In this document: piece by piece, positions 1-64,000 of the stretch
Position numbering within the stretch: the first letter of the stretch is position 1
How the letters are laid out: every line of letters begins with the position of its first letter
NCBI GenBank assembly: GCA_965205335.1
Contig: OZ242164.1
Coordinates: forward strand, 96,001-160,000
Reading direction: 5' to 3'
From: Candidatus Woesearchaeota archaeon
GTDB taxonomy: Archaea; Nanobdellota; Nanobdellia; Woesearchaeales; UBA583
DNA: 64,000 nucleotides
Made by a program: the position numbers and the translations under genes
The notes under the pieces: generated by a model
The model's input: only the letters and a program-made list of their open reading frames with translations
Told to the model about the DNA's origin: nothing
Databases searched by the model: none

Positions 1-334
1 GAACTGATTGGAGGAGCTAAAAAGCTTCATAAATTCCTACTAATCAGGATATTTCAGAGATAACCATTAACAGGTAGATAGGGCAGGAAGAGTATTATAT
101 AAATATTTAAGAGGTAAAATAAGAGGAAATCAGAAACATATTTTGAGAAGAATTATAAAAGTCCTTTTATCTCTAAACAATAATTATGAATATAATCGTA
201 ACTATAAGTATGTGATGATAACCTCTCTTAGTAATTTATGTAAATTTATAGAAAGAGAAAAAAGATTACTTTCAGATTATGAAGTTAAGAAAATTCTTAC
301 TTTACTGGGTTACTAATTTTCTAATAAATTTTCT

Positions 335-655
335 CATATTTATAATGTAAGTGACTTTAAATGAGAATAAAGAATTGTATATTTATAATGTAAGTGATTT
401 TAAATGAGAATAAAGAGTTGTATATTTATAATGTAAGTGATTTTAAATGAGAATAAAGAGTTGTATATTTATAATGTAAGTGATTTTAAATGAGAATAAA
501 GAGTTGTATATTTATAATGTAAGTGATTTTAAATGAGAATAAAGAGTTGTATATTTATAATGTGAGTGACTTTAAATGAAAATAAATATTGAAACAAAAA
601 AGTAAAGAATTGTATATTTATAATGTAAGTGATTTTAAATGAAAGTAAAGAGTCG
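335..655. repeat. 43-bp tandem repeat, ~7 copies (TATATTTATAATGTAAGTGATTTTAAATGAGAATAAAGAGTTG)
   Basis: Units start at 335, 378, 421, 464, 507, 550 and 613 (last one after a ~20-bp insertion); near-identical, no spacers. Confidence 0.95.
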
Positions 656-1122
656 TATAAAAATAAAAAACAAACCTTATATAAAAAAGTGCGTATAATA
701 TACATTATACGAACTTTTTGAGTGTGGACATGTTCTGAAATCGGGTTTCTAATGGGTTTAGGATCATCTCTTAAAAAAAGTGCTCTTTAAATGGCTCTAA
801 ATTTGATGAGGTTCTCAAAGTGCAAAATTTGAGCAGTATGTGGTTTCTACAACATTCAAGAGAGTATCAGTTAAGGAGATCGGTTGAAGATATGAAGATT
901 CTTCAGGATTTTGATGAATAGAAATTAAGAAATCAAATTTTGAAATTTAAATCTAAACTTGAACTCAAATTTAAACCTGAAAATATCATCAAAAAATATT
1001 TCTTTTGTAAATTTCCTGAAGAATTAAAAATTACTAAAAGGTTCAAAAAATTGAAATGTGTTAAAAGTGTGCATTAATTATCACATAGAAATTATACAAA
1101 AATTACAAATTATTAAAAATAT

Positions 1123-1380
1123 TTAGCAATACTAACATTATTCTATGATTTAATTATTATCAAAAGTAATTAGCAATAACAATAATATTCTATGAAGTAA
1201 TATTAACTAAAAATGGTTAGAAATGCTAACAATTTATTGTGATAACTATTTGCTTAAATATTGTTAGTAAAAATAATATTATTTCACAATAATTTCATAC
1301 TTAAATATTATTGGCAATACTCATAATTATTAGTAATTTGTGTTTGATTAAAACTTATTATCAATACTAATAATATTATG
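1123..1380. repeat. Degenerate array with exact 47-bp period
   Basis: TT(A/G)GCAATAC-like motif at 1123, 1170, 1217, 1264, 1311, 1358. Confidence 0.75.
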
Positions 1381-1464
1381 TAAAACAAGAAAATCATCAT
1401 ATTTCATTATCTTACATCTTTCCAATTTTCTGACCCATTTCAAATTGTATACAATCATATACAC

Positions 1465-1582
1465 TTGTAAATAAACTACAACGAATCCTATCATTTTAGG
1501 TGTTTTTTTGTTATTTATGCATATATAATTGTATATGTTTGTAAATAAACTACAACGAATCCTATCGTTTTAGGTGTTTTTT
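1465..1582. repeat. ~44-bp direct repeat x2 (TTGTAAATAAACTACAACGAATCCTATCRTTTTAGGTGTTTTTT)
   Basis: Copies at ~1465 and ~1539, immediately past the stop codon of the 1581..2300 gene. Confidence 0.9.
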
Positions 1583-2300
1583 AATTCTCCATTTGTATAT
1601 CATCATCACCTTGACTTGTTTGAATGTTGTCATCCTGGTCTCCTACTTTGGAGCTATCATCTAGTTCTTCTTCTTCAAAGTCCTCATCTATTTCATATTT
1701 GATGTCTTCATCTTGTTCTCCTACTTCGGTGCTATCATCTAGTTCTTCTTCTTCAAAGTCCTCATCCATTTCATATTTGATGTCTTCATCTTGTTCTCCT
1801 ACATTGGTGTTATCATCCAATTCTTCTACTTCGGTGCTATCATTATGTTCCGGCTGGTTACTAACATCTTGTTGTTCTAAATTCTTCCGAATTCGTTCCC
1901 TTTCATCTTTATCCACATGCGAATAACTTAGGTCCCAACTATCACAGAAATTCTTAACATCTTTTATATATTTAAATTTCAATTGAACAACTTTTTCTTT
2001 TTCTGCTACTGTTTTAGATTCTAATGATATTTTTTGTATATCATCTCTCAAATTCAAAAGATCACCTAATACTAAAGTAGGTAAATCATATTGATTTATC
2101 TCTTCCTTTACTTTTAGGTTAAACATCCTGATGTAACCCCTTGCAGTCTGAATGTTAACATCATAAGCCTCAGCAATATACTCAGATGATGTAACATTTT
2201 CCCCTGATTTCCATTTCAGAATCATATCATCAATAATGAAATCAGTCCTTGTGAGCTTTTTCTTATTATTTTTTCTATTAATTTTATCTGTCATTTTCAA
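1581..2300 (-). CDS. Hypothetical protein with N-terminal HTH-like motif and acidic 26-aa repeat tail
   Basis: SSEYIAEAYDVNIQTARGYI resembles an HTH; EELDD..VGEQDEDIKYE.DEDFEE repeated ~3x (78-bp unit). Confidence 0.7.
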   Translation of the reverse strand: MKMTDKINRKNNKKKLTRTDFIIDDMILKWKSGENVTSSEYIAEAYDVNIQTARGYIRMFNLKVKEEINQYDLPTLVLGDLLNLRDDIQKISLESKTVAEKEKVVQLKFKYIKDVKNFCDSWDLSYSHVDKDERERIRKNLEQQDVSNQPEHNDSTEVEELDDNTNVGEQDEDIKYEMDEDFEEEELDDSTEVGEQDEDIKYEIDEDFEEEELDDSSKVGDQDDNIQTSQGDDDIQMEN

Positions 2301-2349
2301 TTATAAAAAGTCACTATGACAGTAATCTGTCAGTGCTCACCCAGGACCC

Positions 2350-2378
2350 AAATTTTATCCTTTATAAAGATATTTATT
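2350..2378 (-). promoter_or_regulatory. TATA-box promoter block shared with 3371-3399
   Basis: AAATTTTATCCTTTATAAAGATATTTATT is identical upstream of the ORFs starting at 2300 and 3359. Confidence 0.7.
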
Positions 2379-2642
2379 GGTATTTATTTACAATATTCTA
2401 AAAATAAATATATAAAACATATATAATTATATATGAGTGTTTATAAAAAACCATATTTAATTCTTATTTATTTCAAGTGAATGTTAGTCTAAATAATCAA
2501 CTCTACAACACTTTTTCTTATATTATTCCTCCTCCCTTTATCCGATTCTCATTAAAGTTCTCAATTTTTTACCAGATTCACTTAAAACCTCTTTCTTCTT
2601 TGTCTACTATAATTCAATAGAAATTGAAATATTTATCAAAAA

Positions 2643-3002
2643 TTACTCTTTCGACATTTCAACGATTAAAGATAAGGTAGATTCATAGTTTCTAAAGTGT
2701 GCTTGTTGTAATTCAAAGTGAGTTTCTTTTACACTCTTTTTAATTCTAATTATCTGAATATCTAATTCACTTTCTAAATCAAGAAGTTTCATTTTATCCT
2801 TAATGAATCTTGTTGTTTTTAACATCTTTTTGATCTCTTTCTCCCAATGAAGACAACTTCTCAAGATAATATTATTTAATTCAGAACTAGAATATGAAAG
2901 ATTTTTATGATTTCTTACATCTTTTTTCCTTTTAGAAGTCTCTTTTTTTTCATCCTCAGAAGGATGCTTCTTCTTTTCTATATCATCATTTGTTTTTACC
3001 AT
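2643..3002 (-). CDS. Hypothetical protein, possible paralog of 3024..3359
   Basis: 119-aa ORF; HWEKEIKKMLK..IKDKMKLL resembles HYEK..EIREMFR..IKRKIELI. Confidence 0.6.
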   Translation of the reverse strand: MVKTNDDIEKKKHPSEDEKKETSKRKKDVRNHKNLSYSSSELNNIILRSCLHWEKEIKKMLKTTRFIKDKMKLLDLESELDIQIIRIKKSVKETHFELQQAHFRNYESTLSLIVEMSKE

Positions 3003-3023
3003 TGAAAGTTCACCTTTAGTATT

Positions 3024-3359
3024 TTATTTTAAATTAAGAGATTTCATATAACTCTCTTCCTGCATACATCTAATATTAAGAATTTGTTTGTCTCGATTCA
3101 AATCAAACTTAATTAATTCTATTTTTCTTTTAATGTTTTTCGAGTTTCTAAACATTTCTCTAATTTCTTTCTTCTTTTCAATACAACACTTCTCATAATG
3201 TGCAACTGATTTATCGAATTGTTCGCTGGAATTTAGAAACTTTTCTGTAGCAGTTATCATATCTTCAAAATCTTTTTTTCTATCTATAGTAGATATAACA
3301 TATTTTTTAAAATCCTCAAAAGATCTAGGATCTTGTTTTTTATTAATATTTTCTTCCAT
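3024..3359 (-). CDS. Hypothetical protein
   Basis: 111-aa ORF with TATA box ~25 nt upstream. Confidence 0.6.
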   Translation of the reverse strand: MEENINKKQDPRSFEDFKKYVISTIDRKKDFEDMITATEKFLNSSEQFDKSVAHYEKCCIEKKKEIREMFRNSKNIKRKIELIKFDLNRDKQILNIRCMQEESYMKSLNLK

Positions 3360-3745
3360 AATAATTTAGTAAATTTTATCCTTTATAAAGATATTTATTC
3401 TAAATGAAACTGAGAATCTATAAACGATTATAAACGATTATAAATAAATGTTTTTTAAAAAAAGGAAAATTAAAGGTTTATCTTGGATTTTAAACTCTAA
3501 ATTTGTTTTTTAGTTTTGTGCTTCAAGAGATTTTGTCAATTAGCTGATGATTTTTCCTTCCAATCAACCTTTCCATTATTTCCTCTAAATTAATCTCCTT
3601 TTGGTTCAATAATGATTTGATAAGTTAAATCATTTCATTAATTAAATTCTATATTCCTCCAATACTCTAAGTTATCACAATCATACTCTTCTTTGTTGTT
3701 TATCTTCCAATGAGGGTATGAAAAGTTAGCAATACTTCCAATTAT

Positions 3746-6298
3746 TTATAATTCTTCTATACTTTTAATCGCTTTAAAATCTCCAAAATTCCCATTTAAT
3801 CCTATTTCCTTAAAATGTTTTTCTCCACATTTTATTTTAAACTTCTCACTTTCTCTTAAATCTGTTTTTAAATTATTTACAAATTTAGTTTCTCTAACTA
3901 AATATAATTTTTCATTTTTGTTTTCATCATAACGAACAACAGCCCAATCAGGGTTATATGAACCAATAGGAGTTTTGATTTTAAACCAATTAGGAAGTTT
4001 TACAAATAATTTTACATATTTCCTCTTATCTAATTCCTGAGCAAATTTCTTTTCTCCATCACTATCAAAAATGATTTCTTCATATATTGAATCTTCTACT
4101 TTCAGAACATTATCCTCATAAGTTTCTATTTCTTTAAACAGTTCTTGTTGCCACATTTCATCTATTTTAACATACTTTAAACCTTCTTTTAAGAATTCTC
4201 TTAATGTAATTTCCAAAGTATCCATCAATTCTTTTAGATACATCTTAGGATTTTCAAAAATTAAATTTAAATTCTCTATTTGTGATAAAATTTTTATTAA
4301 GATTTTTTTATTTATTTTAACTTCTTCAGTAATTTCTTTCAAGATGTTTTTAATTCGAAAACCACTATTGTAATCTACATGGCTTTTCATACTTATATTT
4401 TCACCATCTAATTTCCCTTTCTTAAATTCTAATTCTACTCTACTGAGGCTTAACTTAGTTTTTTCAACCTTTGATATTTTATTTATCAGTTCAACAGATT
4501 TATTAATAAATTTTTGTTCATCAATTTCAATTCTATATTTAGTTTTCTTATTTATTTTCTCCCATATCTCTTTAAAATTCTCATCTAACTGAAAACCTTT
4601 TTTTAATTTTATTACTTTTCTTTTTCTTGCGTTTTTTACTGGAACAGACAAGACATTTCCTAATTCATCAATGTACTCTGTCTGTAATCTTTCAACATAA
4701 GATTTGTAACTTTCATTTGCTATTACTGTTAAAGGTTTTAAACTCTCTAACCTCTCTCCATCCTGATTTAAGGGCAATCTTAGTCCTCTACCAATTTCCT
4801 GTCTCTTTTTTAGATTTGATTGAGTTTCATTTAGTGTGCAAATGTTAAAAACATTAGGATTATCCCATCCTTCCCTTAAAGCACTATGAGAGAAAATAAA
4901 CTGTGTTTTCTCGTCAAACGATAATAACCTTTCCTTATCTTTCATAATTAAGTCAAATACTTCTTTATCGTTCTCCATATTTCTTTTTTTTTGGGAAAAA
5001 TAACCATTATGAACATCTTTAGCATCCAAATCCTTATACTCCTCTTTATCTTGTTTTATAATATTAAACTCTTCTTCAAAAATTTTCCTAATAACTCCTT
5101 CTTCATCTTGATAGTTATCAACCTTATCAATAAAGAATAATGATATAACTTTTACATTAGTTTCTTTCAACTCTTTCTGCTTTTTAATATGTTCTCTAAT
5201 TGTTTGTTTTATTTGTTCCCTAAATATTATTTTTTTATTTTTTCCAGTGTCTTCGCCTGATTTTATCTTCTTTTGATTTGATAATCTGATAAAACCATCT
5301 CTAAAATCAATTTCAATTATTTTTAAATCTTTATAATCTTGATTATTCGTTTTTTTAAATAAGTCATCACCATCTTTACAAGTAATTTTTTTCATTTTAT
5401 ACTCTCTATTTGATAATTTAACATTAACTTCTAATTTTACTTTAATTCCTTTCTTATCTGATTTTATTTCATCAACTTTAATATGATAATCATTAACATT
5501 TTCATCTACAACTGATAAAACTTCAATTTTCTTAACCAATCCCATATCATAAGCTTCAATTGGTGTTAATCTGTAAATTAAATTATAATATTCTTTATGT
5601 GTTGCTGAATATCTTAGACTAAAAAGAGGATTTAATTCTTTTATTGCCTGTTTTGATTTTTCACTCTCCATATTTTGAGGTTCATCTAAGATTAAAATTG
5701 GGTTTGTTTTCTTAATTAAATCAATTGGTTTTTTCCCTTGAAGTTTGTCTAATTCATCATAAACTTTATTTATATCCTTCTTGTTAAAACTATCTAATGT
5801 CATTATCATAATTTCAATATTTCTATTTTGTGAAAATTGTCGTACCTGATTAAGATTTTTTGAGTTATATTCATAATAATTATAACTTACATTATCATAG
5901 ATCTCTTTAAAGTGTTCTTTTGTTTGTATTATTGTTTTTATAACTCCTTCTTTTATTGCTATGCTTGGAACAATTATTATAAACTTTGTAAATCCCAATT
6001 TTTTATTTAATTCAAATATTGTTCTCATATACACATAGGTTTTACCTGTCCCTGTTTCCATTTCAACGGAAAAGTCTTTTAATTCCAAATTCTCAATTTG
6101 TTCTATGTTGTTTTCTTTTTTTATTTGTTTTAGATTCTCTAAAATTTGAACATTATTTAAACTTAAATTATTGCCAATTATTCCAAATTCTGTTACAAAA
6201 TCTTCCTTTTTAATATACTCCTGACCTTTAAAGATTTGAATTGCACTATTAACTGCCTTTAATTGATGATCTAAACTTGGATTGAATTTGAACTTCAT
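3746..6298 (-). CDS. res: Type III restriction enzyme Res subunit
   Basis: METGTGKT, ILDEPQN, LREGWDNPNVF, QEIGRGLR, C-terminal YNPDWA..VRETK nuclease; directly follows mod. Confidence 0.95.
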   Translation of the reverse strand: MKFKFNPSLDHQLKAVNSAIQIFKGQEYIKKEDFVTEFGIIGNNLSLNNVQILENLKQIKKENNIEQIENLELKDFSVEMETGTGKTYVYMRTIFELNKKLGFTKFIIIVPSIAIKEGVIKTIIQTKEHFKEIYDNVSYNYYEYNSKNLNQVRQFSQNRNIEIMIMTLDSFNKKDINKVYDELDKLQGKKPIDLIKKTNPILILDEPQNMESEKSKQAIKELNPLFSLRYSATHKEYYNLIYRLTPIEAYDMGLVKKIEVLSVVDENVNDYHIKVDEIKSDKKGIKVKLEVNVKLSNREYKMKKITCKDGDDLFKKTNNQDYKDLKIIEIDFRDGFIRLSNQKKIKSGEDTGKNKKIIFREQIKQTIREHIKKQKELKETNVKVISLFFIDKVDNYQDEEGVIRKIFEEEFNIIKQDKEEYKDLDAKDVHNGYFSQKKRNMENDKEVFDLIMKDKERLLSFDEKTQFIFSHSALREGWDNPNVFNICTLNETQSNLKKRQEIGRGLRLPLNQDGERLESLKPLTVIANESYKSYVERLQTEYIDELGNVLSVPVKNARKRKVIKLKKGFQLDENFKEIWEKINKKTKYRIEIDEQKFINKSVELINKISKVEKTKLSLSRVELEFKKGKLDGENISMKSHVDYNSGFRIKNILKEITEEVKINKKILIKILSQIENLNLIFENPKMYLKELMDTLEITLREFLKEGLKYVKIDEMWQQELFKEIETYEDNVLKVEDSIYEEIIFDSDGEKKFAQELDKRKYVKLFVKLPNWFKIKTPIGSYNPDWAVVRYDENKNEKLYLVRETKFVNNLKTDLRESEKFKIKCGEKHFKEIGLNGNFGDFKAIKSIEEL

Positions 6299-6301
6299 TT
6301 T

Positions 6302-8233
6302 TCAAATCACTTTTAAAGTTAAAGTCTCGTCTAGATTTAATTTATTTGAAGTTGTTAAACTCTCATCTAAGCAAATAAATAAGTTATCTTTTCCCAAATT
6401 TAAATTTTCAATGTTTTCTTCTTTAATTTCTTTATCTAAACATAATATAAAAAATCTTTCTTCATCACTAACTTTTAAAAAAGTATTTTCTTTGATTTTT
6501 ATTTCTTCTATTCTGCAGTTTAAATCGTAACCTTCCTTAAGAATTGCTTCATTTAAAACGTCATCTAATTCCCAATTGTCAATTAAGGAATTCTCAAATA
6601 GTTTTATCAGGGATTTTAATTTTTGTTCTCTTTGCTCATCTTCACTGTCAATATCCTCCCATATTTTATAATTAGATTTATTTAATTCAAAGACCTTAAA
6701 TCCTAAATCTATTTTATCATAATTTTCTTTCTTTTCTTCTTTTATCTTTTTAATTACTCTTCTTATTCTTTCCTTTGTTATTTGTGATATTGTTTTATAA
6801 CCTTTTTTATATGCTTGTGAGTTTTCATCTGTTTTCTCATCTAATTGGACTAATATATACTTTCTATTTCTATTATCTTTTAGATTTTGTTCCATTACTG
6901 CTTGACATGTAGTTCCACTTCCTGCAAAAAAATCTAAAATTATATCGTTTTTATCTGTTGATATTTGCATTAAGTGTTGAATCAGTTGATATGGTTTTGA
7001 GTATCCAAAAATATTTTCTCCAAAAATATTTTTTAATTCATTTGTGGAAGATGCGGTTTTTACATTATCAATTATCCCTCTTGGTCTGAATGTTCTTTCT
7101 ATAATCTCATCATTATTATCAACGTTTCTGTATTGTTTATATTTTACTGACCATTTATTATCTTTATTTTTCTTTTTTATTATAAATCCATTTTTGATTC
7201 CCCATTCAACTTTCTTTTTTGACCATAACCATGTCTTTATTTTTTTTTCATCTTCATTTGCTTTTACGGAGACACCATCTGGAAAATTAATTGCGTAATT
7301 TAATGAATCTCCATATCTTCTACTTCCTGTTAATAATTCTCTTAGATAATATTTCCCGCGTCTACTTTTATATTCATCTGATAAGGTATAAGTCTTTTCA
7401 TTAGTAATTTCTAATCCTTTAATTTTACACAACTTGTTATTCTTAGCATATGATAAAATATATTCATGTTCAATTGAAAAATGTCTGCTATCATTACCTC
7501 CACCCCCAATAGATTTCCATACTAATTTTGCTATGAAATTCTCTTCTCCAAAGATTTCATTACAAATCATTCTTAGATTATGCACTTCATTATCATCAAT
7601 ACTAATAAAAATAATTCCATCATCTTTCAACAAATTTCTTGCAAGTTCTAATCTTGGACACATCATAGTAAGCCAATCACTATGATACCTTCCGTTTGTT
7701 TCAGTGTTAGTTGTCATTTTCACACCATCCTTGTTCTGTCCTGTCTGCTCTAAATAATTTCTTGAATTATCTCTAAAGTTATCCTTGTATATAAAATCAC
7801 TCCCAGTATTATAAGGAGGGTCAATATATATCATTTTAATTTTATTAAAATATGATTTTTGCAGTAACTTTAAAACCTCCAAATTATCACCTTCAATAAA
7901 AATACTTTCCGTTGTGTCAAAATTAATGCTTTCTTTTTTATTTGGATTTAAGGTTAAATTCGTTGGAGTCTGTAAGATTTTATATACATTATCTTTCCCA
8001 TTCCAATTAAACTCATATTTTCCATTTGATTCTTCTTCAATTACACTAAAAACCTTTTTTGCCCTTTCTATATCAAAATTTCCTTTTTCATCAAAGATAT
8101 TAGGAAATAACTCTTTTAATTTTTTCTTATTTTCCTCAAATAAGTTTAAACTTTGTTTCTCAACTTTATTAATAATACCCTGTTGCCTAAGTGGAGGATG
8201 TGATATATTGGTTGTTAATTCTTTCTTCGCCAT
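6302..8233 (-). CDS. mod: Type III R-M adenine methyltransferase Mod
   Basis: IEGDNLEVLK, YIDPPYNTG, LDFFAGSGTT. Confidence 0.95.
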   Translation of the reverse strand: MAKKELTTNISHPPLRQQGIINKVEKQSLNLFEENKKKLKELFPNIFDEKGNFDIERAKKVFSVIEEESNGKYEFNWNGKDNVYKILQTPTNLTLNPNKKESINFDTTESIFIEGDNLEVLKLLQKSYFNKIKMIYIDPPYNTGSDFIYKDNFRDNSRNYLEQTGQNKDGVKMTTNTETNGRYHSDWLTMMCPRLELARNLLKDDGIIFISIDDNEVHNLRMICNEIFGEENFIAKLVWKSIGGGGNDSRHFSIEHEYILSYAKNNKLCKIKGLEITNEKTYTLSDEYKSRRGKYYLRELLTGSRRYGDSLNYAINFPDGVSVKANEDEKKIKTWLWSKKKVEWGIKNGFIIKKKNKDNKWSVKYKQYRNVDNNDEIIERTFRPRGIIDNVKTASSTNELKNIFGENIFGYSKPYQLIQHLMQISTDKNDIILDFFAGSGTTCQAVMEQNLKDNRNRKYILVQLDEKTDENSQAYKKGYKTISQITKERIRRVIKKIKEEKKENYDKIDLGFKVFELNKSNYKIWEDIDSEDEQREQKLKSLIKLFENSLIDNWELDDVLNEAILKEGYDLNCRIEEIKIKENTFLKVSDEERFFILCLDKEIKEENIENLNLGKDNLFICLDESLTTSNKLNLDETLTLKVI

Positions 8234-8307
8234 CTTTAATTTCAGAAATACCGCCCTATATATAGGGCTCCATATTTATTTATAAATATAACCCCAAAAT
8301 TTGTGCG

Positions 8308-8547
8308 ATGTTGGATGAAGAAGTTTATAAGAGAATCAAAGTTCTATCTAATGAAAAAAGATTTAAGATTCTTCAATTGGTTTCAGAAAGAGAATATACA
8401 ATTACTGAATTAAGTTCCAAGTTAGAATTGACTTATAATAAAAGTAGGGATTATGTAACTATAATGCACTCTCTAGGTCTTGTGACTAAAGTAAAGAAAG
8501 GCAGAAATGTTTTAGTTTCTACAAAAGTAAAGATTGTTATTTCTTAG
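8308..8547 (+). CDS. ArsR-family winged-HTH regulator, divergent from mod
   Basis: KVLSNEKRFKILQL..TITELS..GLVTKVKKGR. Confidence 0.8.
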   Translation: MLDEEVYKRIKVLSNEKRFKILQLVSEREYTITELSSKLELTYNKSRDYVTIMHSLGLVTKVKKGRNVLVSTKVKIVIS

Positions 8548-8583
8548 TATTCAAAAATATTTTTTATAATAAAAATTTATGAT

Positions 8584-10068
8584 TTATTCGTATATTTTTC
8601 TGAGTTTCTCCTTAATATTATTACAAATTTCAAAATTATCTTTTGTTATTTCTTGATATATTTTAAAAGGCTTATTATTTGAGCCTTCATCTATCTCTAA
8701 TTCATCAGCTAGATTATTCTCTAATATAATGCTATAACCTAAGTTTTCATCTATTTTATTTTCTATTTCTGGAAAATCTTTCTCTCCGTCAGAATCATAT
8801 ACTGAAACATATTTGATTTTGAAGGCATTTAGGAATCCTATATAAGCAACTTGATTTTGCTTATTTTCACAATTTATTATTGAATAAGAGAACTTAAAGT
8901 AACTTGGCAGAAATTCATTAATTAATATTGGGATAGCAATTTTTTCAGATGGACCTTCAACTAAGATAACTTTATCAGCGAAGAAAACTTCATTTCTTTC
9001 AGGGTTTAACCAAAAAGTTAGATTTAGATTTCTGACTTTTTCTTGTCTTAATCTATCATCTCCTTCAAATTCAAATAAATCGTCTTTAATCTGCAGTATA
9101 TTAGTATTATTACTTTTTTTCTCTAACTTTATTATTGATTTGTAATCTCTTAGTTCCAGAAAGTAACCAGAGTGTGTTGTTAGAAAAATTGTATTTCCTC
9201 CTTCTGCCAGAGTTTTTAATATAGAGTAAAGTTCCCTTTGCATTTGTGGGTGTAGATAGATTTCAGGTTCTTCAAATAATAATATAAATTTCTTGTTATT
9301 ATTTTTTAATTTATTGAAAACTTTTAATAAAACAAATAAGAAATTCCTTTGAAAACCCATTCCTTTATTTTCTAAATCTGTCTCAGTTCCATCATCAAAT
9401 ATATAATTAGTATTTAATTTTATTATTTCTCTAAAATCTGGAAAATTAAACTCAAAATCAAATCTACAATCCCAATTAGATAACTCCTCTTCAATATTTT
9501 CTTTTAATTCCTTGATTTTATCAAAATAATATTCTCCATTTCCATCTTTGTTCATTTTATCTTTAATTAAAGTAAAATTGTCATTAATATTTCTGAATTC
9601 TTCTTCATCTTGCAAATTTGAAAATAGGTTATCAATTACTTTATTTAAAAAGTTACTCTTATTTTTTGGTGAAATTTCTTCATTAGAGTCTTTTAATAGG
9701 GCAGGTATGTAGTAAATCTCATCAGTTATTGGTTCTTTAAAGACTTTACTTCTTCCATCATAATTAGGATATTTGTTATATATTTCTCCTTCCTTTCTCT
9801 CAACTTTAACTTCTTCTTTTGAGAAACTTTTTTTAATTATTTCCTTCCCTTCTCCATCCTCAAATTCAATCTCAATAAATCCTTCTTCTCCTCCTTTTCT
9901 TATATAACTTTCATCAAATTTTATTTTGTTGAAGAAAAATAGAAGAGCAGTCAAAATATTTGTTTTCCCAAAACTATTTTTACCAACCAAAATATTTAAA
10001 TTATTTATTTTTAATTCTATATCCTTTATAGATTTCCAGTTATATATTTTTATTTTCACGGGTTTCAT
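8584..10068 (-). CDS. OLD-family ATP-dependent endonuclease (ABC ATPase + TOPRIM)
   Basis: GKNSFGKT, FEEPEIYLHP, TTHS, VILVEGPSE, VYDSD. Confidence 0.9.
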   Translation of the reverse strand: MKPVKIKIYNWKSIKDIELKINNLNILVGKNSFGKTNILTALLFFFNKIKFDESYIRKGGEEGFIEIEFEDGEGKEIIKKSFSKEEVKVERKEGEIYNKYPNYDGRSKVFKEPITDEIYYIPALLKDSNEEISPKNKSNFLNKVIDNLFSNLQDEEEFRNINDNFTLIKDKMNKDGNGEYYFDKIKELKENIEEELSNWDCRFDFEFNFPDFREIIKLNTNYIFDDGTETDLENKGMGFQRNFLFVLLKVFNKLKNNNKKFILLFEEPEIYLHPQMQRELYSILKTLAEGGNTIFLTTHSGYFLELRDYKSIIKLEKKSNNTNILQIKDDLFEFEGDDRLRQEKVRNLNLTFWLNPERNEVFFADKVILVEGPSEKIAIPILINEFLPSYFKFSYSIINCENKQNQVAYIGFLNAFKIKYVSVYDSDGEKDFPEIENKIDENLGYSIILENNLADELEIDEGSNNKPFKIYQEITKDNFEICNNIKEKLRKIYE

Positions 10069-10071
10069 TGT

Positions 10072-10284
10072 TCAATTTATTTTTTCATAGTGAAAGTTCT
10101 TAGTCAAATATTTTTGAACAAAACTTCCTAATGAATCTGAACTTCTAAATCTTTCATAAGTTATTTTATCAACTCCAAAATATTGATAAATACTCCCCCC
10201 TTTAAACTCAATCTCTAAAATCTCATCTTCTTTATTATAGCCGACTGAAACTAAATTACTTGACTCAACTTCTTCTCTTTCCAT
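10072..10284 (-). CDS. KTSC domain protein
   Basis: VESSNLVSVGY..LEIEFKGGSIYQY..SLGSF. Confidence 0.9.
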   Translation of the reverse strand: MEREEVESSNLVSVGYNKEDEILEIEFKGGSIYQYFGVDKITYERFRSSDSLGSFVQKYLTKNFHYEKIN

Positions 10285-10498
10285 AATAAGAGAATTTATT
10301 ACTTTCTTTTAAATATTCCTATATTTCACAAAACTCGCCTAATTCAATTTTTTCAATATAATCCTTATCAGTTAATTTTATTTTAAATTTATAGAAATTC
10401 CTCCTATAAATGTAATTATAATTACAATAATTCCCAATATCGTCCAAAAAGGAGGTAAGCCCATGTAATCTTTAATTCAAGGCATTATATAAATTTTT

Positions 10499-10548
10499 GG
10501 ACAAATGTTAGTTATTTTACCTAATTCCTATAGATACTATTGAGAAAA
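10499..10548 (+). repeat. ~50-bp dispersed repeat fused to a MITE/IS end (also ~28542-28591, ~53498-53547)
   Basis: GGACAAATGTTAGTTATTTTACCTAATTCCTATAGATACTATTGAGAAAA, three copies. Confidence 0.85.
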
Positions 10549-10682
10549 TATTTGGGAATTATGATTTTATTAATAAAGGTTGGGAGGCTTTGAATTATTC
10601 TCTTATAGTAAAACTTAAGTTTATTAATAATAAAAAATTTCTAACAATAATATTTATAAAAAAATTATAATCTTATTTATAG

Positions 10683-11297
10683 ATGAAAAAATTTGATTTA
10701 AATATTGAGAAGGTACTTGAAGATTGGGAGATACATCATGCCATTAGAGAAGTAATTGCAAATGCACTTGATGAACAAGCATTAACAAATACAGAGGAAA
10801 TCAGAATTTATAGGGATAAAGATGATGAGTGGCATATACAAGATTATGGTAGAGGTCTTAAATATGAACATCTTACACAAAACGAATGTGATGAAAAATT
10901 AAAGAATCCTGAAAAAGTGATTGGGAAATTTGGAGTTGGTTTGAAGGATGCTTTTGCAACGTTTGACCGAAATAATATTGAAATAACAATTAAATCTAAA
11001 TTTAATGATATAACTCTTGGAAAATCGGAGAAAACTGATTTTGAAGATATAATCACACTGCATGCGTTAGTTTCAGAACCATCAGATCAAAATTTTGTTG
11101 GAACTGACATAATCCTAAGAGACATTAGTGAACAAGATATTAAAATAGCAAAGAGTTTTTTTCTAAAATTTTCAGATAAGAGATTATTGGAAAAAACCAA
11201 ATACGGATCTGTTTTAGATAAGAAGAAAAATATGTCTTATATGATGAGAAAGTATTTTTTAGGTTTTTTAATTTTCAAAATAAGGAAGAGTTTCTAA
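10683..11297 (+). CDS. GHKL/HATPase-domain protein, probably C-terminally truncated
   Basis: AIREVIANALD, IQDYGRG, IGKFGVGLK, GTDI. Confidence 0.75.
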   Translation: MKKFDLNIEKVLEDWEIHHAIREVIANALDEQALTNTEEIRIYRDKDDEWHIQDYGRGLKYEHLTQNECDEKLKNPEKVIGKFGVGLKDAFATFDRNNIEITIKSKFNDITLGKSEKTDFEDIITLHALVSEPSDQNFVGTDIILRDISEQDIKIAKSFFLKFSDKRLLEKTKYGSVLDKKKNMSYMMRKYFLGFLIFKIRKSF

Positions 11298-11600
11298 AAA
11301 TTAAAAACATTGATTCAAATAAAATTTATTTAGTTAAAAGCATCAATACTTGGTCTATATTAGATTTAAAACCTGAAAAAATTAAGAATCTGAAAACAGG
11401 GGAACATATTAAATGTTTTTGTAAAAAAGAAGAAATATCAATTGACTCTTTTTCACAAGAGAAACCAAAAGACTTTGTTTTTTATTTTCCATATTATCTT
11501 GAAAAAACTAAAGAAAACAATTTTTGAACCTTAATTTTTCTATTTAGAATTATTTCATATTGGAAAATTACTCTGAATATGATAAAAGGGATTTTCAGAT

Positions 11601-12758
11601 TTATTCTCCAATCATTTTGCACATTATATTAATCCCCTTTCTTAATTCATCTTCTGTATAATAATTTTTTCTATTAATGATATTTTCATCATTAGTCCCA
11701 GCAATTAATCCTAATGTATTTGGATTATCTCCTAAATGATGTATTTGGTGTCTTATATATACTAAATCTGGATGTTCTTGCTCTGTGCCATTATTTCTAT
11801 AATATATTCTTTCACTACTAAGTACATTAATATCATTAATTCTATCTTCAAGCTCATCTCCTAATTTTCCTTCTAATTTATTGTATAACCAAATATATAA
11901 TAATTCATCTTCAATTCCATAAACAATATTTCTTTCAGATAGTTTTGTCACATTATTTTCCTTAATAAAAGAATAAATAACTTTATCATCATCCATGTTT
12001 TTAAAGGCAAAGTAAGGGTCATGTGTTGTTATAATTATTTGAATATTATCTTCTTTTGAAATCTCTTCTAAGGTATTATTTAAAGTTCTTTTTAATTTAG
12101 GGTGTAAATAAATTTCTGGTTCTTCAAATAATATCAATATTTTTTTACCTTGTAATAAACCTCTTTCTTTTAATAAGTCTTTGTATGACTTTAAAATTGA
12201 GGATACTATTATTCTCTGTGTTCCTTGTCCTAATTTATCTAAATTCACATCTCTTCCACTTTCATTGCAAGTTATATTATCTATAATCGCCTGAATTACA
12301 ACTTCTCTTTTCAAATTATCGTTAAAATTAATTTCTAATTCATGGTTTTGACTTCCAGTAAATTTTTTTAAGTTATTATTTGTTTTACTTATAACATCTG
12401 AAATTATATTTTTAACATCTTCTCTGTTATCTAATTGAAAATCTATATCTAGTTCAGAAAAGAGTTTTGTCAGTTTTTTTATTAAATTAGTATTTGAGGC
12501 AGAAGCCTTACACTCACTATTAGCAGGACTAACGTTATCACATGGAAAATGAATTAATTCTATACTATTAATATCTATTATTGTGTCATTCTCATCATAC
12601 ATTTTGATATATCTTTTATTATTTATTGCATTAATAAATGTTGTCTTACCTGCATTATTTTCACCAGTAATAATTAATAAATTTTCTAATTCTATTTCGA
12701 AACCAGAAGGAATACATCTATCTTCCTGAGTAAATTTTATTTTCTTAATCATTTTCAT
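11601..12758 (-). CDS. ABC-type ATPase (AAA_15/21-like) with possible C-terminal HEPN
   Basis: GENNAGKT, LGQGTQR, FEEPEIYLHP, TTHDP; C-terminal RHQIHH (Rx4H). Confidence 0.8.
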   Translation of the reverse strand: MKMIKKIKFTQEDRCIPSGFEIELENLLIITGENNAGKTTFINAINNKRYIKMYDENDTIIDINSIELIHFPCDNVSPANSECKASASNTNLIKKLTKLFSELDIDFQLDNREDVKNIISDVISKTNNNLKKFTGSQNHELEINFNDNLKREVVIQAIIDNITCNESGRDVNLDKLGQGTQRIIVSSILKSYKDLLKERGLLQGKKILILFEEPEIYLHPKLKRTLNNTLEEISKEDNIQIIITTHDPYFAFKNMDDDKVIYSFIKENNVTKLSERNIVYGIEDELLYIWLYNKLEGKLGDELEDRINDINVLSSERIYYRNNGTEQEHPDLVYIRHQIHHLGDNPNTLGLIAGTNDENIINRKNYYTEDELRKGINIMCKMIGE

Positions 12759-12792
12759 TTAACCTCTGAATTATTTATATATTTATTCATCT

Positions 12793-13425
12793 TTATCTGT
12801 CTCTATTTTTTACTTCTAAAAGTTTTTCAATTATTTTGTGTATCATTGTGGATGGATTGCTTTTCTCAGAAAGCATTTCTATCTCTTTACTTTTCATTTC
12901 TTCTTCTATTTTCTTGGAGTTCTTTATTGCTTTCTTTATTTTTGGATATAGATGTCCTTTTATTATCTCTTTAATCTTAGATTTTGAATACTTTCCACTA
13001 GGAAGACATTCTCCTAATTCTTTTTTTACTTCCTTGTTTGTCATACTTCTATTTAACCTATCCTTAAAATGTAATAAAAACCACAACTCTAAAGAGGGAT
13101 TTGAAAGAATCAGTTTGATTTCTTTATACCCTGCAATTTCTTTCTTTGCTTCATCAATCTTTTTCTGCTTGTGATTATCTAAATCAAACACACAAAAATA
13201 TTTATCCCCTAGTATGAAGTTGTTCTCTCGCTCGTTCTTTTTCAAAAGTTCAACTGCTATTTTAGAAATGTTTTTAGGGTCTTTTTGCTTTGAAACGACA
13301 CATTCAATATTTAAATTATAAATTCTCAATATTTCTTTTAGAGTTTCAAAATACTTTTGTTCTGTTTTACCCTCACATATGATGTGAAATGTATTAATAG
13401 TAATATTTTTTGAAACTCTTGCCAT
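12793..13425 (-). CDS. rloB: RloB-family protein
   Basis: IICEGKTEQKYF, CVFDLD, SNPSLELWFLLHF, NPST. Confidence 0.9.
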   Translation of the reverse strand: MARVSKNITINTFHIICEGKTEQKYFETLKEILRIYNLNIECVVSKQKDPKNISKIAVELLKKNERENNFILGDKYFCVFDLDNHKQKKIDEAKKEIAGYKEIKLILSNPSLELWFLLHFKDRLNRSMTNKEVKKELGECLPSGKYSKSKIKEIIKGHLYPKIKKAIKNSKKIEEEMKSKEIEMLSEKSNPSTMIHKIIEKLLEVKNRDR

Positions 13426-13428
13426 TTT

Positions 13429-14664
13429 CTAATTAGATTCTTTGATGATTATTGGGATTGCTCCAAATCTTCCGCTATAGTAAGCCTTTTTTATATCTAA
13501 GTCTTTTCTTATACCTTTAAAGTCATATACAGAAACTAAACTTGTATTTTTATTTGGAGCTTTTTCCATAAACCAGATTTGGTCTCTCCTTAATAGATTG
13601 AGATCCAAAAGATCTGTATTATGTGTAGTAAATATCAATTGTGAACTCTTATTTTTTTTACTATTGAAGATATTAACAATATGTTCCATTATTAATGGAT
13701 GCAAACTTTTTTCTAATTCATCAATCAATAATACTTTATTATTTTCAAGAGCATCAATTATACTTCCAGCAATTGAAAATATTTTCTGAGTTCCAGATGA
13801 TTCTTCATTAAAGTCAAAAGATATTGACTCATTTTTACCCTCATTTTCCTGCTCATGTATAAATTCTATTTTGTATTTACGATCTAATAAGATTTGTTTA
13901 CGTAATTTTCTAGGAATATCTGGAGGCATATCATCTTCTGATATCTTTTTAATTTTAATATCAACAATTCCTAGATCACATGATTTTAATAAGTTCATAA
14001 TTTTGTTTTTAAGTTTTTTATTCTTATACATTAACTCAGTTGTCTCATCTTTATCAAACAAATTATCAAATAAATTAAATCCATTATTATCTGAAATTGA
14101 GATTATAATATTCTCCTTGAACCATAAATATATATCTCTTAATATTCCTTCTTCTTTTAAATTTACTGCTCTTGATATAAATAACATATTGTCTAATGTT
14201 TGTTGTGAATATGATTTGTATGATTTATATTTTCTGCCATACGAAAATTTCTCAGTTTCTTCCCTAAGATATATTTTTTTTCTGCCTTCATATAAAGATT
14301 CAGAATAAATTCTTTCATTATCTAATGAAACCATATATATATACCTATTATTATTAAGCAAGAACTCAATTTCAAAACTACTTTTCTTTTTTAGGTATTT
14401 CCTATTCAATCTATATGGAATTCTATTTGTTCTATATCTTGCTGAATTACTATGTGAAAATAAAATTAACTCTAAAAAAAACTTAAATGCTTTTAACAAA
14501 TTTGTTTTTCCTGATGCATTATGTCCATAAATTACACAGGATTTTAATAATCCGTTACCAAAAACATTATCTTTTAATGAATTATCATTACTTCCTGCCA
14601 CTAAGTCAAGAGTTACCTTATCTCTTATAGATAAAAAGTTTTCTACACTGAATTTTGTTATCAT
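13429..14664 (-). CDS. RloA/AAA_21 abortive-infection-type ATPase
   Basis: IYGHNASGKT, ESSGTQK, IDELEKSLHP, FTTH, LRRDQIWF, YYSGRFGAIP; directly upstream of rloB. Confidence 0.9.
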   Translation of the reverse strand: MITKFSVENFLSIRDKVTLDLVAGSNDNSLKDNVFGNGLLKSCVIYGHNASGKTNLLKAFKFFLELILFSHSNSARYRTNRIPYRLNRKYLKKKSSFEIEFLLNNNRYIYMVSLDNERIYSESLYEGRKKIYLREETEKFSYGRKYKSYKSYSQQTLDNMLFISRAVNLKEEGILRDIYLWFKENIIISISDNNGFNLFDNLFDKDETTELMYKNKKLKNKIMNLLKSCDLGIVDIKIKKISEDDMPPDIPRKLRKQILLDRKYKIEFIHEQENEGKNESISFDFNEESSGTQKIFSIAGSIIDALENNKVLLIDELEKSLHPLIMEHIVNIFNSKKNKSSQLIFTTHNTDLLDLNLLRRDQIWFMEKAPNKNTSLVSVYDFKGIRKDLDIKKAYYSGRFGAIPIIIKESN

Positions 14665-14744
14665 GTTACATTACAGAATATCCACTTATTTATAAATATT
14701 TGTGAAAATATCACAAAAATAATAGAATTTTAGTTAAATATTGT

Positions 14745-14868
14745 GCAAAATTTCTTGATTTTTGAAATAGGAAATGATTTGAGGGTGATAGGGTTTGATG
14801 TTATATCGTTTTGCTGACGTCAGCAAAATGGTTAAAAACATCACTTCTGGTTGTCTTACAAGATTCTT
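14745..14868 (-). pseudogene. DinD-like remnant, homologous to ~62070-62290
   Basis: Minus strand encodes ESCKTTRSDVFNHFADVSKTI. Confidence 0.5.
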
Positions 14869-14993
14869 TTTAAGTTCTTTACCGTTTGCGAGTACAAAAA
14901 TAAAGTAGTTTCTATTGTTTTTCTTTGAATTTTGCGGAAAATCTTCAAAAATTAGCGAAAATTATTTAAATACAGACGAATTATTCTATAATT

Positions 14994-16265
14994 ATGCTAA
15001 TTAGTTTCAAAGTTAAGAATTTTTTATCAATAAAAGATGAAATTGAGTTGAGTTTAGACTCTACATCTAGCAAATCTAATCCTAAGAATTTGTTTAAGGC
15101 GGGAGGTTATACTCTATTAAAATCTTGTGTAATTTATGGTCCTAATGCTTCAGGCAAGTCAAATATTATCAAAGCAATTTTTTTTGTATGGAATTTAGTT
15201 AAAAATTCACTTAATTTTAATGAGGATGTTAGATTATCAGATCCTCCATTTAATTTGAGGCAATTTAAATTAGATAAAAAGATGTCCCAAATGCCAAGTG
15301 AGTTTGAAATTCATTTTATTAAAAATGATATTGAGTACATATATGGTTTTTCCTGTAATGAAACTAAGATAATTAAGGAGTTTCTGAAGTATAAACCAAA
15401 GAGGGAAAATTTTAAAGAAATTTTTGCGAGAAATGAACAATCCAAAGAGGAATTCAAATTTACTCATGATAAGAATAAACAAAAGAAAATTGAGGAATTT
15501 ACAAATAAAAACACATTGTATTTGTCAAAATCAACTCAGTTTAATTATGAAAAGATAAAACCTGCTTATGATTTTCTTGCTAATGAATTAGTTATTAACC
15601 ATAATCCTGCTTCAAGTATTGATACAATGAAAAAAATCTATGGGGATGTCAAATTTAAAGATAAAGTGGTTGATATATTAGAGAGAACAGATTTTGGAGG
15701 AATTGTTGACTTAAATGTGAGGAAAAAGAAAATGAAAGTTAGGGAGATTAAATTTGAAGGTGAGAGCACAAAACTTAATGAGTTTGCTGATGAAAAAGAT
15801 TTTTATAATCTAAAAATATCTCACCTAACTAAGGATGGTAAGGTAGAATATTTTGAGATAAATGAAGAATCAATAGGGACCCAGAAAGTATTTAACATGT
15901 TAGGACCAATCTTTAATACTTTTGAAACTGGAAAAGTTTTAATTATTGATGAATTAGACTCAAGTTTACATCCGAATATTACTCGTTTTTTAGTTAAGTT
16001 ATTTAGTAGCAAGTATAATAAGAAGAATGGGCAAATTATTTTTACGACACATGACACAACTTTATTGAAAGATGAGGAATTACTTAGGAGAGATCAGGTT
16101 TACCTTTGTTCTAAAAGACCTAATGAACAAACAGAGTTATATAGTTTAGTTGATTTTAAGTTAAGAGAAGATATGAACTTTGAGAAAGCCTATTTTGGAG
16201 GAAGAGTTGGAGGACTTCCATTCATTGATGAAACTTTTTTTGATGAAAATGACGAGGAGAAATAG
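14994..16265 (+). CDS. RloA/AAA_21 ATPase (copy 1)
   Basis: GPNASGKS, ESIGTQK, IDELDSSLHP, RRDQVY, GRVGGLP. Confidence 0.9.
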   Translation: MLISFKVKNFLSIKDEIELSLDSTSSKSNPKNLFKAGGYTLLKSCVIYGPNASGKSNIIKAIFFVWNLVKNSLNFNEDVRLSDPPFNLRQFKLDKKMSQMPSEFEIHFIKNDIEYIYGFSCNETKIIKEFLKYKPKRENFKEIFARNEQSKEEFKFTHDKNKQKKIEEFTNKNTLYLSKSTQFNYEKIKPAYDFLANELVINHNPASSIDTMKKIYGDVKFKDKVVDILERTDFGGIVDLNVRKKKMKVREIKFEGESTKLNEFADEKDFYNLKISHLTKDGKVEYFEINEESIGTQKVFNMLGPIFNTFETGKVLIIDELDSSLHPNITRFLVKLFSSKYNKKNGQIIFTTHDTTLLKDEELLRRDQVYLCSKRPNEQTELYSLVDFKLREDMNFEKAYFGGRVGGLPFIDETFFDENDEEK

Positions 16266-16449
16266 GAATATTAAAAAATCTACTAGAACTTTATGGATAT
16301 TTTGTGAAGGTCATACTGAAGATAGATATTTTAAGAATTTGAAGTTTAATGAGCGTTTGAGAATCAAATCTAGAAATATGGAAGTTGCATATTTGCAAAT
16401 TATAGAATCACCAGGTTTTAAATTTTTTGTAGTTGAAAATAGACTTTAA
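16243..16449 (+). pseudogene. Truncated rloB-like gene
   Basis: WIFCEGHTEDRYF, then loses similarity; MITE begins 20 bp after the stop. Confidence 0.8.
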
Positions 16450-16468
16450 ATTAACAACTCATAATTGG

Positions 16469-16596
16469 GGCACTGTCCGGAAATTCAAGAGAACTTAAAA
16501 TGTTATATAAATAAAGCAATTTTTGATAAATAATTTTTTTCTTTGATTGAATATGGCTAGCATAAATTTTAGAAAAAACAATTTCAGGACAGAGCC
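16469..16596 (+). mobile_element. 128-bp IS5-type MITE (copy A)
   Basis: GGCACTGTCCGGAAATT ... AATTTCAGGACAGAGCC; internally homologous to the 49192 and 51223 copies; no flanking duplication. Confidence 0.9.
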
Positions 16597-16641
16597 ATAC
16601 CACCCAAGTATTTTTAAAATGGAGTATGTTTTTAATTATTT

Positions 16642-16857
16642 ATGGAGAAGCCAAAGGAAGAGATAGAAGATGACAAAGTTCAGGAGGCTTGTGGGAAACT
16701 AACTGGTGAAGAAAGAGAAATTAAGGAATTTGTGATGAAGATAAAAAATGAAGATCCTGAATTTAATTCAATAGTAGATTGTGTGATTGAGAGTGTTTCC
16801 AAGAATGGATTTTCAGAGAATACTTTTGAACAGAAATTTAGAAATAAAAATGAATAA
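16642..16857 (+). CDS. Small hypothetical protein overlapping the start of the RloC-like gene
   Basis: 71-aa ORF whose end overlaps the ATG at 16850. Confidence 0.55.
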   Translation: MEKPKEEIEDDKVQEACGKLTGEEREIKEFVMKIKNEDPEFNSIVDCVIESVSKNGFSENTFEQKFRNKNE

Positions 16858-19213
16858 GATAAAAAAGATTGTCATAACTGGTTTTAGAGGAATAAAGAAT
16901 ACTTTTGAAGTTGATTTCTCTTCAAAAGGAAATTCAATTATTATATATGGAAGAAATGGAACTGGGAAAAGTTCAATAACTGACGCTTGGGAATGGGCAC
17001 TTAGTAAAGAAATAGAGCACTTGAAAAGAGAAAATGCTGGTCCTTCTTCATATCCTCATAAAGAAGCTAATGAAACTTCTGTTACTATTGAAGCAAATAT
17101 TGACAAACAAGAATTAGCTTTTAATGTTCTATGGGATGAGAGGAATGTCATAATTTCAGATGAATCTCACTATAATAATTTCAAAGAATTAAATAAATAT
17201 CCTTGTTATCTTAGACAATCAGATTTACAAAGATTTGTCCTTATGACAAAAACAAATAAATATGAATACCTTATGAAATATTTAGGTTTAAATGTACATC
17301 TTAAAACTCAAAATGATTTAAGAACATATTATGGAAAATTAACTCAAAAAGAGGAAGAAAGTAAAGACATATTGAATAGATTAATTAACGATATTTGTAA
17401 TACTCTAAATATCACTCAATTTAAAGAAGAAATAATATTGCAAGAATTAAATAGTAATTTATCAAGATACAAAATTCCAATAGATAAATTATCTGAATCA
17501 GAATTGAATACTGTCTTAGAGAGGTTTAAAGATTTAGTTGATAAAAACCCTATATCAAAAGAATTAGATGAGTTAAAGAGGATTCAAAAAGAATATTCTA
17601 ATTTTTTAGATATTCCGGAATTTGTCAAAGAAATAGAAGATCTAAAAAAATTATTTGATGAACTAAACAAAAACCAAGAAAACTTTAAGAAACTAATACT
17701 TGGAGATATTTACTCTAACTCACTTGAATACTTAAACCGAGATGATATTAAGGATAAAAACATCTGCCCTGTATGTGAACAAGAGCGAAGTAATTTAATT
17801 AATTTTTTAGAGAAAAAGAGTAATCTGTTGCAAGAACTAAAAGAACAAAAATCATGTTTTGATGATTTACAAGAAAGATTAAAATCAAAATTTGATAAAT
17901 ATATTATTACTATTTCCAATATTAAGGAGATAAATAATGACTTTGTTACAGAAAAAAATTCTTCTTTTAATATCTCATTAAAATTATTAAATTCCTTAAA
18001 GAATAATTGTGAAATAGATATACTGGATATTAGAAATTTTAAGGAGTTAACTAATTCTGATAGAAAATTAATCTTTTCAGTATTAAATGATGAAGTATTT
18101 ACAGACAAATTGAACAATAAAGTAGATAAGCTTGAGAAACCTACTAGCGAAGATAAACTGAGTGAAGTATTTCAAAAGATATCTACCTTTAACGATTTAA
18201 TTTCAGAATATTGGAATAAAGATGAGGAATATGAATTACTAAAGTTTGAGAAGGAAAGTTTTAGAATAATCTTTTCAGAATTTACCTCATATGTTAAATC
18301 GAGACTAAATAAAAAGTTTGATATTATTAAGGAAGATATTTCTAATTTTTTTAATGTTTTAGAGAATAATACTAGTAGACATCTTTCAAGTCCTAAAATT
18401 GAATTATTAGACACTAACAAAGCAATTGAAATTGAAATTGGAATTGAAGATTCCAGAGTCTCACCTGCCTTTAAAATCATGAGTGAATCACAAGTAAATA
18501 GTTTAGGATTATCTGTATTTCTCGCATGTATCAAAACTTTCAACAACAATTTAAAATTTATAATTCTTGATGATATTGTAAGTAGTTTAGATGGACATAA
18601 GAAGGATAATTTACTAAAATTATTAAATGATTATTTTAGAGATTATCAAATATTAATGCTTACTCATGATAACCTTTGGTTTAATAAAGTAAGAAATAAG
18701 TTTAGGAACTGGAAAATACAAAAATTTACTGGTTGGAAATATAATCATGGACCTATTACTATTAATAGTGGTGGAACAATCGAGGATATTAGGGAAGACA
18801 TAAGTGAAGATGACTCTCACAGTGCTGGTCATAAACTTGGAGTTTATTTGGAGTGTGAATTGCAAGATATTAATGAAAAAATTAAATCAAATGTCAAATA
18901 CAAATCCTACAATGAATATACTCTCTCTGAACTTCTTAATAGTTTTCGGGCAAGAATTAAAGATGTTTTGGGAAGTTCACACGATGTATGTATGATAGAT
19001 TTAGATACCTCATTTAGAAATTTTGTAGACCATCATAAAAACCTTGAAGGAAATGTCACTACAGAAGATATTAGAAATGCACTTGAAGAATGGCAAAAAG
19101 TTGAAAGTATTTTGAAATGTAATGAATGTAATGAATATGTTCTTTATGATGATGTCTCAAAGAAGTTAAGATGTGAATGTCTGATAAAAATACTTGAAAA
19201 ACAAAAAAATTAG
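16850..19213 (+). CDS. SMC/Rad50-like ABC ATPase with zinc hook and C-terminal HEPN-like motif (RloC-like)
   Basis: GRNGTGKS, central CPVC within coiled coil, MSESQ signature, ILDDIVSSLD, LTHD, RNFVDH (Rx4H), terminal CxxC. Confidence 0.75.
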   Translation: MNKIKKIVITGFRGIKNTFEVDFSSKGNSIIIYGRNGTGKSSITDAWEWALSKEIEHLKRENAGPSSYPHKEANETSVTIEANIDKQELAFNVLWDERNVIISDESHYNNFKELNKYPCYLRQSDLQRFVLMTKTNKYEYLMKYLGLNVHLKTQNDLRTYYGKLTQKEEESKDILNRLINDICNTLNITQFKEEIILQELNSNLSRYKIPIDKLSESELNTVLERFKDLVDKNPISKELDELKRIQKEYSNFLDIPEFVKEIEDLKKLFDELNKNQENFKKLILGDIYSNSLEYLNRDDIKDKNICPVCEQERSNLINFLEKKSNLLQELKEQKSCFDDLQERLKSKFDKYIITISNIKEINNDFVTEKNSSFNISLKLLNSLKNNCEIDILDIRNFKELTNSDRKLIFSVLNDEVFTDKLNNKVDKLEKPTSEDKLSEVFQKISTFNDLISEYWNKDEEYELLKFEKESFRIIFSEFTSYVKSRLNKKFDIIKEDISNFFNVLENNTSRHLSSPKIELLDTNKAIEIEIGIEDSRVSPAFKIMSESQVNSLGLSVFLACIKTFNNNLKFIILDDIVSSLDGHKKDNLLKLLNDYFRDYQILMLTHDNLWFNKVRNKFRNWKIQKFTGWKYNHGPITINSGGTIEDIREDISEDDSHSAGHKLGVYLECELQDINEKIKSNVKYKSYNEYTLSELLNSFRARIKDVLGSSHDVCMIDLDTSFRNFVDHHKNLEGNVTTEDIRNALEEWQKVESILKCNECNEYVLYDDVSKKLRCECLIKILEKQKN

Positions 19214-19307
19214 AAGAAAAGAAAAAAATTATTCATCAAAAATTGCTCTATTTCTTGAATTTCTGAACGGAGTTTATAGTTGAAGATTATACTATTAGTG
19301 AGGATTA

Positions 19308-20234
19308 TTAATCTTTATATTTTCCAAATACTTTACTAAACTTCTCGGATGTGACCATTAACCATTCCAAATGATAATCCCTATTATTATCAGTTATTAT
19401 AAAATTTTCTTTAGTTGCTTTAATTCTTGATGCTTTTTTACCTTCTAATTGCATCCATTCTAATTTCATATCTAATTCTTTTTCTATCTTATCTTTATTA
19501 CTTTCAAATTTGTAATATAAATCCTTTGAGTCAGGAATATAAATCTCAGTTCCTATTTGGTTTGTTTGTGAATTAATAGTTAATGCAATATGACTTTCCG
19601 AGCTTCTATAACTTAGATCTAACCAATGTTGAGGATGTGCTTTTCGGAATCTTAGCTTGGAACCTTTTTCCTTACAATATTCTTTTAGTTTATTCCAAAA
19701 CTCTAATTGCATTAATTTAGTGTCAGAGTGCCCTCCTTTTCTCTGAGAAGTTTTAATTGCTTTAGTCCACGAGTTAGGTTTTGAAACTATTTCAAATTTG
19801 GGTGCAAAATCAGAATTTCCAATTTGCCATAGTTCCATTTTAATTGCAAAGAAATTTAATTTTTCATCAGAGTGTTCATTTAACCAATCAATGGCCTGTT
19901 TGTGTTCATCTCTTACATTTTTAACTAGCCAAATAACAATTTCAGCATCATATCCTGAAGCATAAGTAATAATTTTACCTAAATGATTATGGTCTGTATT
20001 TTCTAATTGATTTTCAATAATTATTTTCCTACCTGTGATTTCTTCTTCTGCTAGGATATCCACATTATATCTTCCAACACTTGCTTCTGTTTCTATTACT
20101 TTAATTCCTACATCTATTTCTTCACTTAGAATTGCCAGATTCTCTTCTTTAACTAACCAGTTTGTGAAATCTAATGCTTCATTTTTCCATGCTTTTCTTA
20201 AATCTATTTTTTTCAACTCGCCCAAATTTACCAT
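19308..20234 (-). CDS. DUF4268 protein with N-terminal PD-(D/E)XK-like domain (copy 1)
   Basis: EALDFTNWL, VDILAE..IIIENQL, HLGKIITYA, LEWMQLEGKKASRI. Confidence 0.85.
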   Translation of the reverse strand: MVNLGELKKIDLRKAWKNEALDFTNWLVKEENLAILSEEIDVGIKVIETEASVGRYNVDILAEEEITGRKIIIENQLENTDHNHLGKIITYASGYDAEIVIWLVKNVRDEHKQAIDWLNEHSDEKLNFFAIKMELWQIGNSDFAPKFEIVSKPNSWTKAIKTSQRKGGHSDTKLMQLEFWNKLKEYCKEKGSKLRFRKAHPQHWLDLSYRSSESHIALTINSQTNQIGTEIYIPDSKDLYYKFESNKDKIEKELDMKLEWMQLEGKKASRIKATKENFIITDNNRDYHLEWLMVTSEKFSKVFGKYKD

Positions 20235-20364
20235 AAGGTATTATTAATTTGATTCTTTATAAAGATTTTTGTTAAAAGATACTGTTAAATTTGAGGGTGT
20301 TTTTATTTACTGATATAAAGTAGTACAATTCTCTTATAAAATATATTTTATTAACTAATTATAC

Positions 20365-20919
20365 ATGGCAGAAGCAACTGAAGAATTAGTAAAAGTATAT
20401 CTTGAACAAAAAGGATATTTAGTTACAACATCTAAAAAAATAGATGTGAGAACAACAAAAAACAGCCCAAGAACAGAACTTGATTTAATTGCAGTCAAAA
20501 CAGAAGGTAAAGATAAAGATGGTTTACCGTCAAGAATCTTAGGGGAAGTAAAAGGATATGGAATACATCATCGTCTTTTTAAAGAACTAGATGAAAAATT
20601 ACGTAAAAGAGATGAATATGAATCACGGGAAGAATATGGGAAATTCAAATATTACAATAATAATGAATATAAAAGAGAAATATTAAATAAACTAAAAGAA
20701 GAATATGGTTACAAAGATTTTACATGTGTTTTGTTTTGTTATAGTATTAATGGAAATTATGAACAAGAAATTAGAGAATTTCTTGAAAAAGAGAATATAA
20801 TGATTGTTCTACTTGCTGATGTTCTGAAATATTTATTTGAAGAAAGTAATACAGAGTATAATAATCATCCAATACTTAATACAATTAGTTTAATTAAAAA
20901 AAGTAAATTATCTTTTTGA
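20365..20919 (+). CDS. PD-(D/E)XK nuclease-like protein (copy 1)
   Basis: EELVKVYLEQKGY, ELDLIAVK, ILGEVKG. Confidence 0.7.
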   Translation: MAEATEELVKVYLEQKGYLVTTSKKIDVRTTKNSPRTELDLIAVKTEGKDKDGLPSRILGEVKGYGIHHRLFKELDEKLRKRDEYESREEYGKFKYYNNNEYKREILNKLKEEYGYKDFTCVLFCYSINGNYEQEIREFLEKENIMIVLLADVLKYLFEESNTEYNNHPILNTISLIKKSKLSF

Positions 20920-20978
20920 TTTTAAATAATTTGAATTTATCAATTTATCATAGTTTTCTTCTTCTTTTTTATAAATTT

Positions 20979-21551
20979 TTATTTTTTTATTTTACCCCAA
21001 ATAGCAATTTTATTTTTTCTTGGGTCTTGATTTCTTGGATTTGTTTTTAGATAATTCTCTTTTTTTCTAATCTCTGGCTTTAATATTTTATTAAATTTCT
21101 CTAATTTTATAATTGCTTTCTCACCTTTTTTTATAGTTAGTATGATGAAATTAAATTTATGATTGGGAATGACTATAATTAGGATTTTATCAATAAGGAA
21201 TGCAACTATTAATTTTAGGATTGTAAGAAAATTCCTAATCAGTTTATCTATTTTTTTTCTATCTTCTTTAGAGATGTCATTTAACTCATCAATGTATTCT
21301 TTTATTATTTCAATTTCTTTATTATTTATACTAAGTTGTGATTTCATGTATTCAACTTCTTTTGAAATAAACTCTCTAAATAAGATATTATTTCTCTCTG
21401 TTTTTCTTTTACAGAAGATTAGAATTTTTGTTTTATAGTAGAAGTGTTTCAGTATTTGTTTTATTCTATAGACTTGAAGTTTGTTTAATTCAGATTTTAT
21501 CTCTCTTCTTTCTCCTCCTAATTTTTCATTTTTATTCTTAATTAGATTCAT
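20979..21551 (-). CDS. Hypothetical protein
   Basis: 190-aa ORF overlapping the upstream gene. Confidence 0.55.
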   Translation of the reverse strand: MNLIKNKNEKLGGERREIKSELNKLQVYRIKQILKHFYYKTKILIFCKRKTERNNILFREFISKEVEYMKSQLSINNKEIEIIKEYIDELNDISKEDRKKIDKLIRNFLTILKLIVAFLIDKILIIVIPNHKFNFIILTIKKGEKAIIKLEKFNKILKPEIRKKENYLKTNPRNQDPRKNKIAIWGKIKK

Positions 21552-22422
21552 TTTTTAGTACATTTCTTCTCTCTTCTTTTAGTAATTTTTTAATGTGATT
21601 GTTTAATTTAAATACATTCCAAGTTCCCCAAGTAATATCGCAATTATCTCTATTTTTTTCATCTACTATAAAGTCTGCTAATGATAAACCATAGTGATGA
21701 TTGCAGTGATATTGTGCTATGAATTCTTTTTTAATTTCTTTTTGGTTGAATTTTTTTAATAATTCTTTGTTTAGATTTTCTTTAGTATATTTTGCATAGA
21801 GAATAGGTTTATCTCTATATAATGAAAAAGCATCTCTTGAACCATGTCCTATTAGGTATAATCTTTTGTATTCGTTGTTATAAATAATTTCATCAAGTTT
21901 ATCTTCTGTTAGGTTGGTAAATATTTTAAATTTCCATCTTCTTAGTTTTACTAATTCACAAATATATTTAAGATTAATATCAAAAGTAGGTACTAGCCAA
22001 TCCCTTAAATTAAATTTATCAAAATTTGCGATAACTATTGCAGTATCAGATTTTTTGGACTCTAATTTTTTGTATTTGTGTAAGTGGTATCTGTAAAGAA
22101 TAAATTTATATATAAGATTACAAATGAGAAGAATTGTAAGTAGGCTTATGTATGGGGCAATCTCTACTAGTCCCAAAATAATGCCGTATCCTGTAAGATA
22201 AACAAATAGTAAAGTATTAGATTTCAAAAGATTAACTAATATGATTGTACTAATTATAATATAAATTAATATTATAATATGTCCTAAACTAAAGAATTTT
22301 CTTTTCCAATTTTTTCTGTTTTTTATTTCCTTTGTTTTCTTTAGTATTTTCTTCTTATGTTCTTCTGAGTATTTCACTTTACAATTAAGTTCATCATTTA
22401 GTTTTTTAACCAATCTATTCAT
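21538..22422 (-). CDS. Membrane protein with possible caspase/CHAT-like His-Cys dyad
   Basis: 2-3 hydrophobic segments followed by LYLIGHGS ... IAQYHCN. Confidence 0.55.
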   Translation of the reverse strand: MNRLVKKLNDELNCKVKYSEEHKKKILKKTKEIKNRKNWKRKFFSLGHIIILIYIIISTIILVNLLKSNTLLFVYLTGYGIILGLVEIAPYISLLTILLICNLIYKFILYRYHLHKYKKLESKKSDTAIVIANFDKFNLRDWLVPTFDINLKYICELVKLRRWKFKIFTNLTEDKLDEIIYNNEYKRLYLIGHGSRDAFSLYRDKPILYAKYTKENLNKELLKKFNQKEIKKEFIAQYHCNHHYGLSLADFIVDEKNRDNCDITWGTWNVFKLNNHIKKLLKEERRNVLKNESN

Positions 22423-22631
22423 TTTATTTTAGTATAACCAAAAACCTCATTAATAAATTTATGAAAATATTTTCCTTTCGAAGATGCTTCCATTAAATCA
22501 TCAAAAATATTTTCTGGAACATTATAATAAACGTATATACCTCCTGAGTTAAACTCTATTTCTAATTGTGATTTAGCTTTATCATATCCAACTGATTTTA
22601 GATTTGATGAACTTACATTTATTCTTTCCAT
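22419..22631 (-). CDS. KTSC domain protein
   Basis: VSSSNLKSVGYD..LEIEFNSGGIYVYYNVP..SKGKYF. Confidence 0.9.
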   Translation of the reverse strand: MERINVSSSNLKSVGYDKAKSQLEIEFNSGGIYVYYNVPENIFDDLMEASSKGKYFHKFINEVFGYTKIK

Positions 22632-22634
22632 TTC

Positions 22635-22919
22635 TTATCTTCCCTTATTTGAGAAACCTTTCTTTCTCATTCTTTCATTTATTGAACCATTATCGTTAGA
22701 CATTCTGACTAATGTTCTTCCATATTTATCTTTTCCAACTCTTGTAACATTAGCAGAGTTGTTTGATTTTCCAAGCATTCCAGCTAAAGTTCTTTTAGCA
22801 GAACTTGCACCTCTTCTCCCTGTTTCAGGAGCTCTAACATTAGTAAGTCTGAAATTTTCACCATTGGCAAACTTTCCAGAATCACCATCAAATAGTTTTT
22901 TTATTTTTCTTTTTACCAT
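22635..22919 (-). CDS. Thermonuclease (SNase-like), minimal
   Basis: DGDS, RLTNVRAPE, DKYGRTL, INERM..G. Confidence 0.85.
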   Translation of the reverse strand: MVKRKIKKLFDGDSGKFANGENFRLTNVRAPETGRRGASSAKRTLAGMLGKSNNSANVTRVGKDKYGRTLVRMSNDNGSINERMRKKGFSNKGR

Positions 22920-23032
22920 TATAAGTATGTAATGGTTTTTAAAATATATATTATTAATCTTTCATCTCTTGAGAACATTGTTCTCTTTAGGAGAACAATA
23001 AGATTAATAAGTAAATCTGACGATTAAATTAT

Positions 23033-23698
23033 ATGCCAACCGAAATTAATCCTTCTGATTGTCCTAAATTCGTAGATTATCTTAAATTCTTAAAAGGCTT
23101 AACAGATAAAGAAGTTGGCAATTATCTAAAATTAATTGGCAGAGGACATATTACAAAAGATACAGTTTTAGAAAAAACAAAGATTACTAATCAATCGCAA
23201 CCCTATAAACTTTTAGGAAAATTAGAAAATGCTAAACTAGTAAGCCTAGTTTCTAATAATAGGAAGAAAACATATCAAATGATAAATCCTAGAACTATAT
23301 TTGAGGAAATGAAAATTGAGGTAGAATCAATAGATGATGAAATTGGTTTACTTCAAGAACAATATGAGAATACTAATTTTGAACTTCAGGAGTGTGATAA
23401 AGTTCAAGATTTAAAAACAGAAGTTGAGATTGAGCATGAATTGTTCAATCTAAAATCAAATAGTTTTGAAATTGAATTTTGTGTGAAAGAAAAATCAAAA
23501 ATAATGAAACTAAAAAGATTTGATAAATACAATAAAACATCTGCAAACTTGGATTTTATTCTTTTTAAAAGTGGAAAAAATGCAGGAGTAATATTACTAG
23601 AATTAATTGAAGATGATAAATGCACTAGAGTTAGTGGAGTTAAAATTAATTCAAAAAATCTGTTCACAGAGTATAAGGGCTTAAAAAATGGAAACTAA
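23033..23698 (+). CDS. TrmB-like HTH regulator
   Basis: GLTDKEVGNYLKL..PYKLLGKLENAKLV..YQMINP; inverted repeats GAGAACA/TGTTCTC upstream (22970-22998). Confidence 0.7.
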   Translation: MPTEINPSDCPKFVDYLKFLKGLTDKEVGNYLKLIGRGHITKDTVLEKTKITNQSQPYKLLGKLENAKLVSLVSNNRKKTYQMINPRTIFEEMKIEVESIDDEIGLLQEQYENTNFELQECDKVQDLKTEVEIEHELFNLKSNSFEIEFCVKEKSKIMKLKRFDKYNKTSANLDFILFKSGKNAGVILLELIEDDKCTRVSGVKINSKNLFTEYKGLKNGN

Positions 23699-24122
23699 AA
23701 AACAAATCATTCTAAGTATATTTCACCAACTTCAAGAAATATATGGAAGAACATATATTCAAAAATTGGTGTTTTTATTGAATAAGGAAGTATTCAAGCA
23801 AGAATTATTTTCTTATTTAAATTATAAATTCGGACCATATAGTATAGAAGTAAATTCTGAATTAACTAATTTAGTTAAAGAGGGTTTAGTTGATGAATTA
23901 GAAGAAATGTCAAAACATTCAAATAATTTAGTATATAAATATAAATTAACTGAAATGGGTCTAAATGAAGCTAAAAAATCTTATAATAATTTAGATAGGA
24001 AAACTAAAGACTTGATAAACGATTATATTAAAAAATTTGCAGATTTCACACCAACTGAGATATTGAGATATGTATATAAAAAATATCCAGAGGTTACTGT
24101 TAATAGTCAATTTGAAATGTAA
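23688..24122 (+). CDS. YwgA/Panacea(SocA)-like winged-helix protein
   Basis: GRTYIQKLVFLL, YKFGPYS, YVYKKYPE. Confidence 0.75.
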   Translation: METKKQIILSIFHQLQEIYGRTYIQKLVFLLNKEVFKQELFSYLNYKFGPYSIEVNSELTNLVKEGLVDELEEMSKHSNNLVYKYKLTEMGLNEAKKSYNNLDRKTKDLINDYIKKFADFTPTEILRYVYKKYPEVTVNSQFEM

Positions 24123-24323
24123 AGATGCTTAAAAGTACTAATTCATATGTCAAAGAGAGTTTAAACACTAAGCCAATTTCAAATAAGACTTATGATATTG
24201 AAAAAGCAATATTGAAATATACTAATGAGGGAAGAAGAAAAAAGAGTTAGAGAATCAATTAAGAAAATTATTTGGTTAAAAGGATATGTAAGGAGCAAGT
24301 TCTGTAACAACTTCAGATTTTAA

Positions 24324-25511
24324 TTATTTTTTATCTTCCAGTTTATCGGAAACTGTTAAAATTCCTTTTTTTACAGCTTGAGATTTTAACTTCAAATTAT
24401 ATTCTTTTAACTCTTTTTGATTAATTAATTTCTTTTGAGAATCATTAGGTAATGAAATGTATGCTTTTTTCTCTTCAAGTTCTAACTCTTTCAAGTCATC
24501 ATCATTAAATATGTCTTGAACGTTATTATTTAGATATTCATCATTTTCACCAAATAATACATCTACTTTTGTTCTCAAATTATTATGGTGTCTATATTGA
24601 CCAATTAACCACATAATTTTACTCTTCTTCTCAGGATCAAAATCTTTTAATTCTTCAATTCCATCTAAGATTTTAAAAGTTTGAATAATTGAACTAAATT
24701 GTTGGATAGGTATTACTTGAACTTCTCCTTTAGCTTTTCTAAAAGGAAAATTATATACATCTAAATAATTTAAAACTTCAAATGGTGCAACCAGATATAA
24801 AGTAGAAAAAACATCTTTTTGAGCGTATTTCTCCATATCTATAGCTGATTTTTTCACTGATGTTTTAATTTTTTCTTTAATAATTGATTCTCTTTTGGAA
24901 ATATCTTCCATATTAAAAATTTCTGCAGTTAATTTAGGTGACTTTGCATCAAAAATATAATACATTCCCCCAATTTCAACAGTAAATTCTGGCTCTCCTT
25001 TAACAGGAGAATCAGTTTTCACATAATAAGTTAAGTTATTAGTTTTACAATATTCCCCTAGATTATTAATGACATCAGATTCGTGGGTTCTAAACTGTTT
25101 CTCTATTTTCTCAAATTTTAGTTTAGTTTCAGCTTCCTTACCTTCTTGTAATTCTTTTTTTAACTTCTCCAAAGCTTCCTTTGCATCAGAAAAAGATTTG
25201 CTCTCTGCAGAAAATTTATTCAATCCTTTTTTCTCATCAGATTTTTTCTCTGATAATTGAGTATTTAAATCTTTTATTTCTTGACTTTGTTCAATTTCTT
25301 TATTTTTTAAATCATGATAATCATTAAACTTTTCAAATTCATTTACTAAATTATCGTAATCCTTATTTAAACTTGAGAACTCAGAATTTGCATCAATTCT
25401 TAACTTACTCGAAAATCCAATGAAATTTAAAATGAAATTCTTAAAGGATCCAACTTCTGAAATTTTAACCATAAAATTTCTTAAATTATCATAAGTTATT
25501 TTCTCTCTCAT
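24324..25511 (-). CDS. Coiled-coil + RmuC-like nuclease-fold protein
   Basis: N-terminal coiled coil followed by PEF..IFDAKSP. Confidence 0.5.
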   Translation of the reverse strand: MREKITYDNLRNFMVKISEVGSFKNFILNFIGFSSKLRIDANSEFSSLNKDYDNLVNEFEKFNDYHDLKNKEIEQSQEIKDLNTQLSEKKSDEKKGLNKFSAESKSFSDAKEALEKLKKELQEGKEAETKLKFEKIEKQFRTHESDVINNLGEYCKTNNLTYYVKTDSPVKGEPEFTVEIGGMYYIFDAKSPKLTAEIFNMEDISKRESIIKEKIKTSVKKSAIDMEKYAQKDVFSTLYLVAPFEVLNYLDVYNFPFRKAKGEVQVIPIQQFSSIIQTFKILDGIEELKDFDPEKKSKIMWLIGQYRHHNNLRTKVDVLFGENDEYLNNNVQDIFNDDDLKELELEEKKAYISLPNDSQKKLINQKELKEYNLKLKSQAVKKGILTVSDKLEDKK

Positions 25512-25754
25512 TAAAAATTAAACTTTGTACTATTATATAAAACTATCTCTCATTAATTCCTTAATTTGAATTTCCTGATAGAGTTTTTTTGCAGAGTTTA
25601 TTTGATGATTACAATAGAAAGATAATATTTCAGACTTTATTTCAATTTTACACCAGAACTCCTAAATATTTTTAAAATTAAGTACATTCTTAGTTATTTA
25701 TGAAAGATGTGAATCTAAAAAAGAAGACTACTAAAAGTTATGGGGATGGTTTAG

Positions 25755-27326
25755 ATGGGATTTTTTGATAAATTGTTGGGAAGAAAAAAACCATCTGAAG
25801 AAGTCAAAGTATCAGGCTTAGATGATTCTATTGGAGAAATTGACCGTTGCCCGTATTGTAAAGAGAAATTAGATCTTATTCCCTTAAGAAAGAAGAAATG
25901 TCCTCATTGTGGAGAAACTATGTATAGTAGAACTAGACCTGCAGATAGGAAGAAAATCCTAATAACTGAGCAACAAAAAGATGAAGTTGAAGTACAATGG
26001 TCTAAGTACCATGAAATTCAAGAAGAAACTAAACTTATAGGGAATCCTGAATTTGCTGATGCAAAGAAAGAACTTACTAAACAATTCGGGAAAGAACCAA
26101 GTCTAAATGACGTTAAATGGAGGGTTTATAATCAGAATATTATTAAATATGCATCAGAAAGGCAATGGGGCTTATATCGTAATAATAAGCTTGATATGGC
26201 AAATCTTTTACAAAAAGAAGGGAGATATAAAACAGCATTAAGTATGCTATTTGAGGTCATCTATTTAGATGTAAATGGGTGCAATAATGTAGGAATGATC
26301 TATTCTTCTAAGTCTGAAATGGATGAATTAGGCATTAAGGAATTTGATCTAAAATTAGCTTTTATGGCTCCGGGAGTAATAAGACCTATTCAGGATTTAA
26401 TCGAGCAATTAAATCTATCAGAGAAGGAAGCAAGGAACCTATTTATTTCTGTAAATAAGGAAATTAAGCCATCAAAGAATATGCCTATTTCAGAAGATAA
26501 AGCATGGGAGAAAATTATCAAAGAGATTAATATTAATAAGGCGAATGCAAAAAAAGTGGAAGAACTTGACGCAAGCAACATAGAATCTGTGGTTAAGGAA
26601 ATTAAGGATCTTATTAAAACAAAGAATAAGGATACTCTTAACTCTATTGTCTATAAATTCAGAAATGAACATAAAACTAAAGAAATGATCAATTCTAATG
26701 CCTCAGGAATAAGAAAAGTCATTAAAACTTTACTTGATCATAAAGAAGAGGCTAATGAACTTGGAGTTTCAATTCTCTTATTTTACATAAAGAAAGATTC
26801 AGAATTATTTAGTGATATTGTAGAAGAGTATATAAAAGACAATATGAAGAAATTTGAGAGATGTCCTGAAGAACACACTATTGGAGAACTCGGAAAAATA
26901 AACCCCACTTGGGTAAAAAACTTAATACCAGAAATGATCAAACAACTTCAAAAAAATGCTGAGTGGAATACTAGAAGATTTATTGCATTTAATTTAGGAA
27001 ATATTGGATCCAAACACCCAGAATTGGTAAAAAAAGCGATTCCTATTATGATTGATTACATTAAAAATCCTACTGAAATTACGAGACCAAAACCATTAAA
27101 GATTGAAGAAAATGGAGTTAAGTTATCAATTGAAATATCTGTAAATATATTTAAGAAATATCAAACTCAATGGTTAAAAGATTCATATATTGATTCATTA
27201 GGAATGATCGCAAAAGGAGATCATGAACTTATTAGCAAATACAAATCATTATTTTCTAAAATAGCTAAAAATGACAAAAGTGAGTATTCTAGAAAGAAAG
27301 CTCAAACTGTTTTAGATCTTCTCTAA
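25755..27326 (+). CDS. Zn-ribbon + HEAT-like repeat protein
   Basis: MGFFDKLLG start, CPYC..CPHC, WNTRRFIAFNLGNIG helical repeats. Confidence 0.65.
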   Translation: MGFFDKLLGRKKPSEEVKVSGLDDSIGEIDRCPYCKEKLDLIPLRKKKCPHCGETMYSRTRPADRKKILITEQQKDEVEVQWSKYHEIQEETKLIGNPEFADAKKELTKQFGKEPSLNDVKWRVYNQNIIKYASERQWGLYRNNKLDMANLLQKEGRYKTALSMLFEVIYLDVNGCNNVGMIYSSKSEMDELGIKEFDLKLAFMAPGVIRPIQDLIEQLNLSEKEARNLFISVNKEIKPSKNMPISEDKAWEKIIKEININKANAKKVEELDASNIESVVKEIKDLIKTKNKDTLNSIVYKFRNEHKTKEMINSNASGIRKVIKTLLDHKEEANELGVSILLFYIKKDSELFSDIVEEYIKDNMKKFERCPEEHTIGELGKINPTWVKNLIPEMIKQLQKNAEWNTRRFIAFNLGNIGSKHPELVKKAIPIMIDYIKNPTEITRPKPLKIEENGVKLSIEISVNIFKKYQTQWLKDSYIDSLGMIAKGDHELISKYKSLFSKIAKNDKSEYSRKKAQTVLDLL

Positions 27327-27431
27327 TTCTTCTAACTAAAAAACTTTATAGATTAAATTTTGTACTATTATATATGATTTTCCTTTTTTAATTCTTTAAT
27401 TTGAATTTATGGACAGATCCTAATAATTGAA

Positions 27432-28364
27432 ATGTTTATAAATATCAAGTTTTGTGTTTTTAATATGGTGAAGAAATTATTTTTTGTGCCTGAATTTATT
27501 TTGGATTCAAATCCACAAATACGAAAGTTTGAGAAATTTGATAAATTAATTGATTTTGAAGAATTTCAGAGATACTCAAAAGATTATAAACCTAAAAACA
27601 TTCTAAAAGAGTTAGACAAGGAATCATTAGACAAAGAAGTATTTAAGGAGTTAGGATTAGATAAATACGAGAAGCATATTTCATATGAAGAATTAAAATC
27701 AAGTTCAAATAAGGTTTTATCTGATATTAGTCCACATTATAACCCTAAGAAGTTTAAAAATGAGGGTATAAGAAAGAGTGTTGTTTTGAAATCCTTGCAT
27801 ACATTTGTAATACAATTTGTAGAGAATACCTATTTCAAGGATAATTTTGATTCATATTTAATTGATGTGGATAAAGTTAATGATAATAACTACTTAGGCT
27901 ATAAATTCCTATTTGAAACACGTTTCAAGTATGATTTCTTATCAAATTTACTCTCATATATTGGAAACATTTTAGAATATAATAAGTACCAGTACAATTT
28001 GGTAATTAAGGAAACTTCAAAATATAGACCCAGAGGAATTAATAAACTATTAGGGATGATTCTTTCAGACTTACAGAATTATATGTCCAAGATTGTTTTC
28101 TTTTACAATAGAGAAAGAAGACAAATTGAATTAAATTTGAGATGGGTAAAAAACTATAGTCCAGAATCTTATGAACTATCATTGGAGTTAATTAAAAAGA
28201 TAGATATTGAAATAAACAATTTAGAAGTAAAATCTAAAGAAATTGATAAAATTAGAAGTTTAATTAATAGAAACTTTCTTAAAAGACTTTGGGACAGCCT
28301 ACCTCCAATAAAAAGAATAAGAGGAAAAGTATCTGATATTGAAGGGGAAATAGAGTTCAAATAG
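27432..28364 (+). CDS. Hypothetical protein
   Basis: 310-aa ORF (likely start 27465). Confidence 0.6.
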   Translation: MFINIKFCVFNMVKKLFFVPEFILDSNPQIRKFEKFDKLIDFEEFQRYSKDYKPKNILKELDKESLDKEVFKELGLDKYEKHISYEELKSSSNKVLSDISPHYNPKKFKNEGIRKSVVLKSLHTFVIQFVENTYFKDNFDSYLIDVDKVNDNNYLGYKFLFETRFKYDFLSNLLSYIGNILEYNKYQYNLVIKETSKYRPRGINKLLGMILSDLQNYMSKIVFFYNRERRQIELNLRWVKNYSPESYELSLELIKKIDIEINNLEVKSKEIDKIRSLINRNFLKRLWDSLPPIKRIRGKVSDIEGEIEFK

Positions 28365-28579
28365 AAATTAAATCTTCAAATTAAATAGAATATTCATATT
28401 TTCTGTTACTTCTTCGTTTAACTCGTGTAAACCTTCTAACTTCTCTGTAATTTTTTCTTCTGAATTCATGGTCTTGGTTTTCTTCATATTTATCTAAGGG
28501 AGTAAACATTTATAAATCTTTTGAGAATTTTGAGAATTTTTGGGCAAATGTTAGTTATTTTACCTAATTCCTATAGATA

Positions 28580-29143
28580 CTATTGAGAAAATATTTTTTT
28601 TTTATTTTTTTTAGTTAAACTAATTGTGTTAAGTATTGGATGATTGTTATACTCATTGTTACTTTCTTCAAATAAACATTTCAGAATTTCGTCATGTGTG
28701 ATAATCATTATATTCTCTTTTTTAAGAAATTCTCTAATTTCTTGTTCATAGTTTCTATTAACACTATAGCAAAACAAAACACAAGAAAAATCTTTGTAAC
28801 CATATTCCTTTTCTAATTCATTTAAGATTTTTCTTTTATATTCTTTATTATTATATGCTTTAAATCTTCCATATTCTTCTCTTGATTTATATTTATCTCT
28901 TTTGCGTAATTTTTTATCTAGTTTTTTAAAACAACGATGATGTATTCCAAATCCTTTAACTTCTCCTAAAATTCTTAGTGGTAAACCATCTTTATCTTTT
29001 CCTTTTGTTTTAACTGCAATTAAATCTAGTTCAGTTCTTGGACTACTTTTTGTAGTCCTCACATTAACTTTTTTAGATGTTGTAACTAAATATCCTTTTT
29101 GTTCAAGATATATTTTTACTAATTCTTCAGTCGCTTCTGCCAT
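28580..29143 (-). CDS. PD-(D/E)XK nuclease-like protein (copy 2, inverted paralog of 20365)
   Basis: Closely similar protein and upstream region; stop codon lies inside the 50-bp dispersed repeat. Confidence 0.75.
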   Translation of the reverse strand: MAEATEELVKIYLEQKGYLVTTSKKVNVRTTKSSPRTELDLIAVKTKGKDKDGLPLRILGEVKGFGIHHRCFKKLDKKLRKRDKYKSREEYGRFKAYNNKEYKRKILNELEKEYGYKDFSCVLFCYSVNRNYEQEIREFLKKENIMIITHDEILKCLFEESNNEYNNHPILNTISLTKKNKKKIFSQ

Positions 29144-29244
29144 ATATAGTTAGTTAATAAATTAGAATTTATATAAGGATTGTACTACTTTATATTGATA
29201 AATAAAAACACCCTGAAATTTAACAGAACCTACACTTAAAAAAA

Positions 29245-30201
29245 TTAAATTAATGATTCATTAAATTTGTAATAATTAATTCCAAAATTCAAATCTCTTC
29301 TTCCTAAATACATTAAAAACATACAACAAAAAATTACGCTAACATTAAATAATCCCTTTTCAACAAGTGATCTACAAGAAGATATAATATATATTGTTGA
29401 AGGATTTCTATTTATATAATCAATTTTATTTTGTATATTTACCTTTAATTTTTTCAAATTAAAACATTCTATTGTTTTTTCACCTTCTAAACTTTTAATT
29501 AAAATCTCTAATTTTCCTAAAATTGGCTGAAATATATTTTCTATTGTTAACTGATTATAATGATTTACTCCATTATTTATAATATTAATATAAGTTGGGT
29601 AATTTTTTAATTTTTTAAAATTATATTTTTTTAATATTCTTGAGTTTCTAAAATGTTCAAATAAATTTTTTTTATATCCTTGTTTAAATAATAAACTCAT
29701 TGAATTTTCATATAAATTTGGGTGGAAGAAGAATTTATTCCTTATAACTCCAAATACTTTTAAAAAATTAATAAATATCTCTAAATCATTATTAGTTATT
29801 TCATCATTAACCTTTTCCAAATATCCTAATTTTTTGCCGAAAGTATAATTTCCTTTTTTAATTTTTTTAAAAATGTCTGCTTTATATTCCTCCTTTAATC
29901 GTGGATAAGATAAAATAAATTTATCCATAAGATTTTCACTAAATAAAATTGTATTTAAAATAACTGAATAATCATTCTTAATATAGAGATTATTTTTTAC
30001 TTCCTCTAATAAATTCAACATTTGAGTATATGTTACTTCACTTTTGGGATAAGATTGTCTAGTATTATTCCCCATATTATTAAATATATTTTCTATTCTA
30101 AGATTTAATTCATCAATGATTTTGTAAATATGTGGGTTTTCGATTTCAAGTTTTCTCTCTATTTTCTCTTTATTTATTTCATATAATGTTTTAGTTTTCA
30201 T
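29245..30201 (-). CDS. Hypothetical protein, possibly HEPN-like
   Basis: TFGKKL..IRNKFFFH. Confidence 0.5.
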   Translation of the reverse strand: MKTKTLYEINKEKIERKLEIENPHIYKIIDELNLRIENIFNNMGNNTRQSYPKSEVTYTQMLNLLEEVKNNLYIKNDYSVILNTILFSENLMDKFILSYPRLKEEYKADIFKKIKKGNYTFGKKLGYLEKVNDEITNNDLEIFINFLKVFGVIRNKFFFHPNLYENSMSLLFKQGYKKNLFEHFRNSRILKKYNFKKLKNYPTYINIINNGVNHYNQLTIENIFQPILGKLEILIKSLEGEKTIECFNLKKLKVNIQNKIDYINRNPSTIYIISSCRSLVEKGLFNVSVIFCCMFLMYLGRRDLNFGINYYKFNESLI

Positions 30202-30652
30202 TTTAACTATACAAATCCTTACTCCTAGTTACTTATAAACATATTTGATTTACTCATATAACTCCACTATTCTCTCTCTCATTAAAAATAAAATTTTAGT
30301 TTTATAAAGTAGAAATACTTATTATTTTATTCATCTTTCTTCTCTATATTTTCTATCTCTTCTTTAAATAACTCATAAACTTTTTGTCCTAATTTAGATA
30401 TTTTTATATGTAATGGTTTATTATAATCATTAGTGGGCATTGACGCAATTGCTCCTTTATATTCACTTATAAAACCACACTCAATTAAATCATAATCTAC
30501 CATAGTAAAATTTTGAGTAATCTTTTGTAATTCTTTTTCTCTTTTTATTCTTGTTTCTTCATTTACTTCAAAATCTTTAATTTTTGTTCTATTGAGAGGT
30601 GCTGATTATAAAGTAGAAATTGAATTTTTTGATAAAAAATCAAATAATTAAC

Positions 30653-30949
30653 TTATCTTAAATTAATAATTAAAGTAATAACTAAAACTATTATATTTGT
30701 GATTGTTAAATAGATAAACCAATTAGTGTGTCTTTGCATTTCTTTAATTTGTTTATTTGCTAGTTTAACTTGTCTATCTAATACCATAATTTGTTGTTGA
30801 GCAAGTATTTTAACCCATTTGTCTTTTGTATCTTTGCTTAATGGTTTCCAATTTCCTAGTTTTTTATCTAATTTCTGAAACATAGTAAAGATTTTATTGA
30901 ATTTCCTTCCGATTTGTTCTATTTCTTCATCTGTGTAATGTTGTGCCAT
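30653..30949 (-). CDS. Small protein with C-terminal TM helix
   Basis: WFIYLTITNIIVLVITLII. Confidence 0.6.
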   Translation of the reverse strand: MAQHYTDEEIEQIGRKFNKIFTMFQKLDKKLGNWKPLSKDTKDKWVKILAQQQIMVLDRQVKLANKQIKEMQRHTNWFIYLTITNIIVLVITLIINLR

Positions 30950-31223
30950 AGAATTAGTTGGAATTTAGCAAATAAATACTTTTCGGACAAAGCCGACTTT
31001 TGGAATATATTTATAAACTCTGAAGTTTTTAATTATATTATGGCAGAAAAACAAGAAATTAAGAAAAATTTAAGTGGGCAAGATAGTTTAAATACAGAAT
31101 TTAAAAGTCTTGGTAAAGAAAATTTAACAAATAAAACTGCTCAACCGTCCTTTGGAGGAGTAAGCAGTTTCTTCGCTGGTAAGAAAATTACGAAGAAACC
31201 ACTAAATATAAAAATTAAATAAA

Positions 31224-31763
31224 TTAACAATAAAATAACTCTATTTCATTTATTCTAAAAAACATCAAATTAATATCTAATTTGATTTCTTCATCATCTT
31301 TTCTAATTAATATAATTTTAGTTTTTTTGCCTTCACAAATTCCTATTAAATCCCTATCCAAATAATATAAGTAACCCACATACCTAATTCCACTCTTTAA
31401 TTCTACTGCGATATACAATGGTTTCTCATATAACAAAATTTCATCTAATGTTTTATTAGGTTTAGAAGAAAGATTTTCCCTATAATACAATACTAAACAA
31501 ATTGTAAGTACAAATAAGAGCAATAAATATAATAGAACCCAATTAATCCCTTTAGTTCCGAAACTAGAAACTGAGATAATGTAAAATAAACTTCCAATTC
31601 CAAAGATAAATAATCCACCTTCCCAATGAGTAAATTTATCAAATCCTTTTGGAAGATTTCTATCTAAAAGATAAAATATTATATATGGAGGGACTAATAA
31701 GATAAGTATATATAATAAAGATATTTCGCTTAATAATGTATTTAATATTCCAACTTCTGACAT
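31224..31763 (-). CDS. Membrane protein (3 TM + small beta domain)
   Basis: Hydrophobic N-terminal half; VELKSGIRYVGYL. Confidence 0.65.
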   Translation of the reverse strand: MSEVGILNTLLSEISLLYILILLVPPYIIFYLLDRNLPKGFDKFTHWEGGLFIFGIGSLFYIISVSSFGTKGINWVLLYLLLLFVLTICLVLYYRENLSSKPNKTLDEILLYEKPLYIAVELKSGIRYVGYLYYLDRDLIGICEGKKTKIILIRKDDEEIKLDINLMFFRINEIELFYC

Positions 31764-31934
31764 ATAAATTAAAATATTTGATTATATATAAACTTTCTTA
31801 ATTTGGAAGTGATTAACCATAAAAGTTTGGGAAATAATAATTTTTGGAGAATGTAAACATCATACAACTCTGAACTCTGAATAATCTACTTATTAATAGT
31901 AAAATATAAAAAAGAAGTTTGATATTTCCTTATT

Positions 31935-33815
31935 ATGAAACTTACCAATATTAAAATTAAGAATTTTAAGTCTTTAAAAGAGATGGACGTTGATTTAAAT
32001 TCTAATAAAAATTTAGTTATTGGTAAAAATAATTCAGGAAAGTCAAATTTTTTGGAGTGTATAGGGATGATGTTAAAACCAGGTCGGAGTGGAATGAATT
32101 TGCCAGCATTTAATTCCGAATTAAATCATGAATCAAAGTATTTGAATCCAAAGGAACCAATAGAGATAGAGGTTAGGTTTGATATAACAGATAGTCTAGC
32201 AAACTTACCTGAAGAAGTAAAAGTTTATTCATTTCAGGAGGTAGGAAGAACTTTCTTAGTACTTTCATTAGAAAAAAAAATAAATGAAGATGGTTTCTTT
32301 TATATTGGTAATACTAATGTTACTTTTCCAGAATATGTAAAAACTTCAAGGTATATTTATTTTAATTGTATTATTGTTGATACAGATAGAAAGTTTGATA
32401 AAAATATAAATTCTGATACTTGTTCTTCTATATTTGGAACAATTCTTTCGAATATGATTGGAGCCTTTATTGAAGCAAATAAAGGAAAACTACTTGATAT
32501 TTCTAAGGAGAGTGATGAAAATTTCTCAAATAATTTTTGTAAAATGCTAACTTTATGGTTTGAAAAACAAATTATTGTTGATTCTACTTTTGATGAGGTA
32601 AGAAGAGTTTTATTTAAGCATAAACATTGTATTAAGTGCGAGACATTAGATTTTATTAACAATGGATTTATAACTTTTGATTATTTGGAAAAGATCCTTA
32701 AGAAATTATCAATCTTAATGGATGATGGTAATTTGCAAGAAATAAATCTAAAGGGAATGGGAATTCAAAGTACATTTTTGATTAGTCTAATATTAAAGTG
32801 TAATATGTTTTTTAGAGTTCCTCCAATCATCTGTATTGATGAAGTTGAACTTCATTTACATCCTCAAGCTCAGAGAAGATTCAATTCAATATTAAATGAT
32901 CTTTCTTCAAAAAATCAGTTAATACTCACAACTCACTCTCCAATTTTTATAACTGAGACAGATATCTTTAAGTTAATACTATTTAAGAAAGAAGAGTATA
33001 CTTCTTTATCTCAGGTCGGAAATAGAGAGAATTTAAATGAGGACATAGTAAAAAGGGAATTAAATGAGTTTAATTCTGAAATGTTTTTTGCAAGCGCAGT
33101 TATGTTGGTCGAAGGTTTAACAGATAAATTATTTTTTAGATATATTGCTAATAATTGTCTAAGTCAAGAATATAATTTTGATAAAAATAATATTTCAGTT
33201 ATTCCTATTGGGAGTAAAGATAATGGTAGAATATATTTACAGATTCTAAATGAATTTAATATTCCATACTTTGTTCTTTTAGATAAAGGTGGAGAGAATC
33301 AAATTAAGAAGTTAGAAAGAATTAATAGATACAGTAATAATTTGGTTTCTCTAAAAAAAGGAGAGATTGAAGATTATTATTCAGAGGAATTGATTATAAA
33401 GATAAAGTTGAAAGAAGTTCCAAATGTTAAAGATCTTCTAGCAGACAAATTAAATAATAAACCGAATAAAAAGACAATTGAGAAAGCTTGGAAAAAGATG
33501 ATCTTAGATCATTTGGAAGATTTTCCTAAAAACAGATTTAAGGAATTGAGTAAAGAAGATCAAAACAGATTGAATAAAGATATATCAAAATGGTTCTCCA
33601 AGGCTTTGAATGAACTAGTGGCAGATAAAGATTTTGAAGTAGAACCTAGAAGAAAGTATCAAATATTAGCCTCAATATTTGGCTCAATAGGAAAACCGAG
33701 GTTAGCACTTACTTTATTAAATTATATGGAAGATGAGAAGTATCTCGATAGTGAGATCATAGATATTATAGTTAGAGTGGTTGATTTAAGTAAACATCAA
33801 AGATCAAAGGGTTAG
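31935..33815 (+). CDS. OLD-family ATP-dependent endonuclease
   Basis: GKNNSGKS, KGMGIQS, IDEVELHLHP, TTHSP, VMLVEGLTD, LLDKG. Confidence 0.9.
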   Translation: MKLTNIKIKNFKSLKEMDVDLNSNKNLVIGKNNSGKSNFLECIGMMLKPGRSGMNLPAFNSELNHESKYLNPKEPIEIEVRFDITDSLANLPEEVKVYSFQEVGRTFLVLSLEKKINEDGFFYIGNTNVTFPEYVKTSRYIYFNCIIVDTDRKFDKNINSDTCSSIFGTILSNMIGAFIEANKGKLLDISKESDENFSNNFCKMLTLWFEKQIIVDSTFDEVRRVLFKHKHCIKCETLDFINNGFITFDYLEKILKKLSILMDDGNLQEINLKGMGIQSTFLISLILKCNMFFRVPPIICIDEVELHLHPQAQRRFNSILNDLSSKNQLILTTHSPIFITETDIFKLILFKKEEYTSLSQVGNRENLNEDIVKRELNEFNSEMFFASAVMLVEGLTDKLFFRYIANNCLSQEYNFDKNNISVIPIGSKDNGRIYLQILNEFNIPYFVLLDKGGENQIKKLERINRYSNNLVSLKKGEIEDYYSEELIIKIKLKEVPNVKDLLADKLNNKPNKKTIEKAWKKMILDHLEDFPKNRFKELSKEDQNRLNKDISKWFSKALNELVADKDFEVEPRRKYQILASIFGSIGKPRLALTLLNYMEDEKYLDSEIIDIIVRVVDLSKHQRSKG

Positions 33816-34238
33816 TGTTGCTGGAACTTAGGTACTCCTATGTATAAAATTTCTTTTATGAATATAGGATTATACCTATAAAAGAGAAGGTGCTTATTAC
33901 AGCAGATGTGGAAGAGGCTCTGTAATAAATTCGGATGTTTAATTAAATTTTGTATTATTTAATTGATAAGAAGGGAAACAAATACTCTATTCATTTTGTA
34001 ACTATTTTTCTTAATTCTGTCACAATATCGACCATTGCCATTGTATCTAATTCACAATACTCTTTGAGTGCTTTTCTTATTTTCTTAATTTCTACTAGTG
34101 TGAATGAGATAGTTTTTTGAGGAGATAACATCTTTGATTTCTCTGTACTTTTACTTTTGGTTTTAATCATAAAATCTGTAGTCAGGTAAACAAAAAGTTA
34201 AGTTTTTTTATCCCTCCTTTATCTTTATGAAGCACATT

Positions 34239-34484
34239 CTATTCTTTTATGTTCCAATATCCACCCTTATCAGGTCCTATCCTTTCAATAATACCTTTCC
34301 TTTTCAGTTTATCTAATTGAAATTTAACCCCATCTTCACTAATTCCTACTAATTGAGATAATTCTCTCCTACTAACTTTAGGATTTTTCATAATCAAAGT
34401 AACTATTTTTCTAGTAGTTTTGTGAGTGATTTTCTGGGTAGTTTTCTGGGTAGTTTTCTGGGCAGTTTTCTGGGTAGTTTTCAT
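34239..34484 (-). pseudogene. C-terminal wHTH fragment with TTQK repeats; ATG lies at the junction with a half-MITE
   Basis: TTQK-type 12-bp repeats, IERIGPDKGGYW tail; second copy at 57309. Confidence 0.7.
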
Positions 34485-34545
34485 TTGTCAAAAATTACTT
34501 TATTTATATAACACTTTAAGTTCTCTTGACTTTCCGGACAGAGCC
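34483..34545 (-). mobile_element. Half MITE (IS5-type)
   Basis: ATTTGTCAAAAATTACTTT...TTTCCGGACAGAGCC. Confidence 0.85.
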
Positions 34546-34637
34546 GAATACTCCAAAAATTTATAAATCTTTAAATAAATATATTAAAATAGTTGAGTCT
34601 ATTTTAGAAGTCTATGGATAAGAGAGGGAAGATTTAA

Positions 34638-35993
34638 ATGAAAAATACAATTAAGATAAACCCAAAAAAACTTAATTATCTAATTAGGTTGTTCCAATTT
34701 ACTCCAGAAAGCTTTTTAGAAGAGTTTAACAGAGGAAGAAAAAGAATAAAACTAACTAAAGACTTGTTAGATAAAATTTTACAATCTACTGAATTTAATT
34801 TAAAAGAAGATATTTTAAAACAAATAGATAAATTTTTTGAAAGAGGAATTTCATATTATACCGATTTTTTAACAGAGAAAGTTGTAAGCAAGGAAAAATT
34901 AGAAGAGGAATTAAAAGATAATGTTTTCTTTAGAAAAGATAAATTTAATTCAAATTTGAATTTAGCAAGTAAGAAGAAAGTAATTTATTATAATGAATTA
35001 AAAAGAAGGATAATAACTCTAACGAAAAACATTAATTTCGATTTAGAAAGGAAATTGAAAAATAGTTATTCAGTAAATGATAATCCAAGAGATGTTGCCT
35101 TAGACTTTAGAAAAAAATTTGTTGAAATAGAAAAAAAATTAAAAGAGTGGGGAGAGTTAAGGAATCCTGTCTTAATAGGAGAGAATAAAAGAATTAAGAA
35201 AGAGAGTAAATATCAGAAACAAAAAGAATTCTTAGAAAATCTTATCAGGGTTATTGAAGATTTTAATATTTTTGTATTTGAATTTGTTGAAAGAACAAAT
35301 TTAAAAGATGAAAATAAAATCAATTTTAATGGTCTTTATTTAGAACCTAACATTATTGTAATTAAAAGAAATCAAAAATATTTCAAAAGAGAAATATTTA
35401 CACTTCTTCATGAGTTTGCTCATTATATTTTAAAGAAAGAAGAAATTGACGATGAAACAGATTCAAATTTGATTGAAGATACAGAAAAGTATAAAATTGA
35501 AAAATGGTGTAATGATTTCACTTTCTATTTTTTAGATGAAAATGATTTTAAAAACAAAATAAAAAACTGCAAGATAGATTCTTATAAAAGTAAATTGGAA
35601 GAATTTTCAAGAGATTCATTTTTAAGTATTTATTCCTATTATATCAAATTAGAGGAAAGTGGAAAGATATCAAAAGAAGAGTGTAAACGAAAGATAAAGG
35701 AATTTGAGGAAAATAGGATTAAAAAAGAAGAAGAAGATAGGAGAAAAAATAAAGAAGAGGAAAGAGAGAAGATTATTAAAAAACTTGAGGATTCAAGAGT
35801 AGAACCAACAGAAGAGAATATTAAAAAGCATGCAAAAGGAGGATTCGGTATTCCAAAACCTATTGAAAGTAATTTATATACAAAGATAGCTGAGATTAAT
35901 TTTTCTGCTGGAAATATTGATGAGACAGATTTGTGTGGATTGTTATCCTTAAAAGAAAAAGACCTAAAAGAAAGAGGGGTTTTATTGGAATGA
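34638..35993 (+). CDS. ImmA/IrrE-family metallo-endopeptidase
   Basis: REIFTLLHEFAH, IEKWCNDF. Confidence 0.85.
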   Translation: MKNTIKINPKKLNYLIRLFQFTPESFLEEFNRGRKRIKLTKDLLDKILQSTEFNLKEDILKQIDKFFERGISYYTDFLTEKVVSKEKLEEELKDNVFFRKDKFNSNLNLASKKKVIYYNELKRRIITLTKNINFDLERKLKNSYSVNDNPRDVALDFRKKFVEIEKKLKEWGELRNPVLIGENKRIKKESKYQKQKEFLENLIRVIEDFNIFVFEFVERTNLKDENKINFNGLYLEPNIIVIKRNQKYFKREIFTLLHEFAHYILKKEEIDDETDSNLIEDTEKYKIEKWCNDFTFYFLDENDFKNKIKNCKIDSYKSKLEEFSRDSFLSIYSYYIKLEESGKISKEECKRKIKEFEENRIKKEEEDRRKNKEEEREKIIKKLEDSRVEPTEENIKKHAKGGFGIPKPIESNLYTKIAEINFSAGNIDETDLCGLLSLKEKDLKERGVLLE

Positions 35994-36592
35994 GAATAAT
36001 AATTGATACAAGTAGTTTAATTTTCTTAAACAAGCATTTTTATTTTGATAAGTATAATATCAATAATAATTTTAATATTTTGTTAAATTTTATTAAATCT
36101 AAAATTGAAAACCATGAAATAGTTATAATTGATAAGGTTTTAAAAGAATTAGAAAGATTTCAAGGGAAAAATAATATAATTAATTATTTGAAGATTAATA
36201 ATGTTTGTGAAGTAAATGGTAAAGATATTGATTCCTTAATACATCAAAATTATTTAATAAAAAATGAGCAGAATTGTGGAGATATAGAAGAGGAGTTAAG
36301 AAGTTATAAATGGGAGAATGTAAATCAAAAAGGAGAAGAAATTAAAGGAAAATCAAACTATGCAGATTTGTTTTTAGTAAAGAAAGGGTTGGAATTTAAA
36401 AATAAAAGTAAAGAAGTTTTCATCATAACAGAGGAAAGTAAAAAGGATGATACAAAAATAATTGATAAAATACCAAATATTTGCCAAAAATATAAAATTA
36501 AATGTAAAAATCTGTCTTATTTGTTATTTGAAATTTATAAAGAAGAATTAGGATTTAAAGTAAGTATTAAGGCAGGAGAAAAAGGCAAGTAA
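35990..36592 (+). CDS. DUF4411-like PIN-domain protein
   Basis: IIDTSSLI, YADLFLV, IITEE, KIPNIC; ATGA overlap with the immA-like gene. Confidence 0.8.
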   Translation: MRIIIDTSSLIFLNKHFYFDKYNINNNFNILLNFIKSKIENHEIVIIDKVLKELERFQGKNNIINYLKINNVCEVNGKDIDSLIHQNYLIKNEQNCGDIEEELRSYKWENVNQKGEEIKGKSNYADLFLVKKGLEFKNKSKEVFIITEESKKDDTKIIDKIPNICQKYKIKCKNLSYLLFEIYKEELGFKVSIKAGEKGK

Positions 36593-36632
36593 AAAAGAAC
36601 TAAAAAACAAAGAACTAATTTAAATCACTCTG

Positions 36633-38468
36633 TTAGAGATTAGAATCATTACAACAAGAACACATTCCACAATTGTCTTTCTCATAATCTTCTTCAAAGT
36701 ATTTTAAAATCTTTTTCCTTATACAACCTTCACTTGTAACACATTCTACAAGCAAATCCAATCTTTCCAAATTATTTTTTAAGATAGTATCAAATTTATC
36801 AAGTAAAGGAGAGTAATCAAAATCCAAAATGTTTTTTTCTCTTAAAACAAGAGTCTTATATTTGGGTTTAGAAAATTTCAGACTTCCTTTTTTTCTCAAG
36901 TAGTTGAAAATTTCTTTGATTCTAAAATAATTTAAATTTGTCTCATTCATAATAAGTTGTAGATTTATATATTTTCTTCTACTATTTTTAAAAAATTCAC
37001 AATTTCCTATTTTTTCTAATTCCTCTCTATATTGTGGATTTTCCTTAATTATTTCAGAAAAATTTTTTCTAAACCCAGAATTAGGTTCAAATTGATAAAG
37101 AATATTATGATATGCTTTTATAATACCAACTTCTTCTAATCTATGTAAAATCAAGTTACTTGCAATCTCATTAACTTCAGATTTATGAGAAATATCCTTT
37201 GCAGATGTGAAAAAATATTTATCACCTTTACTTTCCAAATATGAAAGTATATCTTTTAGTTGATCTTCATTAGGCCACCCTCTTTTTAATAATTTCCTAA
37301 TCTTAGACTTATCGCTATCATCAAACAAAAAAATACACTTGGAATCTTTACCATCCCTTCCTGCTCTCCCAATTTCTTGATAATAATTTTCTACTGAATG
37401 AGGGATATTGTAGTGAATAACTTTTCTAATATCTGATTTGTCTATACCCATTCCAAAGGCTATAGTTGCAACAATTATATTTCTATTCCCATTCATAAAG
37501 TCATTTTGTGTTTTTTCTCTTTGTTCTAATGGTAATCCAGCATGATAGTAAGAACATTTTATACCCTCCTGACTTAAAGCTAATGCAATATCTTTTGCTG
37601 TTTCTCTATAACTTACATAAATTATAACTGATTCTTCTAAATTCTTTTTCAATATTTTAATTAGAAAATCTTTTTTCAAATCATCTTCCATTGGATAAAA
37701 TTTTATGTCTAAATTAGGTCTATCAAAAGATGTTTTGAAAACTTTGAATTTACTTTTAAACGTTTTTTCAATATCTTTTTCCACTTTTTCTGTAGCAGTT
37801 GCTGTAAGTCCTAAAACTTTTGGATTATTTAACTCTTCAATAATTTCAGGAATTCTCAAGTAATCAGGTCTAAAATCTTGTCCCCAAGTTGAAATACAAT
37901 GTGCTTCATCAACTACAAATAGATTAATATTTACTTCTTTTAATACCTCCAACAATCTTTCTGTTTTTAGAAACTCTGGTGAAATATATAATAAATCTAC
38001 TTTTCCTTTTTTAACTAAATCTAAAATTTCCTCTTTTATGTTCTCTGGAAGTGTTGAATTTATAAAAAATGCACTATAAATGTCTTTTTTGTTTAAGTTA
38101 TCAATTTGATCCTTCATCAAAGCAATTAGAGGACTTACAACAATAGTTAAACCTTCTTTAACTAACATTGGAATTTGAAAACATAAAGATTTTCCCCCTC
38201 CTGTTGGCATAATCCCCAATATTCTCTTATCTTCCTCATTGAGGATATTATTAATGATTTCCTTTTGTTGTGGCTTGAAATCATTATATCCAAATACTCT
38301 TTCAAGAATATAATCTGGAGAGTAATTCTGATATGAAGCAGAAGAATTCCTTCTACACTTCTCAATTAAATCTAATATTCCATCTTCATATTTTTTATTG
38401 TCAGTTGTAAATCCTTTTCTCTTCCTTTCTTCTTTAATTTCCTCAATAAATCTTTCTGCTTCATCCAT
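36633..38468 (-). CDS. recQ: RecQ-family DNA helicase
   Basis: MPTGGGKS, VVDEAHCISTWGQDFRPDY, ATIAFGMGID, YQEIGRAGRDG, C-terminal Zn motif. Confidence 0.95.
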   Translation of the reverse strand: MDEAERFIEEIKEERKRKGFTTDNKKYEDGILDLIEKCRRNSSASYQNYSPDYILERVFGYNDFKPQQKEIINNILNEEDKRILGIMPTGGGKSLCFQIPMLVKEGLTIVVSPLIALMKDQIDNLNKKDIYSAFFINSTLPENIKEEILDLVKKGKVDLLYISPEFLKTERLLEVLKEVNINLFVVDEAHCISTWGQDFRPDYLRIPEIIEELNNPKVLGLTATATEKVEKDIEKTFKSKFKVFKTSFDRPNLDIKFYPMEDDLKKDFLIKILKKNLEESVIIYVSYRETAKDIALALSQEGIKCSYYHAGLPLEQREKTQNDFMNGNRNIIVATIAFGMGIDKSDIRKVIHYNIPHSVENYYQEIGRAGRDGKDSKCIFLFDDSDKSKIRKLLKRGWPNEDQLKDILSYLESKGDKYFFTSAKDISHKSEVNEIASNLILHRLEEVGIIKAYHNILYQFEPNSGFRKNFSEIIKENPQYREELEKIGNCEFFKNSRRKYINLQLIMNETNLNYFRIKEIFNYLRKKGSLKFSKPKYKTLVLREKNILDFDYSPLLDKFDTILKNNLERLDLLVECVTSEGCIRKKILKYFEEDYEKDNCGMCSCCNDSNL

Positions 38469-38507
38469 ATCATTAATTAATAATCAGAAAATTTTTAAAA
38501 CTTTGTG

Positions 38508-39314
38508 TTAAAAAGGTTTTTGAGTCTTCTCTTTAAACCATCTTATGAAATTTTTTGTTTTTAAAGAATTTGCTGGAGGAGCAGGTAATTGCAAAAGTTT
38601 CCCATGGCGACAAAAATAGATAGAAATTGTCTTTATTTCTAAATATTTATCTGCTTCATCAATTCCTCCTATGAGGGAAAGAATATAGTAACCTATTAGT
38701 TGGTGAAAGTCTTCTTTTTTGAGTTTGAGGTTTTTAGTTGTTTTGAAATCTATAATTTGGTTATCTAGAATAATATCTGCATCTGCTCCTCCAACCAACC
38801 TAGATGCTTTACCAAAAGTTGGGTTAAGCAAACATATTTTGTTGGCGGTAAATAAATTCTTGTCAACTAAGTTAATTAAATTTCTTAAGTCTTGAATATC
38901 TCCTTCATCAACCTTGTCAATGTTTGGATCAATATAACCAGCTCTATAAATTAGATCTATTTTTGCTAATAAAATAGTTGTTTTTAAAACATCATCAGAT
39001 AAGACTCCATTTTCAAGATACTTCAGATAGACTTTCTTAGCGTTATCTACTGTCTTTTTCAGTTTGTTTTTTAAAACATCACCAGGGATTCTACTTAGGG
39101 CATTTTCTGCTACCCATTCTTTGGTTATTGCGTTTGGATTACTCCGTTTGATGTAAAAACGGAGTAAATAATCAAAAGCTGTTCCAACCAAACCATAATG
39201 TTTAGTGATAGGGGGTGCTTTTAATTCTGCTTTAAGTTCAATTTTAGGCAGTGGAAATGTTTCTACAAATTTCTTTCTCACATCAGGATTTTTTATGAAT
39301 GAAGTTAAACTCAT
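38508..39314 (-). CDS. PD-(D/E)XK-like nuclease
   Basis: GTAFDY, ADADIIL..IIDFKT, QLIGY. Confidence 0.7.
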   Translation of the reverse strand: MSLTSFIKNPDVRKKFVETFPLPKIELKAELKAPPITKHYGLVGTAFDYLLRFYIKRSNPNAITKEWVAENALSRIPGDVLKNKLKKTVDNAKKVYLKYLENGVLSDDVLKTTILLAKIDLIYRAGYIDPNIDKVDEGDIQDLRNLINLVDKNLFTANKICLLNPTFGKASRLVGGADADIILDNQIIDFKTTKNLKLKKEDFHQLIGYYILSLIGGIDEADKYLEIKTISIYFCRHGKLLQLPAPPANSLKTKNFIRWFKEKTQKPF

Positions 39315-39649
39315 AACATTTTGTTAATGAGGAATTTTATATAAAGGTTTGTGAAGTTGATTGATTTGTCTAACTTATTGTTCTTATTTTGATATTTGTA
39401 AGAATAGATAAATCAAATTTATAGAGAACGCTAAATATTTATTATCCCACCATCTAAGTACTAAATAAATTAGATAAAAATTAAATAATAATCCAATTGA
39501 AACAAACTTAAAAAATAAAATGTCTGATAAAAATACTTGAAAAACAAAAAAATTAGAAGAAAAGAAAAAAATTATTCATCAAAAATTGCTCTATTTCTTG
39601 AATTTCTGAACGGAGTTTATAGTTGAAGATTATACTATAGTGAGGATTA

Positions 39650-40576
39650 TTAATCTTTATATTTTCCAAATACTTTACTAAACTTCTCGGATGTGACCAT
39701 TAACCATTCCAAATGATAATCCCTATTATAATCAGTTATTATAAAATTTTCTTTAGTTGCTTTAATTCTTGATGCTTTTTTACCTTCTAATTGCATCCAT
39801 TCTAATTTCATATCTAATTCTTTTTCTATCTTATCTTTATTACATTCAAATTTGTAATATAAATCCTTTGAGTCAGGAATATAAATCTCAGTTCCTATTT
39901 GGTTTGTTTGTGAATTAATAGTTAATGCAATATGACTTTCCGAGCTTCCATAACTTAGATCTAACCAATGTTGAGGATGTGCTTTTCTAAATCTTAGCTT
40001 AGAACCTTTTTCCTTACAATATTCTTTTAGTTTATTCCAAAACTCTAATTGCATTAATTGGGTATCAGAGTACCCTCCTTTTCTCTGAGAGGTTTTAATT
40101 GCTTTAGCCCATGAGTTAGGTTTTGAGATTACTTCAAATTTAGGTGCAAAATCAGAATTTCCAATTTGCCATAGTTCCATTTTAATTGCAAAGAAATTTA
40201 ATTTTTCATCGGTGTGTTCATTTAACCAATCAATGGCCTGTTTGTGTTCATCTCTTACATTTTTAACTAGCCAAATAACAATTTCAGCATCATGTCCTGA
40301 AGCATAAGTAATAATTTTACCTAAATGATCATGGTTTGTATTTTCTAATTGATTTTCAATGATTATTTTTCTACCTGTGATTTCTTCTTCTGCTAGAATA
40401 TCCACATTATATCTTCCAACACTTGCTTCTGTTTCTATTACTTTAATTCCTACATCTATTTCTTCACTTAGAATTGCCAGATTCTCTTCTTCAACTAGCC
40501 AGTTTGTGAAATCTAATGCTTCATTTTCCCATGCTTTTCTCAAATCTATTTTTTTCAACTTGCTCAATTTTACCAT
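39650..40576 (-). CDS. DUF4268 protein (copy 2)
   Basis: Near-identical to 19308..20234 including flanks. Confidence 0.85.
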   Translation of the reverse strand: MVKLSKLKKIDLRKAWENEALDFTNWLVEEENLAILSEEIDVGIKVIETEASVGRYNVDILAEEEITGRKIIIENQLENTNHDHLGKIITYASGHDAEIVIWLVKNVRDEHKQAIDWLNEHTDEKLNFFAIKMELWQIGNSDFAPKFEVISKPNSWAKAIKTSQRKGGYSDTQLMQLEFWNKLKEYCKEKGSKLRFRKAHPQHWLDLSYGSSESHIALTINSQTNQIGTEIYIPDSKDLYYKFECNKDKIEKELDMKLEWMQLEGKKASRIKATKENFIITDYNRDYHLEWLMVTSEKFSKVFGKYKD

Positions 40577-41122
40577 AAGGTATTATTAATTTAATTCTTT
40601 ATAAAGGTTTCTTTGCTTCTTCAAATTTTGAATAGTACTTTTTCATTTTTTTCATAATAAACTCGTTTTTAATCTATGAGATAGTTAAATCATTTAGAAA
40701 GAATTCAAGAAAAATTTAGAGTTCCTGTTTCTGTTATTTCTACTTTAACTCATTTATCTTCCTCCAATTGTTCCTACTTTTGACATTACAAAATCATATT
40801 TATTGAGTTCAAATTTCTTTTTATACTCTAAAATTAATTCTCTAATTTCTTCAGCTGACTTTTCATTAAAAACAAACTCTGAATTCTCACTTTTTAAAAC
40901 ACCTTCTTCATCTTCTATAAGATGACCTAACATATTCCTTTTTTCTAAAACTTCTTCGTAAAACTCACTTTCTTCAAATTCAATACTTAATCCTAATTTC
41001 TGTATTTTTCTTAAATTTTAGAAGAAACTTTATATGAAACTGAAGTAACTAATAAAAGAAGAAGGGTTGATAATTATAGAACACTATAAGTCTATACAAC
41101 TTCAACCATATAATCAACCACA

Positions 41123-41154
41123 CCAATTATTGGCAAAATCATACCAATTATTGG
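41123..41154. promoter_or_regulatory. Tandem palindromic operators CCAATTATTGG x2 (21-bp spacing) abutting a TATA box
   Basis: 41123-41133 and 41144-41154; TTTATAAA at 41161. Confidence 0.6.
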
Positions 41155-41189
41155 CATATATTTATAAATAAAAAAAACCATTTACTTTT

Positions 41190-41339
41190 ATGAGTGAAAC
41201 AGAAAACAGGATTTTTGAAGTATTCTTTGAAACAAAGCAGGAAAAAATTTATTTTAATGAACTTCGTAAACTGACAAAATCATCTAACTCCTCCCTTCAG
41301 AATGCTTTAAATAAACTTGAGAAAGAAAAAACAAATTAA
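41190..41339 (+). pseudogene. Truncated HTH, homolog of the N-terminus of 53709 (not in ORF track)
   Basis: MSETENRIFEVFFETKQEKIYFNELRKLTKSSNSSLQNALNKL. Confidence 0.7.
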
Positions 41340-41476
41340 AAACATTATATTAATGATTAAAAGAAATAAGAATAAATTCTTAACAGAACCTTATTTTTGG
41401 GTTCTGTTTGTTTTTGGAGACCTGAGATATTCTTGAATTTCTGGATAAAGCCTCTCTTAATCATTGTTTAAGATTT

Positions 41477-42061
41477 TTAACTTAGTTTTGAATTTTCAAA
41501 GTCTTCTTTTTTAATTAAAACTTGTTTTAAAACACACTGTGACAATTCGTTTGAACGGGAAAAATCAGAATTTCTTTTTTTATCATAATATGTATATAGT
41601 ATAGTTTTTACGTTTTCACTGTCAATGTCTTTGATTACTGGTACAAAATCACTATCACAAGCAATTAATATTATTTTTTTTATATCAGAGAATTTGTAGG
41701 GTGTTTTTGATAAATCCATAGTTAAATGAGTATCTACACCTTTTTGAGTATATACAAATTTTCTATTCTTTTTCACTCTTTGGACTCTTCCCTCTCTAAT
41801 TGTAATGTTATTTCCAAGAGATAATTTGTGTACAAATTTATCATAGTTCTCTTTCTTTATGCTTTGTTCTCTAGTTGGTTTGCTTGAGATAAATGGAGGG
41901 GCTGTATAGTAAAATATATGTTCAACTTTTAATCTTTCTTTTTTTGCAAAGATTTCTGCTAATCTGAATATGTCATATTTTAAATATTTACCATTTCCAT
42001 AGTGTAAAGCTAATTTTGATAGAAATCCTGCATCAATAAAAATTAGAGTTTTTTCTGACAT
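41477..42061 (-). CDS. NYN-domain ribonuclease (family A)
   Basis: IFIDAGF, FYYTAPP, QKGVDT, IACDSDFVP. Confidence 0.9.
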   Translation of the reverse strand: MSEKTLIFIDAGFLSKLALHYGNGKYLKYDIFRLAEIFAKKERLKVEHIFYYTAPPFISSKPTREQSIKKENYDKFVHKLSLGNNITIREGRVQRVKKNRKFVYTQKGVDTHLTMDLSKTPYKFSDIKKIILIACDSDFVPVIKDIDSENVKTILYTYYDKKRNSDFSRSNELSQCVLKQVLIKKEDFENSKLS

Positions 42062-42098
42062 AGAAATTCAACGTTAGAATTATTTATAAAGTTTTTCA

Positions 42099-42151
42099 GA
42101 AGAGGTGTAGAACTCATCTAGAAACCCCACCTCAAGATCTCTAGGGTGCAT
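42099..42151 (-). ncRNA. Putative pseudoknot small RNA, family A copy 1
   Basis: Lies between its own TATA (42175-42184) and the NYN TATA (42083-42090); conserved with 50037-50090. Confidence 0.6.
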
Positions 42152-42250
42152 GTTAATTATTGTAATAATTCTATATTTATATAGTTTTCTATGTTTTCTT
42201 ACTTTTCTAAACTTTCTATACTGACTTAGGGTGTTAGGTGGATATTTTGC

Positions 42251-42836
42251 TCAGTTTCTTGTTCCCTCAAATTCCATTGAAAAGATTCTAGTGTAGATTG
42301 TAACTTTTACTCCTTTTTTTCCTTTAGTGAATAAATTTAAGGTTCTATCGTCTATGTAGTTGTCTATTAGTTTTATTGATTTTTTGGCATTTCTTATTAG
42401 GTCTGAGATAAATTTGTGTGCATCAAATAGTTGTCCTTCAAAGAATATTCCTTTTTGGGGTTTTATGTCAGGGTTTTTAAGTAGTGAGAATATTTTGTTG
42501 AAGTTGGTGTCATAGTCCAATAATTTGTTCTCAATAACATTTAATCTATATAGCATATCTTGATTTTCAGAAATAAATTTTTTCATTTCTATGAATGCAT
42601 TTATTATCTGAATGCTTATTTTGATTGCGGTTTTGCTGTGGAGTACTGCTGAGAGCATTGAAACTCCTTGTTCTGTAAAGACGTAAGGTAATTTTCTTCT
42701 CCCTCCATGTTCATAACTTGAAGTCACAATTTGTGACGTCAAGATTTCATATTCATGTTTAGTCATTTGGAACATAAATTCCTTTGGAAATCTCTCAATA
42801 TTTCTTTTTACTGCCTGATTTAGCACTTTTGTTTCA
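42251..42836 (-). pseudogene. ORF6N-domain gene, 5'-truncated copy of 50182..50868
   Basis: LNQAVKRNIERFP, LPYVFTEQGVSMLS. Confidence 0.8.
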
Positions 42837-42974
42837 TATAATGCAGTGTCCCTTTAGAGAATTCTTTCTTCTTCTGAAGGCACTTCAATTTCTTTTTTGC
42901 CATTTTCTTCATTTTTAGATTTATTAGAAACAAATTTTATTGAATATAAATATTTTTTTAAGGAAGTAATATTT

Positions 42975-43551
42975 CTAGGAATGAATAATTCCATAATGTA
43001 TTTTATTTTGGACAGTAGCAAAGAAATTTTTTGTCTGTACGGAGTTTTTGTCATAATCAATTGAAGTTGAGTAAATATCAGTTATTTTCTGGTAGAAATT
43101 CCTTTCACTTGTTCTTATGTCTCTTATTCGCTCAATTAGTTCGTCAAAATAGTTTTTGTCTAAGTCTCTGCCCTGTTTTAATTGTTTGTCATCTAAGACA
43201 AAGCCTTTTATGATGAATTCTTTTAAGTGTTTTGTTGCCCAGATTCTAAATGCAGTTGCTTTTTTTGAATTTACTCTGTAACCTACTGAAATTATAGCGT
43301 CAAGATTGTAGAATCTGACCTGATAAGTTTTGCCATCACTGGCAGTTATCCGATAATATTGGATAACTGAATTTTCTTTTAGTTCTCCACTTTCAAAGAT
43401 GTTTTTTAGGTGATGATTGATAGTTCTAATGTCCACTTCAAAGAGTTGTGCCATTAATCTTTGGGAAAGCCAGATGTTTTCATCTTTAAAGAAAACTTCA
43501 ATTCTGATTTCTTCATTTTTTCTATTGAATAAGACAAAATCTCTTGCTCAT
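42975..43551 (-). pseudogene. RhuM-family (virulence protein) fragment
   Basis: IWLSQRLMAQLF, YNLDAIISVGYRVNS, ERIRDIRTSERNFYQK; truncated, with disrupted 5' end. Confidence 0.85.
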
Positions 43552-43753
43552 TTTTAATTAAATCATTTCTAAAACTTCTTTTATTTTGTTTTCTATAATT
43601 TCAATTAATAATTCATTTTGTTTTTTAATCTCTTCTTCTTTTTCAACTTCTGCAACAAATTCAGTTGCTTTTTACCTTAAATATGAATATTGTTTATAAT
43701 TTGTAGAGTTTCTGGAGTTTATAAGAATAGATGAATTAAATTTATAGAAAATA

Positions 43754-44722
43754 TTAAATAATTGTTGTAGATGAATTACAATATGGGCACTTTGCGATGG
43801 TGTAAGGTTTACCATAGATTATCTTATTACATTCAACACATCTCACTTCCTTTTCAGAATTATTTCCTTCAAATAATGATTTTGCTCTAGTTTTGGTTAA
43901 ATCTAATCCAAATAAGGATGCTGAATCAGATTTAAATTCAGGAATTGAATCTATAAATTTTGGTGTTAAAAAAAGAGTTTTTAGAGGTCTAGATATAGAA
44001 TTTTGATAATTTTCTTCTTCAAGTATTTGATCATCAGTAATTTTCTTGGTTTTAAATTCTTCTCTGAAAAATCTTGAGAGAGATTTGTAAAGTTTAATGT
44101 TAGATTTTTTTTTCTTTTTCCATTCTTTTTTCAGAAAAGAATTAATATTATCATCATTTAAGTTAGATATAAAATCTTTATCTACAGTAATAAGAATTAA
44201 CTCCTTACCATTATCTACATTTTCTAGGAGAATAAGCCAATTAATACAATCTCCATAAGAGTTATTTTTTCCAGGGGGATTTCCTTTCTTATATCTTTCT
44301 TCAGCTAAAGTTATAATTTTTCCATCAATTTTTATTATTGAATTTTTCTTAAATAACTTGCTAAAAGACTTATCTATAGTTAATTTTTCATTTGATGAAT
44401 CCTTTAATAATTTAGGATGTACCTTTTTAGCAAATTTATTAATTTCTTTAATTCTTTTTTCAATAGCTTTAATACTTTTATTATTTTTACAAAAAGATGG
44501 TGTACTAAATGATTTTTTTTCAAGATCTTTAATGCTTTTTAATGAGGCTTCTAATTTAGCTTCTCTATTTCTATAAAATTCATCAATTACTTGCTCTGTC
44601 AAATATAATTTTATTTTCTTAGTCTCAATTTTTTTAATTAATTCTTCCAACAAATTTGGATGGTCGTCAGTTAAACTATAAATTCTTAAAAATATATTTG
44701 CATCAATAAAAATATGCTTCAT
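43754..44722 (-). CDS. PIN-domain protein (DUF4935/PIN_12-like) with C-terminal Zn ribbon
   Basis: IFIDANIFL, GNPPGK..YGDCINW, ITVDKDF, CVEC..CPYC. Confidence 0.8.
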   Translation of the reverse strand: MKHIFIDANIFLRIYSLTDDHPNLLEELIKKIETKKIKLYLTEQVIDEFYRNREAKLEASLKSIKDLEKKSFSTPSFCKNNKSIKAIEKRIKEINKFAKKVHPKLLKDSSNEKLTIDKSFSKLFKKNSIIKIDGKIITLAEERYKKGNPPGKNNSYGDCINWLILLENVDNGKELILITVDKDFISNLNDDNINSFLKKEWKKKKKSNIKLYKSLSRFFREEFKTKKITDDQILEEENYQNSISRPLKTLFLTPKFIDSIPEFKSDSASLFGLDLTKTRAKSLFEGNNSEKEVRCVECNKIIYGKPYTIAKCPYCNSSTTII

Positions 44723-44771
44723 ATTTTTTTATATCTTCTTAAATTTAAATATTTTTTTTTCTTTAATGGTG

Positions 44772-45050
44772 TGTAGTGCCATAACATATGTCACCACCTT
44801 AACTTTCTCTGAAAGTTGTCAAACTCATAAGAAGAAGTTTGATTAAATAAACTCTCATAGTCTCTAAAAATATTGTGCCTCATACCTAAATAACTATAGA
44901 TATGCTTTTCACAGAGTATTTTCTTGCATTTAGAATAAGAGTTTCGCCTAACTCTTAATTTTATGAAAACTATTCTAATTTCGCCTTTTTACATAAATTT
45001 AACAAAAATTGTTAATTTTTAGACTGGTGACATATGTCATGATACTAACA
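44772..45050. mobile_element. Second MITE family (~280 bp; IS481- or IS630-like ends)
   Basis: TIRs TAGTGCCATAACATATGTCACCA / TGGTGACATATGTCATGATACTA; inverted partial copy at 52699-52748. Confidence 0.8.
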
Positions 45051-45082
45051 CTTCTTTCATATTATAAATTATCATATGCTTT

Positions 45083-47686
45083 TTAATCCTCATAAACTAT
45101 CCAATAATTAAAATTTTTCTTCCGCCCATCCTTAAGTTCAATTTCCTCTGGAAATTCAAATGTGCCCATCTTTTCATTTAAACTAAATCTTTTTCTAACA
45201 TACAACCCAACTAAAGATGGATCTTTTGAAATTGAAGGAAGGAGATGGAATTTTTCAGATTTTTTCATTTCTAAAATCCTCTCAGGAGGAATTAGCTCAT
45301 TTGAATTAATATTTATTAATTTAGAGAACAATCTTGAAATTATAAACTGTTCAAATGGCTTATACTTATCTAAATCGTGTCCTCTAAACATAATCGGCAC
45401 GAGGAAAACATAACAGGTATCTTCTGTTACAGGATGTTTGTATGGATAATAGTAGCTAATCACTGGAAATTCATCTAAGATTTTAGGTCGACTGTGCATA
45501 AGAGAATAATTATAAATTTCATGAAACAAATCTTCAACTTTTTTTGGGTAAGAAGATATTCCTCTTGAATCAATTACATAACCTCTTGGCAAAGAATCTG
45601 GTTTTTCATATATTAAACTATATAATTTCGTTAAAACTGCATCAGGGCTTCTTCCAAAGAATTCTTGTGATATTTCCGGCTTACTTCTTATCATTAATTT
45701 CAATTCATCCAAATATTTATCATATAAAGAAATTAATCTATTTACATCCTCATCACTCCACGGAGAGTTAAGAATTGAAAACTTTGTTTCTTGTTCCAAG
45801 AAAGGCTCGAAAAGACCATATTTCTTAAAAAGTCTTTTTACTTCAGTAGGACTTGCTTCTCTTAAAAATTTTTTAAATGTCTCGGAGAGTGAAAAAATAT
45901 CTTTATTCTCTTCTTTATATTTTGAAATACTTAAATAGTAAGATTTGTATGGACCTTCAGAACTCCTTTTAATAATTGTTTGACAAATATTCTCTATTTT
46001 CTCTGTTTCATATTCACGTAATCTGTCTTTGTATAAACCAAGTTCAACTAATTGAGGCAATATCTCTTCCATATTAGGATTCTTTCCCTCCCACTTGAAT
46101 CCAAGCAAACTAAATAAACCTATATTTGATACAATGAATTTTTTATTAATTTCCTCAATATTACCAATTTTGGAGAAAACTTTCTTAAACGTCTTAGATC
46201 CTAAAAAAATACTTTTATTGTCTTCTTTATATTTTGAAATACTTAAATAGTAAGATTTGTATCCACCACCTTCAGAATTCCTCTTAATAATTGTTTGACA
46301 AATATTCTCTCTTTTCTCTGTTTCATATTCATTTAATCTGTCTTTGTATAAACCAAGTTCAACTAATTGAGGCAATATCTCTTCCATATTAGGATGCCTT
46401 CCCTCCCAAGTAAATTCAAGCAAATTAAATAAACTTTTATTTGGTTCAATGAATTCATTCTTAATTTCCTCAATATTACCAGTTTTGGAGGAAGCTTCAT
46501 TCTTATATTCGTTAAATGTCTTAGATCCTAAAAAAATACTTTTATTGTCTTCTTTATATTTTGAAATACTTAAATAGTAAGATTTGTATGAACCCTCAGA
46601 AGTCCTGTTGATAATTGTTTGACAAATATTCTCTCTTTTCTCTGTTTCATATTCATTTAATCTGTCTTTGTATAAACCAAGTTCAACTAATTGAGGCAAT
46701 ATCTCTTCCATATTAGGATCCTCTCTCTTCCAAGTAAATTCAAGCAAATTAAATAAACTTTTATTTTTTCGAATGAATTCAGCCTTAATTTCTTCAATAT
46801 TACCAATTTTGGAGAAAGCTTCATTCTTAAATTCGTTAAATGTCTTAGATCCTAAAAAAATACTTTTATTGTCTTCTTTATATTTTGAAATACTTAAATA
46901 GTAAGATTTGTAATTACTTTCAGAAGTCCTGTTGATAATTGTTTGACAAATATTCTCTCTTTTCTCTGTTTCATATTCACGTAATCTGTCTTTGTATAAA
47001 CCAAGTTCAACTAATTGAGGCAATATCTCTTCTATTGTAGGATTCTGTCGCTCCCACTTGAATCCAAGCAAATTAAATAAACTTTTATTTGATACAATGA
47101 ATTCATTCTTAATTTCCTCAATATTACCAGTTTTGGAGAAAGCTTCATTCTTATATTCGTTAAATGTCTTAGATTCTAAAAAAATACTTTTATTGTCTTC
47201 TTTATATTTTGAAATACTTAAATAGTAAGATTTGTATGGACCTTCAGAACTCCTTTTAATAATTGTTTGACAAATATTCTCTATTTCCTCTGTTTCATAT
47301 TCACGTAATCTGTCTTTGTATAAACCAAGTTCAACTAATTGAGGCAATATCTCTTCCCTAATAGGATGCTTTTCCTCCCACTTGAATCCAAGCAAACTAA
47401 ATAAACCATTATTTGATACAATGAATTTAGCCTTAATTTCCTCAATATTTTCTGGTAAAAATAATTGTTTGGAATGTAAAAATCCTCTCGTTTTCCAAGG
47501 TCCTACAAATCTAAATAAAGTATTAAGCAATTCCATTGAATGTTTGAGTTTTTCAAAGTTTGATTCTCCTGTCTCAGCTTTAAAATAATTTTCCTTTAAA
47601 TAGTTTACATATGCAATAAAATTATCCTTGTTGATGTTATCTTTTTTAGATACTAGTACTCCTTTAATGTCTTCAAAACGACTCAT
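45083..47686 (-). CDS. Tandem-repeat protein (5 x ~108 aa) with C-terminal Myb/SANT-like motif
   Basis: 324-bp DNA period (47435 vs 47111); WSDEDVNRL..GRSPDAVLTKL. Confidence 0.85.
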   Translation of the reverse strand: MSRFEDIKGVLVSKKDNINKDNFIAYVNYLKENYFKAETGESNFEKLKHSMELLNTLFRFVGPWKTRGFLHSKQLFLPENIEEIKAKFIVSNNGLFSLLGFKWEEKHPIREEILPQLVELGLYKDRLREYETEEIENICQTIIKRSSEGPYKSYYLSISKYKEDNKSIFLESKTFNEYKNEAFSKTGNIEEIKNEFIVSNKSLFNLLGFKWERQNPTIEEILPQLVELGLYKDRLREYETEKRENICQTIINRTSESNYKSYYLSISKYKEDNKSIFLGSKTFNEFKNEAFSKIGNIEEIKAEFIRKNKSLFNLLEFTWKREDPNMEEILPQLVELGLYKDRLNEYETEKRENICQTIINRTSEGSYKSYYLSISKYKEDNKSIFLGSKTFNEYKNEASSKTGNIEEIKNEFIEPNKSLFNLLEFTWEGRHPNMEEILPQLVELGLYKDRLNEYETEKRENICQTIIKRNSEGGGYKSYYLSISKYKEDNKSIFLGSKTFKKVFSKIGNIEEINKKFIVSNIGLFSLLGFKWEGKNPNMEEILPQLVELGLYKDRLREYETEKIENICQTIIKRSSEGPYKSYYLSISKYKEENKDIFSLSETFKKFLREASPTEVKRLFKKYGLFEPFLEQETKFSILNSPWSDEDVNRLISLYDKYLDELKLMIRSKPEISQEFFGRSPDAVLTKLYSLIYEKPDSLPRGYVIDSRGISSYPKKVEDLFHEIYNYSLMHSRPKILDEFPVISYYYPYKHPVTEDTCYVFLVPIMFRGHDLDKYKPFEQFIISRLFSKLININSNELIPPERILEMKKSEKFHLLPSISKDPSLVGLYVRKRFSLNEKMGTFEFPEEIELKDGRKKNFNYWIVYED

Positions 47687-47835
47687 TTTATATTAATGAA
47701 CAACTAATAGTTTTTATAAATATAACTTTTTTAAGGTACTAATTAATCTGGAATACTGACTGTCAATATCAATCTTAATCTGAAATACATGTTTATAACC
47801 ACTAAGATTTTTATATCTTATTGGATTTTTCCTGA

Positions 47836-48594
47836 CTAAATTAAGTTTATCTGAAATCCTCCAAAATACTCTAACAAACCAATTCTAACTGGACTTCTAC
47901 CCAAATACTTCCTCATAAAATAATTCAACCTATTCCCAATAATAGTATTTGCTACCTCAACAAATCTTCTAGGATATACAAATATATCACCATCAAAAGT
48001 TTCTCCTAAGGGACCGAATCTACCTGATAGATAGGATTTGGCATTCCTCAAATCTAAGGAATAACTTCCTGTTGCAATTATTCCAACTCCCTCACCTATC
48101 TTTCCTCTATCTACCAAATTTTTAAGTGCCATTGGCCAACCATTGTAAAATGTGACTTCATCTAGGATAATAATTAAGGGTTTGTGTTCATTAAACTTCT
48201 CAAGGAGTGCTTCAATCAACTCTTGCAAATTCTTCTTTGAATTTAAAACACCAAGTAGCTTTTCATTATCTAAAGAAAAATAAAGTAAAGACTTAGGTGA
48301 AACTCCTTCTTCAATTAGTTTCTTAGTAATGAATTTCAACATTGAAGTTTTTCCAATTCTCCTAGGACCTCTAATTACAACCATCCCAAATTTATTCCTC
48401 TCATTAAAATGTCTATCAAAAAAATTTTCTTTCAAATAAAAATATACTTTTGGGGGTTCATCACTAAGTCCCAAATTTTCAGCATCAACAATATACCTCA
48501 ATGCTTCATCTTCCTTGTACCAGTCTTCATTAGTAATCCAAGGACTTTCCTGCAAAACTAGATCTACTAAATCATCAATCTCCTTTCTTTCCAT
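47836..48594 (-). CDS. AAA_14-type ATPase, probably truncated
   Basis: RGPRRIGKT, IILDEV, IATGS, LSGR. Confidence 0.8.
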   Translation of the reverse strand: MERKEIDDLVDLVLQESPWITNEDWYKEDEALRYIVDAENLGLSDEPPKVYFYLKENFFDRHFNERNKFGMVVIRGPRRIGKTSMLKFITKKLIEEGVSPKSLLYFSLDNEKLLGVLNSKKNLQELIEALLEKFNEHKPLIIILDEVTFYNGWPMALKNLVDRGKIGEGVGIIATGSYSLDLRNAKSYLSGRFGPLGETFDGDIFVYPRRFVEVANTIIGNRLNYFMRKYLGRSPVRIGLLEYFGGFQINLI

Positions 48595-48684
48595 AATTAA
48601 TTACCTTCTTTTCTAATAAATTCTTGGAATAAGATCCAAAACTATTCTTGCTATTCAAACTCGTTCCCATATAATTTCTTTTCT

Positions 48685-49035
48685 TCAAATTCTTAGATTC
48701 CTCTTTTGCAAAACTTTGGAATATATGTTCTCAATCCTCTTATTCATTAGGTTCATTCTATTTGTGTTGTTGTGAATTTGCCTCTGCAAGTCTGAAATTT
48801 TTCTTGATATTTCTTTACTCTCTGTGCTTGAGGCTTCTTCATCTCTCTCAGCATTCTCTCCTCTTGATTTCTCAATATAATTCTTTATAGATTGAACTAT
48901 AAATTTTGATTTTGAAATATCTTCTTCTGAGACAACTGATTCCATTTCCCTTAACAATTCATTGTCTATTCTGAAACTAAGTTTATGTCCTTTGTTGAGT
49001 TTATTTTTTATAGGTTTGTTTAAGTTGTCTGACAT
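48685..49035 (-). CDS. Ribbon-helix-helix (CopG-like) regulator with coiled coil
   Basis: LSFRIDNELL..ISKSKFIVQSI; its start and promoter (~49008-49080) are duplicated at ~49121-49192. Confidence 0.75.
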   Translation of the reverse strand: MSDNLNKPIKNKLNKGHKLSFRIDNELLREMESVVSEEDISKSKFIVQSIKNYIEKSRGENAERDEEASSTESKEISRKISDLQRQIHNNTNRMNLMNKRIENIYSKVLQKRNLRI

Positions 49036-49191
49036 AATAATACAATGTGAGACATTATTTATAAACTTTGTTATTGTATGCCCTGAAACAGAATCTATGT
49101 TTCTTATTGGGTTTGTCTTTTATAGGTTTGTTTAAGTTGTCTGACATAATAATACAATGTGAGACATTATGTATAAACTTTGATATTGTAT

Positions 49192-49319
49192 GGCTCTGTC
49201 CGGAAACTGTTTTCTCCAAAATCTATGCTAACTATATTCAATCAAAGAAAAAAATTATTTGTTAAAAATTACTTTATTGATACAATATTTTAAGTTCTCT
49301 TGAATTTCCAGACAGAGCC
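49192..49319 (-). mobile_element. 128-bp IS5-type MITE (copy B, inverted)
   Basis: GGCTCTGTCCGGAAA ... TTTCCAGACAGAGCC. Confidence 0.9.
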
Positions 49320-49425
49320 TAAAAGATAGTTCTAATCAAAATTTATCTGTAATTCATTCTTGTGACTCACATTCTTAGCACTATTTTCAAATCTCTTTAA
49401 AATCTCTTCCTTGGGTTCATTTCTT

Positions 49426-49998
49426 TCAATTTTCAAAGTCTTCTTTTTTAATTAAAACATATTTTTCCACATTCTGTAATAATTCATTTGACCTTGAAAA
49501 ATTAGTATTTCTGTCTCTATTAAAATAAGTGTAAAGAATTGTTTTAACTCCCTTTTTGTAAGCATTGTTTATCGCAGGAATAAAATCAGTATCACATGCA
49601 ATTAGAATTACATTTTTTATATTTGGATATTTAGCAGAAGTCTCAATTAAATCAATAGTTAGCAAAGTATCAACTCCTTTTTGAGAAAACTTGTACCTAT
49701 TACCCTCTTTTACTCTTTGACACCTTCCTTCTCTTATAGTAATTATTGAATTTTTCTTAAGTTTTAGAAGAAATTTATCATAATTTTCTTTTCTTCTGTT
49801 TTCATCTTCTGTTGGTCTATTTGAAACAAATGGTGGGGCAGTATAATAAAAAATCCTTTCAATCTTAAAATTTTCTTTTTTAGCAAAAATATTTAGTAAA
49901 CTAGTTATATCAAATTTCAGATATTTTCCATTTCCCAAGTATTGAGAGAGTTTTGAAAGAAATCCAGCATCAACTAGTATAAGTGTTCTCCTATTCAT
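49426..49998 (-). CDS. NYN-domain ribonuclease (family A)
   Basis: ILVDAGF, FYYTAPP, QKGVDT, IACDTDFIP. Confidence 0.9.
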   Translation of the reverse strand: MNRRTLILVDAGFLSKLSQYLGNGKYLKFDITSLLNIFAKKENFKIERIFYYTAPPFVSNRPTEDENRRKENYDKFLLKLKKNSIITIREGRCQRVKEGNRYKFSQKGVDTLLTIDLIETSAKYPNIKNVILIACDTDFIPAINNAYKKGVKTILYTYFNRDRNTNFSRSNELLQNVEKYVLIKKEDFEN

Positions 49999-50036
49999 TA
50001 AGAATTCTTAGAAGAAATACTTTATAAATTTTATCT

Positions 50037-50090
50037 AAGGGGGTGTAGAACATCATCTAGAAACCCCACCCCGAGATCTCTAGGGTGCAT
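50037..50090 (-). ncRNA. Putative pseudoknot small RNA, family A copy 2
   Basis: ATGCACCCTAGAGATCTCGGGGTGGGGTTTCTAGATGATGTTCTACACCCCCTT; TATA at 50115-50123. Confidence 0.6.
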
Positions 50091-50181
50091 GTTAGTTTAT
50101 TCTAAGACTTCTTTATTTATATAGTTTTCTATGTTTTCTAAACTTTCTATACTGACTTAGGGTGTTAGGTGGATATTTTGC

Positions 50182-50868
50182 TCAGTTTCTTGTTCCCTCA
50201 AATTCCATTGAAAAGATTCTAGTGTAGATTGTAACTTTTACTCCTTTTTTTCCTTTAGTGAATAAATTTAAGGTTCTATCGTCTATGTAGTTGTCTATTA
50301 GTTTTATTGATTTTTTGGCATTTCTTATTAGGTCTGAGATAAATTTGTGTGCATCAAATAGTTGTCCTTCAAAGAATATTCCTTTTTGGGGTTTTATGTC
50401 TGGGTTTTTAAGTAGTGAGAATATTTTGTTGAAGTTGGTGTCATAGTCCAATAATTTGTTCTCAATAACATTTAATCTATATAGCATATCTTGATTTTCA
50501 GAAATAAATTTTTTCATTTCTATGAATGCATTTATTATCTGAATGCTTATTTTGATTGCGGTTTTGCTGTGGAGTACTGCTGAGAGCATTGAAACTCCTT
50601 GTTCTGTAAAGACGTAAGGTAATTTTCTCCTTCCTCCATGTTTATGACTTGAAGTCACAATTTGTGACATCAAGTTTTCATATTCTTGTTTGATCATTTG
50701 AAACATAAATTCTTTTGGGAATCTTTCAATATTTCTTTTTACTGCTTGATTTAGCACTTTTGTTTCAACTTGGTAGAATTTAGCCAAATCAGAATCAAGC
50801 ATGACTTGAACTCCTCTAATGATATGAATTTTGTTTTTTATGTTTTTGATTAATTCAGCTCTTTCCAT
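50182..50868 (-). CDS. ORF6N-domain protein (C-terminal domain truncated)
   Basis: IRGVQVMLDSDLAKFYQVET, FPKEFMFQ, LIDNYID. Confidence 0.85.
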   Translation of the reverse strand: MERAELIKNIKNKIHIIRGVQVMLDSDLAKFYQVETKVLNQAVKRNIERFPKEFMFQMIKQEYENLMSQIVTSSHKHGGRRKLPYVFTEQGVSMLSAVLHSKTAIKISIQIINAFIEMKKFISENQDMLYRLNVIENKLLDYDTNFNKIFSLLKNPDIKPQKGIFFEGQLFDAHKFISDLIRNAKKSIKLIDNYIDDRTLNLFTKGKKGVKVTIYTRIFSMEFEGTRN

Positions 50869-51066
50869 TTAAATCACCTTCAATTTTCACTAATATCTCT
50901 TTAATAGTGAATTTAAAATAAAATTATAGTTTTAATAAATTATCTCCCCTTAATTCCTCTATTTGAATTTATAGACAAATCTGTTTCTTAAAAATCATTG
51001 GGTCTCAAAAAACAACCAGAACCTTTTTTAACAATATTTATAAATTATAAGAAATCTATTATATTT

Positions 51067-51138
51067 GTCCGGGCATCAGGTTCGGGACGGTGGCCTGTCA
51101 AGTTGCTGTCGTTGGGTTCAATTCCCACTGTCCGGACA
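51067..51138 (+). ncRNA. tRNA-like small RNA (GUC loop, non-canonical fold)
   Basis: GC-rich island; GTCCGGGCA/TGTCCGGAC stem, GGTTCAATTCC T-arm, CTGTCAA loop; TATA at 51037-51044, T-tracts downstream. Confidence 0.75.
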
Positions 51139-51222
51139 TCTTTTTTTTATCTTTTTTTAATTGAGAAGAAACTCAATTAATTACCTTATGTATATCACTA
51201 TTTATAAACCTAACGCTTTCAT

Positions 51223-51350
51223 GGCTCTGTCCATAAATTCAAGAGAACTTAAAATATTGTATCAATAAAGCAACTTTTGATAAATAATTTCTTTCTTTGA
51301 TTGAATATATTTAGCATAGATTTTGGAAAAAACAATTTATGGACAGAGCC
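51223..51350 (+). mobile_element. 128-bp IS5-type MITE (copy C)
   Basis: Perfect 17-bp TIR GGCTCTGTCCATAAATT, identical to the IS end at 51655. Confidence 0.95.
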
Positions 51351-51472
51351 ACCAATACAATAAATTTATAAATTAGTAGTTAGTTCTTAGTTTAGATATA
51401 GTTGATAAATTTTTATAAATTATTTCTTAGTTAAATTGATTTATAGTTTTTACAGATATATCCTAGTTAAAA

Positions 51473-51604
51473 ATGGAAGATAATAGAGAGAAATATAAAG
51501 TAAAGTGTTCTGAGTGTGATGCTGAAACGGAAGTTCCTTTTAAACCAACGGAAGGGAGACCTGTTTATTGTAAAGAATGTTACAAGAGTAGAAAGAGGTT
51601 TTAA
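51473..51604 (+). CDS. CxxC-x17-CxxC zinc-ribbon protein (43 aa; not in ORF track)
   Basis: MEDNREKYKVKCSECDAETEVPFKPTEGRPVYCKECYKSRKRF. Confidence 0.9.
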   Translation: MEDNREKYKVKCSECDAETEVPFKPTEGRPVYCKECYKSRKRF

Positions 51605-51654
51605 CCTTAGTAATCAATACTTTCAGGTATTGTAAGTGAATGATATATGTAATA

Positions 51655-52678
51655 GGCTCTGTCCATAAATTAATTTTTTTAAAATAAAAGAGATGAAAAT
51701 ACTATTTGATACTAAAACATTATCATTTTTCTTTTGAAAATTATCCAATTTTCATAGAAGAAAATTACATAAGAAAGTTTTTTTCTAATGTTATACCACA
51801 GAATATTCTATGCCATCTCCCTTTTTTTCATAAAATGTATCCTACTTCTGATATTTAGGCCTTGAACTCTCTTGAGGGATGAAAACACACTCTCGACATT
51901 GTTCCTTTTATTGTATATTTCTTTGTTTTTGAAGTATTTTTGTTTGATTTTCCAATGCTTAAAAGCATTATGCTTGGTTTTTGCATAGTCTTTTGGCGGG
52001 AAAATCAAATCTATATCTTTATCATTTAGAAAATCTAAATGATCAAAGGAAAAATATCCTTTGTCTGCCACAATAACACTCTTCTTTATTTTGAGTCTTT
52101 TGAAAAGTTTGTTTGCAACTTTTGAATCATGCTGATTCTTAACCAAGAAAGAATAAGTCAATTATTTGTTTAGAGCCTTGTACGTCACAAATTATATCTA
52201 ATTTGTGCCAAGGTGATTTGGGTTCAAATCCAATCCGATGTTTGTAATAAGTAGTTTTATGGTCTGCATCAATTCCCGAACCATCAATTGCTACAATGTC
52301 TGGATTAGGATTTTCTAAAGAAAGTCTAATTAGGTTGCGGATAAAACTAACTGAGAAGAACTTTAACCACTTATGAAGTGTTGATTTCTTTGGAAGGCGT
52401 TTTAACTGCAACCAATGTTTCCAAATAGTTAAACTGCCGTCTATGTTGCTTACAAACCTTCTAAAGGATTTTCCTGATTGGATGTATAAGACTATTATAG
52501 AAACTCTTTGATAATTGTTAAAGAGTTTGCAACCTCTCACAAAATTGTGAGGCCTTAACCTTAAACTATGACAAAGTTTAAGTACTTCCATATGTAAACT
52601 ATTAGTAAAGTTGGTGTGTTCTAACATAAAAAACTATCAACTTTACACTTTATTAATTCTTCGATTTGAATCAGTGCC
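51655..52678 (-). mobile_element. IS5-family insertion sequence with inactivated DDE transposase
   Basis: AIDGSG, VADKGY, YNKRNNVESVFSSLK; 1-nt insertion at ~52157 and in-frame TAG at 51808; ends GGCTCTGTCC and (internally deleted) TTGAAT-CAGTGCC. Confidence 0.9.
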
Positions 52679-52766
52679 GCTTTCATGGCATTACACATCT
52701 TCTTATGAGTTTGACAACTTTCAGAGAAAGTTGAGGTGGTGACATATGCAACACATCTTATTCTCT

Positions 52767-53302
52767 GTAAAAAAACTTATTTAGAATTTATTTATTTATT
52801 AAGTGTGTTACTTCAAATTCTTTTAAAAGTTTCTGGGATATGTTTTTTTCAAAATAGCATAATTCTATTTTTTTATTGTTTTCTTTTAGATTCTTAATTA
52901 CTGGGATAAAATCTCCATCACCACTAATTAGAATGAATTTTTCACAAATGTTTTCATAGTTACATTTAAGCATATCAACTGCTAAATTTACATCATCTCC
53001 TTTGATTATATATTGTTCTTTTTCCTCAATTAATCTTTTATGTCTCTTGCATAGGATAATATTGAAATTTTTAATTTTTCTTAATCTTTTAAAAAATTCC
53101 TGTTGTTTTACAAATAAATTTTCAAGACCCTTTAATTTTTTTAGAGAACCATTATAATAAAAGATTTCTACTATAATTTCTTTGTCTCCTATTAAATAAT
53201 TTATATATTTTTCAAAATCAAAACTAATATCAGAATATCTCTTATTTATTGTCCTAACACCATAGAAGAAATTAGCCCCATCTATAAAAAACAAACTTTC
53301 AT
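52767..53302 (-). pseudogene. NYN-domain gene (family B), decayed
   Basis: FIDGANF, KGDDVNLAVD, SGDGDF; ATG at 53302 is out of frame by 1 nt; premature TAA precedes ILNKFFYRE. Confidence 0.8.
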
Positions 53303-53304
53303 TT

Positions 53305-53368
53305 TAAAAACCCATTTGTAAACCAAATGGGATACCTAGCAAGTTTTTTTTAGGAACTCTGAAACCTA
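53305..53368 (-). ncRNA. Putative pseudoknot + hairpin leader RNA, family B copy 1
   Basis: TAGGTTTCAGAGTTCCTAAAAAAAACTTGCT..CCCATTTG-GTTTA-CAAATGGG-TTTTT; TATA at 53390-53397. Confidence 0.6.
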
Positions 53369-53645
53369 CTATAATACTATAATAAGATATTTATAAACAT
53401 ATCTGAAAATTGACTTGACAACAAATGAAGGGAAAAAAAGTTAGAATCTCAATTGAAAAAATTATTTGTCAAAAATTGCTATATTTCTTGAATTTCTGGA
53501 CAAATGTTAGTTATTTTGCCTAATTCAAATAGATACTATTGAGAAAAACTCTTGTAAATGATGCTGTGACTGGAAAGGTCTGTGTAATCTAACACCATAA
53601 TAGTAAAATTTGTAAAAATTCCGAACTTTACGCAAAGTAGTACTA

Positions 53646-53669
53646 TTTTTGTAGTAATTACTACAAAAA
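53646..53669. promoter_or_regulatory. Perfect 24-bp palindrome upstream of the MNT-HEPN promoter
   Basis: TTTTTGTAGTAATTACTACAAAAA. Confidence 0.65.
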
Positions 53670-53708
53670 AAGAAGTAGTTTTATAAATAAACAAAACCTA
53701 GCTCTTTT

Positions 53709-54326
53709 ATGATTAAACCTGAAGAAAAAATATTTTTGGCATTCTTTGAAAGCAGAGAAGATAAACTTTACTTCAATCAACTTCAAAAATTGACTGGATT
53801 AAGCCCTTCTTCATTAAACAATACAATAAAAAGATTAAAACAAAAAAATATACTTAAAGAAACCAAAACGCAATCAAACACCTTCTATTCAATAAAAGAC
53901 AAAGAAACAAAACATATTGAGTTCTCTAAAATTGCATTAAATAAATTCAATTCCCTAAACTACAAGATTACGTCTCCCCTAAAAGAACTTACAAAACACA
54001 TAAACAACATAAACTCTATAATTCTTTTTGGCTCATCTTCAAGAGGAGAGGAAAGAGAAGAGAGTGACATAGATTTGTTATTTATAATAAACTTATACAA
54101 AAATAAAAAACTACAAGAATCATATGAACAGGAAACTAAGAAAATAATAGAATATGCAAAACAGAAAGCAAGTTTACTGAGCATATATCCAATAAGCATA
54201 TTCATTACAGACGAGAATAATTTTATAAAAGCAAAGAAAGATTATTTAATACAAAGTGCTAAAAATACAGGATATCCGATATTTAACAGGGAACAGTACT
54301 ACAAATTAATTGAGAATGAAAATTGA
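53709..54326 (+). CDS. HTH + minimal nucleotidyltransferase (MNT antitoxin)
   Basis: ILFGSSSRGE..ESDIDLL. Confidence 0.9.
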   Translation: MIKPEEKIFLAFFESREDKLYFNQLQKLTGLSPSSLNNTIKRLKQKNILKETKTQSNTFYSIKDKETKHIEFSKIALNKFNSLNYKITSPLKELTKHINNINSIILFGSSSRGEEREESDIDLLFIINLYKNKKLQESYEQETKKIIEYAKQKASLLSIYPISIFITDENNFIKAKKDYLIQSAKNTGYPIFNREQYYKLIENEN

Positions 54327-54822
54327 AGAACTAATTGAGGATAAAAAGAAGATTGAAGAACTTTATAAGAACTATTTAAACAAAAAACTAATTATAAAAT
54401 CAAAAGATCATAATTTGCTCAAAAAAACTCATATTGAAAAAGCAAAACATAATCTGGGTTTTGCAGAAAAAATACTAAACTTTGAAGACTATAATGACTG
54501 GATAATAATCTCTCTTTACTACACCCTATATCATAGTTTTCTGGCATTAGTTCAAAAAAAAGGTTACTCTTCCAAAAATCACAATGCAACTCTGACATTT
54601 ATCTTAAAACATTACATTGAATTTGAAAAAGCAGAACTTGAACTATTTGTTAACTTAAAAATATCAGAAGAAGACGCAATATTCTATTCAAGATTAAAAG
54701 AATACAGGACAAAAGCAAGTTACTCAACCAATATTAATTTCAAGAATGAAGACGTAAATGAACTAAACAAAAAAGTAAAAAAACTGCTAATTAAAATAAA
54801 TCATATTATTGAAAATGAATAA
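54310..54822 (+). CDS. HEPN-domain protein
   Basis: KAKHNL, SLYYTLYH, SKNH, RTKASY; overlaps the MNT gene. Confidence 0.85.
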   Translation: MRMKIEELIEDKKKIEELYKNYLNKKLIIKSKDHNLLKKTHIEKAKHNLGFAEKILNFEDYNDWIIISLYYTLYHSFLALVQKKGYSSKNHNATLTFILKHYIEFEKAELELFVNLKISEEDAIFYSRLKEYRTKASYSTNINFKNEDVNELNKKVKKLLIKINHIIENE

Positions 54823-54982
54823 ACACATAAATCTGATTCTTCTCTCCCAAAATTCTTTTTAAGTTCTTTACCGTTTGCGAGTACAAAAATAAAGTAGTTT
54901 CTATTGTTTTTCTTTGAATATTGCAGAAAATCTTCAAAAATTAGCGAAAATTATTTAAATACAGATGAATTATTTTATAATT

Positions 54983-56260
54983 ATGCTAATTAGTTTCAAG
55001 GTTAAAAATTTTTTATCAATAAAAGATGAAGTTGAGTTGAGTTTAGACTCTACATCTAGCAAATCTAATCCTAAGAATTTGTTTAAGGCGGGAGGTTATA
55101 CTTTATTAAATTCCTGTGTAATTTATGGTCCTAATGCTTCAGGTAAGTCAAATATTATCAAAGCAATTTTTTTTGTATGGAATTTAGTTAAAAATTCACT
55201 TAATTTTAACGAGGATGTTAGATTATCAGATCCTCCATTTAATTTGAGGCAATTTAAATTAGATAAAAAGATGTCCCAAATGCCAAGTGAGTTTGAAATT
55301 TATTTTATTAAAAATGATATTGAGTACATATATGGTTTTTCCTGTAATGAAACTAAGATAATTAAGGAGTTTCTGAAGTATAAACCAAAAGGAGAAAATT
55401 TTAAAGAAATTTTTGCAAGAGATGAACAATTCAACGAAGAATTCAAATTTACTCATGATAAAAATAAACAAAGGAAAATTGAGGAATTTACAAATAAAAA
55501 CACATTGTATTTGTCAAAATCAACTCAATTTAATTATGAAAAGATAAAACCTGCTTATGATTTTATTGCTAATGATTTAGTTATTAACTATAGCCCTTCT
55601 TGGAGTGATTATACAATGAAAAAAATCCATGAGGATGTCAAATTTAAAGATAAAGTGGTTGATATACTAGAGAGAGCAGATTTTGGAGGAATTGTTGACT
55701 TGAATGTGAAGAAAAAGAAAGGGAAAGTTAGTGGTTTTGAAGTTAAATTTGAAGGCAAGAGCCCGAGCCTTAAGGAGATTGATGAAGAAGGAGATTTTTA
55801 TGATTTAAAAATATCTCACCCAACTAAGGATGGTAAGGTAGAATATTTTGAGATAAATGAAGAATCAATAGGGACCCAGAAAGTATTTAACATGTTAGGA
55901 CCAATCTTTAATATTTTTGAAACTGGAAAAGTTTTAATTATTGATGAATTAGAATCAAGTTTACATCCCAATATTACTCGTTTTTTAGTAAAGTTATTTA
56001 GTAGCAAGTATAACAAGAAGAATGGGCAAATTATATTTACGACACACGACACAACTTTATTGAAAGAAGAGGAATTATTTAGAAGAGACCAGGTTTACAT
56101 TTGTTCTAAAAGACCTAATGAACAAACAGAGTTATATAGTTTAGTTGATTTTAAGTTAAGAGAAGATATGAACTTTGAGAAAGCCTATTTTGGGGGGAGA
56201 GTTGGAGGACTTCCATTTATTGATGAAACTTTTTTTGATGAAAATGACGAGGAGAAATAG
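54983..56260 (+). CDS. RloA/AAA_21 ATPase (copy 2)
   Basis: Near-identical to 14994..16265 except for a central block. Confidence 0.9.
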   Translation: MLISFKVKNFLSIKDEVELSLDSTSSKSNPKNLFKAGGYTLLNSCVIYGPNASGKSNIIKAIFFVWNLVKNSLNFNEDVRLSDPPFNLRQFKLDKKMSQMPSEFEIYFIKNDIEYIYGFSCNETKIIKEFLKYKPKGENFKEIFARDEQFNEEFKFTHDKNKQRKIEEFTNKNTLYLSKSTQFNYEKIKPAYDFIANDLVINYSPSWSDYTMKKIHEDVKFKDKVVDILERADFGGIVDLNVKKKKGKVSGFEVKFEGKSPSLKEIDEEGDFYDLKISHPTKDGKVEYFEINEESIGTQKVFNMLGPIFNIFETGKVLIIDELESSLHPNITRFLVKLFSSKYNKKNGQIIFTTHDTTLLKEEELFRRDQVYICSKRPNEQTELYSLVDFKLREDMNFEKAYFGGRVGGLPFIDETFFDENDEEK

Positions 56261-56471
56261 GAATATTAAAAAATCTACTAGAACTTTATGGATATTTTGT
56301 GAAGGTCATACTGAAGAGAGATATTTTAAGAATTTGAAGTTTAATGAGCGTTTGAGAATCAAATCTAGATTGGCTAGGAGGTCTTCTCCTGATTCAATTG
56401 TTGAAAAAGCAATAAGGTTTTTAGAAAATGGAGGTGAATTTGAGAGCGGAGATTTAATTTGTTGTGTTTAA
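56238..56471 (+). pseudogene. rloB-like gene truncated by a MITE end
   Basis: FCEGHTEERYF..LICCV; the stop falls where the MITE remnant 56470-56506 begins. Confidence 0.85.
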
Positions 56472-56578
56472 CACTTTAAGTTTTCTTGAATTTCCGGACA
56501 GAATCCTAAATCTGAATTCTTTTTAACTCATCAGATCTTTTAAACTTCTGTCCGCAATACCAAATCTAAAAACAAGGC

Positions 56579-56914
56579 TTAACCCTTATATCTAAATTTT
56601 TTATTATATTCCTTGTGATCAATAATTGCAAGAATAAATGCAATAATCTCCACTTCATTTCCCTTTATGGTATAAAGCAGTCTCCAAAAATTTGAAATTT
56701 CAACCCTATATAGATTTTCATATTGTAAATACTCCCTTGGAATCAGATTTTTTCTAATAGGATCTCCAAACTGAGGATTTGTTCTGAGTCTTTCCTTTAC
56801 TTTGTCAATTGATTTTAGAAGTATCCTTGCCTGCTTGTCAGATCTTTTCTTTAATTGAGAATAGTTTTCAATTGCCTCACCAAGCAACCTTACTCTAACT
56901 TCTTTATCAACCAT
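56579..56914 (-). CDS. RelE-like toxin-family protein
   Basis: NPQFGDPI, NLYRVEI..WRLLYTI, IIDHKEY. Confidence 0.7.
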   Translation of the reverse strand: MVDKEVRVRLLGEAIENYSQLKKRSDKQARILLKSIDKVKERLRTNPQFGDPIRKNLIPREYLQYENLYRVEISNFWRLLYTIKGNEVEIIAFILAIIDHKEYNKKFRYKG

Positions 56915-56916
56915 CT

Positions 56917-57186
56917 TTACAATTCAATGCTGTTTTTAATTAACTTATCCATCTCCTTTGGATTTGTATAAATCCATTGAACTCCTTTTGGTCCGTAAAT
57001 TATCTTTCCGCTCTCCCACAAATACTCTAAAATAACCTTCAAAGTCTGATGCATAACTTGTCTTGGGAGAGATTTTCTTATTTCTGACACTTTCATCGGA
57101 ACAGAATTATTCTTTTGCAGAAATTCCTCAACCATAAGCACAGTTCCAAGATTAGGGTATCTGCCTTTCTTGAGCATATTTTCCAT
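56917..57186 (-). CDS. Winged-HTH protein, putative antitoxin
   Basis: Directly upstream of the RelE-like gene; PNLGTVLMVE..LEYLWESGKI. Confidence 0.65.
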   Translation of the reverse strand: MENMLKKGRYPNLGTVLMVEEFLQKNNSVPMKVSEIRKSLPRQVMHQTLKVILEYLWESGKIIYGPKGVQWIYTNPKEMDKLIKNSIEL

Positions 57187-57308
57187 TTTTATATATGTTA
57201 ATATTAAAAAAGTATTAATAGATATATATAGTTTACATTTACTTATATATAAAACTTTTCATAGTTGGCAACATTCTTAATCACATCTAAGGACTTTTTA
57301 GTGATATT

Positions 57309-57530
57309 TTAATTCTTTATCTTCCAATATCCTCCCCTATCAGGCCCTACCCTTTCAATAATACCTTTCCTTTTCAGTTTATCTAATTGAAATTTAACCC
57401 CATCTTCACTAATTCCTACTAATTGAGATAATTCTCTCCTACTAACTTTAGGATTTTTCATAATCAAAGTAACTATTTTTCTAGTAGTTTTGTGAGTGAT
57501 TTTCTGGGCAGTTTTCTGGGTAGTTTTCAT
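57309..57530 (-). pseudogene. wHTH fragment copy 2, abutting half MITE 57529-57591
   Basis: Duplicate of the 34239-34545 block with fewer TTQK units. Confidence 0.7.
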
Positions 57531-57633
57531 TTGTCAAAAATTACTTTATTTATATAACACTTTAAGTTCTCTTGAATTTCCGGACAGAGCCGAACTAAAG
57601 AAAAGTTTATAAATATCTATATGTTATATATAT

Positions 57634-57700
57634 TAAGTTTCATGGTCACTTGTAAAAAAACCTGCTTCGTATTCCCTCCCTCATTCGTGATGGAGGTTTT
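57634..57700 (+). ncRNA. Putative pseudoknot + hairpin leader RNA, family B copy 2
   Basis: TAAGTTTCATGGTCACTTGTAAAAAAACCTGCT..CCTCCCTCA-TTCG-TGATGGAGG-TTTT; TATA at 57606-57613. Confidence 0.6.
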
Positions 57701-57703
57701 AAA

Positions 57704-58261
57704 ATGAAAGTTCTTGTTTTTATAGATGGTGCTAATTTCTTTTATGGCATAAGAAGTATTAGATCTAAATATAGTGATTTAAATTTTAATTTTGAAAAAT
57801 ATATAAAAAATGAGATTTTAAAAGAAGCAGATGAATTATTGAACGTTTTCTATTACAATGCTCCATTAAAAAACTTAGGTGGAAATAATAATCTGTATGC
57901 TAAACAACAAAGATTTTTTATAAAATTAGAGAAAACAGAAAAGTTCAAAGTAATTTTGTGTAAAAGGCAGAAGAGATTAAATGAAAGAGGAGAAGAGTTT
58001 CACGTAATTAAAGGTGATGACATTCATTTAGCAGTTGATTTAGTTAGATGTTTATATGAAACAGAAGTTGATAAGATAATTTTAATGAGTGGAGATGGGG
58101 ATTTCAAACCTGCAATCAGATTGGCAAAAGAGAAAGATAAAATTGTAAATCTGTGTTATTTTAAAGATAACATTTCTAAGAATATTTATAATATAACAAA
58201 TCAGAAGTATTTAATAGATAAAAGAATTTTAAATAAATATTTTTATAGATGGAAAAAATGA
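57704..58261 (+). CDS. NYN-domain ribonuclease (family B)
   Basis: VFIDGANF, FYYNAP, KGDDIHLAVD, MSGDGDFKP. Confidence 0.9.
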   Translation: MKVLVFIDGANFFYGIRSIRSKYSDLNFNFEKYIKNEILKEADELLNVFYYNAPLKNLGGNNNLYAKQQRFFIKLEKTEKFKVILCKRQKRLNERGEEFHVIKGDDIHLAVDLVRCLYETEVDKIILMSGDGDFKPAIRLAKEKDKIVNLCYFKDNISKNIYNITNQKYLIDKRILNKYFYRWKK

Positions 58262-58451
58262 AAATAGGAACTGTAATTCCTATGCACAAATCATTAAAAG
58301 TTGGAAGGGATTTATTACTCTGAAAAAATAGATAATTCTGAAAATTGGTTGTTTATTTATGAGTATTCTATTTTGATGGGGAAAAAAGAAGGATTTGATA
58401 AATCACCATTATTTAAAAAGCTAAGAGAAAGAAATATTTCTTTTATAGAAT

Positions 58452-58868
58452 ATGAGAAATTATAATGAATCACTAAATGTTGCTCAAAAGTTGTACACAG
58501 ATAATACTTCAAGTTTGTGGGTAATAGTTAGTAGTTATTATTCTATGTTTTATCTTGCAAATGCAGTGTTATACAAGTTAGGATATAAGGTAGGAGATAA
58601 AATTGCACATAAAATAACATCTGATGCGTTAATAGTTTTAGTTAAAGATAAACTAAGTACTTATATTTTAAATGAGTATGAGATTGCAAGCGAAGAGGCA
58701 TTGTTGATTTCTAATAATTTAATTGAGAATTATGATTTTGAGAGAATAAAAAGGTCTAAATTACAGTATGAATCTACTGAAGAAATTAAAATATCAAAAG
58801 CAAGAACTTCCTTAGATAGAGCAAAAAGGTTTGCTTTGGAGTTAGAAAATTATCTTGAGAAATTATGA
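58452..58868 (+). CDS. HEPN-domain protein, probably 5'-truncated
   Basis: SYYSMFY, KIAH, RSKLQY. Confidence 0.7.
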   Translation: MRNYNESLNVAQKLYTDNTSSLWVIVSSYYSMFYLANAVLYKLGYKVGDKIAHKITSDALIVLVKDKLSTYILNEYEIASEEALLISNNLIENYDFERIKRSKLQYESTEEIKISKARTSLDRAKRFALELENYLEKL

Positions 58869-59013
58869 ATTGAAATTGTTTGCCATCTTCTTGCCATTAA
58901 AAGATAATTTGACAATTCAAATAGAAGAAAAAAGATTAGATTCAGGTAGTCAATAAAAGAATTCAATTCATATACATTGACATTCTCAAGCCATATAATG
59001 GGATAATATTCTC

Positions 59014-59083
59014 GGCTCTGTCCAGAAATTGCTTTTTCCAAAATCTATGCTAACTATATTCAATCAAAGAAAAAAATTATTTG
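59014..59083 (-). mobile_element. Half MITE (complementary half to 57529-57591)
   Basis: GGCTCTGTCCAGAAATT...AAAAAAATTATTTG. Confidence 0.85.
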
Positions 59084-59120
59084 AGCAACATAGGAAAGTA
59101 AGAAGTGTATAATATGTTAT

Positions 59121-59447
59121 TTGAAAAAGGATTTGATGTTAAGGATAAATAAGGTTGAGAAAATTAGTTCTGAGATAGGAAGGATAAAGTATTCAATGAA
59201 GTTGTTTGGTCTTGATGTTAAATTTGAGAGTACTAGGTTTTTCACAGTTATTTTAAGAAGAGTTTCTACCACCCAAGTTACCCCCCAAGTTGAACTTACT
59301 GAGTTGGAGAAAAAAATATTGTTGGATATACAAGCAAATCCTAATATTTCAAGAAATGACTTGGCAATTAATCTAGATATTAGTTCAACAATCAAAGAAT
59401 TAACAAATAAAAGCTTCTATTTCATACAACTCCCATTTTGGGAGTAA
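59121..59447 (+). pseudogene. Fragment of an ATP-binding/HTH regulator
   Basis: VEKISSEIGRI..TQVTPQVELTELEKKIL..NPNISRNDLA. Confidence 0.55.
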
Positions 59448-59502
59448 GTTTATAAATAAATGAATCACAATAAATATAAATACTAATAAGAAATAATTTA
59501 GA

Positions 59503-60348
59503 GTGGAAACAGACAATCAAGACATCTTAATTGAATCATTAAGAGCATTAGAAGTAATTAGAGAATCTAAATCTTCATCAAAAATTAATTTAGAGACATT
59601 AGAAAAAATCACTCCCTTTTTTATAACTGCTCTTACTGGTTTTTTGAAAAAGAACCCCAATATTAAAATAATCATGCCCAAAAATAATTCCCTCTGTTCT
59701 TATCTGAAAACAATAAAATTTCCACAGACTACTAACTCATTAAATACGAATAAAAAAACATACACACCTTTATATGAATTAAAAACAAGATTAGGTTCTG
59801 ATAGTGAGAATGGTGAAATCATAGATATGATTGAAAAAATCATTGTTGAAAATTTTAATCTGAAAACAAATATTAATATTTTAATGTCTATCTTTGATGA
59901 ATTAATCTGTAATATTCAACAACACTCAAACTCAAACTTTAACTGCATCCAAGCCCAAATGTATGATAACAAATTAGCAATATCACTACTTGATACAGGA
60001 ATTTCAATCCCTCAAAGTTATATAAGAGTAGGATATAAAGACGAAGAAGATATGCAATTATTTAAGTTAGCATTTAATGGGATCTCTACAAAAGATAATA
60101 AAGAAAGAGGAACAGGAATTCCAAATATATATAACTGGGTTTGTAAAGGCTTAAAAGGAAGCATGGTTATAATTTCAAAGAGTTGTGTTTTTAAAAAATT
60201 ACCAAATGAAGAACTGGAATTTATTAACTTAAAATCAAAAGAATTAAATCTTAAATTTGAAGGAACAATAATTAACTTGCTTTTTGAGAAGCCTAAAACA
60301 AAAATAAACATTTACAAGCATATAAAGAACAAAATCCTTACTGAATAA
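59503..60348 (+). CDS. HATPase-fold (anti-sigma-like) protein
   Basis: ELICNIQQHS, LDTGISI, GISTK..RGTGI, GTII. Confidence 0.8.
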   Translation: METDNQDILIESLRALEVIRESKSSSKINLETLEKITPFFITALTGFLKKNPNIKIIMPKNNSLCSYLKTIKFPQTTNSLNTNKKTYTPLYELKTRLGSDSENGEIIDMIEKIIVENFNLKTNINILMSIFDELICNIQQHSNSNFNCIQAQMYDNKLAISLLDTGISIPQSYIRVGYKDEEDMQLFKLAFNGISTKDNKERGTGIPNIYNWVCKGLKGSMVIISKSCVFKKLPNEELEFINLKSKELNLKFEGTIINLLFEKPKTKINIYKHIKNKILTE

Positions 60349-60412
60349 ACAATAGCAAAGTTTATAATATTTGTTATATATTAGGTAATTATTAATTAAG
60401 GGGTTATGGTAA

Positions 60413-60709
60413 ATGATTATATTAAATAAAAACTTAGCAACAAGAATGTCAGCTCAAAATTTATTTGAAAAAATTAAAAAAGAGAGTGATTACTCATTAG
60501 ATTTTAAAAATGTAATTATTGCTTCAAGGTCTTTTACAAATGAATTTGTTAATTTAGAAAAGAAACACAAAATAGAAGTTAAAAAGAAGAATATAAAAAA
60601 AGATGTCAAAATGATGTTTGATATAGCAGACAAACCCTTGAATTCAAGCATATTACAACAAGAAAAATACTCAACAGTTTCTATTGACAAATATGCACAC
60701 TTAATATAA
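60413..60709 (+). CDS. STAS-like (DUF4325-like) partner protein
   Basis: LATRMSA..LDFKNVIIASRSFTNE. Confidence 0.75.
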   Translation: MIILNKNLATRMSAQNLFEKIKKESDYSLDFKNVIIASRSFTNEFVNLEKKHKIEVKKKNIKKDVKMMFDIADKPLNSSILQQEKYSTVSIDKYAHLI

Positions 60710-60754
60710 TTATTATAGACTGAAATTTCATTTGTAAATCTGCCTTCCTTAAAA

Positions 60755-60946
60755 TTATCTTATTTTTATCTCTTTAAATATTGGACCATTTTTTAAACTT
60801 GATAAAATAAATTTGTTGTCTCCCCAAATAAGTTTATTAGTCCATCCTTCTAATTGTCTTCCTTTTTCATTAACCCCAAAATCATCTAATGTTGAAGAAT
60901 TTTCTTTTCGTGGTTCATCAATATGTTCTATTCTTTGAAAAGGCAT
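60755..60946 (-). pseudogene. N-terminal remnant of a DNA methyltransferase
   Basis: WTNKLIWGDNKFILSSLKNGP. Confidence 0.7.
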
Positions 60947-61312
60947 AACTACATTTGAAAACTTCTATTTCATTATCTTTTTTCATACCTTGAATTTCGT
61001 CTATAATACTTTCATAGATATTTTTTATAGTTTCTCTTCCTTTGAATTTTTGTTGAATTTCATATTCGATTTCAGTATATTGTTCTCTATCTCTTACCCA
61101 CAAATACATTTCAGGAGAAGTTTGTTGAATTTCTTGCAATAATTCTTTATAATGCCATAATTGAAGTCCATAAGTTTTTTGATGTTTCTTTTTCTTCCCT
61201 TCAAATTTAGCATGATCTTCTTGTTCTAAATCCTTGAAAAGTTTAGCAGATTTAATGTCAATTATATCATAAGAGTAATTTCCAAATTTAGAATTTTTGT
61301 TAGAATTTTTTC

Positions 61313-61552
61313 TTAATAAATCTGGTTTTCCTCTTCTTTATATGCTTCTCTTAATGTCTCCTTACTATAAAGGTTTTCAAGTTCTTCCTGTTCTTGAGAG
61401 GAAATTAATGGGTATCTTGCTTCTCGCAGTTCCTCTCTTACAATCTTTCTGATCATTCTCCCAAGCCTTTCATAATCTATCTTTGCTCTAACACCTCTGT
61501 TACTATCTCCCTTACTCTTAACTTTATTTTCTAATTTTGCACTTTGCACCAT
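61313..61552 (-). CDS. Small hypothetical (antitoxin-like) protein
   Basis: 79-aa ORF with TATA box ~25 nt upstream. Confidence 0.5.
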   Translation of the reverse strand: MVQSAKLENKVKSKGDSNRGVRAKIDYERLGRMIRKIVREELREARYPLISSQEQEELENLYSKETLREAYKEEENQIY

Positions 61553-62020
61553 AAAAGAATCTCTTCTTTCCCATTTATAAGCCTTGTGGCTATGTTATAG
61601 TACGTTTTAACTTGTTATCCATAAACTTCTTTCACCTATTTGATATTAAATATCTTCCAACACCATCTCCCTTATCTTACTCACTCGTTCTCTAACTTGT
61701 TCGTATTCCATTATTTTGTTTATTCTTTAATTTTAGGATGTTCTTTTAAATATTCTTCTCTTAAAACTATTGCTCCTAATTTAAAAATTAACCATATACT
61801 TATTTTAGGATTTCTATAGAGATAAGTTTGAACTTTTTCAAATTTTGAATTATACATTAAATTATGCATTAATACTATAGATTTCATTTCTACCTGATAT
61901 TTATTTTGTGGTTTTTGTTTATTCAATTCTTTTAGTAAATTATTTTTTTCATCTTTAAGTACTTCATAAAAACTACATTCTTCTAATATCTTTTAACCTA
62001 TTAATAATCTAAGTATAAAG

Positions 62021-62320
62021 TTAGAAGTTGATAAAGGAATTTTTGTAGAAGAACATTCTAAAGAAAATATTAGATATTGTGCAAAATTTCTTGATTTTTG
62101 AGGTGAGAAACAATTTGATGATAATAAAGTTTGGTATATATATCGTTTTGCTGATGTCAGCAAAATGATTGGAATAGTTAATATTTGTTCTAATTTCTCT
62201 TTTAGAATCAGAGCCTAAACCAACCATTTTCCTGACGTCAGGAAAAAGGTTTAAAACATCATTTCTAATAGTCATGCAAGATTCTTTTGCTTTTTCATTT
62301 ATATTTAGAAAATTACGCAA
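62021..62320 (-). pseudogene. DinD-like remnant
   Basis: KAKESC..FPDVRKMVGLGSDSKREI, NHFADISKTI. Confidence 0.6.
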
Positions 62321-62393
62321 CTACTCATAGTCAGAAGGCACTTTGCTATCATCTCTTCATTTTTAATTTTCTCTAATATCTCTTTTTAATTCC

Positions 62394-63167
62394 TTATATT
62401 TCATTTTTTTTGTATTCAATTAAAAATTTTTCAGGAGTATATTTATCTATTTTATGATTTGCTTTTAACATTGCATAACTTGTATATTTTGCTTGATCAG
62501 GTGTGATTCCATATCTCTTTATACATGGAATTTCTACAAACCTATTATAAGTAGGAACTTCAAGCAATGGACTTAACATTGGATTTTCAAGTATTAATTT
62601 CATCATAAAAAATATTTTTTTGTTTTGATTCAGTCCAGAAAAATTATCAGATTTCTTGATTTTTACAGAGATTTTATCTTCAATATATGATTTTTCAATA
62701 AAACTAAATAATGTGTTCTTATGCATCTCAAACTCTTTAATTTTATCATTGAAAAAATGTTCAAGTAATGAATTTTCATCTAATTTTAATTGATTTTCAA
62801 AAAAATTTAGAATTTTACCTATTATTGAAGTAAAGCCTAAACAGCATTCTAAAAGTTCTTGGGAAGAATTTACAAGTAAAGTAATATGTAAAACTCCATT
62901 ATGGAAGAACTCATTATCTATTTTAGAGATTTCACATTGCAAATGTGGATAGTGATGTTTTTGAGATTTATCGTGTCTTTCAATTGCAATTCTAACATCA
63001 ACTGTAAAATCAATATCTTTACTAACCTCTCCCTTCAAACTAAATTTAAACTCATGATTTTCATCATTACTTGCTTGAAACTCAAATGAAACTCTGTTTT
63101 TTTTGTAAACTGGATTCCTAATTGCCTCTTCAATATCTGTAAAACTTGGGTTTTCTGGATTATTCAT
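62394..63167 (-). CDS. Hypothetical protein
   Basis: 257-aa ORF, HHYPHLQ motif. Confidence 0.6.
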   Translation of the reverse strand: MNNPENPSFTDIEEAIRNPVYKKNRVSFEFQASNDENHEFKFSLKGEVSKDIDFTVDVRIAIERHDKSQKHHYPHLQCEISKIDNEFFHNGVLHITLLVNSSQELLECCLGFTSIIGKILNFFENQLKLDENSLLEHFFNDKIKEFEMHKNTLFSFIEKSYIEDKISVKIKKSDNFSGLNQNKKIFFMMKLILENPMLSPLLEVPTYNRFVEIPCIKRYGITPDQAKYTSYAMLKANHKIDKYTPEKFLIEYKKNEI

Positions 63168-63221
63168 TTTTGATACTATTTTTTTTGTTTATTTATTAAT
63201 TGTTACCTTCTTTAAGGTCAT

Positions 63222-63971
63222 CTAAACCTTGTTTGATGCCTTTAAAATAGAGTATTCAATTTCTGCATAAAAAGGATCATTTCGGTTTGCTTTCTTAAGT
63301 CTGAGTAATGCATACTTCTCATTTTTGTTTAAAAGAACCCCTATATTCTGCAAGTCTATAATTCGTGTTCTTGAACTCATATCTACACTAGCCAATCTGT
63401 TCTTACTAATACTACTAAGAGATACATCATTGGTTCTATTTTTTATCAAACCAACTCCTTTCATATTACTAGGGTCTCGATATAAATAAAGAGAATTATC
63501 ACCGCAACTACTAACTTTAATTGTAAAAGAATATAAGCCCTTGCCGATTTGATACATACCATCATTATTGGAGTAGTCAAACTTAATAGTCCCTTTCATT
63601 AATTGAAGTTTAAAAGATTCAATTTTCTCACTAATATCTTTTTCTTTAATATTGTGAGTTAAGTTTAATTTATTTAATTTATATTCCCAATATCCTAACT
63701 TTGAAACTAAGCTATTTGTAATATTACCTTTAATTTTAAAATTCTCCTTTAACAAATTATAAAGAACTGTAAAATAAATAATACATTCTCCAATAATTTC
63801 TCCTTTTTTTAAATCAATTTTATCAGATTCGTTAAATAACATATAAATAATTTTGAAGAATTCATCTAATGAAATTTCTTTCCCATCTCTTGTAATTTTT
63901 TCTAATTTAATATTAAATTGGTACGAGTCGTCAACTGGACTAAATTTATTACAAGAATATTTTATTTTCAT
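63222..63971 (-). CDS. Hypothetical protein
   Basis: 249-aa ORF. Confidence 0.6.
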   Translation of the reverse strand: MKIKYSCNKFSPVDDSYQFNIKLEKITRDGKEISLDEFFKIIYMLFNESDKIDLKKGEIIGECIIYFTVLYNLLKENFKIKGNITNSLVSKLGYWEYKLNKLNLTHNIKEKDISEKIESFKLQLMKGTIKFDYSNNDGMYQIGKGLYSFTIKVSSCGDNSLYLYRDPSNMKGVGLIKNRTNDVSLSSISKNRLASVDMSSRTRIIDLQNIGVLLNKNEKYALLRLKKANRNDPFYAEIEYSILKASNKV

Positions 63972-64000
63972 ATCTAAAAATTCAAATATTTTTGAAGTTC

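Follow-up and report, generated by a model that had tools for sequence, protein, structure and literature searches.

Modular, designable binders come in nature mainly from helical tandem-repeat proteins. In the TALE repeats of Xanthomonas the unit is 33–35 amino acids long, and the copies are near-identical save for two specificity residues. Topoisomerase V carries arrays of helix-hairpin-helix motifs. The protein described here has 867 amino acids and is encoded by a Candidatus Woesearchaeota archaeon, a small organism of symbiont type, in a stretch of 64,000 nucleotides which was analysed as a whole and is called the window below. Its central part is an array of five long units. A first-pass annotation compared this array to the code-bearing TALE and PPR proteins, and the comparison with these and other described families is therefore presented first.

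The array resembles TALE repeats in having tandem units that are near-identical in the DNA, clustered variable residues and a variable number of units. It differs in the length of the unit (105–108 residues against 33–35) and in having two variable patches of 8–11 residues rather than two residues. It also differs in that the units of its family diverge throughout, with mean identities of 0.18–0.82 in 26 proteins. There is no evidence here for the TALE rule that one unit corresponds to one base.

The array shares with armadillo and HEAT proteins a predicted all-helical tandem build, with a unit junction that is confident and looks rigid in the two-unit model described below. The family profile matches designed armadillo repeat proteins (5MFB and 4D49, E 4.5e-6 and 1.6e-5), and the match runs through the motif LDD...GN...kLieaG.lS..L. 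However, the unit is about 105 residues long, as against about 42 for the three-helix armadillo repeat. The Arm (PF00514) and HEAT models of Pfam match neither the 867-residue protein nor 23 members of the family at E ≤0.01, and for the 31-row family alignment these families are absent from the full table of the first row and from the first 25 of the 100 families tallied. The ARM domains of importin-alpha match the two-unit model at noise level (Foldseek E 2.7–4.5, TM 0.20–0.22). Pumilio/PUF proteins also form a rod of helical repeats, but none of the matches is significant (Foldseek E 1.4 and 4.5, Z 2.2), PUF Pfam models give no match at the thresholds used, and the unit here is three times longer.

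Within the unit, the pattern GI.sLDDI....gl..iLGF..gnp....rLvelG resembles helix-hairpin-helix motifs. The corresponding matches are all weak or summed over repeats (RNAseD_HRDC_C, 27.5 bits summed; DNA_pol_lambd_f, 30.2 bits in the family member P0016; uS13, E 2.2), and no helix-hairpin-helix domain occurs among the listed fold matches. If the likeness is real, the first of the two variable patches would be the hairpin.

Organisation of the gene

The features of the locus are collected in Table 1. The reading frame is uninterrupted, and the order along the protein is cap, five units, three-helix domain and alpha/beta tail. No hydrophobic or membrane segment is present (the highest Kyte-Doolittle mean over 19 residues is 0.88), and the protein is predicted to be soluble and cytoplasmic. 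The end of the cap, HSKQLFLPENIEEI, looks like the tail of a repeat unit. Among the family members, the cap is common to P0002, P0004 and the 67-residue fragment P0026.

Table 1 Features of the locus, with positions in the window and residue numbers of the 867-residue protein.
Feature	Positions	Strand	Basis
Whole gene, 867 codons and stop	45083..47686	-	ORF call; product predicted to be soluble
N-terminal cap, aa 1–79	47450..47686	-	Sequence reading; alignment with relatives
Unit 1, aa 80–187	47126..47449	-	Anchor spacing, unit alignment
Unit 2, aa 188–295	46802..47125	-	Unit alignment; first half of two-unit model
Unit 3, aa 296–403	46478..46801	-	Unit alignment; second half of two-unit model
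Unit 4, aa 404–508	46163..46477	-	Unit alignment
Unit 5, aa 509–613	45848..46162	-	Unit alignment
Myb/SANT- or homeodomain-like three-helix domain, aa 639–698	45593..45772	-	Family alignment, tail model, fold search
C-terminal alpha/beta domain, aa 715–867	45086..45544	-	Family alignment, tail model
TATA-like box GTTATATTTATAAAAA, centre about 32 nt before ATG	47711..47726	-	Sequence reading; putative function
TTAATCTGRAATAC, two copies 32 nt apart, immediately upstream of the TATA-like box	47743..47788	.	Exact-match search; putative function

An archaeal promoter is plausible at the TATA-like box, because the genome encodes TBP, which also marks it as archaeal. The direct repeat that had been noted beyond this box is confirmed, with copies of TTAATCTGRAATAC at 47743 and 47775; the 1.2-Mb genome has no further exact copy. 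When the window was shuffled, at least two matches with at most one mismatch were obtained in 4 of 100 shuffles. The count is therefore weak by itself, and it is the closeness of the two copies that is the notable part. The paired 14-nt repeats are a candidate site for the 867-residue protein or for another regulator.

The repeat array

Tandem Repeats Finder identifies a single array at 45892–47449, with a period of 324, 4.8 copies, 90% matches and 1% indels. The anchor EEILPQLVELGLYKDRL occurs five times, at spacings of 108, 108, 108 and 105 residues. With the frame open throughout, this establishes the array of five units of about 108 residues recognised in the first-pass annotation, and supports the modularity of the protein. 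The unit lengths are 108, 108, 108, 105 and 105 residues. Unit 4 has one more residue in patch B and four fewer in its tail, and the tail of unit 5 drifts into linker sequence.

The blocks that had been called invariant, in the DNA as well as in the protein, are indeed so: in unit columns 32–48, 57–63 and 73–85 there is no nucleotide change in any of the five units. Variation is gathered in two patches, A (columns 21–31) and B (columns 65–72), with the sequences as first read. In columns 1–97, 50 of 291 nucleotides are variable. They are clustered, both by the longest invariant run (51 nt, permutation p = 0.001) and by a dispersion test (p = 0.0001; 20,000 shuffles in each case). Pairs of units differ at 24–52 of 303–324 nt. 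The isoelectric points of the units are near neutral (5.6–6.8), and charge therefore gives no pointer to nucleic acid.

The structure of two consecutive units, 2 and 3, was predicted using AlphaFold. The model is all-helical, with a pLDDT of 94.9 and a pTM of 0.83. The junction between the units is also modelled with confidence (block means 88–94), so that the rod looks rigid. In this prediction, patch A forms the 11-residue loop between helices 14–19 and 31–40, and patch B takes in the last part of helix 53–66 and the loop 67–74. The unit has no confident structural match among known repeats, which is in line with the first reading. The best value is Z 3.4, in a wide fold search in which none of 48,161 chains reached Z ≥5, and a second fold search gave a best Z of 2.7. 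Foldseek against the PDB gave a best E of 0.8, with TM ≤0.23 among the 48 matches listed, and against viral structures (BFVD) a best E of 1.6. The weak fold matches are nearly all solenoids, including MIF4G, VHS, importin-alpha, Pumilio and CAND1.

The three-helix domain and the C-terminal tail

The model for the tail is of middling quality (pLDDT 77.9). Its residues 40–99, which correspond to the three-helix domain, match Myb domains and homeodomains, with Z 5.0–5.7 and rmsd 1.8–2.9 Å over 44–59 residues in the matches at Z ≥5.0, which include c-Myb R1, c-Myb R2, Cdc5, Reb1 and homeodomains. A repeat of the fold search again gave Myb/homeodomain matches, at Z 3.3–4.6. The superpositions on named structures (c-Myb R1 1MBE, c-Myb R2 1MBG, Cdc5 6JUI, Reb1 5EYB and TRF1 1W0T) have Z 4.6–5.7 and rmsd 1.8–2.9 Å and take in nearly the whole of this small domain, which is here single and not a tandem R2R3. 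The family alignment shows a conserved Trp and a GRS...A...K pattern, and W, L, G and A are invariant in all 20 aligned members. The Pfam models for Myb_DNA-binding and SANT do not match the 867-residue protein at E ≤0.1, and the best sequence-level match of the domain, in a PDB profile search, is the Timeless DNA-binding domain (E 0.43). The tail model supports a Myb/homeodomain-like three-helix bundle for the stretch W..DED...GRS..AV..KL, which had been read as Myb/SANT-like.

The last 150 or so residues are still without a fold identity, as they were at first reading. The tail model against the PDB gave a best Foldseek E of 6.7e-3 with a poor TM, and in the fold searches the alpha/beta part reaches Z ≤2.1; it was barely probed there, so that a claim of a new fold is not warranted. 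Its conserved positions are F/Y-P, N, P, G, Y, E-Q and R. A profile of the tail only never found it apart from the repeats: the matches were two short proteins on contigs of less than 2 kb and eight longer ones, and the eight longer ones were all of this family, plus a transposase chimera in the same genome. In this chimera a remnant of the tail is joined to an IS transposase. It is the sole paralogue in the genome, and dN/dS between it and the tail is 0.52.

Family and distribution

A search of 1.84 billion representative sequences gave 29 relatives at E ≤ 1e-3. Within the phylum, 6 of 401 genomes have a member, and the named members are hypothetical proteins of 'Candidatus Woesearchaeota'. 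Judged by these searches, it is a rare family without a name, found mainly in DPANN archaea of the Woesearchaeota type. Units were detected in 28 of 30 proteins examined, from 1 to 8 in each, counting fragments. The usual build is a short cap, 2–8 all-helical units of about 100–108 residues, a Myb/homeodomain-like three-helix domain and an alpha/beta tail, and this architecture is constant across distant members.

No fitting family for the protein exists in Pfam, NCBIfam, PHROG or PADLOC. The scattered matches to these libraries were rejected as repeat noise; mostly no single stretch passes, and one member's matches are not those of the next. Neither residues 700–867 nor P0008 had a usable match in the ESM Atlas. 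A pattern scan of genome contigs and viral contigs found no relative of the 867-residue protein. A narrower family alignment again found none in viral contigs, and in genome contigs found one, labelled as an uncultured Methanosarcinales MAG. A full-text literature search returned nothing relevant to the family, which is weak evidence that it is undescribed.

Evolution of the array

Between units, dN/dS is about 1.1 overall (0.100/0.090). In the patches the values are 0.276/0.266, outside them 0.066/0.057, and in the invariant blocks 0/0. Silent changes are also elevated inside the patches, and the variable sites are spread evenly over the three codon positions (6, 8 and 7 in patches; 10, 10 and 9 elsewhere). 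The clustered non-synonymous changes of the first-pass annotation give no support, therefore, to amino-acid-specific selection in the patches or to selection for a code, the ratio being about 1 both inside and outside. The mosaic mixing of alleles between units is borne out by the site partitions {1,5|2,3,4}, {1,2,5|3,4} and {1,4,5|2,3}, since no one tree accommodates all three.

The similarity of dN and dS, together with the mosaic sites, is what a young array evened out by gene conversion would show. Conversion between units, which would keep the array partly uniform, may explain why the blocks are identical even at silent sites. Silent changes are few, about 7 in columns 1–97, and the chance of finding none in the 37 invariant codons is about 0.035. 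The case for conversion is therefore based on a small number of silent changes, and a dN/dS of about 1 among units also fits relaxed constraint.

Units resemble one another more within a protein than between proteins: the mean identity within one protein is 0.82 here and 0.18–0.80 in the 25 other members with at least two units, as against 0.28 between proteins. Older arrays diverge along the whole unit (mean identity 0.27 in P0008 and 0.33 in P0007). The columns that are variable here are those that vary most in other members (entropy 3.12 vs 2.37 bits, p = 7e-5), also when variability is measured within each protein (0.67 vs 0.45, p = 6e-7), and patch A is the chief indel site of the family. 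On the unit identities, a constant scaffold with variable patches is a trait of this one young array and not of the family, and the TALE/PPR-like code logic is not supported.

A target of a diversity-generating retroelement was also considered, and rejected. Reverse transcriptase (PF00078) has no match in the single-contig genome, which is 95% complete, and positive controls were detected. Adenine occupies at most 20 of the 50 variable sites in any unit, and G/T, C/T and C/G sites occur.

Genomic context

The window is rich in genes of defence type: OLD/GajA-like, DpdF-like helicase, AbiLi-like, PDC-S11, HEPN/nucleotidyltransferase, ParE, PIN and several NYN. The gene upstream encodes a PDC-S01-like AAA_14 ATPase. 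The argument from a defence island is not supported for the protein itself, however. Against PADLOC-DB v2 the single match of the 867-residue protein is a summed one (E2, 25.7 bits) in which no stretch passes, and none of three homologues tested matches any defence family. The neighbours of five homologues in other genomes are unrelated and include diphthamide synthase, a histidine kinase, a protein kinase, a DEAD helicase and a family X polymerase; many are of housekeeping type, and none of the five homologues lies in a defence island. No conserved neighbour gene was found around these five that might hint at a pathway. The gene is missing from all four genomes of the same genus that were examined, which have only scattered multi-copy pieces in common with the window between 38 and 57 kb.

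The genome consists of one contig of 1.2 Mb. Short Logan contigs from one sample reproduce unit-specific stretches exactly; none of them spans a whole unit, and they leave parts of the stretch examined uncovered. The sequencing runs listed as containing the sequence include no RNA run. It may be added that this sample is possibly the source of the genome assembly.

Discussion

What was observed in the first-pass annotation is confirmed, and its interpretation is partly supported. We read the protein as a DNA-tethered helical binding scaffold. With moderate confidence, we hypothesise that it is a member of a DPANN family with a recently duplicated array, forming a helical rod with a binding surface of loop pairs and a Myb-like tether. 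Recent tandem duplication has enlarged the array to five units in this genome, and gene conversion between them probably holds it partly uniform. The differences between units fall in two long predicted loops, at the positions of the family that are under least constraint and most prone to indels. The units would pack as one rigid rod presenting a row of loop pairs, a putative binding surface for protein, peptide or nucleic acid, and the Myb-like domain may fasten it to DNA or a partner molecule. This protein or another regulator could bind the paired repeats before the gene's own promoter.

The variation could also be without functional meaning, if the gene is an accessory one under relaxed constraint whose array was amplified recently and largely neutrally in a strain-specific island. 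The dN/dS between units and the even spread over codon positions agree with this, as do the absence of the gene from four other genomes of the genus and the tail remnant on a transposase. We regard it as unlikely, since the architecture is retained across distant members, a TATA-like box of its own precedes the gene and the tail has a dN/dS of 0.52 against its paralogue. The 867 codons have also stayed open at 25–29% G+C, although the youth of the units makes this weak evidence. A code-bearing binder of TALE or PUF type, in which each unit reads one polymer element via its two loops and shuffling of alleles retargets the protein, is a poorer prospect. It would account for variation centred in two loops on a scaffold identical in the DNA, for the mosaic sharing of alleles, for the same columns varying within other members and for unit numbers of 2 to 8; the apparently rigid rod also favours it, as does the weak match of the family profile to armadillo peptide binders made by design. 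It sits badly with a dN/dS of about 1 in patches where silent changes are raised too, and with the divergence of P0008 and P0007 over the entire unit, unlike TALE repeats.

Improbable to a similar degree is that the assembly misstates how many units there are or in which order they stand, the unit variants themselves being real. No contig of three sequencing runs spans a whole unit, the depth is low (2–5 per contig for most pieces, with summed bin depths ≤18.5), and 9 pieces in the first run and 7 in the second fit two places of the stretch. On the other hand, the differences between units are enough for unique placement, the unit-specific pieces match with 0–1 differences, the genome assembled as one contig, and independent homologues have 2–8 units. 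More doubtful still is a role in defence or sensing within the surrounding island, with variable loops that would recognise invader molecules. This reading draws on the defence genes of the window and the ATPase upstream, and is opposed by the lack of a consistent PADLOC match, by the unrelated neighbours of the homologues and by the pattern scans, in which viral contigs had no relative.

The case carries a caution for any reading from sequence only, since a pattern of constant scaffold and hypervariable patches can come simply from a young array with freely drifting loops. There is a small chance that the unit of about 105 residues represents a helical recognition repeat of a new class, mainly of DPANN archaea, in which two surface loops per unit, aligned along a rigid rod, would read a polymer unit by unit, conversion would reassort loop alleles and so retarget the array, and the Myb-like domain and tail would anchor it to DNA. 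If true, nature would have here a modular binder whose unit is longer than that of TALE, PUF, PPR or armadillo proteins and whose fold is different. The unit, which is predicted with confidence and has neither a name in the libraries nor a similar solved structure, may add a type to the known repeats. For the biology of DPANN archaea, it is another lineage-restricted protein in organisms with very small genomes, and its array would illustrate how readily repeated modules are copied and homogenised in this genome.

The repeat array and its promoter

The window gene is open for 867 codons at 45083..47686 on the minus strand. Tandem Repeats Finder reports a single array at 45892-47449 (period 324, 4.8 copies, 90% matches, 1% indels), and in the predicted protein, P0001, the anchor EEILPQLVELGLYKDRL occurs five times, at spacings of 108, 108, 108 and 105 residues. 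In a codon alignment of the five units, columns 32-48, 57-63 and 73-85 have no nucleotide changes; these are the three blocks described as invariant in the first-pass annotation, and they are unchanged at the DNA level too. Change is dense in columns 21-31 (patch A) and 65-72 (patch B). The variable nucleotides (50 of 291 in columns 1-97) are more clustered than in 20,000 permutations, both by the longest invariant run (51 nt, p = 0.001) and by the index of dispersion (2.09, p = 0.0001). The proposed five-unit array, with an invariant scaffold and clustered variable patches, is therefore upheld.

Logan contigs from three runs of one sample contain parts of the array stretch. They match unit-specific sequence with 0-1 differences, at low depth, and none from these runs crosses a whole unit. 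The unit variants are real; the number and order of the units rest on the assembly.

A TATA-like sequence, GTTATATTTATAAAAA, lies about 32 nt ahead of the ATG. The direct repeat noted previously is present as two exact copies of TTAATCTGRAATAC, at 47743 and 47775, which are the only ones in the genome; four more occur at one mismatch, where a reversed control gives two. The pair is a plausible candidate for a regulator site.

Genomic surroundings

Coordinates of the units, of genes in the window and of related loci
Feature	Position	Remarks
Unit 1	aa 80-187	window gene
Unit 2	aa 188-295	window gene
Unit 3	aa 296-403	window gene
Unit 4	aa 404-508	window gene
Unit 5	aa 509-613	window gene
OLD/GajA-like ATPase-Toprim	window 31935-33815	defence-type; opens defence-type run 31935-40576
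IrrE/CapP-like peptidase	window 34638-35993	in run
DUF4411	window 35933-36592	in run
DpdF/RecQ-like helicase	window 36633-38468	defence-type; in run
PDC-S61-like gene	window 38508-39314	in run
PDC-S11	window 39650-40576	defence-type; ends run
AbiLi-like ATPase		window; defence-type
HEPN/nucleotidyltransferase pair, ParE		window
PIN_12, RhuM fragment, DDE transposase fragment		window
NYN-domain genes	window 41477-42061, 49426-49998, 52788-53294, 57704-58261	four separate genes in 17 kb
ORF6N/Rha genes	window 42251-42826, 50182-50868	two genes
AAA_14/PDC-S01-like ATPase	window 47836-48594 (-)	252 aa; upstream of window gene
CopG/Arc-like ribbon-helix-helix gene	window 48685-49035 (-)	
Short ORF	window 49055-49219 (-)	next to ribbon-helix-helix gene
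P0003	G000:C1:441014-442762 (loci L002, L003, L016)	583-aa chimeric ORF
Transposase 3' remnants (L006-L009)	G000:C1: 375612-375818, 324256-324393, 1055949-1056074, 794999-795100	last 35-70 codons alone
Weakest family match (L024)	G265:C12:1000-14955	

The window is rich in defence-type and mobile genes. Genomes of the same genus match its 38-57 kb region only in scattered multi-copy pieces and share nothing of the repeat gene, and the region is a strain-specific island. The ORF6N and RhuM pieces have copies dispersed through these same-genus genomes. The first-pass annotation took the setting as a defence island. As a description of the window this holds, but not as an argument on function: no defence-family model matches the repeat protein, and five homologues from other genomes have mutually unrelated neighbours, many of housekeeping type (among them diphthamide synthase, a GAF histidine kinase, a protein kinase, a DEAD helicase, a family X polymerase and methyltransferases), so that genomic position provides no evidence on function. 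Two pattern scans of viral contigs found no relatives.

The upstream ATPase covers positions 22-144 of a 412-position defence-candidate profile and therefore looks truncated; no remainder is seen between 44722 and 45083. The short ORF beside the ribbon-helix-helix gene repeats the first ~20 codons of that gene (MSDNLNKPIK...), and is a partial duplication of its 5' end.

The family

A word-indexed search returned only P0001 itself and two others: P0002 (534 aa, two units, from a metagenome) and P0003, a 583-aa protein encoded in the window's own genome. Exhaustive phmmer against 1.84 billion representatives gave 29 proteins at E<=1e-3, 23 at 1e-10 and 5 at 1e-30. An iterated unit HMM identified units (1-8 per protein) in 28 of the 30 proteins collected, the two without any being P0003 and the 67-aa fragment P0026. 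The full-length members have a common build, of a short N-terminal piece, units, a linker, a Myb-like segment and a conserved tail. The unit consensus is.LDdI.......gl..iLGf......e....LvelG.FS..L.dYs.e..E.Ii..ii...s.....SyYls......lEeNR.ifa.S..fk.yL...gi, and the segment preceding the tail reads W..EE..L...FG(R/V)S..A...K. A tail-only profile matched two short proteins on contigs <2 kb and eight longer ones, all eight being repeat family or P0003; the tail therefore never occurs with another partner.

The named cluster members are 'Candidatus Woesearchaeota archaeon' hypothetical proteins. One 1.8-kb partial among the cluster members is labelled Gammaproteobacteria, and one genome contig with a relative is labelled as an uncultured Methanosarcinales MAG. 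The window's genome encodes TBP and is therefore archaeal. The family is present in 6 of 401 sampled genomes of the phylum, counting the window's own, and in 0 of 4 from the same genus. The weakest match falls within a row of six ORFs on one strand (216-612 aa), none of them matched by Pfam; the row may consist of relatives that have only repeats.

The end of P0003 is 71% identical to residues 613-867 of the window protein, the copied part being the Myb-like domain and tail, while its front is an IS6/IS240-type DDE transposase (SWIM finger, zinc ribbon, DDE_Tnp_IS240). Of the seven matches to the transposase in the genome, two are full-length, one covers residues 104-332 and four are short 3' fragments. 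In locus L003, homology to the IS copies ends at position 2504 and homology to the window gene begins at 2495. The join is in frame, 8 codons ahead of the normal transposase stop, and the last 8 codons are absent. This looks like a rearrangement in which a second repeat-gene copy lost its front part, and not like a designed fusion. Compared with the window gene, the tail has a dN/dS of 0.52 (0.152/0.292). An aspartyl-tRNA synthetase gene adjoins P0003. The four 3'-only remnants sit in open frames of 51-146 aa, and similar rearrangements at the IS 3' end may have left them behind.

Origin of the variation

Between unit pairs, NG86 gives dN of 0.083-0.180 and dS of 0.052-0.216. In the two patches dN is 0.276 and dS 0.266, the rest of columns 1-97 has dN 0.066 and dS 0.057, the 37 invariant codons have zero for both, and variable sites are evenly spread over codon positions (6, 8, 7 in the patches; 10, 10, 9 elsewhere). 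The contrast between scaffold and patch is thus present at the DNA level, silent sites included, and carries no signature of amino-acid selection. The silent-site evidence is thin, comprising few events: by our own count from the codon alignment there are about 7 in columns 1-97, and by our own arithmetic the chance of none falling in the invariant blocks is ~0.035. Among the sites three partitions of the units are seen, {1,5|2,3,4}, {1,2,5|3,4} and {1,4,5|2,3}, which fit no one tree, implying that segments were exchanged between units. The mosaic sharing of alleles remarked on earlier is thereby borne out, and points to gene conversion or unequal exchange.

Mean identity between units is 0.82 within the window protein and 0.18-0.80 within the other 25 proteins with at least two units (P0004 0.57, P0007 0.33, P0008 0.27), so that a constant scaffold with patches is not a general feature of the family. 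Between proteins the mean is 0.28. In every case, units resemble those of their own protein more than those of other proteins, which means lineage-specific expansion or concerted evolution, and the window array is the youngest seen. The columns varying within the window array show the greatest variability in other members too, both in entropy (3.12 vs 2.37 bits, p = 7e-5) and in within-protein variability (0.67 vs 0.45, p = 6e-7), and the main insertion site of the family coincides with patch A. Loops with freedom to vary would give this result, and so would loops that set specificity. A TALE-like code is improbable. A diversity-generating retroelement was rejected: RVT_1 has zero matches in the genome, where positive controls were detected, and no unit has A at >20 of the 50 variable sites. 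The best explanation for the window pattern is a young tandem array that evolves in concert and has loops free to differ.

Structure predictions

The two-unit model (aa 188-403, built on a 31-row alignment) is all-helical, with pLDDT 94.9 and pTM 0.83. Residues at the inter-unit junction are confident, and the units accordingly seem to form one continuous rod, not a chain of separate beads. Patch A is modelled as an 11-residue loop with helices 14-19 and 31-40 on either side, and patch B as the end of helix 53-66 plus loop 67-74. Foldseek found no convincing match in PDB (best E 0.8) or BFVD (best E 1.6); VIA-align against 48,161 chains gave a best Z of 3.4, with zero at Z >=5, and a second search a best Z of 2.7. 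According to the aligner's note helical models usually reach Z ~14, so that this model is unusually isolated, and no solved structure appears to resemble it. The weak fold matches are mostly solenoids (MIF4G, VHS, importin-alpha, Pumilio, CAND1). The family profile matches designed armadillo repeat proteins at E 4.5e-6 and 1.6e-5, but no Arm or HEAT Pfam family is among the matches listed for the 31 alignment rows. Other weak matches, to HRDC_C, Pol lambda fingers and uS13, hint at motifs of the helix-hairpin-helix kind. Both links are leads, not family membership.

The tail model (aa 600-867) is weaker, with pLDDT 77.9. Its residues 40-99 match Myb repeats, Cdc5, Reb1, TRF1 and many homeodomains; the 18 rows at Z >=5.0 (Z 5.0-5.7, rmsd 1.8-2.9 A, 44-59 residues aligned) span nearly the whole small domain. 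An R2 Myb domain and transposase helix-turn-helix domains also match, at Z 3.3-4.2. The Myb/SANT motif proposed from the sequence is thus supported at the level of the predicted fold; a Pfam search of P0001 matched no Myb model. The last ~150 residues are predicted as alpha-beta-beta-alpha-beta4, and have no structural match above Z 2.1 in a fold search that barely sampled this part. No membrane segment was found in the repeat protein, and the units are near neutral (pI 5.6-6.8).

The family is rare, unnamed and archaeal, and combines an unrecognised helical unit of ~105 aa, a Myb-like domain and a private tail. Taking the protein as a whole, we favour, with moderate confidence, a DNA-tethered helical binding scaffold as its most probable role, the functional part of which we infer.

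Follow-up and report, generated by a model that had tools for sequence, protein, structure and literature searches.

Two genes for proteins with a NYN domain are encoded on the minus strand of the window, by which we mean the entire 64,000-nucleotide stretch of woesearchaeal DNA that was analyzed. A preliminary description had proposed that both are arranged in the same way, as a TATA box followed after about 25 nt by a GC-rich element, a second TATA box and a leaderless NYN ORF, and this layout was found at both loci. The features of the locus under study (copy B) are listed before those of its relative (copy A).

50123-50116, minus strand: TATA box 1 of copy B (TATATAAA), 33 nt 5' of the element ATG at 50090
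50031..50090, minus strand: element of copy B, a 19-codon mini-ORF (MHPRDLGVGFLDDVLHPLR) that contains the hairpin and is predicted to begin at the transcription start; match of the covariance model R1 (G000:C1:146040-146092)
50057..50083, minus strand: helix 1 hairpin of copy B, with 9-bp arms (50083-50075 and 50065-50057) and a 9-nt loop, homologous to the family-wide 10-bp hairpin
50040..50072, minus strand: candidate helix 2 of copy B, in which GGGGTG (50072-50067) in the hairpin loop would pair with CACCCC (50045-50040) as an H-type pseudoknot
50028-50021, minus strand: TATA box 2 of copy B (TTTATAAA), 30 nt 5' of the NYN ATG at 49998
49426..49998, minus strand: NYN gene of copy B, 190 aa, leaderless (PF01936, E 1.1e-10)
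42183-42176, minus strand: TATA box 1 of copy A (TATATAAA), 33 nt 5' of the element ATG at 42151
42080..42151, minus strand: element of copy A, a 23-codon mini-ORF; match of R1 (G000:C1:138101-138153)
42144-42136 with 42126-42118, minus strand: helix 1 hairpin arms of copy A
42133-42128 with 42107-42102, minus strand: candidate helix 2 arms of copy A
42090-42083, minus strand: TATA box 2 of copy A (TTTATAAA), 29 nt 5' of the NYN ATG at 42061
41477..42061, minus strand: NYN gene of copy A, 194 aa, 61% identical to copy B

NYN (PF01936) is the sole Pfam match of both proteins, with scores of 42.7 and 36.1 bits where the cut-off is 24.2 (E 1.1e-10 for copy B and 1.1e-8 for copy A). In an AF2 model of a homologue the NYN domain has a pLDDT above 90 and the first 30 residues are predicted to be disordered (pLDDT 48–54); the best match of this model among solved folds in the PDB is the NYN domain of mouse MARF1 (5yaa, E 1.1e-5). 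Asp 10, 110, 116, 136 and 138 (copy B numbering) are invariant in the protein alignment A2 and are presumably the catalytic residues. The proteins resemble the LabA-like/MARF1-type NYN proteins (PF01936, COG1432) in their Pfam match and their MARF1-like fold, but differ in the scores of their DPANN subfamily against NCBIfam TIGR00288, which are 19–21 bits, far under the cut-off of 178. Searches with the PADLOC defence profiles gave weak matches only, to NYN and HEC-09 (E 1e-3 to 3e-5), and no relative of the NYN protein was found in the IMG/VR viral contigs. The passages on prokaryotic PF01936 members in the PIN-superfamily survey of Matelska et al. 2017 (PMC5499597) give 'function unknown' and carry no mention of an RNA element tied to them.

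Across 44 ORFs of the window, the frequency of TATA-like hexamers is highest at -32..-27 from the ATG, and there are few SD-like motifs. The upstream TATA box that had been assigned to the element does lie at this organism's standard distance from the element start: the spacing of leaderless units, with a TATA box about 27–33 nt 5' of the start codon, is seen both for the element ATGs (33 nt) and for the NYN ATGs (29–30 nt). A search for terminator-like sites in 49350-50250 found none, and neither window copy has a T-run of five or more after the element; since no terminator follows the element, transcripts from TATA1 should continue into NYN, yielding a hairpin-bearing and poorly translatable mRNA.

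The two loci have diverged unevenly, with identities of 17/22 in the spacer between TATA1 and the element, 49/54 in the element and 390/573 in the NYN ORF. The reported difference of three substitutions and one indel between the elements is correct for 50090-50040, but beyond this segment there are two more mismatches, in 50039-50037. The pair GGGGTG/CACCCC in one copy and GAGGTG/CACCTC in the other is a genuine two-sided change, as had been stated. Upstream of the spacer the loci are near-identical: 455 of 458 nt agree in the upstream ORF6N gene, 56 of 56 past its stop and 11 of 11 at TATA1. This 99–100% identical duplicated block, which the preliminary description had missed, stops at the first TATA box at both loci, and we interpret the ORF6N-to-TATA1 block as a recent duplication or gene-conversion tract. 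With such a tract, conservation of the element inside one genome alone is weak evidence; that it is more than chance follows from the recurrence of the element 5' of NYN homologues in other genomes with different upstream genes. An origin of the element as a remnant of the ORF6N gene was considered and rejected, since the genes in front of the element in other genomes are unrelated.

Occurrence and structure of the element across the NYN family

A check of the regions upstream of NYN homologues, called for in the preliminary description, revealed the element in all 164 relatives having upstream sequence. A hairpin finder placed it at 159 of 165 NYN matches; the covariance model R1 recovered five of the six that the finder had missed and relocated two misplaced hairpins, and the last miss has only 5 nt upstream. 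R1 matches just two sites in the 1.2-Mb genome, one for each NYN gene of the window, and matches neither the other NYN paralogues nor NYN homologues that are distant. Taken together, the family alignment, the recovery by R1 and the NYN tree bear out the expectation of a conserved, covarying RNA structure specifically tied to the NYN family, and we view the element as the local version of an RNA module that travels with one PF01936 NYN subfamily in DPANN archaea. The NYN modules sit in unrelated gene neighbourhoods, in which a search for a conserved partner gene found none (the commonest neighbour occurs in 12 of 160 loci); at the level of the sequences compared, NYN is the sole conserved partner of the module. 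The distribution is patchy, with R1 matching in 3 of 150 further genomes from the order and, by protein search, presence in 6 of 61 genomes including that of the window, that is, in 5 of 60 relatives. The element is kept where NYN has a TATA box of its own, a few other loci (L024, L109) carry two spaced copies, and one orphan element (L174) has no NYN gene within 1.5 kb.

Comparison of the whole window with Rfam 15, also proposed beforehand, gave no match at gathering score, so that the element is absent from that release; at E ≤10 there were three chance-level matches (E 0.9–1.9), far under the gathering scores. ARAGORN detected no tRNA or split tRNA gene, and full-text searches on NYN proteins in archaea and DPANN yielded no account of the hairpin module. 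The RNA element coupled to NYN, a probable control element, is real and, it appears, undescribed.

In the family at large the module opens with an archaeal TATA box; an A-U-G/A start point follows at a distance of about 24 nt and, after 7 nt more, a 10-bp hairpin, which is succeeded by an invariant GAUGA and a U-rich tail. The pairing of CTAGAGATC with GGTTTCTAG (helix 1), first put forward for the window, proved to be this family-wide hairpin. In the alignment A3, which comprises 137 distinct elements and 1370 pair cells, 98.6% of the cells are paired and 8 of the 10 pairs show two-sided changes, in 160 cells; the finder had required perfect pairing, so the first figure is partly built in, which is not the case for the two-sided changes or for the imperfect cases recovered by the covariance model. 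None of 500 shuffles was as good as the hairpin and no slid register came near, in a test that overstates significance because the sequences are related. On the NYN tree at least 18 changes are required at pair 12-35, at least 16 at pair 11-36 and at least 33 at pair 15-32, and RNAalifold recovers the same 10-bp helix. The loop is GNRA or UNCG in 83 of 136 elements. Two U.G wobbles are kept, in 110 and 135 of the 137 sequences, and these point to an RNA of the sense strand and not to duplex DNA. This comparative evidence shows the hairpin to be under selection as a sense-strand RNA structure. Single-sequence folding is ambiguous for the window copies (z -0.74 and -0.06), while typical members give z -2.84 and -3.14; in the window's genus the loop is larger by exactly 3 nt, which preserves the frame.

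The H-type pseudoknot proposed for the window is a feature of its genus. Helix 2 is 100% paired there, with two-sided changes in two of its six pairs, and helices 1 and 2 together are 100% paired in the four genus sequences, with three two-sided changes; the remaining 133 elements of A3 lack helix 2. These four sequences are suggestive of a pseudoknot-forming helix 2 confined to the genus. The alternative CACCC/GGGTG hairpin that had been offered beside it is disfavoured, being 85% paired, broken in 3 cells and free of covariation. We also rejected an outer helix around the hairpin (A3 columns 5-8 with 40-43), which is 74.8% paired and has its two middle pairs unpaired in 77 and 54 of 137 elements, and a Shine-Dalgarno mimic: the consensus 5' arm GGUGAUCC complements the 16S 3' end, but many members keep the hairpin without complementarity, which is lost in 22 sequences with A-U at pair 15-32, in 5 with U-A or U-G at pair 16-31 and in the window's own GAGAUC, and a start codon at SD distance from the 5' arm is absent.

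The module in relation to coding frames and transcripts

The position of the module with respect to the NYN frame, a matter outside the view of the preliminary description, takes two forms. NYN carries an N-terminal coding extension that takes in both the TATA-like box and the hairpin at 71 of 158 loci, and at the other 87 the module is separate, as a leader or mini-ORF upstream of NYN; at least 14 switches between fusion and separation are required on the NYN tree. A frame with an upstream ATG is open through the module at 66 of the 71 fused and about 60 of the 87 separate loci, this ATG is preceded by credible SD or TATA signals, and the small upstream ORFs often overlap the NYN start at their end. 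The start point is ATA or ATT and not ATG at 29 of the 158 loci. In the fused class, entropy by codon position identifies the third positions as the most conserved in the TATA-like box and the hairpin. The hairpin is written in the codons CCC, CCG, TCG, GGG and GGT, in genes with a GC3 of 0.22 whose bodies use TCG for 4% of Ser, CCG for 14% of Pro and GGG for 20% of Gly. The inverted entropy and the hairpin's codon usage imply constraint on nucleotides and not on protein, and on this evidence the TATA-like box and the hairpin are shown to be constrained at the nucleotide level even where they are translated. At five loci (L044, L048, L149, L155 and L110) the hairpin is kept with the peptide frame shortened or lacking its ATG, and the peptide tails within the window's genus are not conserved.

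At most separate loci the NYN gene is led by an SD and lacks its own promoter (46 of 79 with an SD). The element is therefore as a rule the 5' leader of an NYN mRNA and not an independent gene. Within 24 nt after the hairpin, a T-run of five or more is present at 52% of the fused loci and at 71% of the separate ones. Across the family the U-run begins 6–8 nt after the stem, a conserved spacer that does not have the geometry of an intrinsic terminator; a bacterial-type intrinsic terminator or attenuator was rejected on account of this spacer and of the scan of the window, which found none.

Proposed control of the nuclease and its alternatives

We tentatively favour the explanation that the module is an NYN-coupled RNA control hairpin, most probably the putative binding or cleavage site of NYN itself. 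Transcription would begin at or near the conserved AUG, in which case the hairpin would stand at the very 5' terminus of the transcript and would control the nuclease at the RNA level, its binding or cleavage by NYN giving negative feedback or neutralisation. The action would be in cis where the hairpin belongs to the NYN mRNA, as at fused and SD-led loci, and possibly in trans in the window, where the leaderless NYN gene has gained a TATA box for itself. Against this explanation speak the translation of the module within NYN at 71 of 158 loci, with credible start signals upstream, the ATA or ATT start points at 29 loci and the ambiguous single-sequence folds of the window copies. Known cases of a ribonuclease regulating its own mRNA by way of a stem-loop include Regnase-1, with a stem-loop in its 3' UTR and a PIN/NYN-like catalytic domain, and the products of E. 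coli rnc and rne, with stem-loops in the leaders. They share with the NYN module a conserved hairpin in the nuclease gene's own transcript, but their hairpins are in untranslated regions, in bacteria or eukaryotes, whereas the NYN hairpin stands at the predicted 5' end, coincides with coding sequence in 45% of loci and has beside it a promoter-like box that is itself within the ORF. Functionally, the nearest parallel to the proposed control hairpin is the abiF-motif RNA RCd22 with AbiF of Clostridioides difficile (10.1101/2025.04.15.648962), where a conserved non-repeat RNA motif is reported to adjoin the gene of a toxic protein and to repress and neutralise that protein by direct binding, in cis and in trans. 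There the protein is Abi_2/AbiD/F and not NYN, the domain of life is another and the RNA motif unrelated.

A plain structural throttle would work without any recognition by NYN. In such a throttle, a rather unlikely alternative, the hairpin, 7 nt past a 5'-terminal AUG, would block leaderless initiation in cis and the U-rich tail would end transcripts early, so that little nuclease is made. The location of the hairpin at +8 of the predicted transcript and the stability of the consensus hairpin (-17.5 and -18.7 kcal/mol) fit this, as do the frequent T-runs and the 46 SD-led separate loci without a promoter of their own, whose NYN gene must be reached by read-through from the promoter of the element. 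Throttling by itself, however, would not require sequence conservation beyond pairing, as in the two near-invariant G.U wobbles and the invariant GAUGA; the U-run lies too far past the stem, with no terminator-like site in the window, and the element there has been kept much better than NYN (49/54 against 390/573) despite the gene's own TATA box, from which a leaderless mRNA would escape a purely cis throttle. Taken literally, the type III-like pair of the preliminary description, a separately transcribed pseudoknot RNA that binds and neutralises an NYN toxin in trans, is improbable. Type III loci in the definition of Blower et al. 2012 (PMC3401426) have a tandem repeat array, then a terminator, then a ToxN-family toxin. 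The module is like these systems (ToxIN, CptIN, TenpIN) in its order of promoter, structured RNA and directly adjoining, co-directional endoribonuclease gene, in being a small, stand-alone and patchily distributed accessory module and in the central role of RNA structure, with a pseudoknot possible in the window's genus (helix 2 in 4/4 sequences); RCd22/AbiF is a precedent for neutralisation by a non-repeat RNA. But membership of type III does not stand: the element is single-copy without tandem repeats (42099-42151 and 50037-50090), the putative toxin has the NYN/MARF1 fold and is not ToxN, CptN or TenpN, no terminator separates RNA and gene in the window, the pseudoknot helix is missing outside the genus, and the RNA lies inside the nuclease ORF at 71 of 158 loci.

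The functional entity could instead be a peptide, the N-terminal extension of NYN or a split-off small leader protein (here the leaderless mini-ORF of 19–23 codons), acting as protein antitoxin, autoinhibitory tail or translated leader sensing ribosome traffic, with the hairpin secondary; we consider this quite improbable. The frequent open frames with their start signals, the overlap of small ORFs with the NYN start, the frame-preserving 3-nt gain in the genus loop, the element ATG at leaderless distance from TATA1 and the repeated fusion and separation, as is common for interacting parts, would all suit a peptide. The third codon positions, however, are the most conserved, codon usage is set by pairing, residue changes track base-pair covariation (Gly/Ser switching with Pro/Leu), the extension is modelled as disordered and undocked on the NYN domain, five loci keep the hairpin with a damaged frame, and the genus tails vary. 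A DNA-level element at the 5' border of NYN genes, whether a recombination hot spot, cassette junction or operator, is very improbable indeed. It would account for the near-identical tract that ends beside the module in the window, for the unrelated neighbourhoods and for the orphan L174; yet on the other strand the two conserved G.U wobbles would read as A-C mismatches, tetraloops of the GNRA and UNCG kinds are features of RNA, the duplication stops at TATA1, about 25 nt short of the hairpin and not within it, and the neighbourhoods of the loci show no association with a recombinase.

A bolder and unlikely form of the control hairpin is a repeat-less, single-hairpin RNA antitoxin of DPANN archaea, in which a short 5' RNA, from a promoter and hairpin in or before the first NYN codons, would bind and silence NYN. 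Loss of the labile RNA, for instance by viral shut-off, would then unleash the nuclease, and this would be a new class of RNA–protein toxin–antitoxin or abortive-infection module, with promoter, RNA structure and protein sharing the same 80 bases. How genes are regulated in DPANN archaea has hardly been studied and, in the portion of PMC5499597 that deals with them, prokaryotic PF01936 proteins have a function given as 'unknown'; an RNA motif that covaries strongly and is represented by 137 distinct elements offers a concrete and cheap experimental handle on the role and the restraint of NYN nucleases. The module is also a case of overlapping codes, its TATA box and hairpin persisting whether translated or not while the link to the NYN ORF has been made and broken repeatedly, which bears on how gene starts are annotated in archaeal metagenome genomes and on motif searches in which coding regions are masked.

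The two NYN loci

Two ORFs on the minus strand of the window, whose G+C content is 26%, exceed the Pfam cut-off for NYN (PF01936) and are 61% identical to each other; they are encoded in the single-contig, 1.2-Mb genome of a DPANN archaeon, and same-genus and related records carry the titles Nanoarchaeota, Woesearchaeota or Pacearchaeota. The preliminary description had read, upstream of both genes, a first TATA box (TATA1), a GC-rich element, a second TATA box (TATA2) and a leaderless start, and this layout is indeed present at both loci:

49426-49998, minus strand: NYN gene, copy B, 190 aa, PF01936
41477-42061, minus strand: NYN gene, copy A, 194 aa, PF01936
50123-50116 (copy B) and 42183-42176 (copy A), minus strand: TATA1, TATATAAA
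50090 (copy B) and 42151 (copy A), minus strand: ATG opening the GC-rich element, 33 nt from TATA1 in both
50028-50021 (copy B) and 42090-42083 (copy A), minus strand: TATA2, TTTATAAA, 30 nt (copy B) and 29 nt (copy A) from the NYN ATG
50182-50868 and 42251-42826, minus strand: ORF6N genes, with near-identical 3' parts (50182-50639 and 42251-42708)

Across the 44 window ORFs of at least 120 aa, TATA-like hexamers concentrate 27–32 nt upstream of the ATG and Shine-Dalgarno-like motifs are rare; given this window-wide peak, the NYN ATGs and the element ATG stand at the organism's normal leaderless distance. Its mRNAs appear to be mostly leaderless, unlike the Shine-Dalgarno-led NYN genes of many relatives. 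Read as protein, the element yields an ORF of 19 codons in copy B and 23 in copy A. Between element and NYN gene, neither window copy contains a T-run of five or more or a terminator-like site, so that transcripts from TATA1 should continue into NYN.

Segment-by-segment identity of the two loci
ORF6N gene upstream, last 458 nt: 455/458
56 nt past the ORF6N stop: 56/56, plus a 9-nt indel
TATA1 segment: 11/11
Spacer from TATA1 to element: 17/22
Element: 49/54
TATA2 to NYN ATG: 10/21
NYN ORF: 390/573

The last 458 nt of ORF6N and the intergenic sequence up to TATA1 are 99–100% identical, the ORF6N 5' parts are ~72% identical, and the sole indel of the duplicated tract is explained by a 9-nt unit (TTTCTAAAC x2). 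This profile marks the tract as a recent product of duplication or gene conversion, with its boundary at TATA1, just upstream of the NYN module; the element forms a conserved island within an older, diverged part. The three substitutions and one indel reported between the elements are correct for 50090-50040, one substitution pair being compensatory. Both BLAST and a covariance model of the element (R1) find only these two copies in the host genome, and conservation between them alone would be thin evidence.

A hairpin linked to one NYN subfamily

In three genomes of the same genus, NYN homologues 52–69% identical to those of the window lie downstream of unrelated genes, and all carry the element. 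Scans with an NYN protein alignment were considered for the best 80 of 94 confirmed stretches in species-representative genomes and the best 80 of 331 in metagenomes; these loci have 43–70% NYN identity and are nearly all labelled DPANN archaea. Together with the two window copies and one further locus (L006) they comprise 165 NYN matches, some contigs occurring in both collections. A finder requiring a perfectly paired stem of at least 9 bp ending at the conserved GAYG detected the hairpin in 159 of the 165, and R1 recovered five of the six misses (L033, L042, L054, L058 and L109), besides correcting the element placement at L032 and L024. Since upstream sequence at the sixth, L122, amounts to just 5 nt, the element is present in every assessable locus; the upstream regions of homologous NYN genes, to which the preliminary description had pointed, thus carry a conserved, covarying element throughout.

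No R1 match was obtained at distant NYN homologues of 30–35% identity (L007, L008), at a truncated third NYN copy of the host genome, or at its other PF01936 genes. When 150 other genomes of the order were sampled evenly, R1 matched three, two with NYN downstream and one as an orphan. These comparisons show that the predicted hairpin is linked exclusively to one NYN subfamily, which is itself patchy, occurring in 6 of 61 genomes including the window's own (5 of 60 relatives) in a protein search. The subfamily was not found on viral contigs, and the loci have no conserved neighbour gene, the commonest being present in 12 of 160.

Several arrangements depart from the single module. The orphan (L174:1501-1550, genome G056) scores 51.9 bits and has a TATA-like box, with no NYN relative within 1.5 kb. 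Two spaced element copies occur at L024 (1332-1381 and 1454-1503), L109 (73-126 and 1005-1058) and L074 (1321-1370 and 1407-1450), and L096, L097 and L153 each have two tandem NYN paralogues with their own modules.

In an alignment of 137 distinct elements (54 columns), columns 10-19 pair with columns 28-37 (helix 1) in 98.6% of 1370 cells, a figure inflated by the finder's perfect-pairing rule. Two-sided changes affect eight of the ten pairs (160 cells), none of 500 shuffles, which ignore the relatedness of the sequences, reached the observed pairing values, and shifting the partner by 1–3 columns reduces pairing to 21–49%; RNAalifold arrives at the identical helix. The minimum numbers of changes on a FastTree tree of 139 NYN domains, where tree error inflates the counts, are 18 for pair 12-35 (G-C or A-U, never unpaired), 16 for pair 11-36 and 33 for pair 15-32, so that the covariation reflects many events. 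Four-base loops prevail (112 of 136; 53 GNRA, 30 UNCG), and two pairs are nearly always U.G (110 and 135 of 137), which indicates that the sense strand is the folding molecule. Measured against shuffled sequences, typical members show a marked preference for the hairpin fold (z −2.84 and −3.14), which both window copies lack (z −0.74 and −0.06), as the runs of G and C in them permit alternative folds. By these comparative criteria a sense-strand RNA hairpin is shown to be under strong selection. A search of Rfam 15, likewise proposed earlier, returned no matching family.

In the genus of the window, represented by both window copies, L011 and L032, the loop is larger by exactly three bases, six of its bases being able to pair with a C-rich stretch 11–12 nt beyond the hairpin (helix 2), giving the H-type pseudoknot proposed before. 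All 15 pairs of the two helices are formed in the four sequences, with two-sided changes at three pairs, two of them in helix 2; these are, however, four related sequences only, and the pseudoknot, plausible but not established for the genus, is not a family feature. The alternative CACCC/GGGTG hairpin is disfavoured, its pairing being broken in 3 of 20 cells of the genus sequences. An outer helix around the hairpin was not supported by the alignment of 137 elements.

Overlap with the NYN reading frame

The hairpin is in frame with NYN in 71 of 158 loci (fused), always in the same codon phase, and the frame there continues past the TATA-like box as far as an ATG 45–100 nt further up, which has either a Shine-Dalgarno sequence or, at leaderless distance, another TATA box in front of it. 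In the other 87 the frame is broken (separate); many of these have a small ORF of ~40–50 codons spanning box and hairpin, often ending at or over the NYN start, and the rest, the window's genus included, have a short ORF only, or none. At least 14 switches between the classes occurred on the NYN tree. Counted with a TATA pattern, 124 of 158 loci have the start of the box 31 nt before the conserved AT(G/A), and 25 more have it 30–34 nt before; with an entropy profile computed without such a pattern, this shows a promoter-like box at a fixed distance. A Shine-Dalgarno-like motif precedes the NYN ATG in 46 of 79 distinct separate loci. The pseudoknot RNA had been described as separately promoted. 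In the window NYN does have its own TATA2; a TATA-like box without a Shine-Dalgarno motif is a minority arrangement, found in only 8 of the 79, including the two window copies and L011; the element would usually be part of the NYN transcript.

In the fused class, entropy falls from 1.60 through 0.68 to 0.30 bits over the three successive positions of the codon preceding the conserved TAT-AAA, and in several codons in or beside the hairpin the third base is invariant although the first two vary, a pattern opposite to that of protein-level constraint. The box tyrosine codon is TAT in all 55 Tyr-coding loci and TAC in none (TTT or TAA stands in the remaining 5 of 60), compared with a TAT:TAC ratio of 85:15 in gene bodies. 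The hairpin uses CCC/CCT, GGT, GGG, TCG and CCG despite a body GC3 of 0.22 (in gene bodies TCG is 4% of Ser, CCG 14% of Pro, and GGG and GGT 20% and 14% of Gly), and residue replacements track base pairing, Gly/Ser on one arm switching together with Pro/Leu on the other. In an AlphaFold2 model of one fused protein (alignment of 53 sequences), the NYN domain has pLDDT >90 and the MARF1 NYN domain as its closest solved structure, and the 30-residue N-terminal extension has 48–54 and no contacts. Such patterns show selection that acts, as far as codons reveal it, on nucleotides, independently of translation. In our reading, a promoter and an RNA hairpin would be tolerated inside the NYN reading frame and have repeatedly been fused to it.

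Possible role and genomic setting

Nucleases that regulate themselves via a stem-loop in their own mRNA offer a likeness for the NYN hairpin. The RNA would start ~7 nt before the hairpin, which would control NYN at the RNA level. Tentatively, and at somewhat less than an even chance, we favour the hairpin being the specific site that the nuclease itself binds or cleaves, because its sequence is conserved beyond stability needs (fixed wobbles, an invariant GAUGA), because NYN is its only constant companion and because it is retained at loci with a separate NYN promoter. Feedback on NYN would act in cis, and a separately made hairpin RNA, as in the window, could neutralise NYN in trans. For a CRISPR-associated NYN, Chi and White 2024 report Mn2+-dependent cutting of single-stranded RNA that shows no sequence specificity.

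The main rival, a plain structural throttle, is unlikely in view of the fixed sequence features. The literal type III reading has in its favour a structured RNA upstream of a nuclease gene, and we hold it improbable: set against type III systems as Blower et al. 2012 (PMC3401426) describe them, the window element has no repeat array, the nuclease has the NYN/MARF1 fold instead of a ToxN-type toxin, and no terminator precedes it at the window loci, so that the proposed type III-like membership fails. A function of the encoded peptide, or its variant, a translated leader, would suit the open frame of fused loci, where the translated peptide may also matter; with constraint falling on third codon positions, it is very doubtful as the main role. 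A DNA-level role is, in view of the U.G pairs, the most improbable of all. The closest analogy in working would be the abiF-motif RNA RCd22 with AbiF (10.1101/2025.04.15.648962). The observation in the preliminary description is confirmed and its interpretation partly supported: this RNA motif, new and tied to NYN, is unusual in that promoter, RNA structure and coding sequence overlap. No description of it came up in open-access full-text searches on NYN with archaea and toxin-antitoxin systems, on NYN in DPANN and on covarying structured RNAs in DPANN. The motif represents a new form of a known theme, the structured RNA guarding a toxic nuclease gene.

The 5' arm of the consensus hairpin (GGUGAUCC, alignment columns 12-19) is an 8-nt perfect complement of the genome's own 16S rRNA 3' end (L173:2930-2951), and the 3' arm resembles that end except for two A-to-G changes, which coincide with the two conserved wobbles. 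This complementarity, lost in many variants and in both window copies, is probably coincidental.

The NYN loci stand among accessory-type genes (39650-48594), ORF6N included; these and the other PF01936 genes nearby are:

39650-40576: DUF4268 (Pfam)
42975-43454: RhuM (Pfam)
43754-44722: PIN_12 (Pfam)
47836-48594: AAA_14 ATPase (Pfam)
52818-53288, minus strand, and 57707-58186, plus strand: further PF01936 NYN genes of another subfamily, no hairpin by R1
166483-166794 of the host contig (G000:C1), ~6.5 kb past the window end: truncated third NYN copy (L010)

From gene content, the surroundings look like a variable or defence-type island; PADLOC gave only weak matches. Five of the six PF01936 matches of the genome lie within ~30 kb, and L010 matches residues 87-190 of copy B at 99% identity, with no R1 element upstream. 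A 324-nt unit is repeated 4.8 times at 90% identity (45892-47449) inside an 867-aa ORF (45083-47686, minus strand), whose predicted product is a repeat-domain protein.

Follow-up and report, generated by a model that had tools for sequence, protein, structure and literature searches.

We suggest that a short G+C-rich element in the genome of a Candidatus Woesearchaeota archaeon is a real gene, which appears to be transcribed separately, and that its product would be a tRNA-shaped RNA of 70–72 nt without a D-stem. The window analysed here, a whole stretch of 64,000 nucleotides, forms a densely packed defence island, its genes including NYN, PIN, HEPN-MNT, AbiL, Old and type III R-M, in keeping with the RNase-toxin-rich surroundings noted in a first-pass annotation; the RloC nuclease invoked there has no gene among the ORFs scanned, which include AbiLi/AbiLii (RloB-like) pairs instead. 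The reading that we prefer, tentatively and with somewhat less than even confidence, is that of an expressed, horizontally acquired mimic of tRNA-Asp, most likely serving as a nuclease decoy.

The TATA box, the 72-nt element and the T-tracts after it lie exactly where the first-pass annotation had put them (Table 1), and RNAfold returns the fold proposed there, with three helices (9 bp at the ends, 9 bp closing the CUGUCAA loop and 4 bp in the T stem) and the 10-nt linker. The energy of this fold is -29.5 kcal/mol (z = -2.63, equalled by 2/200 shuffles), and 22/22 base pairs are intact. It is strand-specific: the minus strand has no such fold (z = -0.03, 88/200 shuffles equal). The loop contains U33, the triplet GUC and A37, and the T-arm GGGUUCAAUUCCC agrees with the T-loop consensus, and this arm, the 7-nt U33 loop and the purine at position 37 are features of a canonical tRNA. 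A D-stem is absent, 2 nt separate the anticodon stem from the T stem, and the final GG of the linker appears to be the equivalent of G18G19.

The 9/4 geometry, likened at the outset to that of tRNA-Sec, stands in so far as RNAfold draws 9 + 4 bp, while the terminal helix may be a 7-bp acceptor with two further leader/trailer pairs of the precursor. In a MAFFT alignment with the bacterial look-alikes described below, C51069 of the window falls opposite their G1; the Rfam tRNA alignment likewise draws a 7-bp acceptor, which leaves a U:C mismatch at the place of the fifth T-stem pair or the eighth acceptor pair. If the element is numbered as the aligned bacterial copies are, its mature 5' end may lie at C51069, with A51136 as the discriminator. 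An A follows the acceptor helix in either frame (9-bp or 7-bp).

Table 1. The element, its parts and its neighbours (positions in the window)
Feature	Position	Strand	Evidence
NYN-domain gene, after the ORF6N gene	49426-49998		
ORF6N-domain protein (PADLOC candidate family PDC-S05), divergent neighbour	50182..50868	-	ORF scan, PADLOC
Archaeal TATA box TTTATAAA, starting 30 nt ahead of the element's first base	51037..51044	+	sequence; same octamer before host tRNA genes
Whole element, 72-nt tRNA-like RNA gene	51067-51138	+	sequence, fold, G+C, covariance-model score
Terminal (acceptor) helix, 5' strand GUCCGGGCA	51067..51075	+	RNAfold, look-alike alignment, Rfam tRNA alignment
Linker UCAGGUUCGG, 10 nt unpaired, at the place of the D-arm	51076..51085	+	RNAfold, look-alike alignment
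9-bp stem (4 of its pairs G:U) and its 7-nt loop CUGUCAA	51086..51110	+	RNAfold, ARAGORN
T-arm: 4-bp stem UGGG/CCCA, loop UUCAAUU	51113..51127	+	Rfam alignment, RNAfold
Terminal helix, 3' strand UGUCCGGAC, and unpaired A	51129..51138	+	RNAfold, look-alike alignment
T8 (51141-51148) and T7 (51152-51158) tracts	51141..51158	+	sequence, host tRNA comparison, repeat scan
MITE-like repeat just 3' of the element, >40 genome copies; outside the RNA	51223..51350	.	
IS copy of ~1 kb, split DDE_Tnp_1 transposase	51647..52671	-	

The signals around the element resemble those of the host's own tRNA genes. The exact octamer of its TATA box, which lies at -30, occurs at -24 to -46 upstream of 11/34 host tRNA genes, and a run of at least four T within 25 nt 3' of the gene is present in 21/34. 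The T8 tract begins 3 nt past the end of the element, and the T8/T7 tracts would form an archaeal-type oligo-T terminator. By a rough estimate, an exact TATA box at a suitable distance and a strong T-tract would both occur by chance in ~1–2% of cases at such base composition. We infer that the element is expressed. At 60% G+C in a genome of 25% G+C (local background 0.22–0.30), it is the stronger, at 0.60, of only two places in the 64 kb where a 60-nt window reaches 50% G+C or more. A G+C-rich spot at 50032-50098, between the ORF6N and NYN genes, folds no better than its shuffles (z = -0.74). The annotation was right that no CCA is encoded, which does not set the element apart because the host tRNA genes inspected encode none either.

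The element is not a canonical tRNA, as had been supposed from its sequence. ARAGORN does not call it in the standard modes (-t, -ps, -ps90, -i), and its score from the Rfam tRNA model (RF00005), 20.8 bits, falls short of the gathering cut-off of 29; in the Rfam alignment the D-arm region is collapsed. In mitochondrial mode (-mt), however, ARAGORN accepts positions 51069-51137 as a D-replacement-loop tRNA-Asp(gtc), reported as 'D-loop mtRNA-Asp(gtc)'. The 34 host tRNAs cover all 20 amino acids and include a canonical tRNA-Asp(GUC), so that the cell has no need of an extra one. The loop of the host tRNA-Asp is CUGUCGA, with G37 and G73, whereas the element has A37, A38 and a discriminator-like A. 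Its likeness to the host tRNAs is limited to a generic T-arm, with 0 shared 16-mers, and the thought that it might be a unique decayed copy of a host tRNA has to be given up.

Two other kinds of small RNA gene were considered and rejected. Integration-derived tRNA fragments are partial host tRNAs (one half), which usually adjoin an integrase; here both acceptor strands are present, no host tRNA is copied, and the window ORFs that were scanned include no integrase. ToxI-like type III antitoxins consist of tandem RNA repeats directly upstream of the toxin gene and are co-transcribed with it; the element lacks such repeats, and is divergent from the neighbouring gene, and a scan of 50850-51700 for tandem repeats finds just the T-tract and a single A+T-rich array of a 16-mer.

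A conserved protein partner was not found beside the element. Homologues of the ORF6N neighbour occur in 7/19 same-genus genomes, all seven of them without the element, and a second ORF6N–NYN copy in the same window also lacks it; the ORF6N gene is therefore context and not a conserved partner. The MITE-like repeat shows that the site is prone to insertion, and duplicated modules are present around the element together with MITE and IS debris. The element itself is single-copy and lies outside both the MITE and the IS. Among the contigs of four sequencing runs, it appears only in run X1, in a contig that probably derives from the source sample and has 0 differences; two runs presumed to be RNA gave no contig at the locus, which speaks neither for nor against expression. 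A joint 50944>51223 in X1, considered as a sign of an element-less strain, can be put down to a paralogous locus situated at 896 kb in the genome.

Searches among related archaea gave no second copy. Model R1 matched only ordinary tRNAs (≤24 bits) in 19 same-genus genomes and reached ≤26.7 bits in 150 genomes of the order; model R2, which gives the element itself 72.5 bits, went no higher than 40.4 bits in 150 genomes sampled from the whole phylum, and the eight R2 loci inspected were ordinary tRNAs. A BLASTN search of 60 relatives with 51030-51160 gave matches to the A+T-rich flanks alone. The element is thus accessory and not core. Look-alikes were found in bacteria and none in the related archaea sampled.

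Pattern scans gave at least 119 metagenome loci, 45 genome loci and 5 viral loci, and a stricter pattern with the loop fixed as CTGTCAA gave none in viral or genome contigs. Looser viral scans (5 and 65 loci) yielded one clear look-alike (L270, identical with L290). These scans also gave units of actinobacterial-type tRNA arrays. At about 20 of the loci from the pattern scans, the terminal helix measures 8–9 bp, CAGGUUCGG forms the linker, a 7-nt loop caps a long stem, and the T stem has 4 bp; the hosts are Acidobacteria, Planctomycetota, CPR and others, and one locus lies on a viral contig. We define the D-stem-less CAGGUUCGG class by a helix of 8–9 bp, an unpaired linker, a stem of ~9 bp with a 7-nt loop, 1–2 nt and a 4-bp T-arm. 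The element falls within this definition, the class having been found with motifs taken from the element, and is so far its sole archaeal member in the archaeal genomes sampled. The anticodon-like loops include UAU (L137 and others), GCG (L184) and GUC (L097, L227 and the element). Most bacterial look-alikes are missed by standard annotation (ARAGORN, Rfam), as was the archaeal gene.

The link between the element and the bacterial loci is partly circular, because the loci were found with motifs of the element and the alignments were fitted by models derived from it. In such a fitted alignment of 15 sequences, 90.2% of cells pair and 18/22 pairs have changes on both sides, the covariation among homologues that had been proposed as a check; the covariation score of 0.627 compares with ≤0.113 for slid controls and was reached by 0/500 shuffles. 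A model from 21 bacterial and viral members, similarly fitted with the element itself excluded, gives the element the best score in the 1.2-Mb genome (59.9 bits, E 4e-11), ahead of the best host tRNA (38.0 bits) and of the host tRNA-Asp (17.9). The linker motif (columns C11–G19) is invariant in 15/15 aligned look-alikes, GGUUCGG being part of the search pattern. When the sequences are aligned by MAFFT without regard to structure, RNAalifold finds the acceptor and T helices again but loses the long stem, since the columns of that region are out of register. Minimum free energy folds of single sequences give a clear three-way junction in 3/15 (the element, L184 and L224) and a partial one in L170; in single bacterial sequences the linker mostly pairs with the T-arm strand.

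G3:U70 is the identity pair of AlaRS, and G3:U70 with A73 makes alanine identity. The pair is present in 13/15 aligned sequences, while 2/15, including the window element, have G:C; an A stands at the discriminator position in 12/15. This conservation suggests that the look-alike class is aminoacylated. The archaeal copy is without G3:U70 and therefore may not work as the bacterial copies do.

How could an RNA of this kind act? The 3' strand of the lost D-stem would pair with the variable region to give the 9-bp anticodon stem, about as long as the usual stack of D-stem and anticodon stem, and the linker GG could dock on the T-loop, so that an L-shape with an Asp-type anticodon loop would still be possible, and this is the shape that we predict. 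By kinship, the element would belong to an unannotated RNA class of the same build, the other members of which are bacterial or viral and tmRNA-TLD-like, and it probably arrived in the defence island by horizontal transfer. It would then be not a housekeeping decoder but a look-alike of tRNA-Asp engaging tRNA-acting proteins, its likeliest action being to compete, in the manner of a decoy, as a substrate for a nuclease directed at tRNA, whether this nuclease comes from the island or from an invader. Against the mimic reading, the archaeal copy is a singleton, and four G:U pairs in one stem could equally indicate early decay. A canonical 7-nt anticodon loop and dimensions like those of a tRNA are equally compatible with a decoder and with a decoy.

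A broader proposal, possible though rather doubtful, is that of a cross-domain class of mini D-stem-less, tmRNA-TLD-like RNAs which travel with mobile elements and defence islands, the element being the first archaeal member. The bacterial members would be charged with alanine (G3:U70, A73) and carry UAU, GUC, GCG or GCA loops, while the archaeal identity would have changed. Such RNAs would act as effectors in translation conflicts, be it as a miscoding or ribosome-jamming toxin, an antidote or a bait for tRNA-cutting nucleases, and in Planctomycetota they would be the fixed companion of an IS1-family transposase.

On the doubtful side, too, is the explanation by a relic: a mobile element would have carried in a non-canonical tRNA-like gene, which is now functionless for the cell and decaying. 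It would account for a singleton without counterpart in the sampled archaeal genomes of the genus, order and phylum, for its place amid MITE/IS debris and duplicated modules, and for the G:U pairs of the long stem; the stems of several bacterial look-alikes adjoining transposases are indeed broken. Pseudogene-like copies of allo-tRNA(UAU) have been described (Mukai et al. 2017, PMC5389517), and non-canonical tRNA remnants of integrating elements are on record in archaeal genomes (the accessible text of PMC9897764). Against decay, however, the pairing is unbroken throughout, the G+C content is kept far above that of the genome, the TATA box agrees exactly with the host consensus and is correctly spaced, and the T-tract is strong; how often chance would give these two signals was roughly estimated above. 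Nor is the element a fragment, having both acceptor strands and copying no host tRNA.

D-armless tRNAs decode in mitochondria, and it is conceivable, if unlikely, that the element is a supplementary tRNA-Asp, charged and used by the ribosome, for example as a spare resistant to a tRNA-Asp-directed nuclease by analogy with phage tRNAs. The canonical anticodon loop (7 nt, U33, GUC, A37), the intact T-loop, the GG kept in the linker, the 9-bp stem that would restore the normal distance from anticodon to elbow and the call in ARAGORN mitochondrial mode are all consistent with this, and the conserved G3:U70 and discriminator A suggest that the class is charged. The host, however, already has its tRNA-Asp(GUC). 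Asp identity elements include G73 and C38, and the element differs from the host tRNA-Asp in its discriminator-like A, A37 and A38; the base at the discriminator position can, moreover, pair inside the 9-bp helix. Known bacterial tRNAs are all said to be cloverleaves in the available text of a 2024 paper (PMC11551756).

Mobile-element neighbourhoods raise the quite improbable alternative that the RNA has a role in transposition, targeting or addiction and is not aimed at host or viral tRNA enzymes. A transposase (IS1595, Mutator or IS1 family) lies within 2 kb at 7/14 distinct bacterial loci, and in Planctomycetota (five loci in four genomes) the order of element, 270–400 nt and IS1-family transposase is kept on one strand despite strong divergence; the archaeal element is 580 nt from an IS copy. 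This IS, however, belongs to a different family (DDE_Tnp_1) and lies on the opposite strand, at least five other IS copies in the genome are without the element, as are the many copies of the adjoining MITE, and the element has no second copy. Inverted repeats enclosing RNA and transposase are absent at three bacterial loci, and look-alikes number 1–2 per genome in five bacterial genomes. ORFs upstream of bacterial look-alikes are mutually unrelated, bar one protein of unknown family (135/150 aa, 45% identity) common to two acidobacterial GUC loci, which has no counterpart in the archaeal genome.

A chance cluster of G+C-rich hairpins, or a piece of a protein-coding ORF, is very improbable: a mechanical 60-aa TTG-start ORF (50998-51180) overlaps the element, and the 2/200 shuffles that fold as well make its fold significant and not overwhelming, but the T-arm consensus, the 7-nt U33 loop, the strand-specific G:U pairs, the promoter, the terminator and the 59.9 bits from the model built without the element all speak against it.

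Transfer RNAs outside mitochondria are taken to be cloverleaves, and D-armless tRNAs are not known to serve in prokaryotic translation. The element may belong to a type of tRNA mimic that has so far been overlooked. Should the class prove real, a compact tRNA/tmRNA-like fold would have been kept in an archaeal defence island, in bacterial transposon neighbourhoods and in a viral contig, which would offer a handle on the question raised by Mukai et al., the role of irregular tRNAs beside toxin-antitoxin and transposon genes. Decoy, toxic decoder and ribosome-rescue-like RNA are alternatives that can be tested with small, simple RNAs, and the element is a natural D-armless scaffold for tRNA engineering.

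Among known systems, the archaeal and eukaryotic tRNA-Sec shares with the element the 9 + 4 bp that can be drawn for both, but has a UCA anticodon, a long variable arm and a D-stem of 6–7 bp, whereas the element lacks all three and has GUC in its loop. YrlA and other Y RNA-like RNAs (RF02553) are, as the element would be, tRNA mimics outside translation; the YrlA model, suggested as a check, finds no match in 50950-51250 at E ≤ 10, and its weak matches fall in actinobacterial/viral tRNA-array pattern loci (L138 at 38.6 and L078 at 34.5 bits, cut-off 69). Phage-encoded tRNAs replace host tRNAs cut by defence nucleases. Phage tRNAs and tRNA-like decoys would be a functional analogy only, that of an extra tRNA-shaped RNA in a conflict locus; the phage replacement tRNAs are canonical cloverleaves and phage-borne, while the element is non-canonical and host-borne. 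The D-armless mitochondrial tRNAs of animals (e.g. tRNA-Ser(AGY)) combine a D-replacement loop with an extended anticodon stem as the element does. They are, however, organellar, A+T-rich and eroded, and the element is G+C-rich, with a canonical T-loop and a linker GG, in a free-living archaeon that also has a full set of canonical tRNAs.

The irregular tRNAs of Acidobacteria and other bacteria described by Mukai et al. (2017, PMC5389517) have UAU, GCG and GUC as their predominant anticodons and are linked to toxin-antitoxin genes and transposons, and some are inactive in translation. The allo-tRNAs among them are ~88 nt long, with a long D-stem capped by a tetraloop, a long variable arm and an acceptor branch of 12 bp arranged as 8/4 or 9/3. 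The look-alike class has in common with them the three anticodons, G3:U70 variants, the toxin-antitoxin/transposon links and a doubtful use in translation. Acceptor/T geometry is non-canonical in allo-tRNAs and in the bacterial look-alikes, which have 8/4. The element gives 9 + 4 as folded, or 7 + U:C mismatch + 4 as aligned. A tRNA(GGU) 25 nt after L097 also recalls the polycistrons of Mukai et al. Unlike allo-tRNAs, the element and the class have neither D-stem nor variable arm. Neither the linker motif nor the 3'-end strings of the class turn up in the supplementary sequence tables of PMC5389517, and archaea are not among the cases in its accessible parts (the supplement has 0 occurrences of 'archaea'). 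In the literature searched, no account came to light of such a tRNA-like class without D-stem in prokaryotes; the figures and PDF supplements of Mukai et al. might show related folds.

The tRNA-like domain of tmRNA (TLD, RF00023) has the same build as the element. Unlike tmRNA, the element is only 72 nt long, has no tag frame or pseudoknots, carries a 7-nt anticodon-like loop and lacks G3:U70. At E ≤ 1 the tmRNA model does not match it in the host genome, which has no tmRNA over the cut-off and no SmpB gene. The bacterial look-alikes, by contrast, give sub-threshold tmRNA matches (21–30 bits for L097, cut-off 47) that span model positions 1–374 with the 306-nt interior reduced to 7 nt. They have in common with the TLD G1G2G3:U70, A73, a D-loop of GGUUCG type and a 3' end in ...CCUCCAC, and the build that unites TLD and element is an acceptor helix, an unpaired D-loop analogue without D-stem, a long helix at the anticodon place and a T-arm.

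The tRNA mimic with an Asp-type GUC loop and no proper D-arm described in the first-pass annotation holds up as an observation: its sequence and coordinates match, and the RNAfold minimum free energy (MFE) and centroid structures are both identical to the fold it had drawn. Its terminal helix has 9 bp and is followed by an unpaired linker of 10 nt and by a 9-bp stem, four of whose pairs are G:U, around the loop CUGUCAA. Two bases then remain unpaired before a 4-bp stem that closes UUCAAUU, a single C is left unpaired as well, and the molecule ends in an A. At -29.5 kcal/mol the element is more stable than its shuffles (-22.5 +/- 2.65; z = -2.63), 2/200 of which fold as well. The complementary strand shows no such excess stability (z = -0.03), so this signal is strand-specific, as the G:U pairs imply. 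The claimed 9-bp acceptor stands as a helix, but may in fact consist of 7 bp plus two leader-trailer pairs, because MAFFT sets window C51069 opposite G1 of bacterial look-alikes and A51136 opposite their A73. G+C content ranges from 0.22 to 0.30 in 2-kb intervals of the window, and only two 60-nt stretches reach at least 50%, the element (0.60) being the stronger. The other, at 50032-50098, separates the ORF6N gene from the NYN gene and is also conserved in their paralogous pair; it contains a GGGGUG/CACCCC hairpin, folding no better than shuffles (z = -0.74).

Expression signals were judged by comparing the flanks of the element with those of the 34 host tRNA genes. The exact TTTATAAA octamer lies at -30 and a T8 tract begins 3 nt past the element's end; among the host genes, 11/34 have the exact octamer with its first base 24-46 nt upstream (20/34 with one mismatch allowed) and 21/34 a run of at least four T within 25 nt downstream. 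Archaeal TATA boxes are centred ~26-27 nt upstream of the transcription start, and at this usual spacing the start site is expected at G51067 or a neighbouring base, leaving a leader of 0-2 nt. We conclude that the element is a gene for a tRNA-derived RNA of three helices, intact and specific to one strand, whose promoter and terminator signals are of the host type. It is a non-canonical, accessory gene with nucleases around it.

The entire 64-kb window is a defence island. Besides the tabulated systems it holds a DpdF-like helicase, PDC-S11 twice, PDC-S05 (ORF6N and RhuM), four NYN-domain genes, PIN_12, an MNT-HEPN pair and ParE; an IrrE-like/DUF4411 pair is also present. Divergent from the element is an ORF6N-NYN pair, whose ORF6N is PADLOC PDC-S05. 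A second such pair (ORF6N proteins 90% and intergenic regions 91% identical) comes without the RNA, as do the homologues of the pair in 7/19 congeners, and the pair is not an obligatory partner of the element. The ORF6N copy at 42 kb has an in-frame TAA, and a third, broken copy lies at genome position 1,099,462.

Features of the window (positions) and look-alike loci (L-numbers)
Feature	Position or locus	Detail
Type III restriction-modification system	3746-8233	
Old/Gabija-like nucleases, two	8584-10068, 31935-33815	
AbiLi	13429-14664	with full AbiLii (RloB-like) at 12793-13425
AbiLi	14994-16265	
Lamassu-like SMC	16787-19213	
Second ORF6N-NYN pair	41477-42898	
ORF6N-NYN pair	49426-50868	
TATA-like octamer TTTATAAA	51037-51044	
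G+C-rich 72-nt element	51067-51138 (+)	
T8 tract	51141-51148	
T7 tract	51152-51158	
MITE-like repeat	51223-51350 (to about 51372 in some copies)	~130-150 nt
IS	51647-52671	~1,025 nt; DDE_Tnp_1 transposase, split into ORFs 51808-52161 and 52139-52627
50-nt repeat	52699-52748	at least 10 other genomic places, 98-100% identity
AbiLi	54965-56260	with AbiLii fragment
Look-alikes, loop CUGUCAA	L097/L111, L227	Acidobacteria
Look-alikes, UAU-type	L137, L161, L183, L156, L170, L177, L195, L220, L225, L226, L231, L236	Gemmataceae and other Planctomycetota
Look-alike, GCG	L184 = L209	Phenylobacterium
Look-alike, GCA	L215	Acidobacteriaceae
Look-alikes	L217, L224	CPR
Look-alike	L238	gammaproteobacterial MAG
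Look-alike	L270	viral contig
UAU-loop member upstream of IS1-family transposase	L195, L220 (=L276), L225, L236, L278	same strand

Motif scans (GGTTCGG or CAGGTTCGG, 7-nt loop frame, T-loop) matched at least 119 metagenome loci, 45 genome loci and 5 plus 65 viral loci. The majority were ordinary tRNAs, and ~20 with the whole build were selected by R1, a covariance model of the element. In all of these an acceptor of 8 bp is followed by the linker CAGGUUCGG, by a stem of ~9 bp capped by a 7-nt loop and, after one or two bases, by a T-arm of 4 bp. When 15 sequences of the class, found via motifs taken from the element, were aligned by element-descended models, 90.2% of cells pair, 18/22 pairs show changes on both sides, and the covariation score is 0.627 versus at most 0.113 with slid partners (reached by 0/500 shuffles). 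RNAalifold on a structure-blind MAFFT alignment recovered the acceptor and T helices, with compensatory changes in 9/15 predicted pairs, and did not recover the long stem; in single-sequence MFE structures the junction is clear in only 3/15 sequences and partial in a fourth. Further to that, one Gemmataceae genome carries a second, diverged copy whose T stem and long stem have both undergone compensatory changes. With R3, a model of 21 bacterial and viral members excluding the window, the element is the top match in the archaeal genome (59.9 bits, E 4e-11), the best host tRNA scoring 38.0 bits and tRNA-Asp 17.9 bits. The third acceptor pair is G:U in 13/15 aligned sequences (G:C in the window), and U(-1) stands opposite A at the discriminator position in 12/15; G3:U70 with A73 forms the alanine identity set. 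Going beyond the first-pass annotation, the element appears to belong to a cross-domain class with the build of the tmRNA tRNA-like domain.

It is the only archaeal example seen, as no relative was found in the genus, order or phylum samples. In 60 relatives, BLASTN alignments were confined to the A+T-rich flanks. R1, scoring 107.4 bits on the element itself, did not exceed 24 bits in 19 genomes of the same genus (ordinary tRNA sequences) or 26.7 bits in 150 genomes from the order, where the top three were tRNA-Thr, tRNA-Asp and tRNA-Thr. A broader model, R2 (72.5 bits on the element), peaked at 40.4 bits in a phylum-wide sample of 150 genomes, the host's own tRNA-Ala scoring 37.4, and the eight loci inspected among these matches were all ordinary tRNAs. 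A motif scan of one genome per species (185,579 species, possibly excluding the window's own genome) gave 45 matches, none archaeal-titled.

We suggest, tentatively, that the most likely single reading is a candidate non-decoding mimic, serving as bait or competitor for tRNA-directed enzymes. The element would be transcribed and adopt an L-shape, with the extended stem taking the place of the stacked D- and anticodon stems and the GG of the linker docking against the T-loop, and it would present an Asp-type loop.

As regards origin, the element is single-copy in the genome; when it is aligned locally to the 34 host tRNAs, the best matches span the generic T-arm only, and no 16-mer is common to them. 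Descent from host tRNA-Asp by decay can therefore be rejected, and so can a half-tRNA deposited by an integrating element. A relic, intact in fold and signals and lacking archaeal relatives in our samples, is somewhat unlikely.

That the element is a spare decoder we find unlikely. The first-pass interpretation is supported in part, in that the element, as had been anticipated, does not behave as a normal tRNA: ARAGORN reports no tRNA anywhere in the window, nor at the locus with relaxed or intron settings, and only the metazoan-mitochondrial mode calls a 'D-loop mtRNA-Asp(gtc)' at 51069-51137, i.e. a tRNA with a D-replacement loop. Rfam gives no match at gathering thresholds; at permissive ones the locus gets 20.8 bits from the tRNA model (cut-off 29), in an alignment where the D-arm is collapsed, no other model exceeds 14.3 bits, and YrlA is absent from the matches. 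CCA is indeed not encoded, but this is uninformative, since none of the host tRNA genes inspected encodes it. The host genome (one contig of 1,199,749 bp; archaeal SSU rRNA at 1320 bits, the archaeal model being the best of its clan) includes intron-bearing tRNA genes (135- and 149-nt matches), and as a normal gene for tRNA-Asp(gtc), at genome position 1,106,279, is among its 34 tRNA genes, the element is not needed for decoding.

An RNA of a mobile element is quite improbable here. The nearby MITE-like repeat, ending in terminal inverted repeats GGCTCTGTCCATAAATT ... AATTTATGGACAGAGCC, has >40 copies (80-99% identity) spread over the 1.2-Mb genome, the IS at least five others (89-98%), and the 50-nt repeat is a candidate IS end or another small repeat; the element is absent from all other copies of the three. 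Among the look-alikes, we scanned 41/70 ORFs (at least 70 aa) at 14 distinct loci, leaving out the duplicate locus L111, RNA-overlapping ORFs and hand-picked nested or small ORFs, and found a transposase within 2 kb at 7 of the 14 and a Panacea-domain antitoxin at one. Five Planctomycetota loci in four genomes keep one order on one strand (RNA, 270-400 nt, IS1-family transposase); enclosing inverted repeats were looked for at three bacterial loci and none found. As this order is kept despite strong divergence, the UAU-loop RNA may be a companion of an IS1-family insertion sequence in Planctomycetota. Class copy number is 1-2 in each of five genomes (with only 150 candidates per genome scored in four of them). 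Finally, chance or a coding ORF is hardly credible as an explanation.

Several further observations concern these loci. Window 51223-51654 (432 nt, the MITE plus ~300 nt) is 99.8% identical to C1:520859-521290, which ends ~180 nt upstream of the host tRNA-His gene, the outcome of a recent duplication or recombination between the two loci. In the acidobacterial L097 (1990-2157, identical in L111) the GUC-loop member is followed 25 nt later by tRNA(GGU). The 135-aa protein encoded ahead of this member belongs to no known family, and a homologue of it (45% identity) lies upstream of the GUC member in L227. Four metagenome or viral contigs (L078, L138, L272, L274) carry tRNA arrays with several odd tRNAs, e.g. 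a 73-nt 'tRNA-SeC(tca)' call, and a unit with the CAGGUUCGG motif and weak YrlA matches (34-39 bits, cut-off 69); they resemble tRNA arrays of actinobacteria or phages that include a Y-RNA-like member.

Among known systems, tmRNA is one comparison. Rfam aligns L097 to it end to end, the 306-nt interior being replaced by 7 nt, with matching GGGG..., GGUUCG-type D-loop analogue, P2-like stem, T-arm and ...CCUCCAC, so that the look-alikes have the architecture of the tRNA-like domain of tmRNA. However, the archaeal element is not picked up by the tmRNA model, and neither SmpB nor tmRNA was found in the host genome. A full-text literature search returned no description of a prokaryotic D-stem-less tRNA-like class, and passages of the review PMC7609411 hold no closer system. 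The other comparison is with the allo-tRNAs, which, as described by Mukai et al. 2017 (PMC5389517), have 8/4 or 9/3 geometry, a long D-stem and a long variable arm, predominantly UAU, GCG and GUC anticodons and some G3:U70 variants, are tied to toxin-antitoxin genes and transposons, and are in some cases inactive in translation. The D-stem-less class does not share their fold, and its motif strings are absent from those of that paper's sequence tables that were searched, but anticodon preference and neighbourhoods are shared, and L097 with its downstream tRNA(GGU) recalls the irregular polycistrons described there.

Follow-up and report, generated by a model that had tools for sequence, protein, structure and literature searches.

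RNase III (rnc) and RNase E (rne) of Escherichia coli control their own mRNAs via structures in the 5′ leader, and Regnase-1 exerts a similar control on its own mRNA via a stem-loop in the 3′ UTR. The known antitoxins of type III TA systems are repeat arrays that are processed by the toxin. Small NYN proteins of the LabA/DUF88 type are widespread and are found in defence islands, and no substrate has been described for them. To our knowledge, very few structured cis-regulatory RNAs have been described in archaea, and none in DPANN archaea.

The stretch of DNA analysed here (referred to as the window) is 64,000 nt long and contains two NYN genes, copy A on the forward and copy B on the reverse strand, each with a leader that an earlier note had described as a preQ1-I-like pseudoknot followed by a hairpin. 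Homologous NYN loci were taken from genome and metagenome collections, as well as from genomes of the same class. In total, about 40 leaders of one NYN subfamily from DPANN archaea were found to begin with an H-type pseudoknot, which is followed by a conserved linker and by a variable hairpin before the AUG. The leaders of copies A and B appear to be reduced members of this conserved family of structured 5′ leader RNAs.

Start Signals and Features of the Two NYN Loci

The genome is a single contig of 1.20 Mb with a G+C content of 30.9%, and the names of the closest protein relatives (Pacearchaeota, Woesearchaeota, and Nanoarchaeota) place it among the DPANN archaea. A TTTA[TA]A[TA] box is present within 80 nt of the ATG in 418 out of 825 ORFs of 150 aa or more. 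The distance from box to ATG peaks at 29 nt (88 ORFs) and amounts to 27–35 nt in 246 of the 825 ORFs; thus, the impression given in the earlier note that most genes here are leaderless was right. The TTTATAAA boxes of the NYN genes are located 97 nt (copy A) and 95 nt (copy B) upstream of the ATG, which results in leaders of about 66–68 nt. In copy A, the stem P1 starts 28 nt past the first base of the box. Since this distance equals that between box and ATG in the leaderless genes, transcription of the leader probably starts at or next to P1, which would also be the 5′ end of the copy A RNA.

The 3′ end of the 16S rRNA reads GGATCACCTCCT, and its anti-SD matches GGAGG. SD words are enriched ahead of non-leaderless genes: in the 551 ORFs of this group, GGAGG was found 24 times at positions −18 to −4, compared to five times in a control window. 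Based on the 16S 3′ end and this enrichment, the GGAGG of copy A, which the hairpin had been reported to bury, is a true SD. All of the other elements listed in the earlier note for both leaders downstream of TTTATAAA, namely P1, the A-tract, the complementarity of loop and tail, and the hairpin, were found as placed (Table 1).

Table 1. Features of the two NYN loci in the window (reverse-strand features are given from 5′ to 3′, except for the gene).
Feature	Position	Strand	Basis or remark
TATA box TTTATAAA, copy A	57607-57614	+	sequence inspection
P1 stem-loop, copy A	57635-57651	+	AAGT 57635-57638 pairs with ACTT 57648-57651
P1 loop TTCATGGTC, 9 nt, copy A	57639-57647	+	contains family YCA motif and pseudoknot 5′ strand
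Pseudoknot 5′ strand GGT, copy A	57644-57646	+	pairs with ACC 57660-57662
A7 tract (pseudoknot loop L3), copy A	57654-57660	+	site of one or two mini-hairpins in relatives
Pseudoknot 3′ strand ACC, copy A	57660-57662	+	followed by TGC; immediately 5′ of conserved GC
Single-stranded linker GCTTCGTATTC, copy A	57664-57674	+	family consensus GC-N3-5-GURU(U)-CCC
P3 hairpin CCTCC/GGAGG, copy A	57675-57696	+	1x1 internal loop, TCA/TGA inner stem, TTCG loop
SD GGAGG (P3 3′ arm), copy A	57692-57696	+	7 nt ahead of ATG
T4 run between hairpin and ATG, copy A	57697-57700	+	sequence inspection
NYN-domain gene, copy A, 185 aa, intact	57704-58261	+	PF01936, E 3.1e-16
TATA box TTTATAAA, copy B	53397-53390	-	sequence inspection
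Pseudoknot domain, copy B	53367-53341	-	P1 AGG 53367-53365 with CCT 53354-53352; loop TTTCAGAGTT
Pseudoknot helix GAGTT/AACTT, copy B	53359-53355 with 53345-53341	-	
A8 tract, copy B	53351-53344	-	sequence inspection
Linker GCTAGGTAT, copy B	53340-53332	-	followed by C 53331
P3 hairpin CCCATTTG/CAAATGGG, copy B	53331-53311	-	folding
T5 run, copy B	53310-53306	-	ATG at 53302
NYN gene, copy B	52788-53302	-	putative pseudogene

In copy B, C 53331 is the first base of both the CCC block of the family and the P3 hairpin. The gene behind this leader is probably a pseudogene. Its protein is 53% identical to that of copy A, and one base is absent after ATG AAA GTT, because of which the frame that starts at ATG 53302 reaches TAG after six codons. 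The ORF that starts from TTG 53294 (168 aa) stops at TAA, with the loss of the conserved C-terminal IDKKIxNKFFxR block.

Structure and Covariation of the Leader in Homologous Loci

Among 24 inspected loci, all with protein identities of 38% or more, 14 have a fuller form of the same leader, nine have a different hairpin leader, and one has neither of the two. In the fuller form, the TATA box lies 28–29 nt upstream of P1 (as measured by eye in the homologues), and P1 is typically AAGGUA/UGCCUU with the loop YCAGGNRN. On the 3′ side of P1 come AA, a mini-hairpin such as GUC-UUCG-GAC (sometimes two), 4–5 nt complementary to the loop, and an invariant GC. The linker ends with GURU(U)CCC, and it is followed by the hairpin (P3), which varies in sequence, an AU-rich spacer, and the AUG. 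Three unpaired elements are invariant in the family: CA in the P1 loop, GC downstream of the helix, and GURU. Upstream of orthologues at 45–50% protein identity, the blocks of the leader recur in an unchanged order and with compensatory changes, and several of the intact leaders are followed by a broken NYN gene.

The P3 hairpin is present in all of the 38 leaders measured and occurs in roughly ten unrelated sequences, which bears out the earlier observation, made on the two window copies, of a hairpin in an equivalent position upstream of the AUG. The spacer between hairpin and AUG is 5–17 nt long in 37 out of 38 leaders, and 29 nt long in L088. According to automatic folding, which produced some mis-folds, the 5′ arm of P3 contains a bulge, usually of one base, in 33 out of 38 leaders. 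A U-run of at least four follows the hairpin in 23 of the 38 leaders and one of at least five in 11, and the run is short or absent in 15; an SD-like word in or after the 3′ arm was found in five. With a U-run of at least five limited to those 11 leaders, a convincing stop signal of the archaeal kind is not the rule behind P3. In copy A, the hairpin masks the SD; the proposed role as a terminator or as an element that sequesters the SD does not extend to the family in general, given the counts of SD-like words (5/38) and of U-runs of at least four (23/38).

Covariation was assessed in an alignment of 30 leaders fitted to R1, a covariance model of the 5′ domain. Over P1, the mini-hairpin, and the pseudoknot, 87.7% of the cells are paired, compared to 73.1% in column shuffles, and two-sided changes are found in 10 out of 14 pairs. 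The covariation score of 0.376 (0.172 in shuffles) was reached by none of 500 shuffles, a count that is no probability, as the aligned sequences are related; in slid controls, with the partners moved by 1–3 columns, the score did not exceed 0.077. P1 is paired in 89.3% of the cells, with three out of six pairs changing on both sides. The four core pairs of the pseudoknot helix are paired in 97.2% (37–50% in slid controls), and all four change on both sides: pair 1 is G-C in 18 leaders, G·U in seven, and A-U in two; pair 2 is G-C in 25 and A-U in two; pair 3 is G-C in 14, U-A in 11, and C-G in one; and pair 4 is A-U in 23 and G-C in two. The pseudoknot had been left out of model R1, so the alignment was not fitted to it.

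These figures exclude the window copies: the row of copy A was misaligned, as was that of L011, and both were counted as gaps, and copy B is outside the alignment. A MAFFT alignment likewise misplaced the window copies in their 5′ half. Aligned by hand, GGU/ACC in copy A and GAGUU/AACUU in copy B fall in the same register. Given the covariation of the family and this same-register pairing of copies A and B, the H-type pseudoknot that the earlier note had deduced from a single covarying pair is real. The recurrent C(UUCG)G loops and the G·U pairs speak for the RNA, and not a palindrome in the DNA, as the target of selection. A search by eye for a conserved alternative pairing that would join the pseudoknot strands or the linker to the hairpin found none. 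Switch pairings seen in single sequences (e.g., in the MFE structure of L091) were dropped, as they are not common to the other subtypes.

Taken alone, the window copies tell little. Single-sequence folding of the two leaders gave z-scores of −0.40 and −1.02, not better than shuffles, and there is one compensatory change between copies A and B (G-C vs. A-U). The likeness of the two copies by itself is weak evidence, no more than chance plus the shared ancestry of paralogues, and only the comparison with homologues reveals selection on P1, pseudoknot, and hairpin. By inspection, all of the family blocks (P1, pseudoknot, GC..GURU(U)CCC linker, and P3 before the AUG of the gene, which belongs to the subfamily termed here NYN-B) are present in both copies. 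Against the family covariance models, copy A scored 13.9 bits with R1 (E 0.13–1.6) and 12.9 bits with R2 (E 0.45), and is the best match within the window, albeit below significance; copy B was not detected by these models at E ≤ 10. Both models contain the mini-hairpin (P2), which is absent from the window copies. Because of the poor scores, the window copies are assigned to the family on the basis of gene orthology, position, and the blocks common to both.

The genome harbors three copies in total, the third (L169) being located at C1:72635-72683 (-), and in all three an A7–A8 tract replaces the mini-hairpin. The leader L002, which comes from the same genus, retains the mini-hairpin and scores 42 bits. 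The A-U form of pseudoknot pair 2 found in copy B is common also to L002 and L169. The best match of the models in the genome itself (C1:349556, 24 bits) was dropped, having neither P1 nor a promoter.

Association of the Leader with One Clade of NYN Genes

The scan of 151 genomes of the window's order with R1 yielded five matches, three of which are the real motif; two of these stand before the NYN-B gene, and one is an orphan (L172). With R2, 151 genomes of another family yielded 20 matches in 17 genomes. The real motif accounts for 19 of them, and all 19 have the NYN-B gene or a remnant of it within about 70 nt downstream, the remnants being truncated (L231 and L234), devoid of an ATG (L242), or altered to IYG instead of IDG (L243). 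In 151 genomes sampled across the class, R2 gave five matches, four of them real and all four before the NYN-B gene, which in one case (L248) is a remnant without ATG. The model matches L173, L175, L246, and L249, which are unlike the motif, were left out of the counts.

Starting from the proteins, the motif (R1 matches) was found to precede 10 out of 29 NYN loci; apart from one pseudogene, these ten are the loci that scored highest against the profile. Up to five NYN-B profile matches occur in one genome (G419). In the 39 NYN loci found on viral contigs, all with at most 39% identity, the motif was detected in none (R2, E ≤ 0.1). The link of the RNA to one NYN clade is near-exclusive. As to the orphans, L169 in this genome is followed by another gene with its own promoter, and only distant NYN genes were found in the 86%-complete genome (G133) that carries L172.

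The other NYN subfamilies have different conserved leaders, or none. The commonest of these sister leaders consists of AUAUAC and a subsequent 11-bp hairpin with a UUCG loop, in which seven out of 11 pairs are compensatory (10 sequences). As the sister subfamilies carry different conserved leaders, each nuclease clade appears to have an RNA of its own. Such clade-specific leaders would be the pattern expected of a protein-specific site and not of a universal metabolite aptamer.

The protein encoded by copy A is predicted to have a catalytically complete NYN fold. Its acidic residues D8, D105, D131, and D133 are invariant across 35 sequences, and the AlphaFold (AF2) model has a pLDDT of 92.8. 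Among solved structures, the model best matches PDB 2qip (TM 0.69–0.77), which is a LabA-like protein with no assigned function, and the NYN domain of MARF1, which is an endoribonuclease domain. The protein also matches HEC-09 of PADLOC, a candidate single-gene defence family (E 2e-14), and the island around the gene includes an AbiLi-like ATPase, an MNT/HEPN pair, and a ParE-like toxin. The only tandem array near the leader (57500-57528, TRF) is found inside the neighbouring gene.

Possible Functions of the Leader

The best reading of these data, which we hold with somewhat less than even confidence, is an NYN-specific leader that acts in cis and is recognised by the nuclease encoded behind it. 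The transcript would start at or next to P1 and fold into a 5′-terminal H-type pseudoknot, with the P1 loop paired to the 4–5 nt just 5′ of the conserved GC; the linker GURU(U)CCC would come next, and then the hairpin, usually bulged in its 5′ arm and ending 5–17 nt before the AUG. As the gene-specific association suggests, the NYN nuclease may bind or cleave its own leader in cis, and recognition of the leader would hold NYN production down by feedback. In copy A, P3 would additionally mask the SD. The logic of such feedback would be the same as in the rnc and rne leaders or in the Regnase-1 stem-loop. Against cis feedback stand the orphans L169 and L172, which have no NYN gene and are explained more easily by a trans-acting RNA, as well as the intact leaders beside broken NYN genes. 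Moreover, riboswitches classically have the same layout, with a variable hairpin downstream of a conserved 5′ domain.

The defence-island setting, the orphans, and the broken NYN genes by intact RNAs are better accommodated by a pair resembling type III TA or abortive-infection systems, which is the main rival, but which we consider unlikely overall. Excess pseudoknot RNA, transcribed from the promoter it shares with the gene, would bind the NYN RNase and keep the nuclease inactive; a partial stop of transcription at the hairpin and U-run would provide this excess, and the loss of the labile RNA in infection or stress would set the nuclease free. The order of promoter, pseudoknot RNA, hairpin with U-run (at least four in 23/38), and nuclease gene agrees with such a pair, and so do the HEC-09 match and the AbiLi-like, MNT/HEPN, and ParE-like genes of the island, the orphan RNA units L169 and L172 with their own promoter and U-run, the NYN copies that are often broken with the RNA retained, the multiple NYN-B matches of G419, and the separate RNA of each NYN clade. 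However, there is no tandem repeat array and no ToxI-type Rfam match, the fold of the supposed toxin differs from those of ToxN, CptN, and TenpN, 15 out of 38 leaders have a short U-run or none, and the toxicity of NYN is only putative. That leader and NYN gene together make up a new type of archaeal addiction or defence module, with an NYN toxin, a non-repetitive single-copy antitoxin RNA, and orphan RNAs as stand-alone antidotes, would likewise have to be called improbable.

It is quite improbable that the leader works independently of any factor, its paired 5′ end and AUG-proximal hairpin blocking 5′-end-dependent decay and throttling the translation of a potentially harmful nuclease. Such a passive role would suit a P1 that begins at the expected transcription start, a hairpin that ends within 17 nt of the AUG in 37/38 leaders, a genome dominated by leaderless genes, and the masked SD of copy A, but it leaves unexplained the invariant single-stranded bases, the conserved 5′-arm bulge, and the retention of a pseudoknot over any stable hairpin. 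We strongly doubt that the leader is a small-molecule riboswitch, in which the pseudoknot would be the aptamer for an unknown ligand or for preQ1 or another 7-deazaguanine compound, and the hairpin the expression platform. Its compact H-type pseudoknot with invariant unpaired bases (loop CA, GC, and GURU) ahead of a variable hairpin has the look of one, and in copy A the UU and UC that flank the P1 loop and the A-rich L3 are as in preQ1-I, so far as the consulted part of the review describes it (PMC11625349). On the other hand, no Rfam match was obtained, the family conserves neither the A-rich L3 nor the C in front of the 3′ strand of P1, the single gene family downstream is neither metabolic nor transport-related, no conserved overlap of aptamer and platform was seen, and the leaders of the other NYN clades are unrelated. 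Finally, the likeness of the window leaders could be the residual identity of a recent gene duplication without any function. The poor folding z-scores, the pseudogene state of copy B, and the weak family-model scores of the window copies would fit this, but it is contradicted by the family comparison, in which the same blocks with compensatory changes recur at 45–50% protein identity, and by L002, which represents an intermediate form in the same genus at 42 bits; this explanation is hardly credible.

With about 40 examples, a pseudoknot backed by covariation, and a clear association with one gene, the leader is ready for curation as a new RNA family. It also provides a first point of entry for experiments on the small NYN proteins of the LabA/DUF88 type, with their own leader as the obvious RNA to begin with. 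If the RNA were an antitoxin or a ligand sensor, it would represent a new mode of defence-nuclease control.

Comparison with Known Systems

By profile and fold, the protein of copy A is an ordinary member of the LabA/DUF88-type NYN proteins, alongside 2qip, the MARF1 NYN domain, and PADLOC HEC-09. Like preQ1-I riboswitches, the leader places a small H-type pseudoknot at the start of an mRNA, with a hairpin/SD element downstream; the window copies further resemble them in their short P1, in the UU with which the loop begins, in the A-rich L3, and in the pairing of the tail into a short second helix. According to the part of a review consulted here (PMC11625349), the specificity base of preQ1-I is the cytosine directly before the P1 3′ strand (UC or AC). 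The bases at this position are UC in copy A, UU in copy B, and AU in L169, and AA, AU, AG, or GC in the relatives. The A-rich L3 (A7–A8) is confined to the three copies of this genome, and the other leaders have one or two mini-hairpins instead.

The Rfam scan of the whole window at gathering scores found nothing relevant and no preQ1, and the Rfam models, those of preQ1 and ToxI included, gave no match at E ≤ 10 in 301-nt stretches around both leaders, nor any match at E ≤ 1 in eight homologue loci of the fuller form. No queuosine or preQ1 synthesis or transport genes were found downstream: the NYN-B gene or its remnant follows in all 19 real matches of the family scan with R2, and the rest are orphans. 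Identity with preQ1-I was therefore rejected, in the absence of a model match, of a conserved specificity C, and of queuosine genes. The likeness to preQ1-I drawn in the earlier note fails on the same lack of an Rfam match, on a C and an A-rich tail that are not conserved, and on NYN as the sole associated gene; its further suggestion that 7-deazaguanine precursors are sensed found no support. Two more differences are that the gene downstream encodes a nuclease here rather than queuosine or transport functions, with L3 usually taken up by mini-hairpins, and that the hosts are archaea, which the consulted part of the review does not mention (PMC11625349).

With the type III TA systems ToxIN, CptIN, and TenpIN, the locus shares a pseudoknot RNA directly upstream of an RNase gene, a hairpin or U-run between the two, and the setting in a defence island. 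It differs from them in that the RNA is present as a single copy and that the NYN fold is unlike the ToxN/AbiQ, CptN, and TenpN toxins. A ToxI-like tandem repeat array was not found in the leader of copy A (TRF), and identity with a ToxI-type array was rejected in view of the single-copy RNA and of a protein that both profile and fold assign to NYN (PF01936).

The rnc and rne leaders and the Regnase-1 stem-loop are similar to the present leader in that a conserved structure is carried by the nuclease's own mRNA and is specific to the gene family. They differ from it in their unrelated sequences and folds and in their bacterial or eukaryotic hosts, and feedback is, for the present leader, presumed. 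Rfam 15 gave no match to this RNA, and full-text searches, assessed from abstracts, yielded no paper on a leader of NYN genes or on a structured RNA of DPANN archaea. Within that coverage, the RNA family appears to be new, and there are precedents for structured leaders associated with a nuclease gene as a kind.

Leaders with damaged or absent NYN genes

An intact leader, the conserved structured 5′ RNA of one NYN subfamily, stands before a broken NYN gene at loci L186, L200, L231, L234, L242, L243 and L248, as well as at copy B, the damaged paralogue of the window. The damage includes stop codons, frameshifts, loss of the start codon, and replacement of an active-site Asp by Tyr. That many NYN genes with an intact leader are broken suggests that this nuclease is frequently inactivated.

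Leader copies were also found where the NYN gene is missing altogether. The third copy in the genome of the window (L169) has a TATA box, an AGG/CCU P1, an A8 tract, a GAG/CUC pseudoknot, a GUAUU linker, a hairpin and a U4 run, and is followed not by a NYN gene but by a further TATA box and then a 248-aa ORF that is leaderless. It is either an orphan leader or a stand-alone small RNA. The NYN gene is likewise absent downstream of the orphan leader L172, which is flanked on each side by an identical 25-nt sequence; its genome (G133, 86% complete) contains distant NYN genes only.

Features in and outside the window
Feature	Position	Strand	Remarks
Distant NYN gene	41477-42061	-	194 aa
G+C-richer stretch of ~75 nt with additional TATA box	42095-42190	-	upstream of the distant NYN gene
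Two consecutive ORFs	51808-52627	-	162 and 117 aa; adjoin damaged copy B
Nucleotidyltransferase and HEPN pair	53709-54822
AbiLi-like AAA ATPase	54965-56260
ParE-like toxin	56579-56914
Small winged-helix partner of ParE-like toxin	56917-57186
12-nt unit TTTTCTGGGCAG	57500-57528		2.4 tandem copies; inside 5′ end of divergent HTH gene 57309-57530 (-)
Dispersed ~31-nt sequence	57561-57592		just upstream of copy A promoter
Third leader copy (L169)	C1:72635-72683	-	same genome, outside the window
Orphan leader (L172)	G133:C28:4887-4955		well-formed; 33 bits

Surroundings of the NYN copies

The intact copy A and copy B are separated by a defence/TA island (53709-57186). The two ORFs on the other side of copy B resemble a transposase-type gene that has been split; the ORF of 162 aa gave no match to Pfam. 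The ~31-nt sequence near the copy A promoter recurs in the window near 16499 (-), 34514 (+), 49289 (+), 51253 (-) and 56474 (+). With more than 35 occurrences in the genome at 90–100% identity, often accompanied by a partial inverted partner about 80–100 nt away, it appears to be a MITE- or REP-like dispersed element.

Other NYN genes and their leaders

The distant NYN gene of the window looks leaderless, with a TATA box about 30 nt upstream of its ATG, and the G+C-richer stretch upstream could be a separate small transcript. Among the other NYN subfamilies of DPANN archaea (loci L010, L014, L015, L094, L095, L097–L100, L190, L191, L194–L196, L208 and L211; also L206 and L219–L226), some are leaderless, and others possess conserved 5′ leaders of their own. 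One such class consists of AUAUAC and a UUCG-capped hairpin of 11 bp, in which 7 of the 11 pairs are compensatory (10 sequences), and at least two further classes of hairpin leaders occur among these subfamilies.
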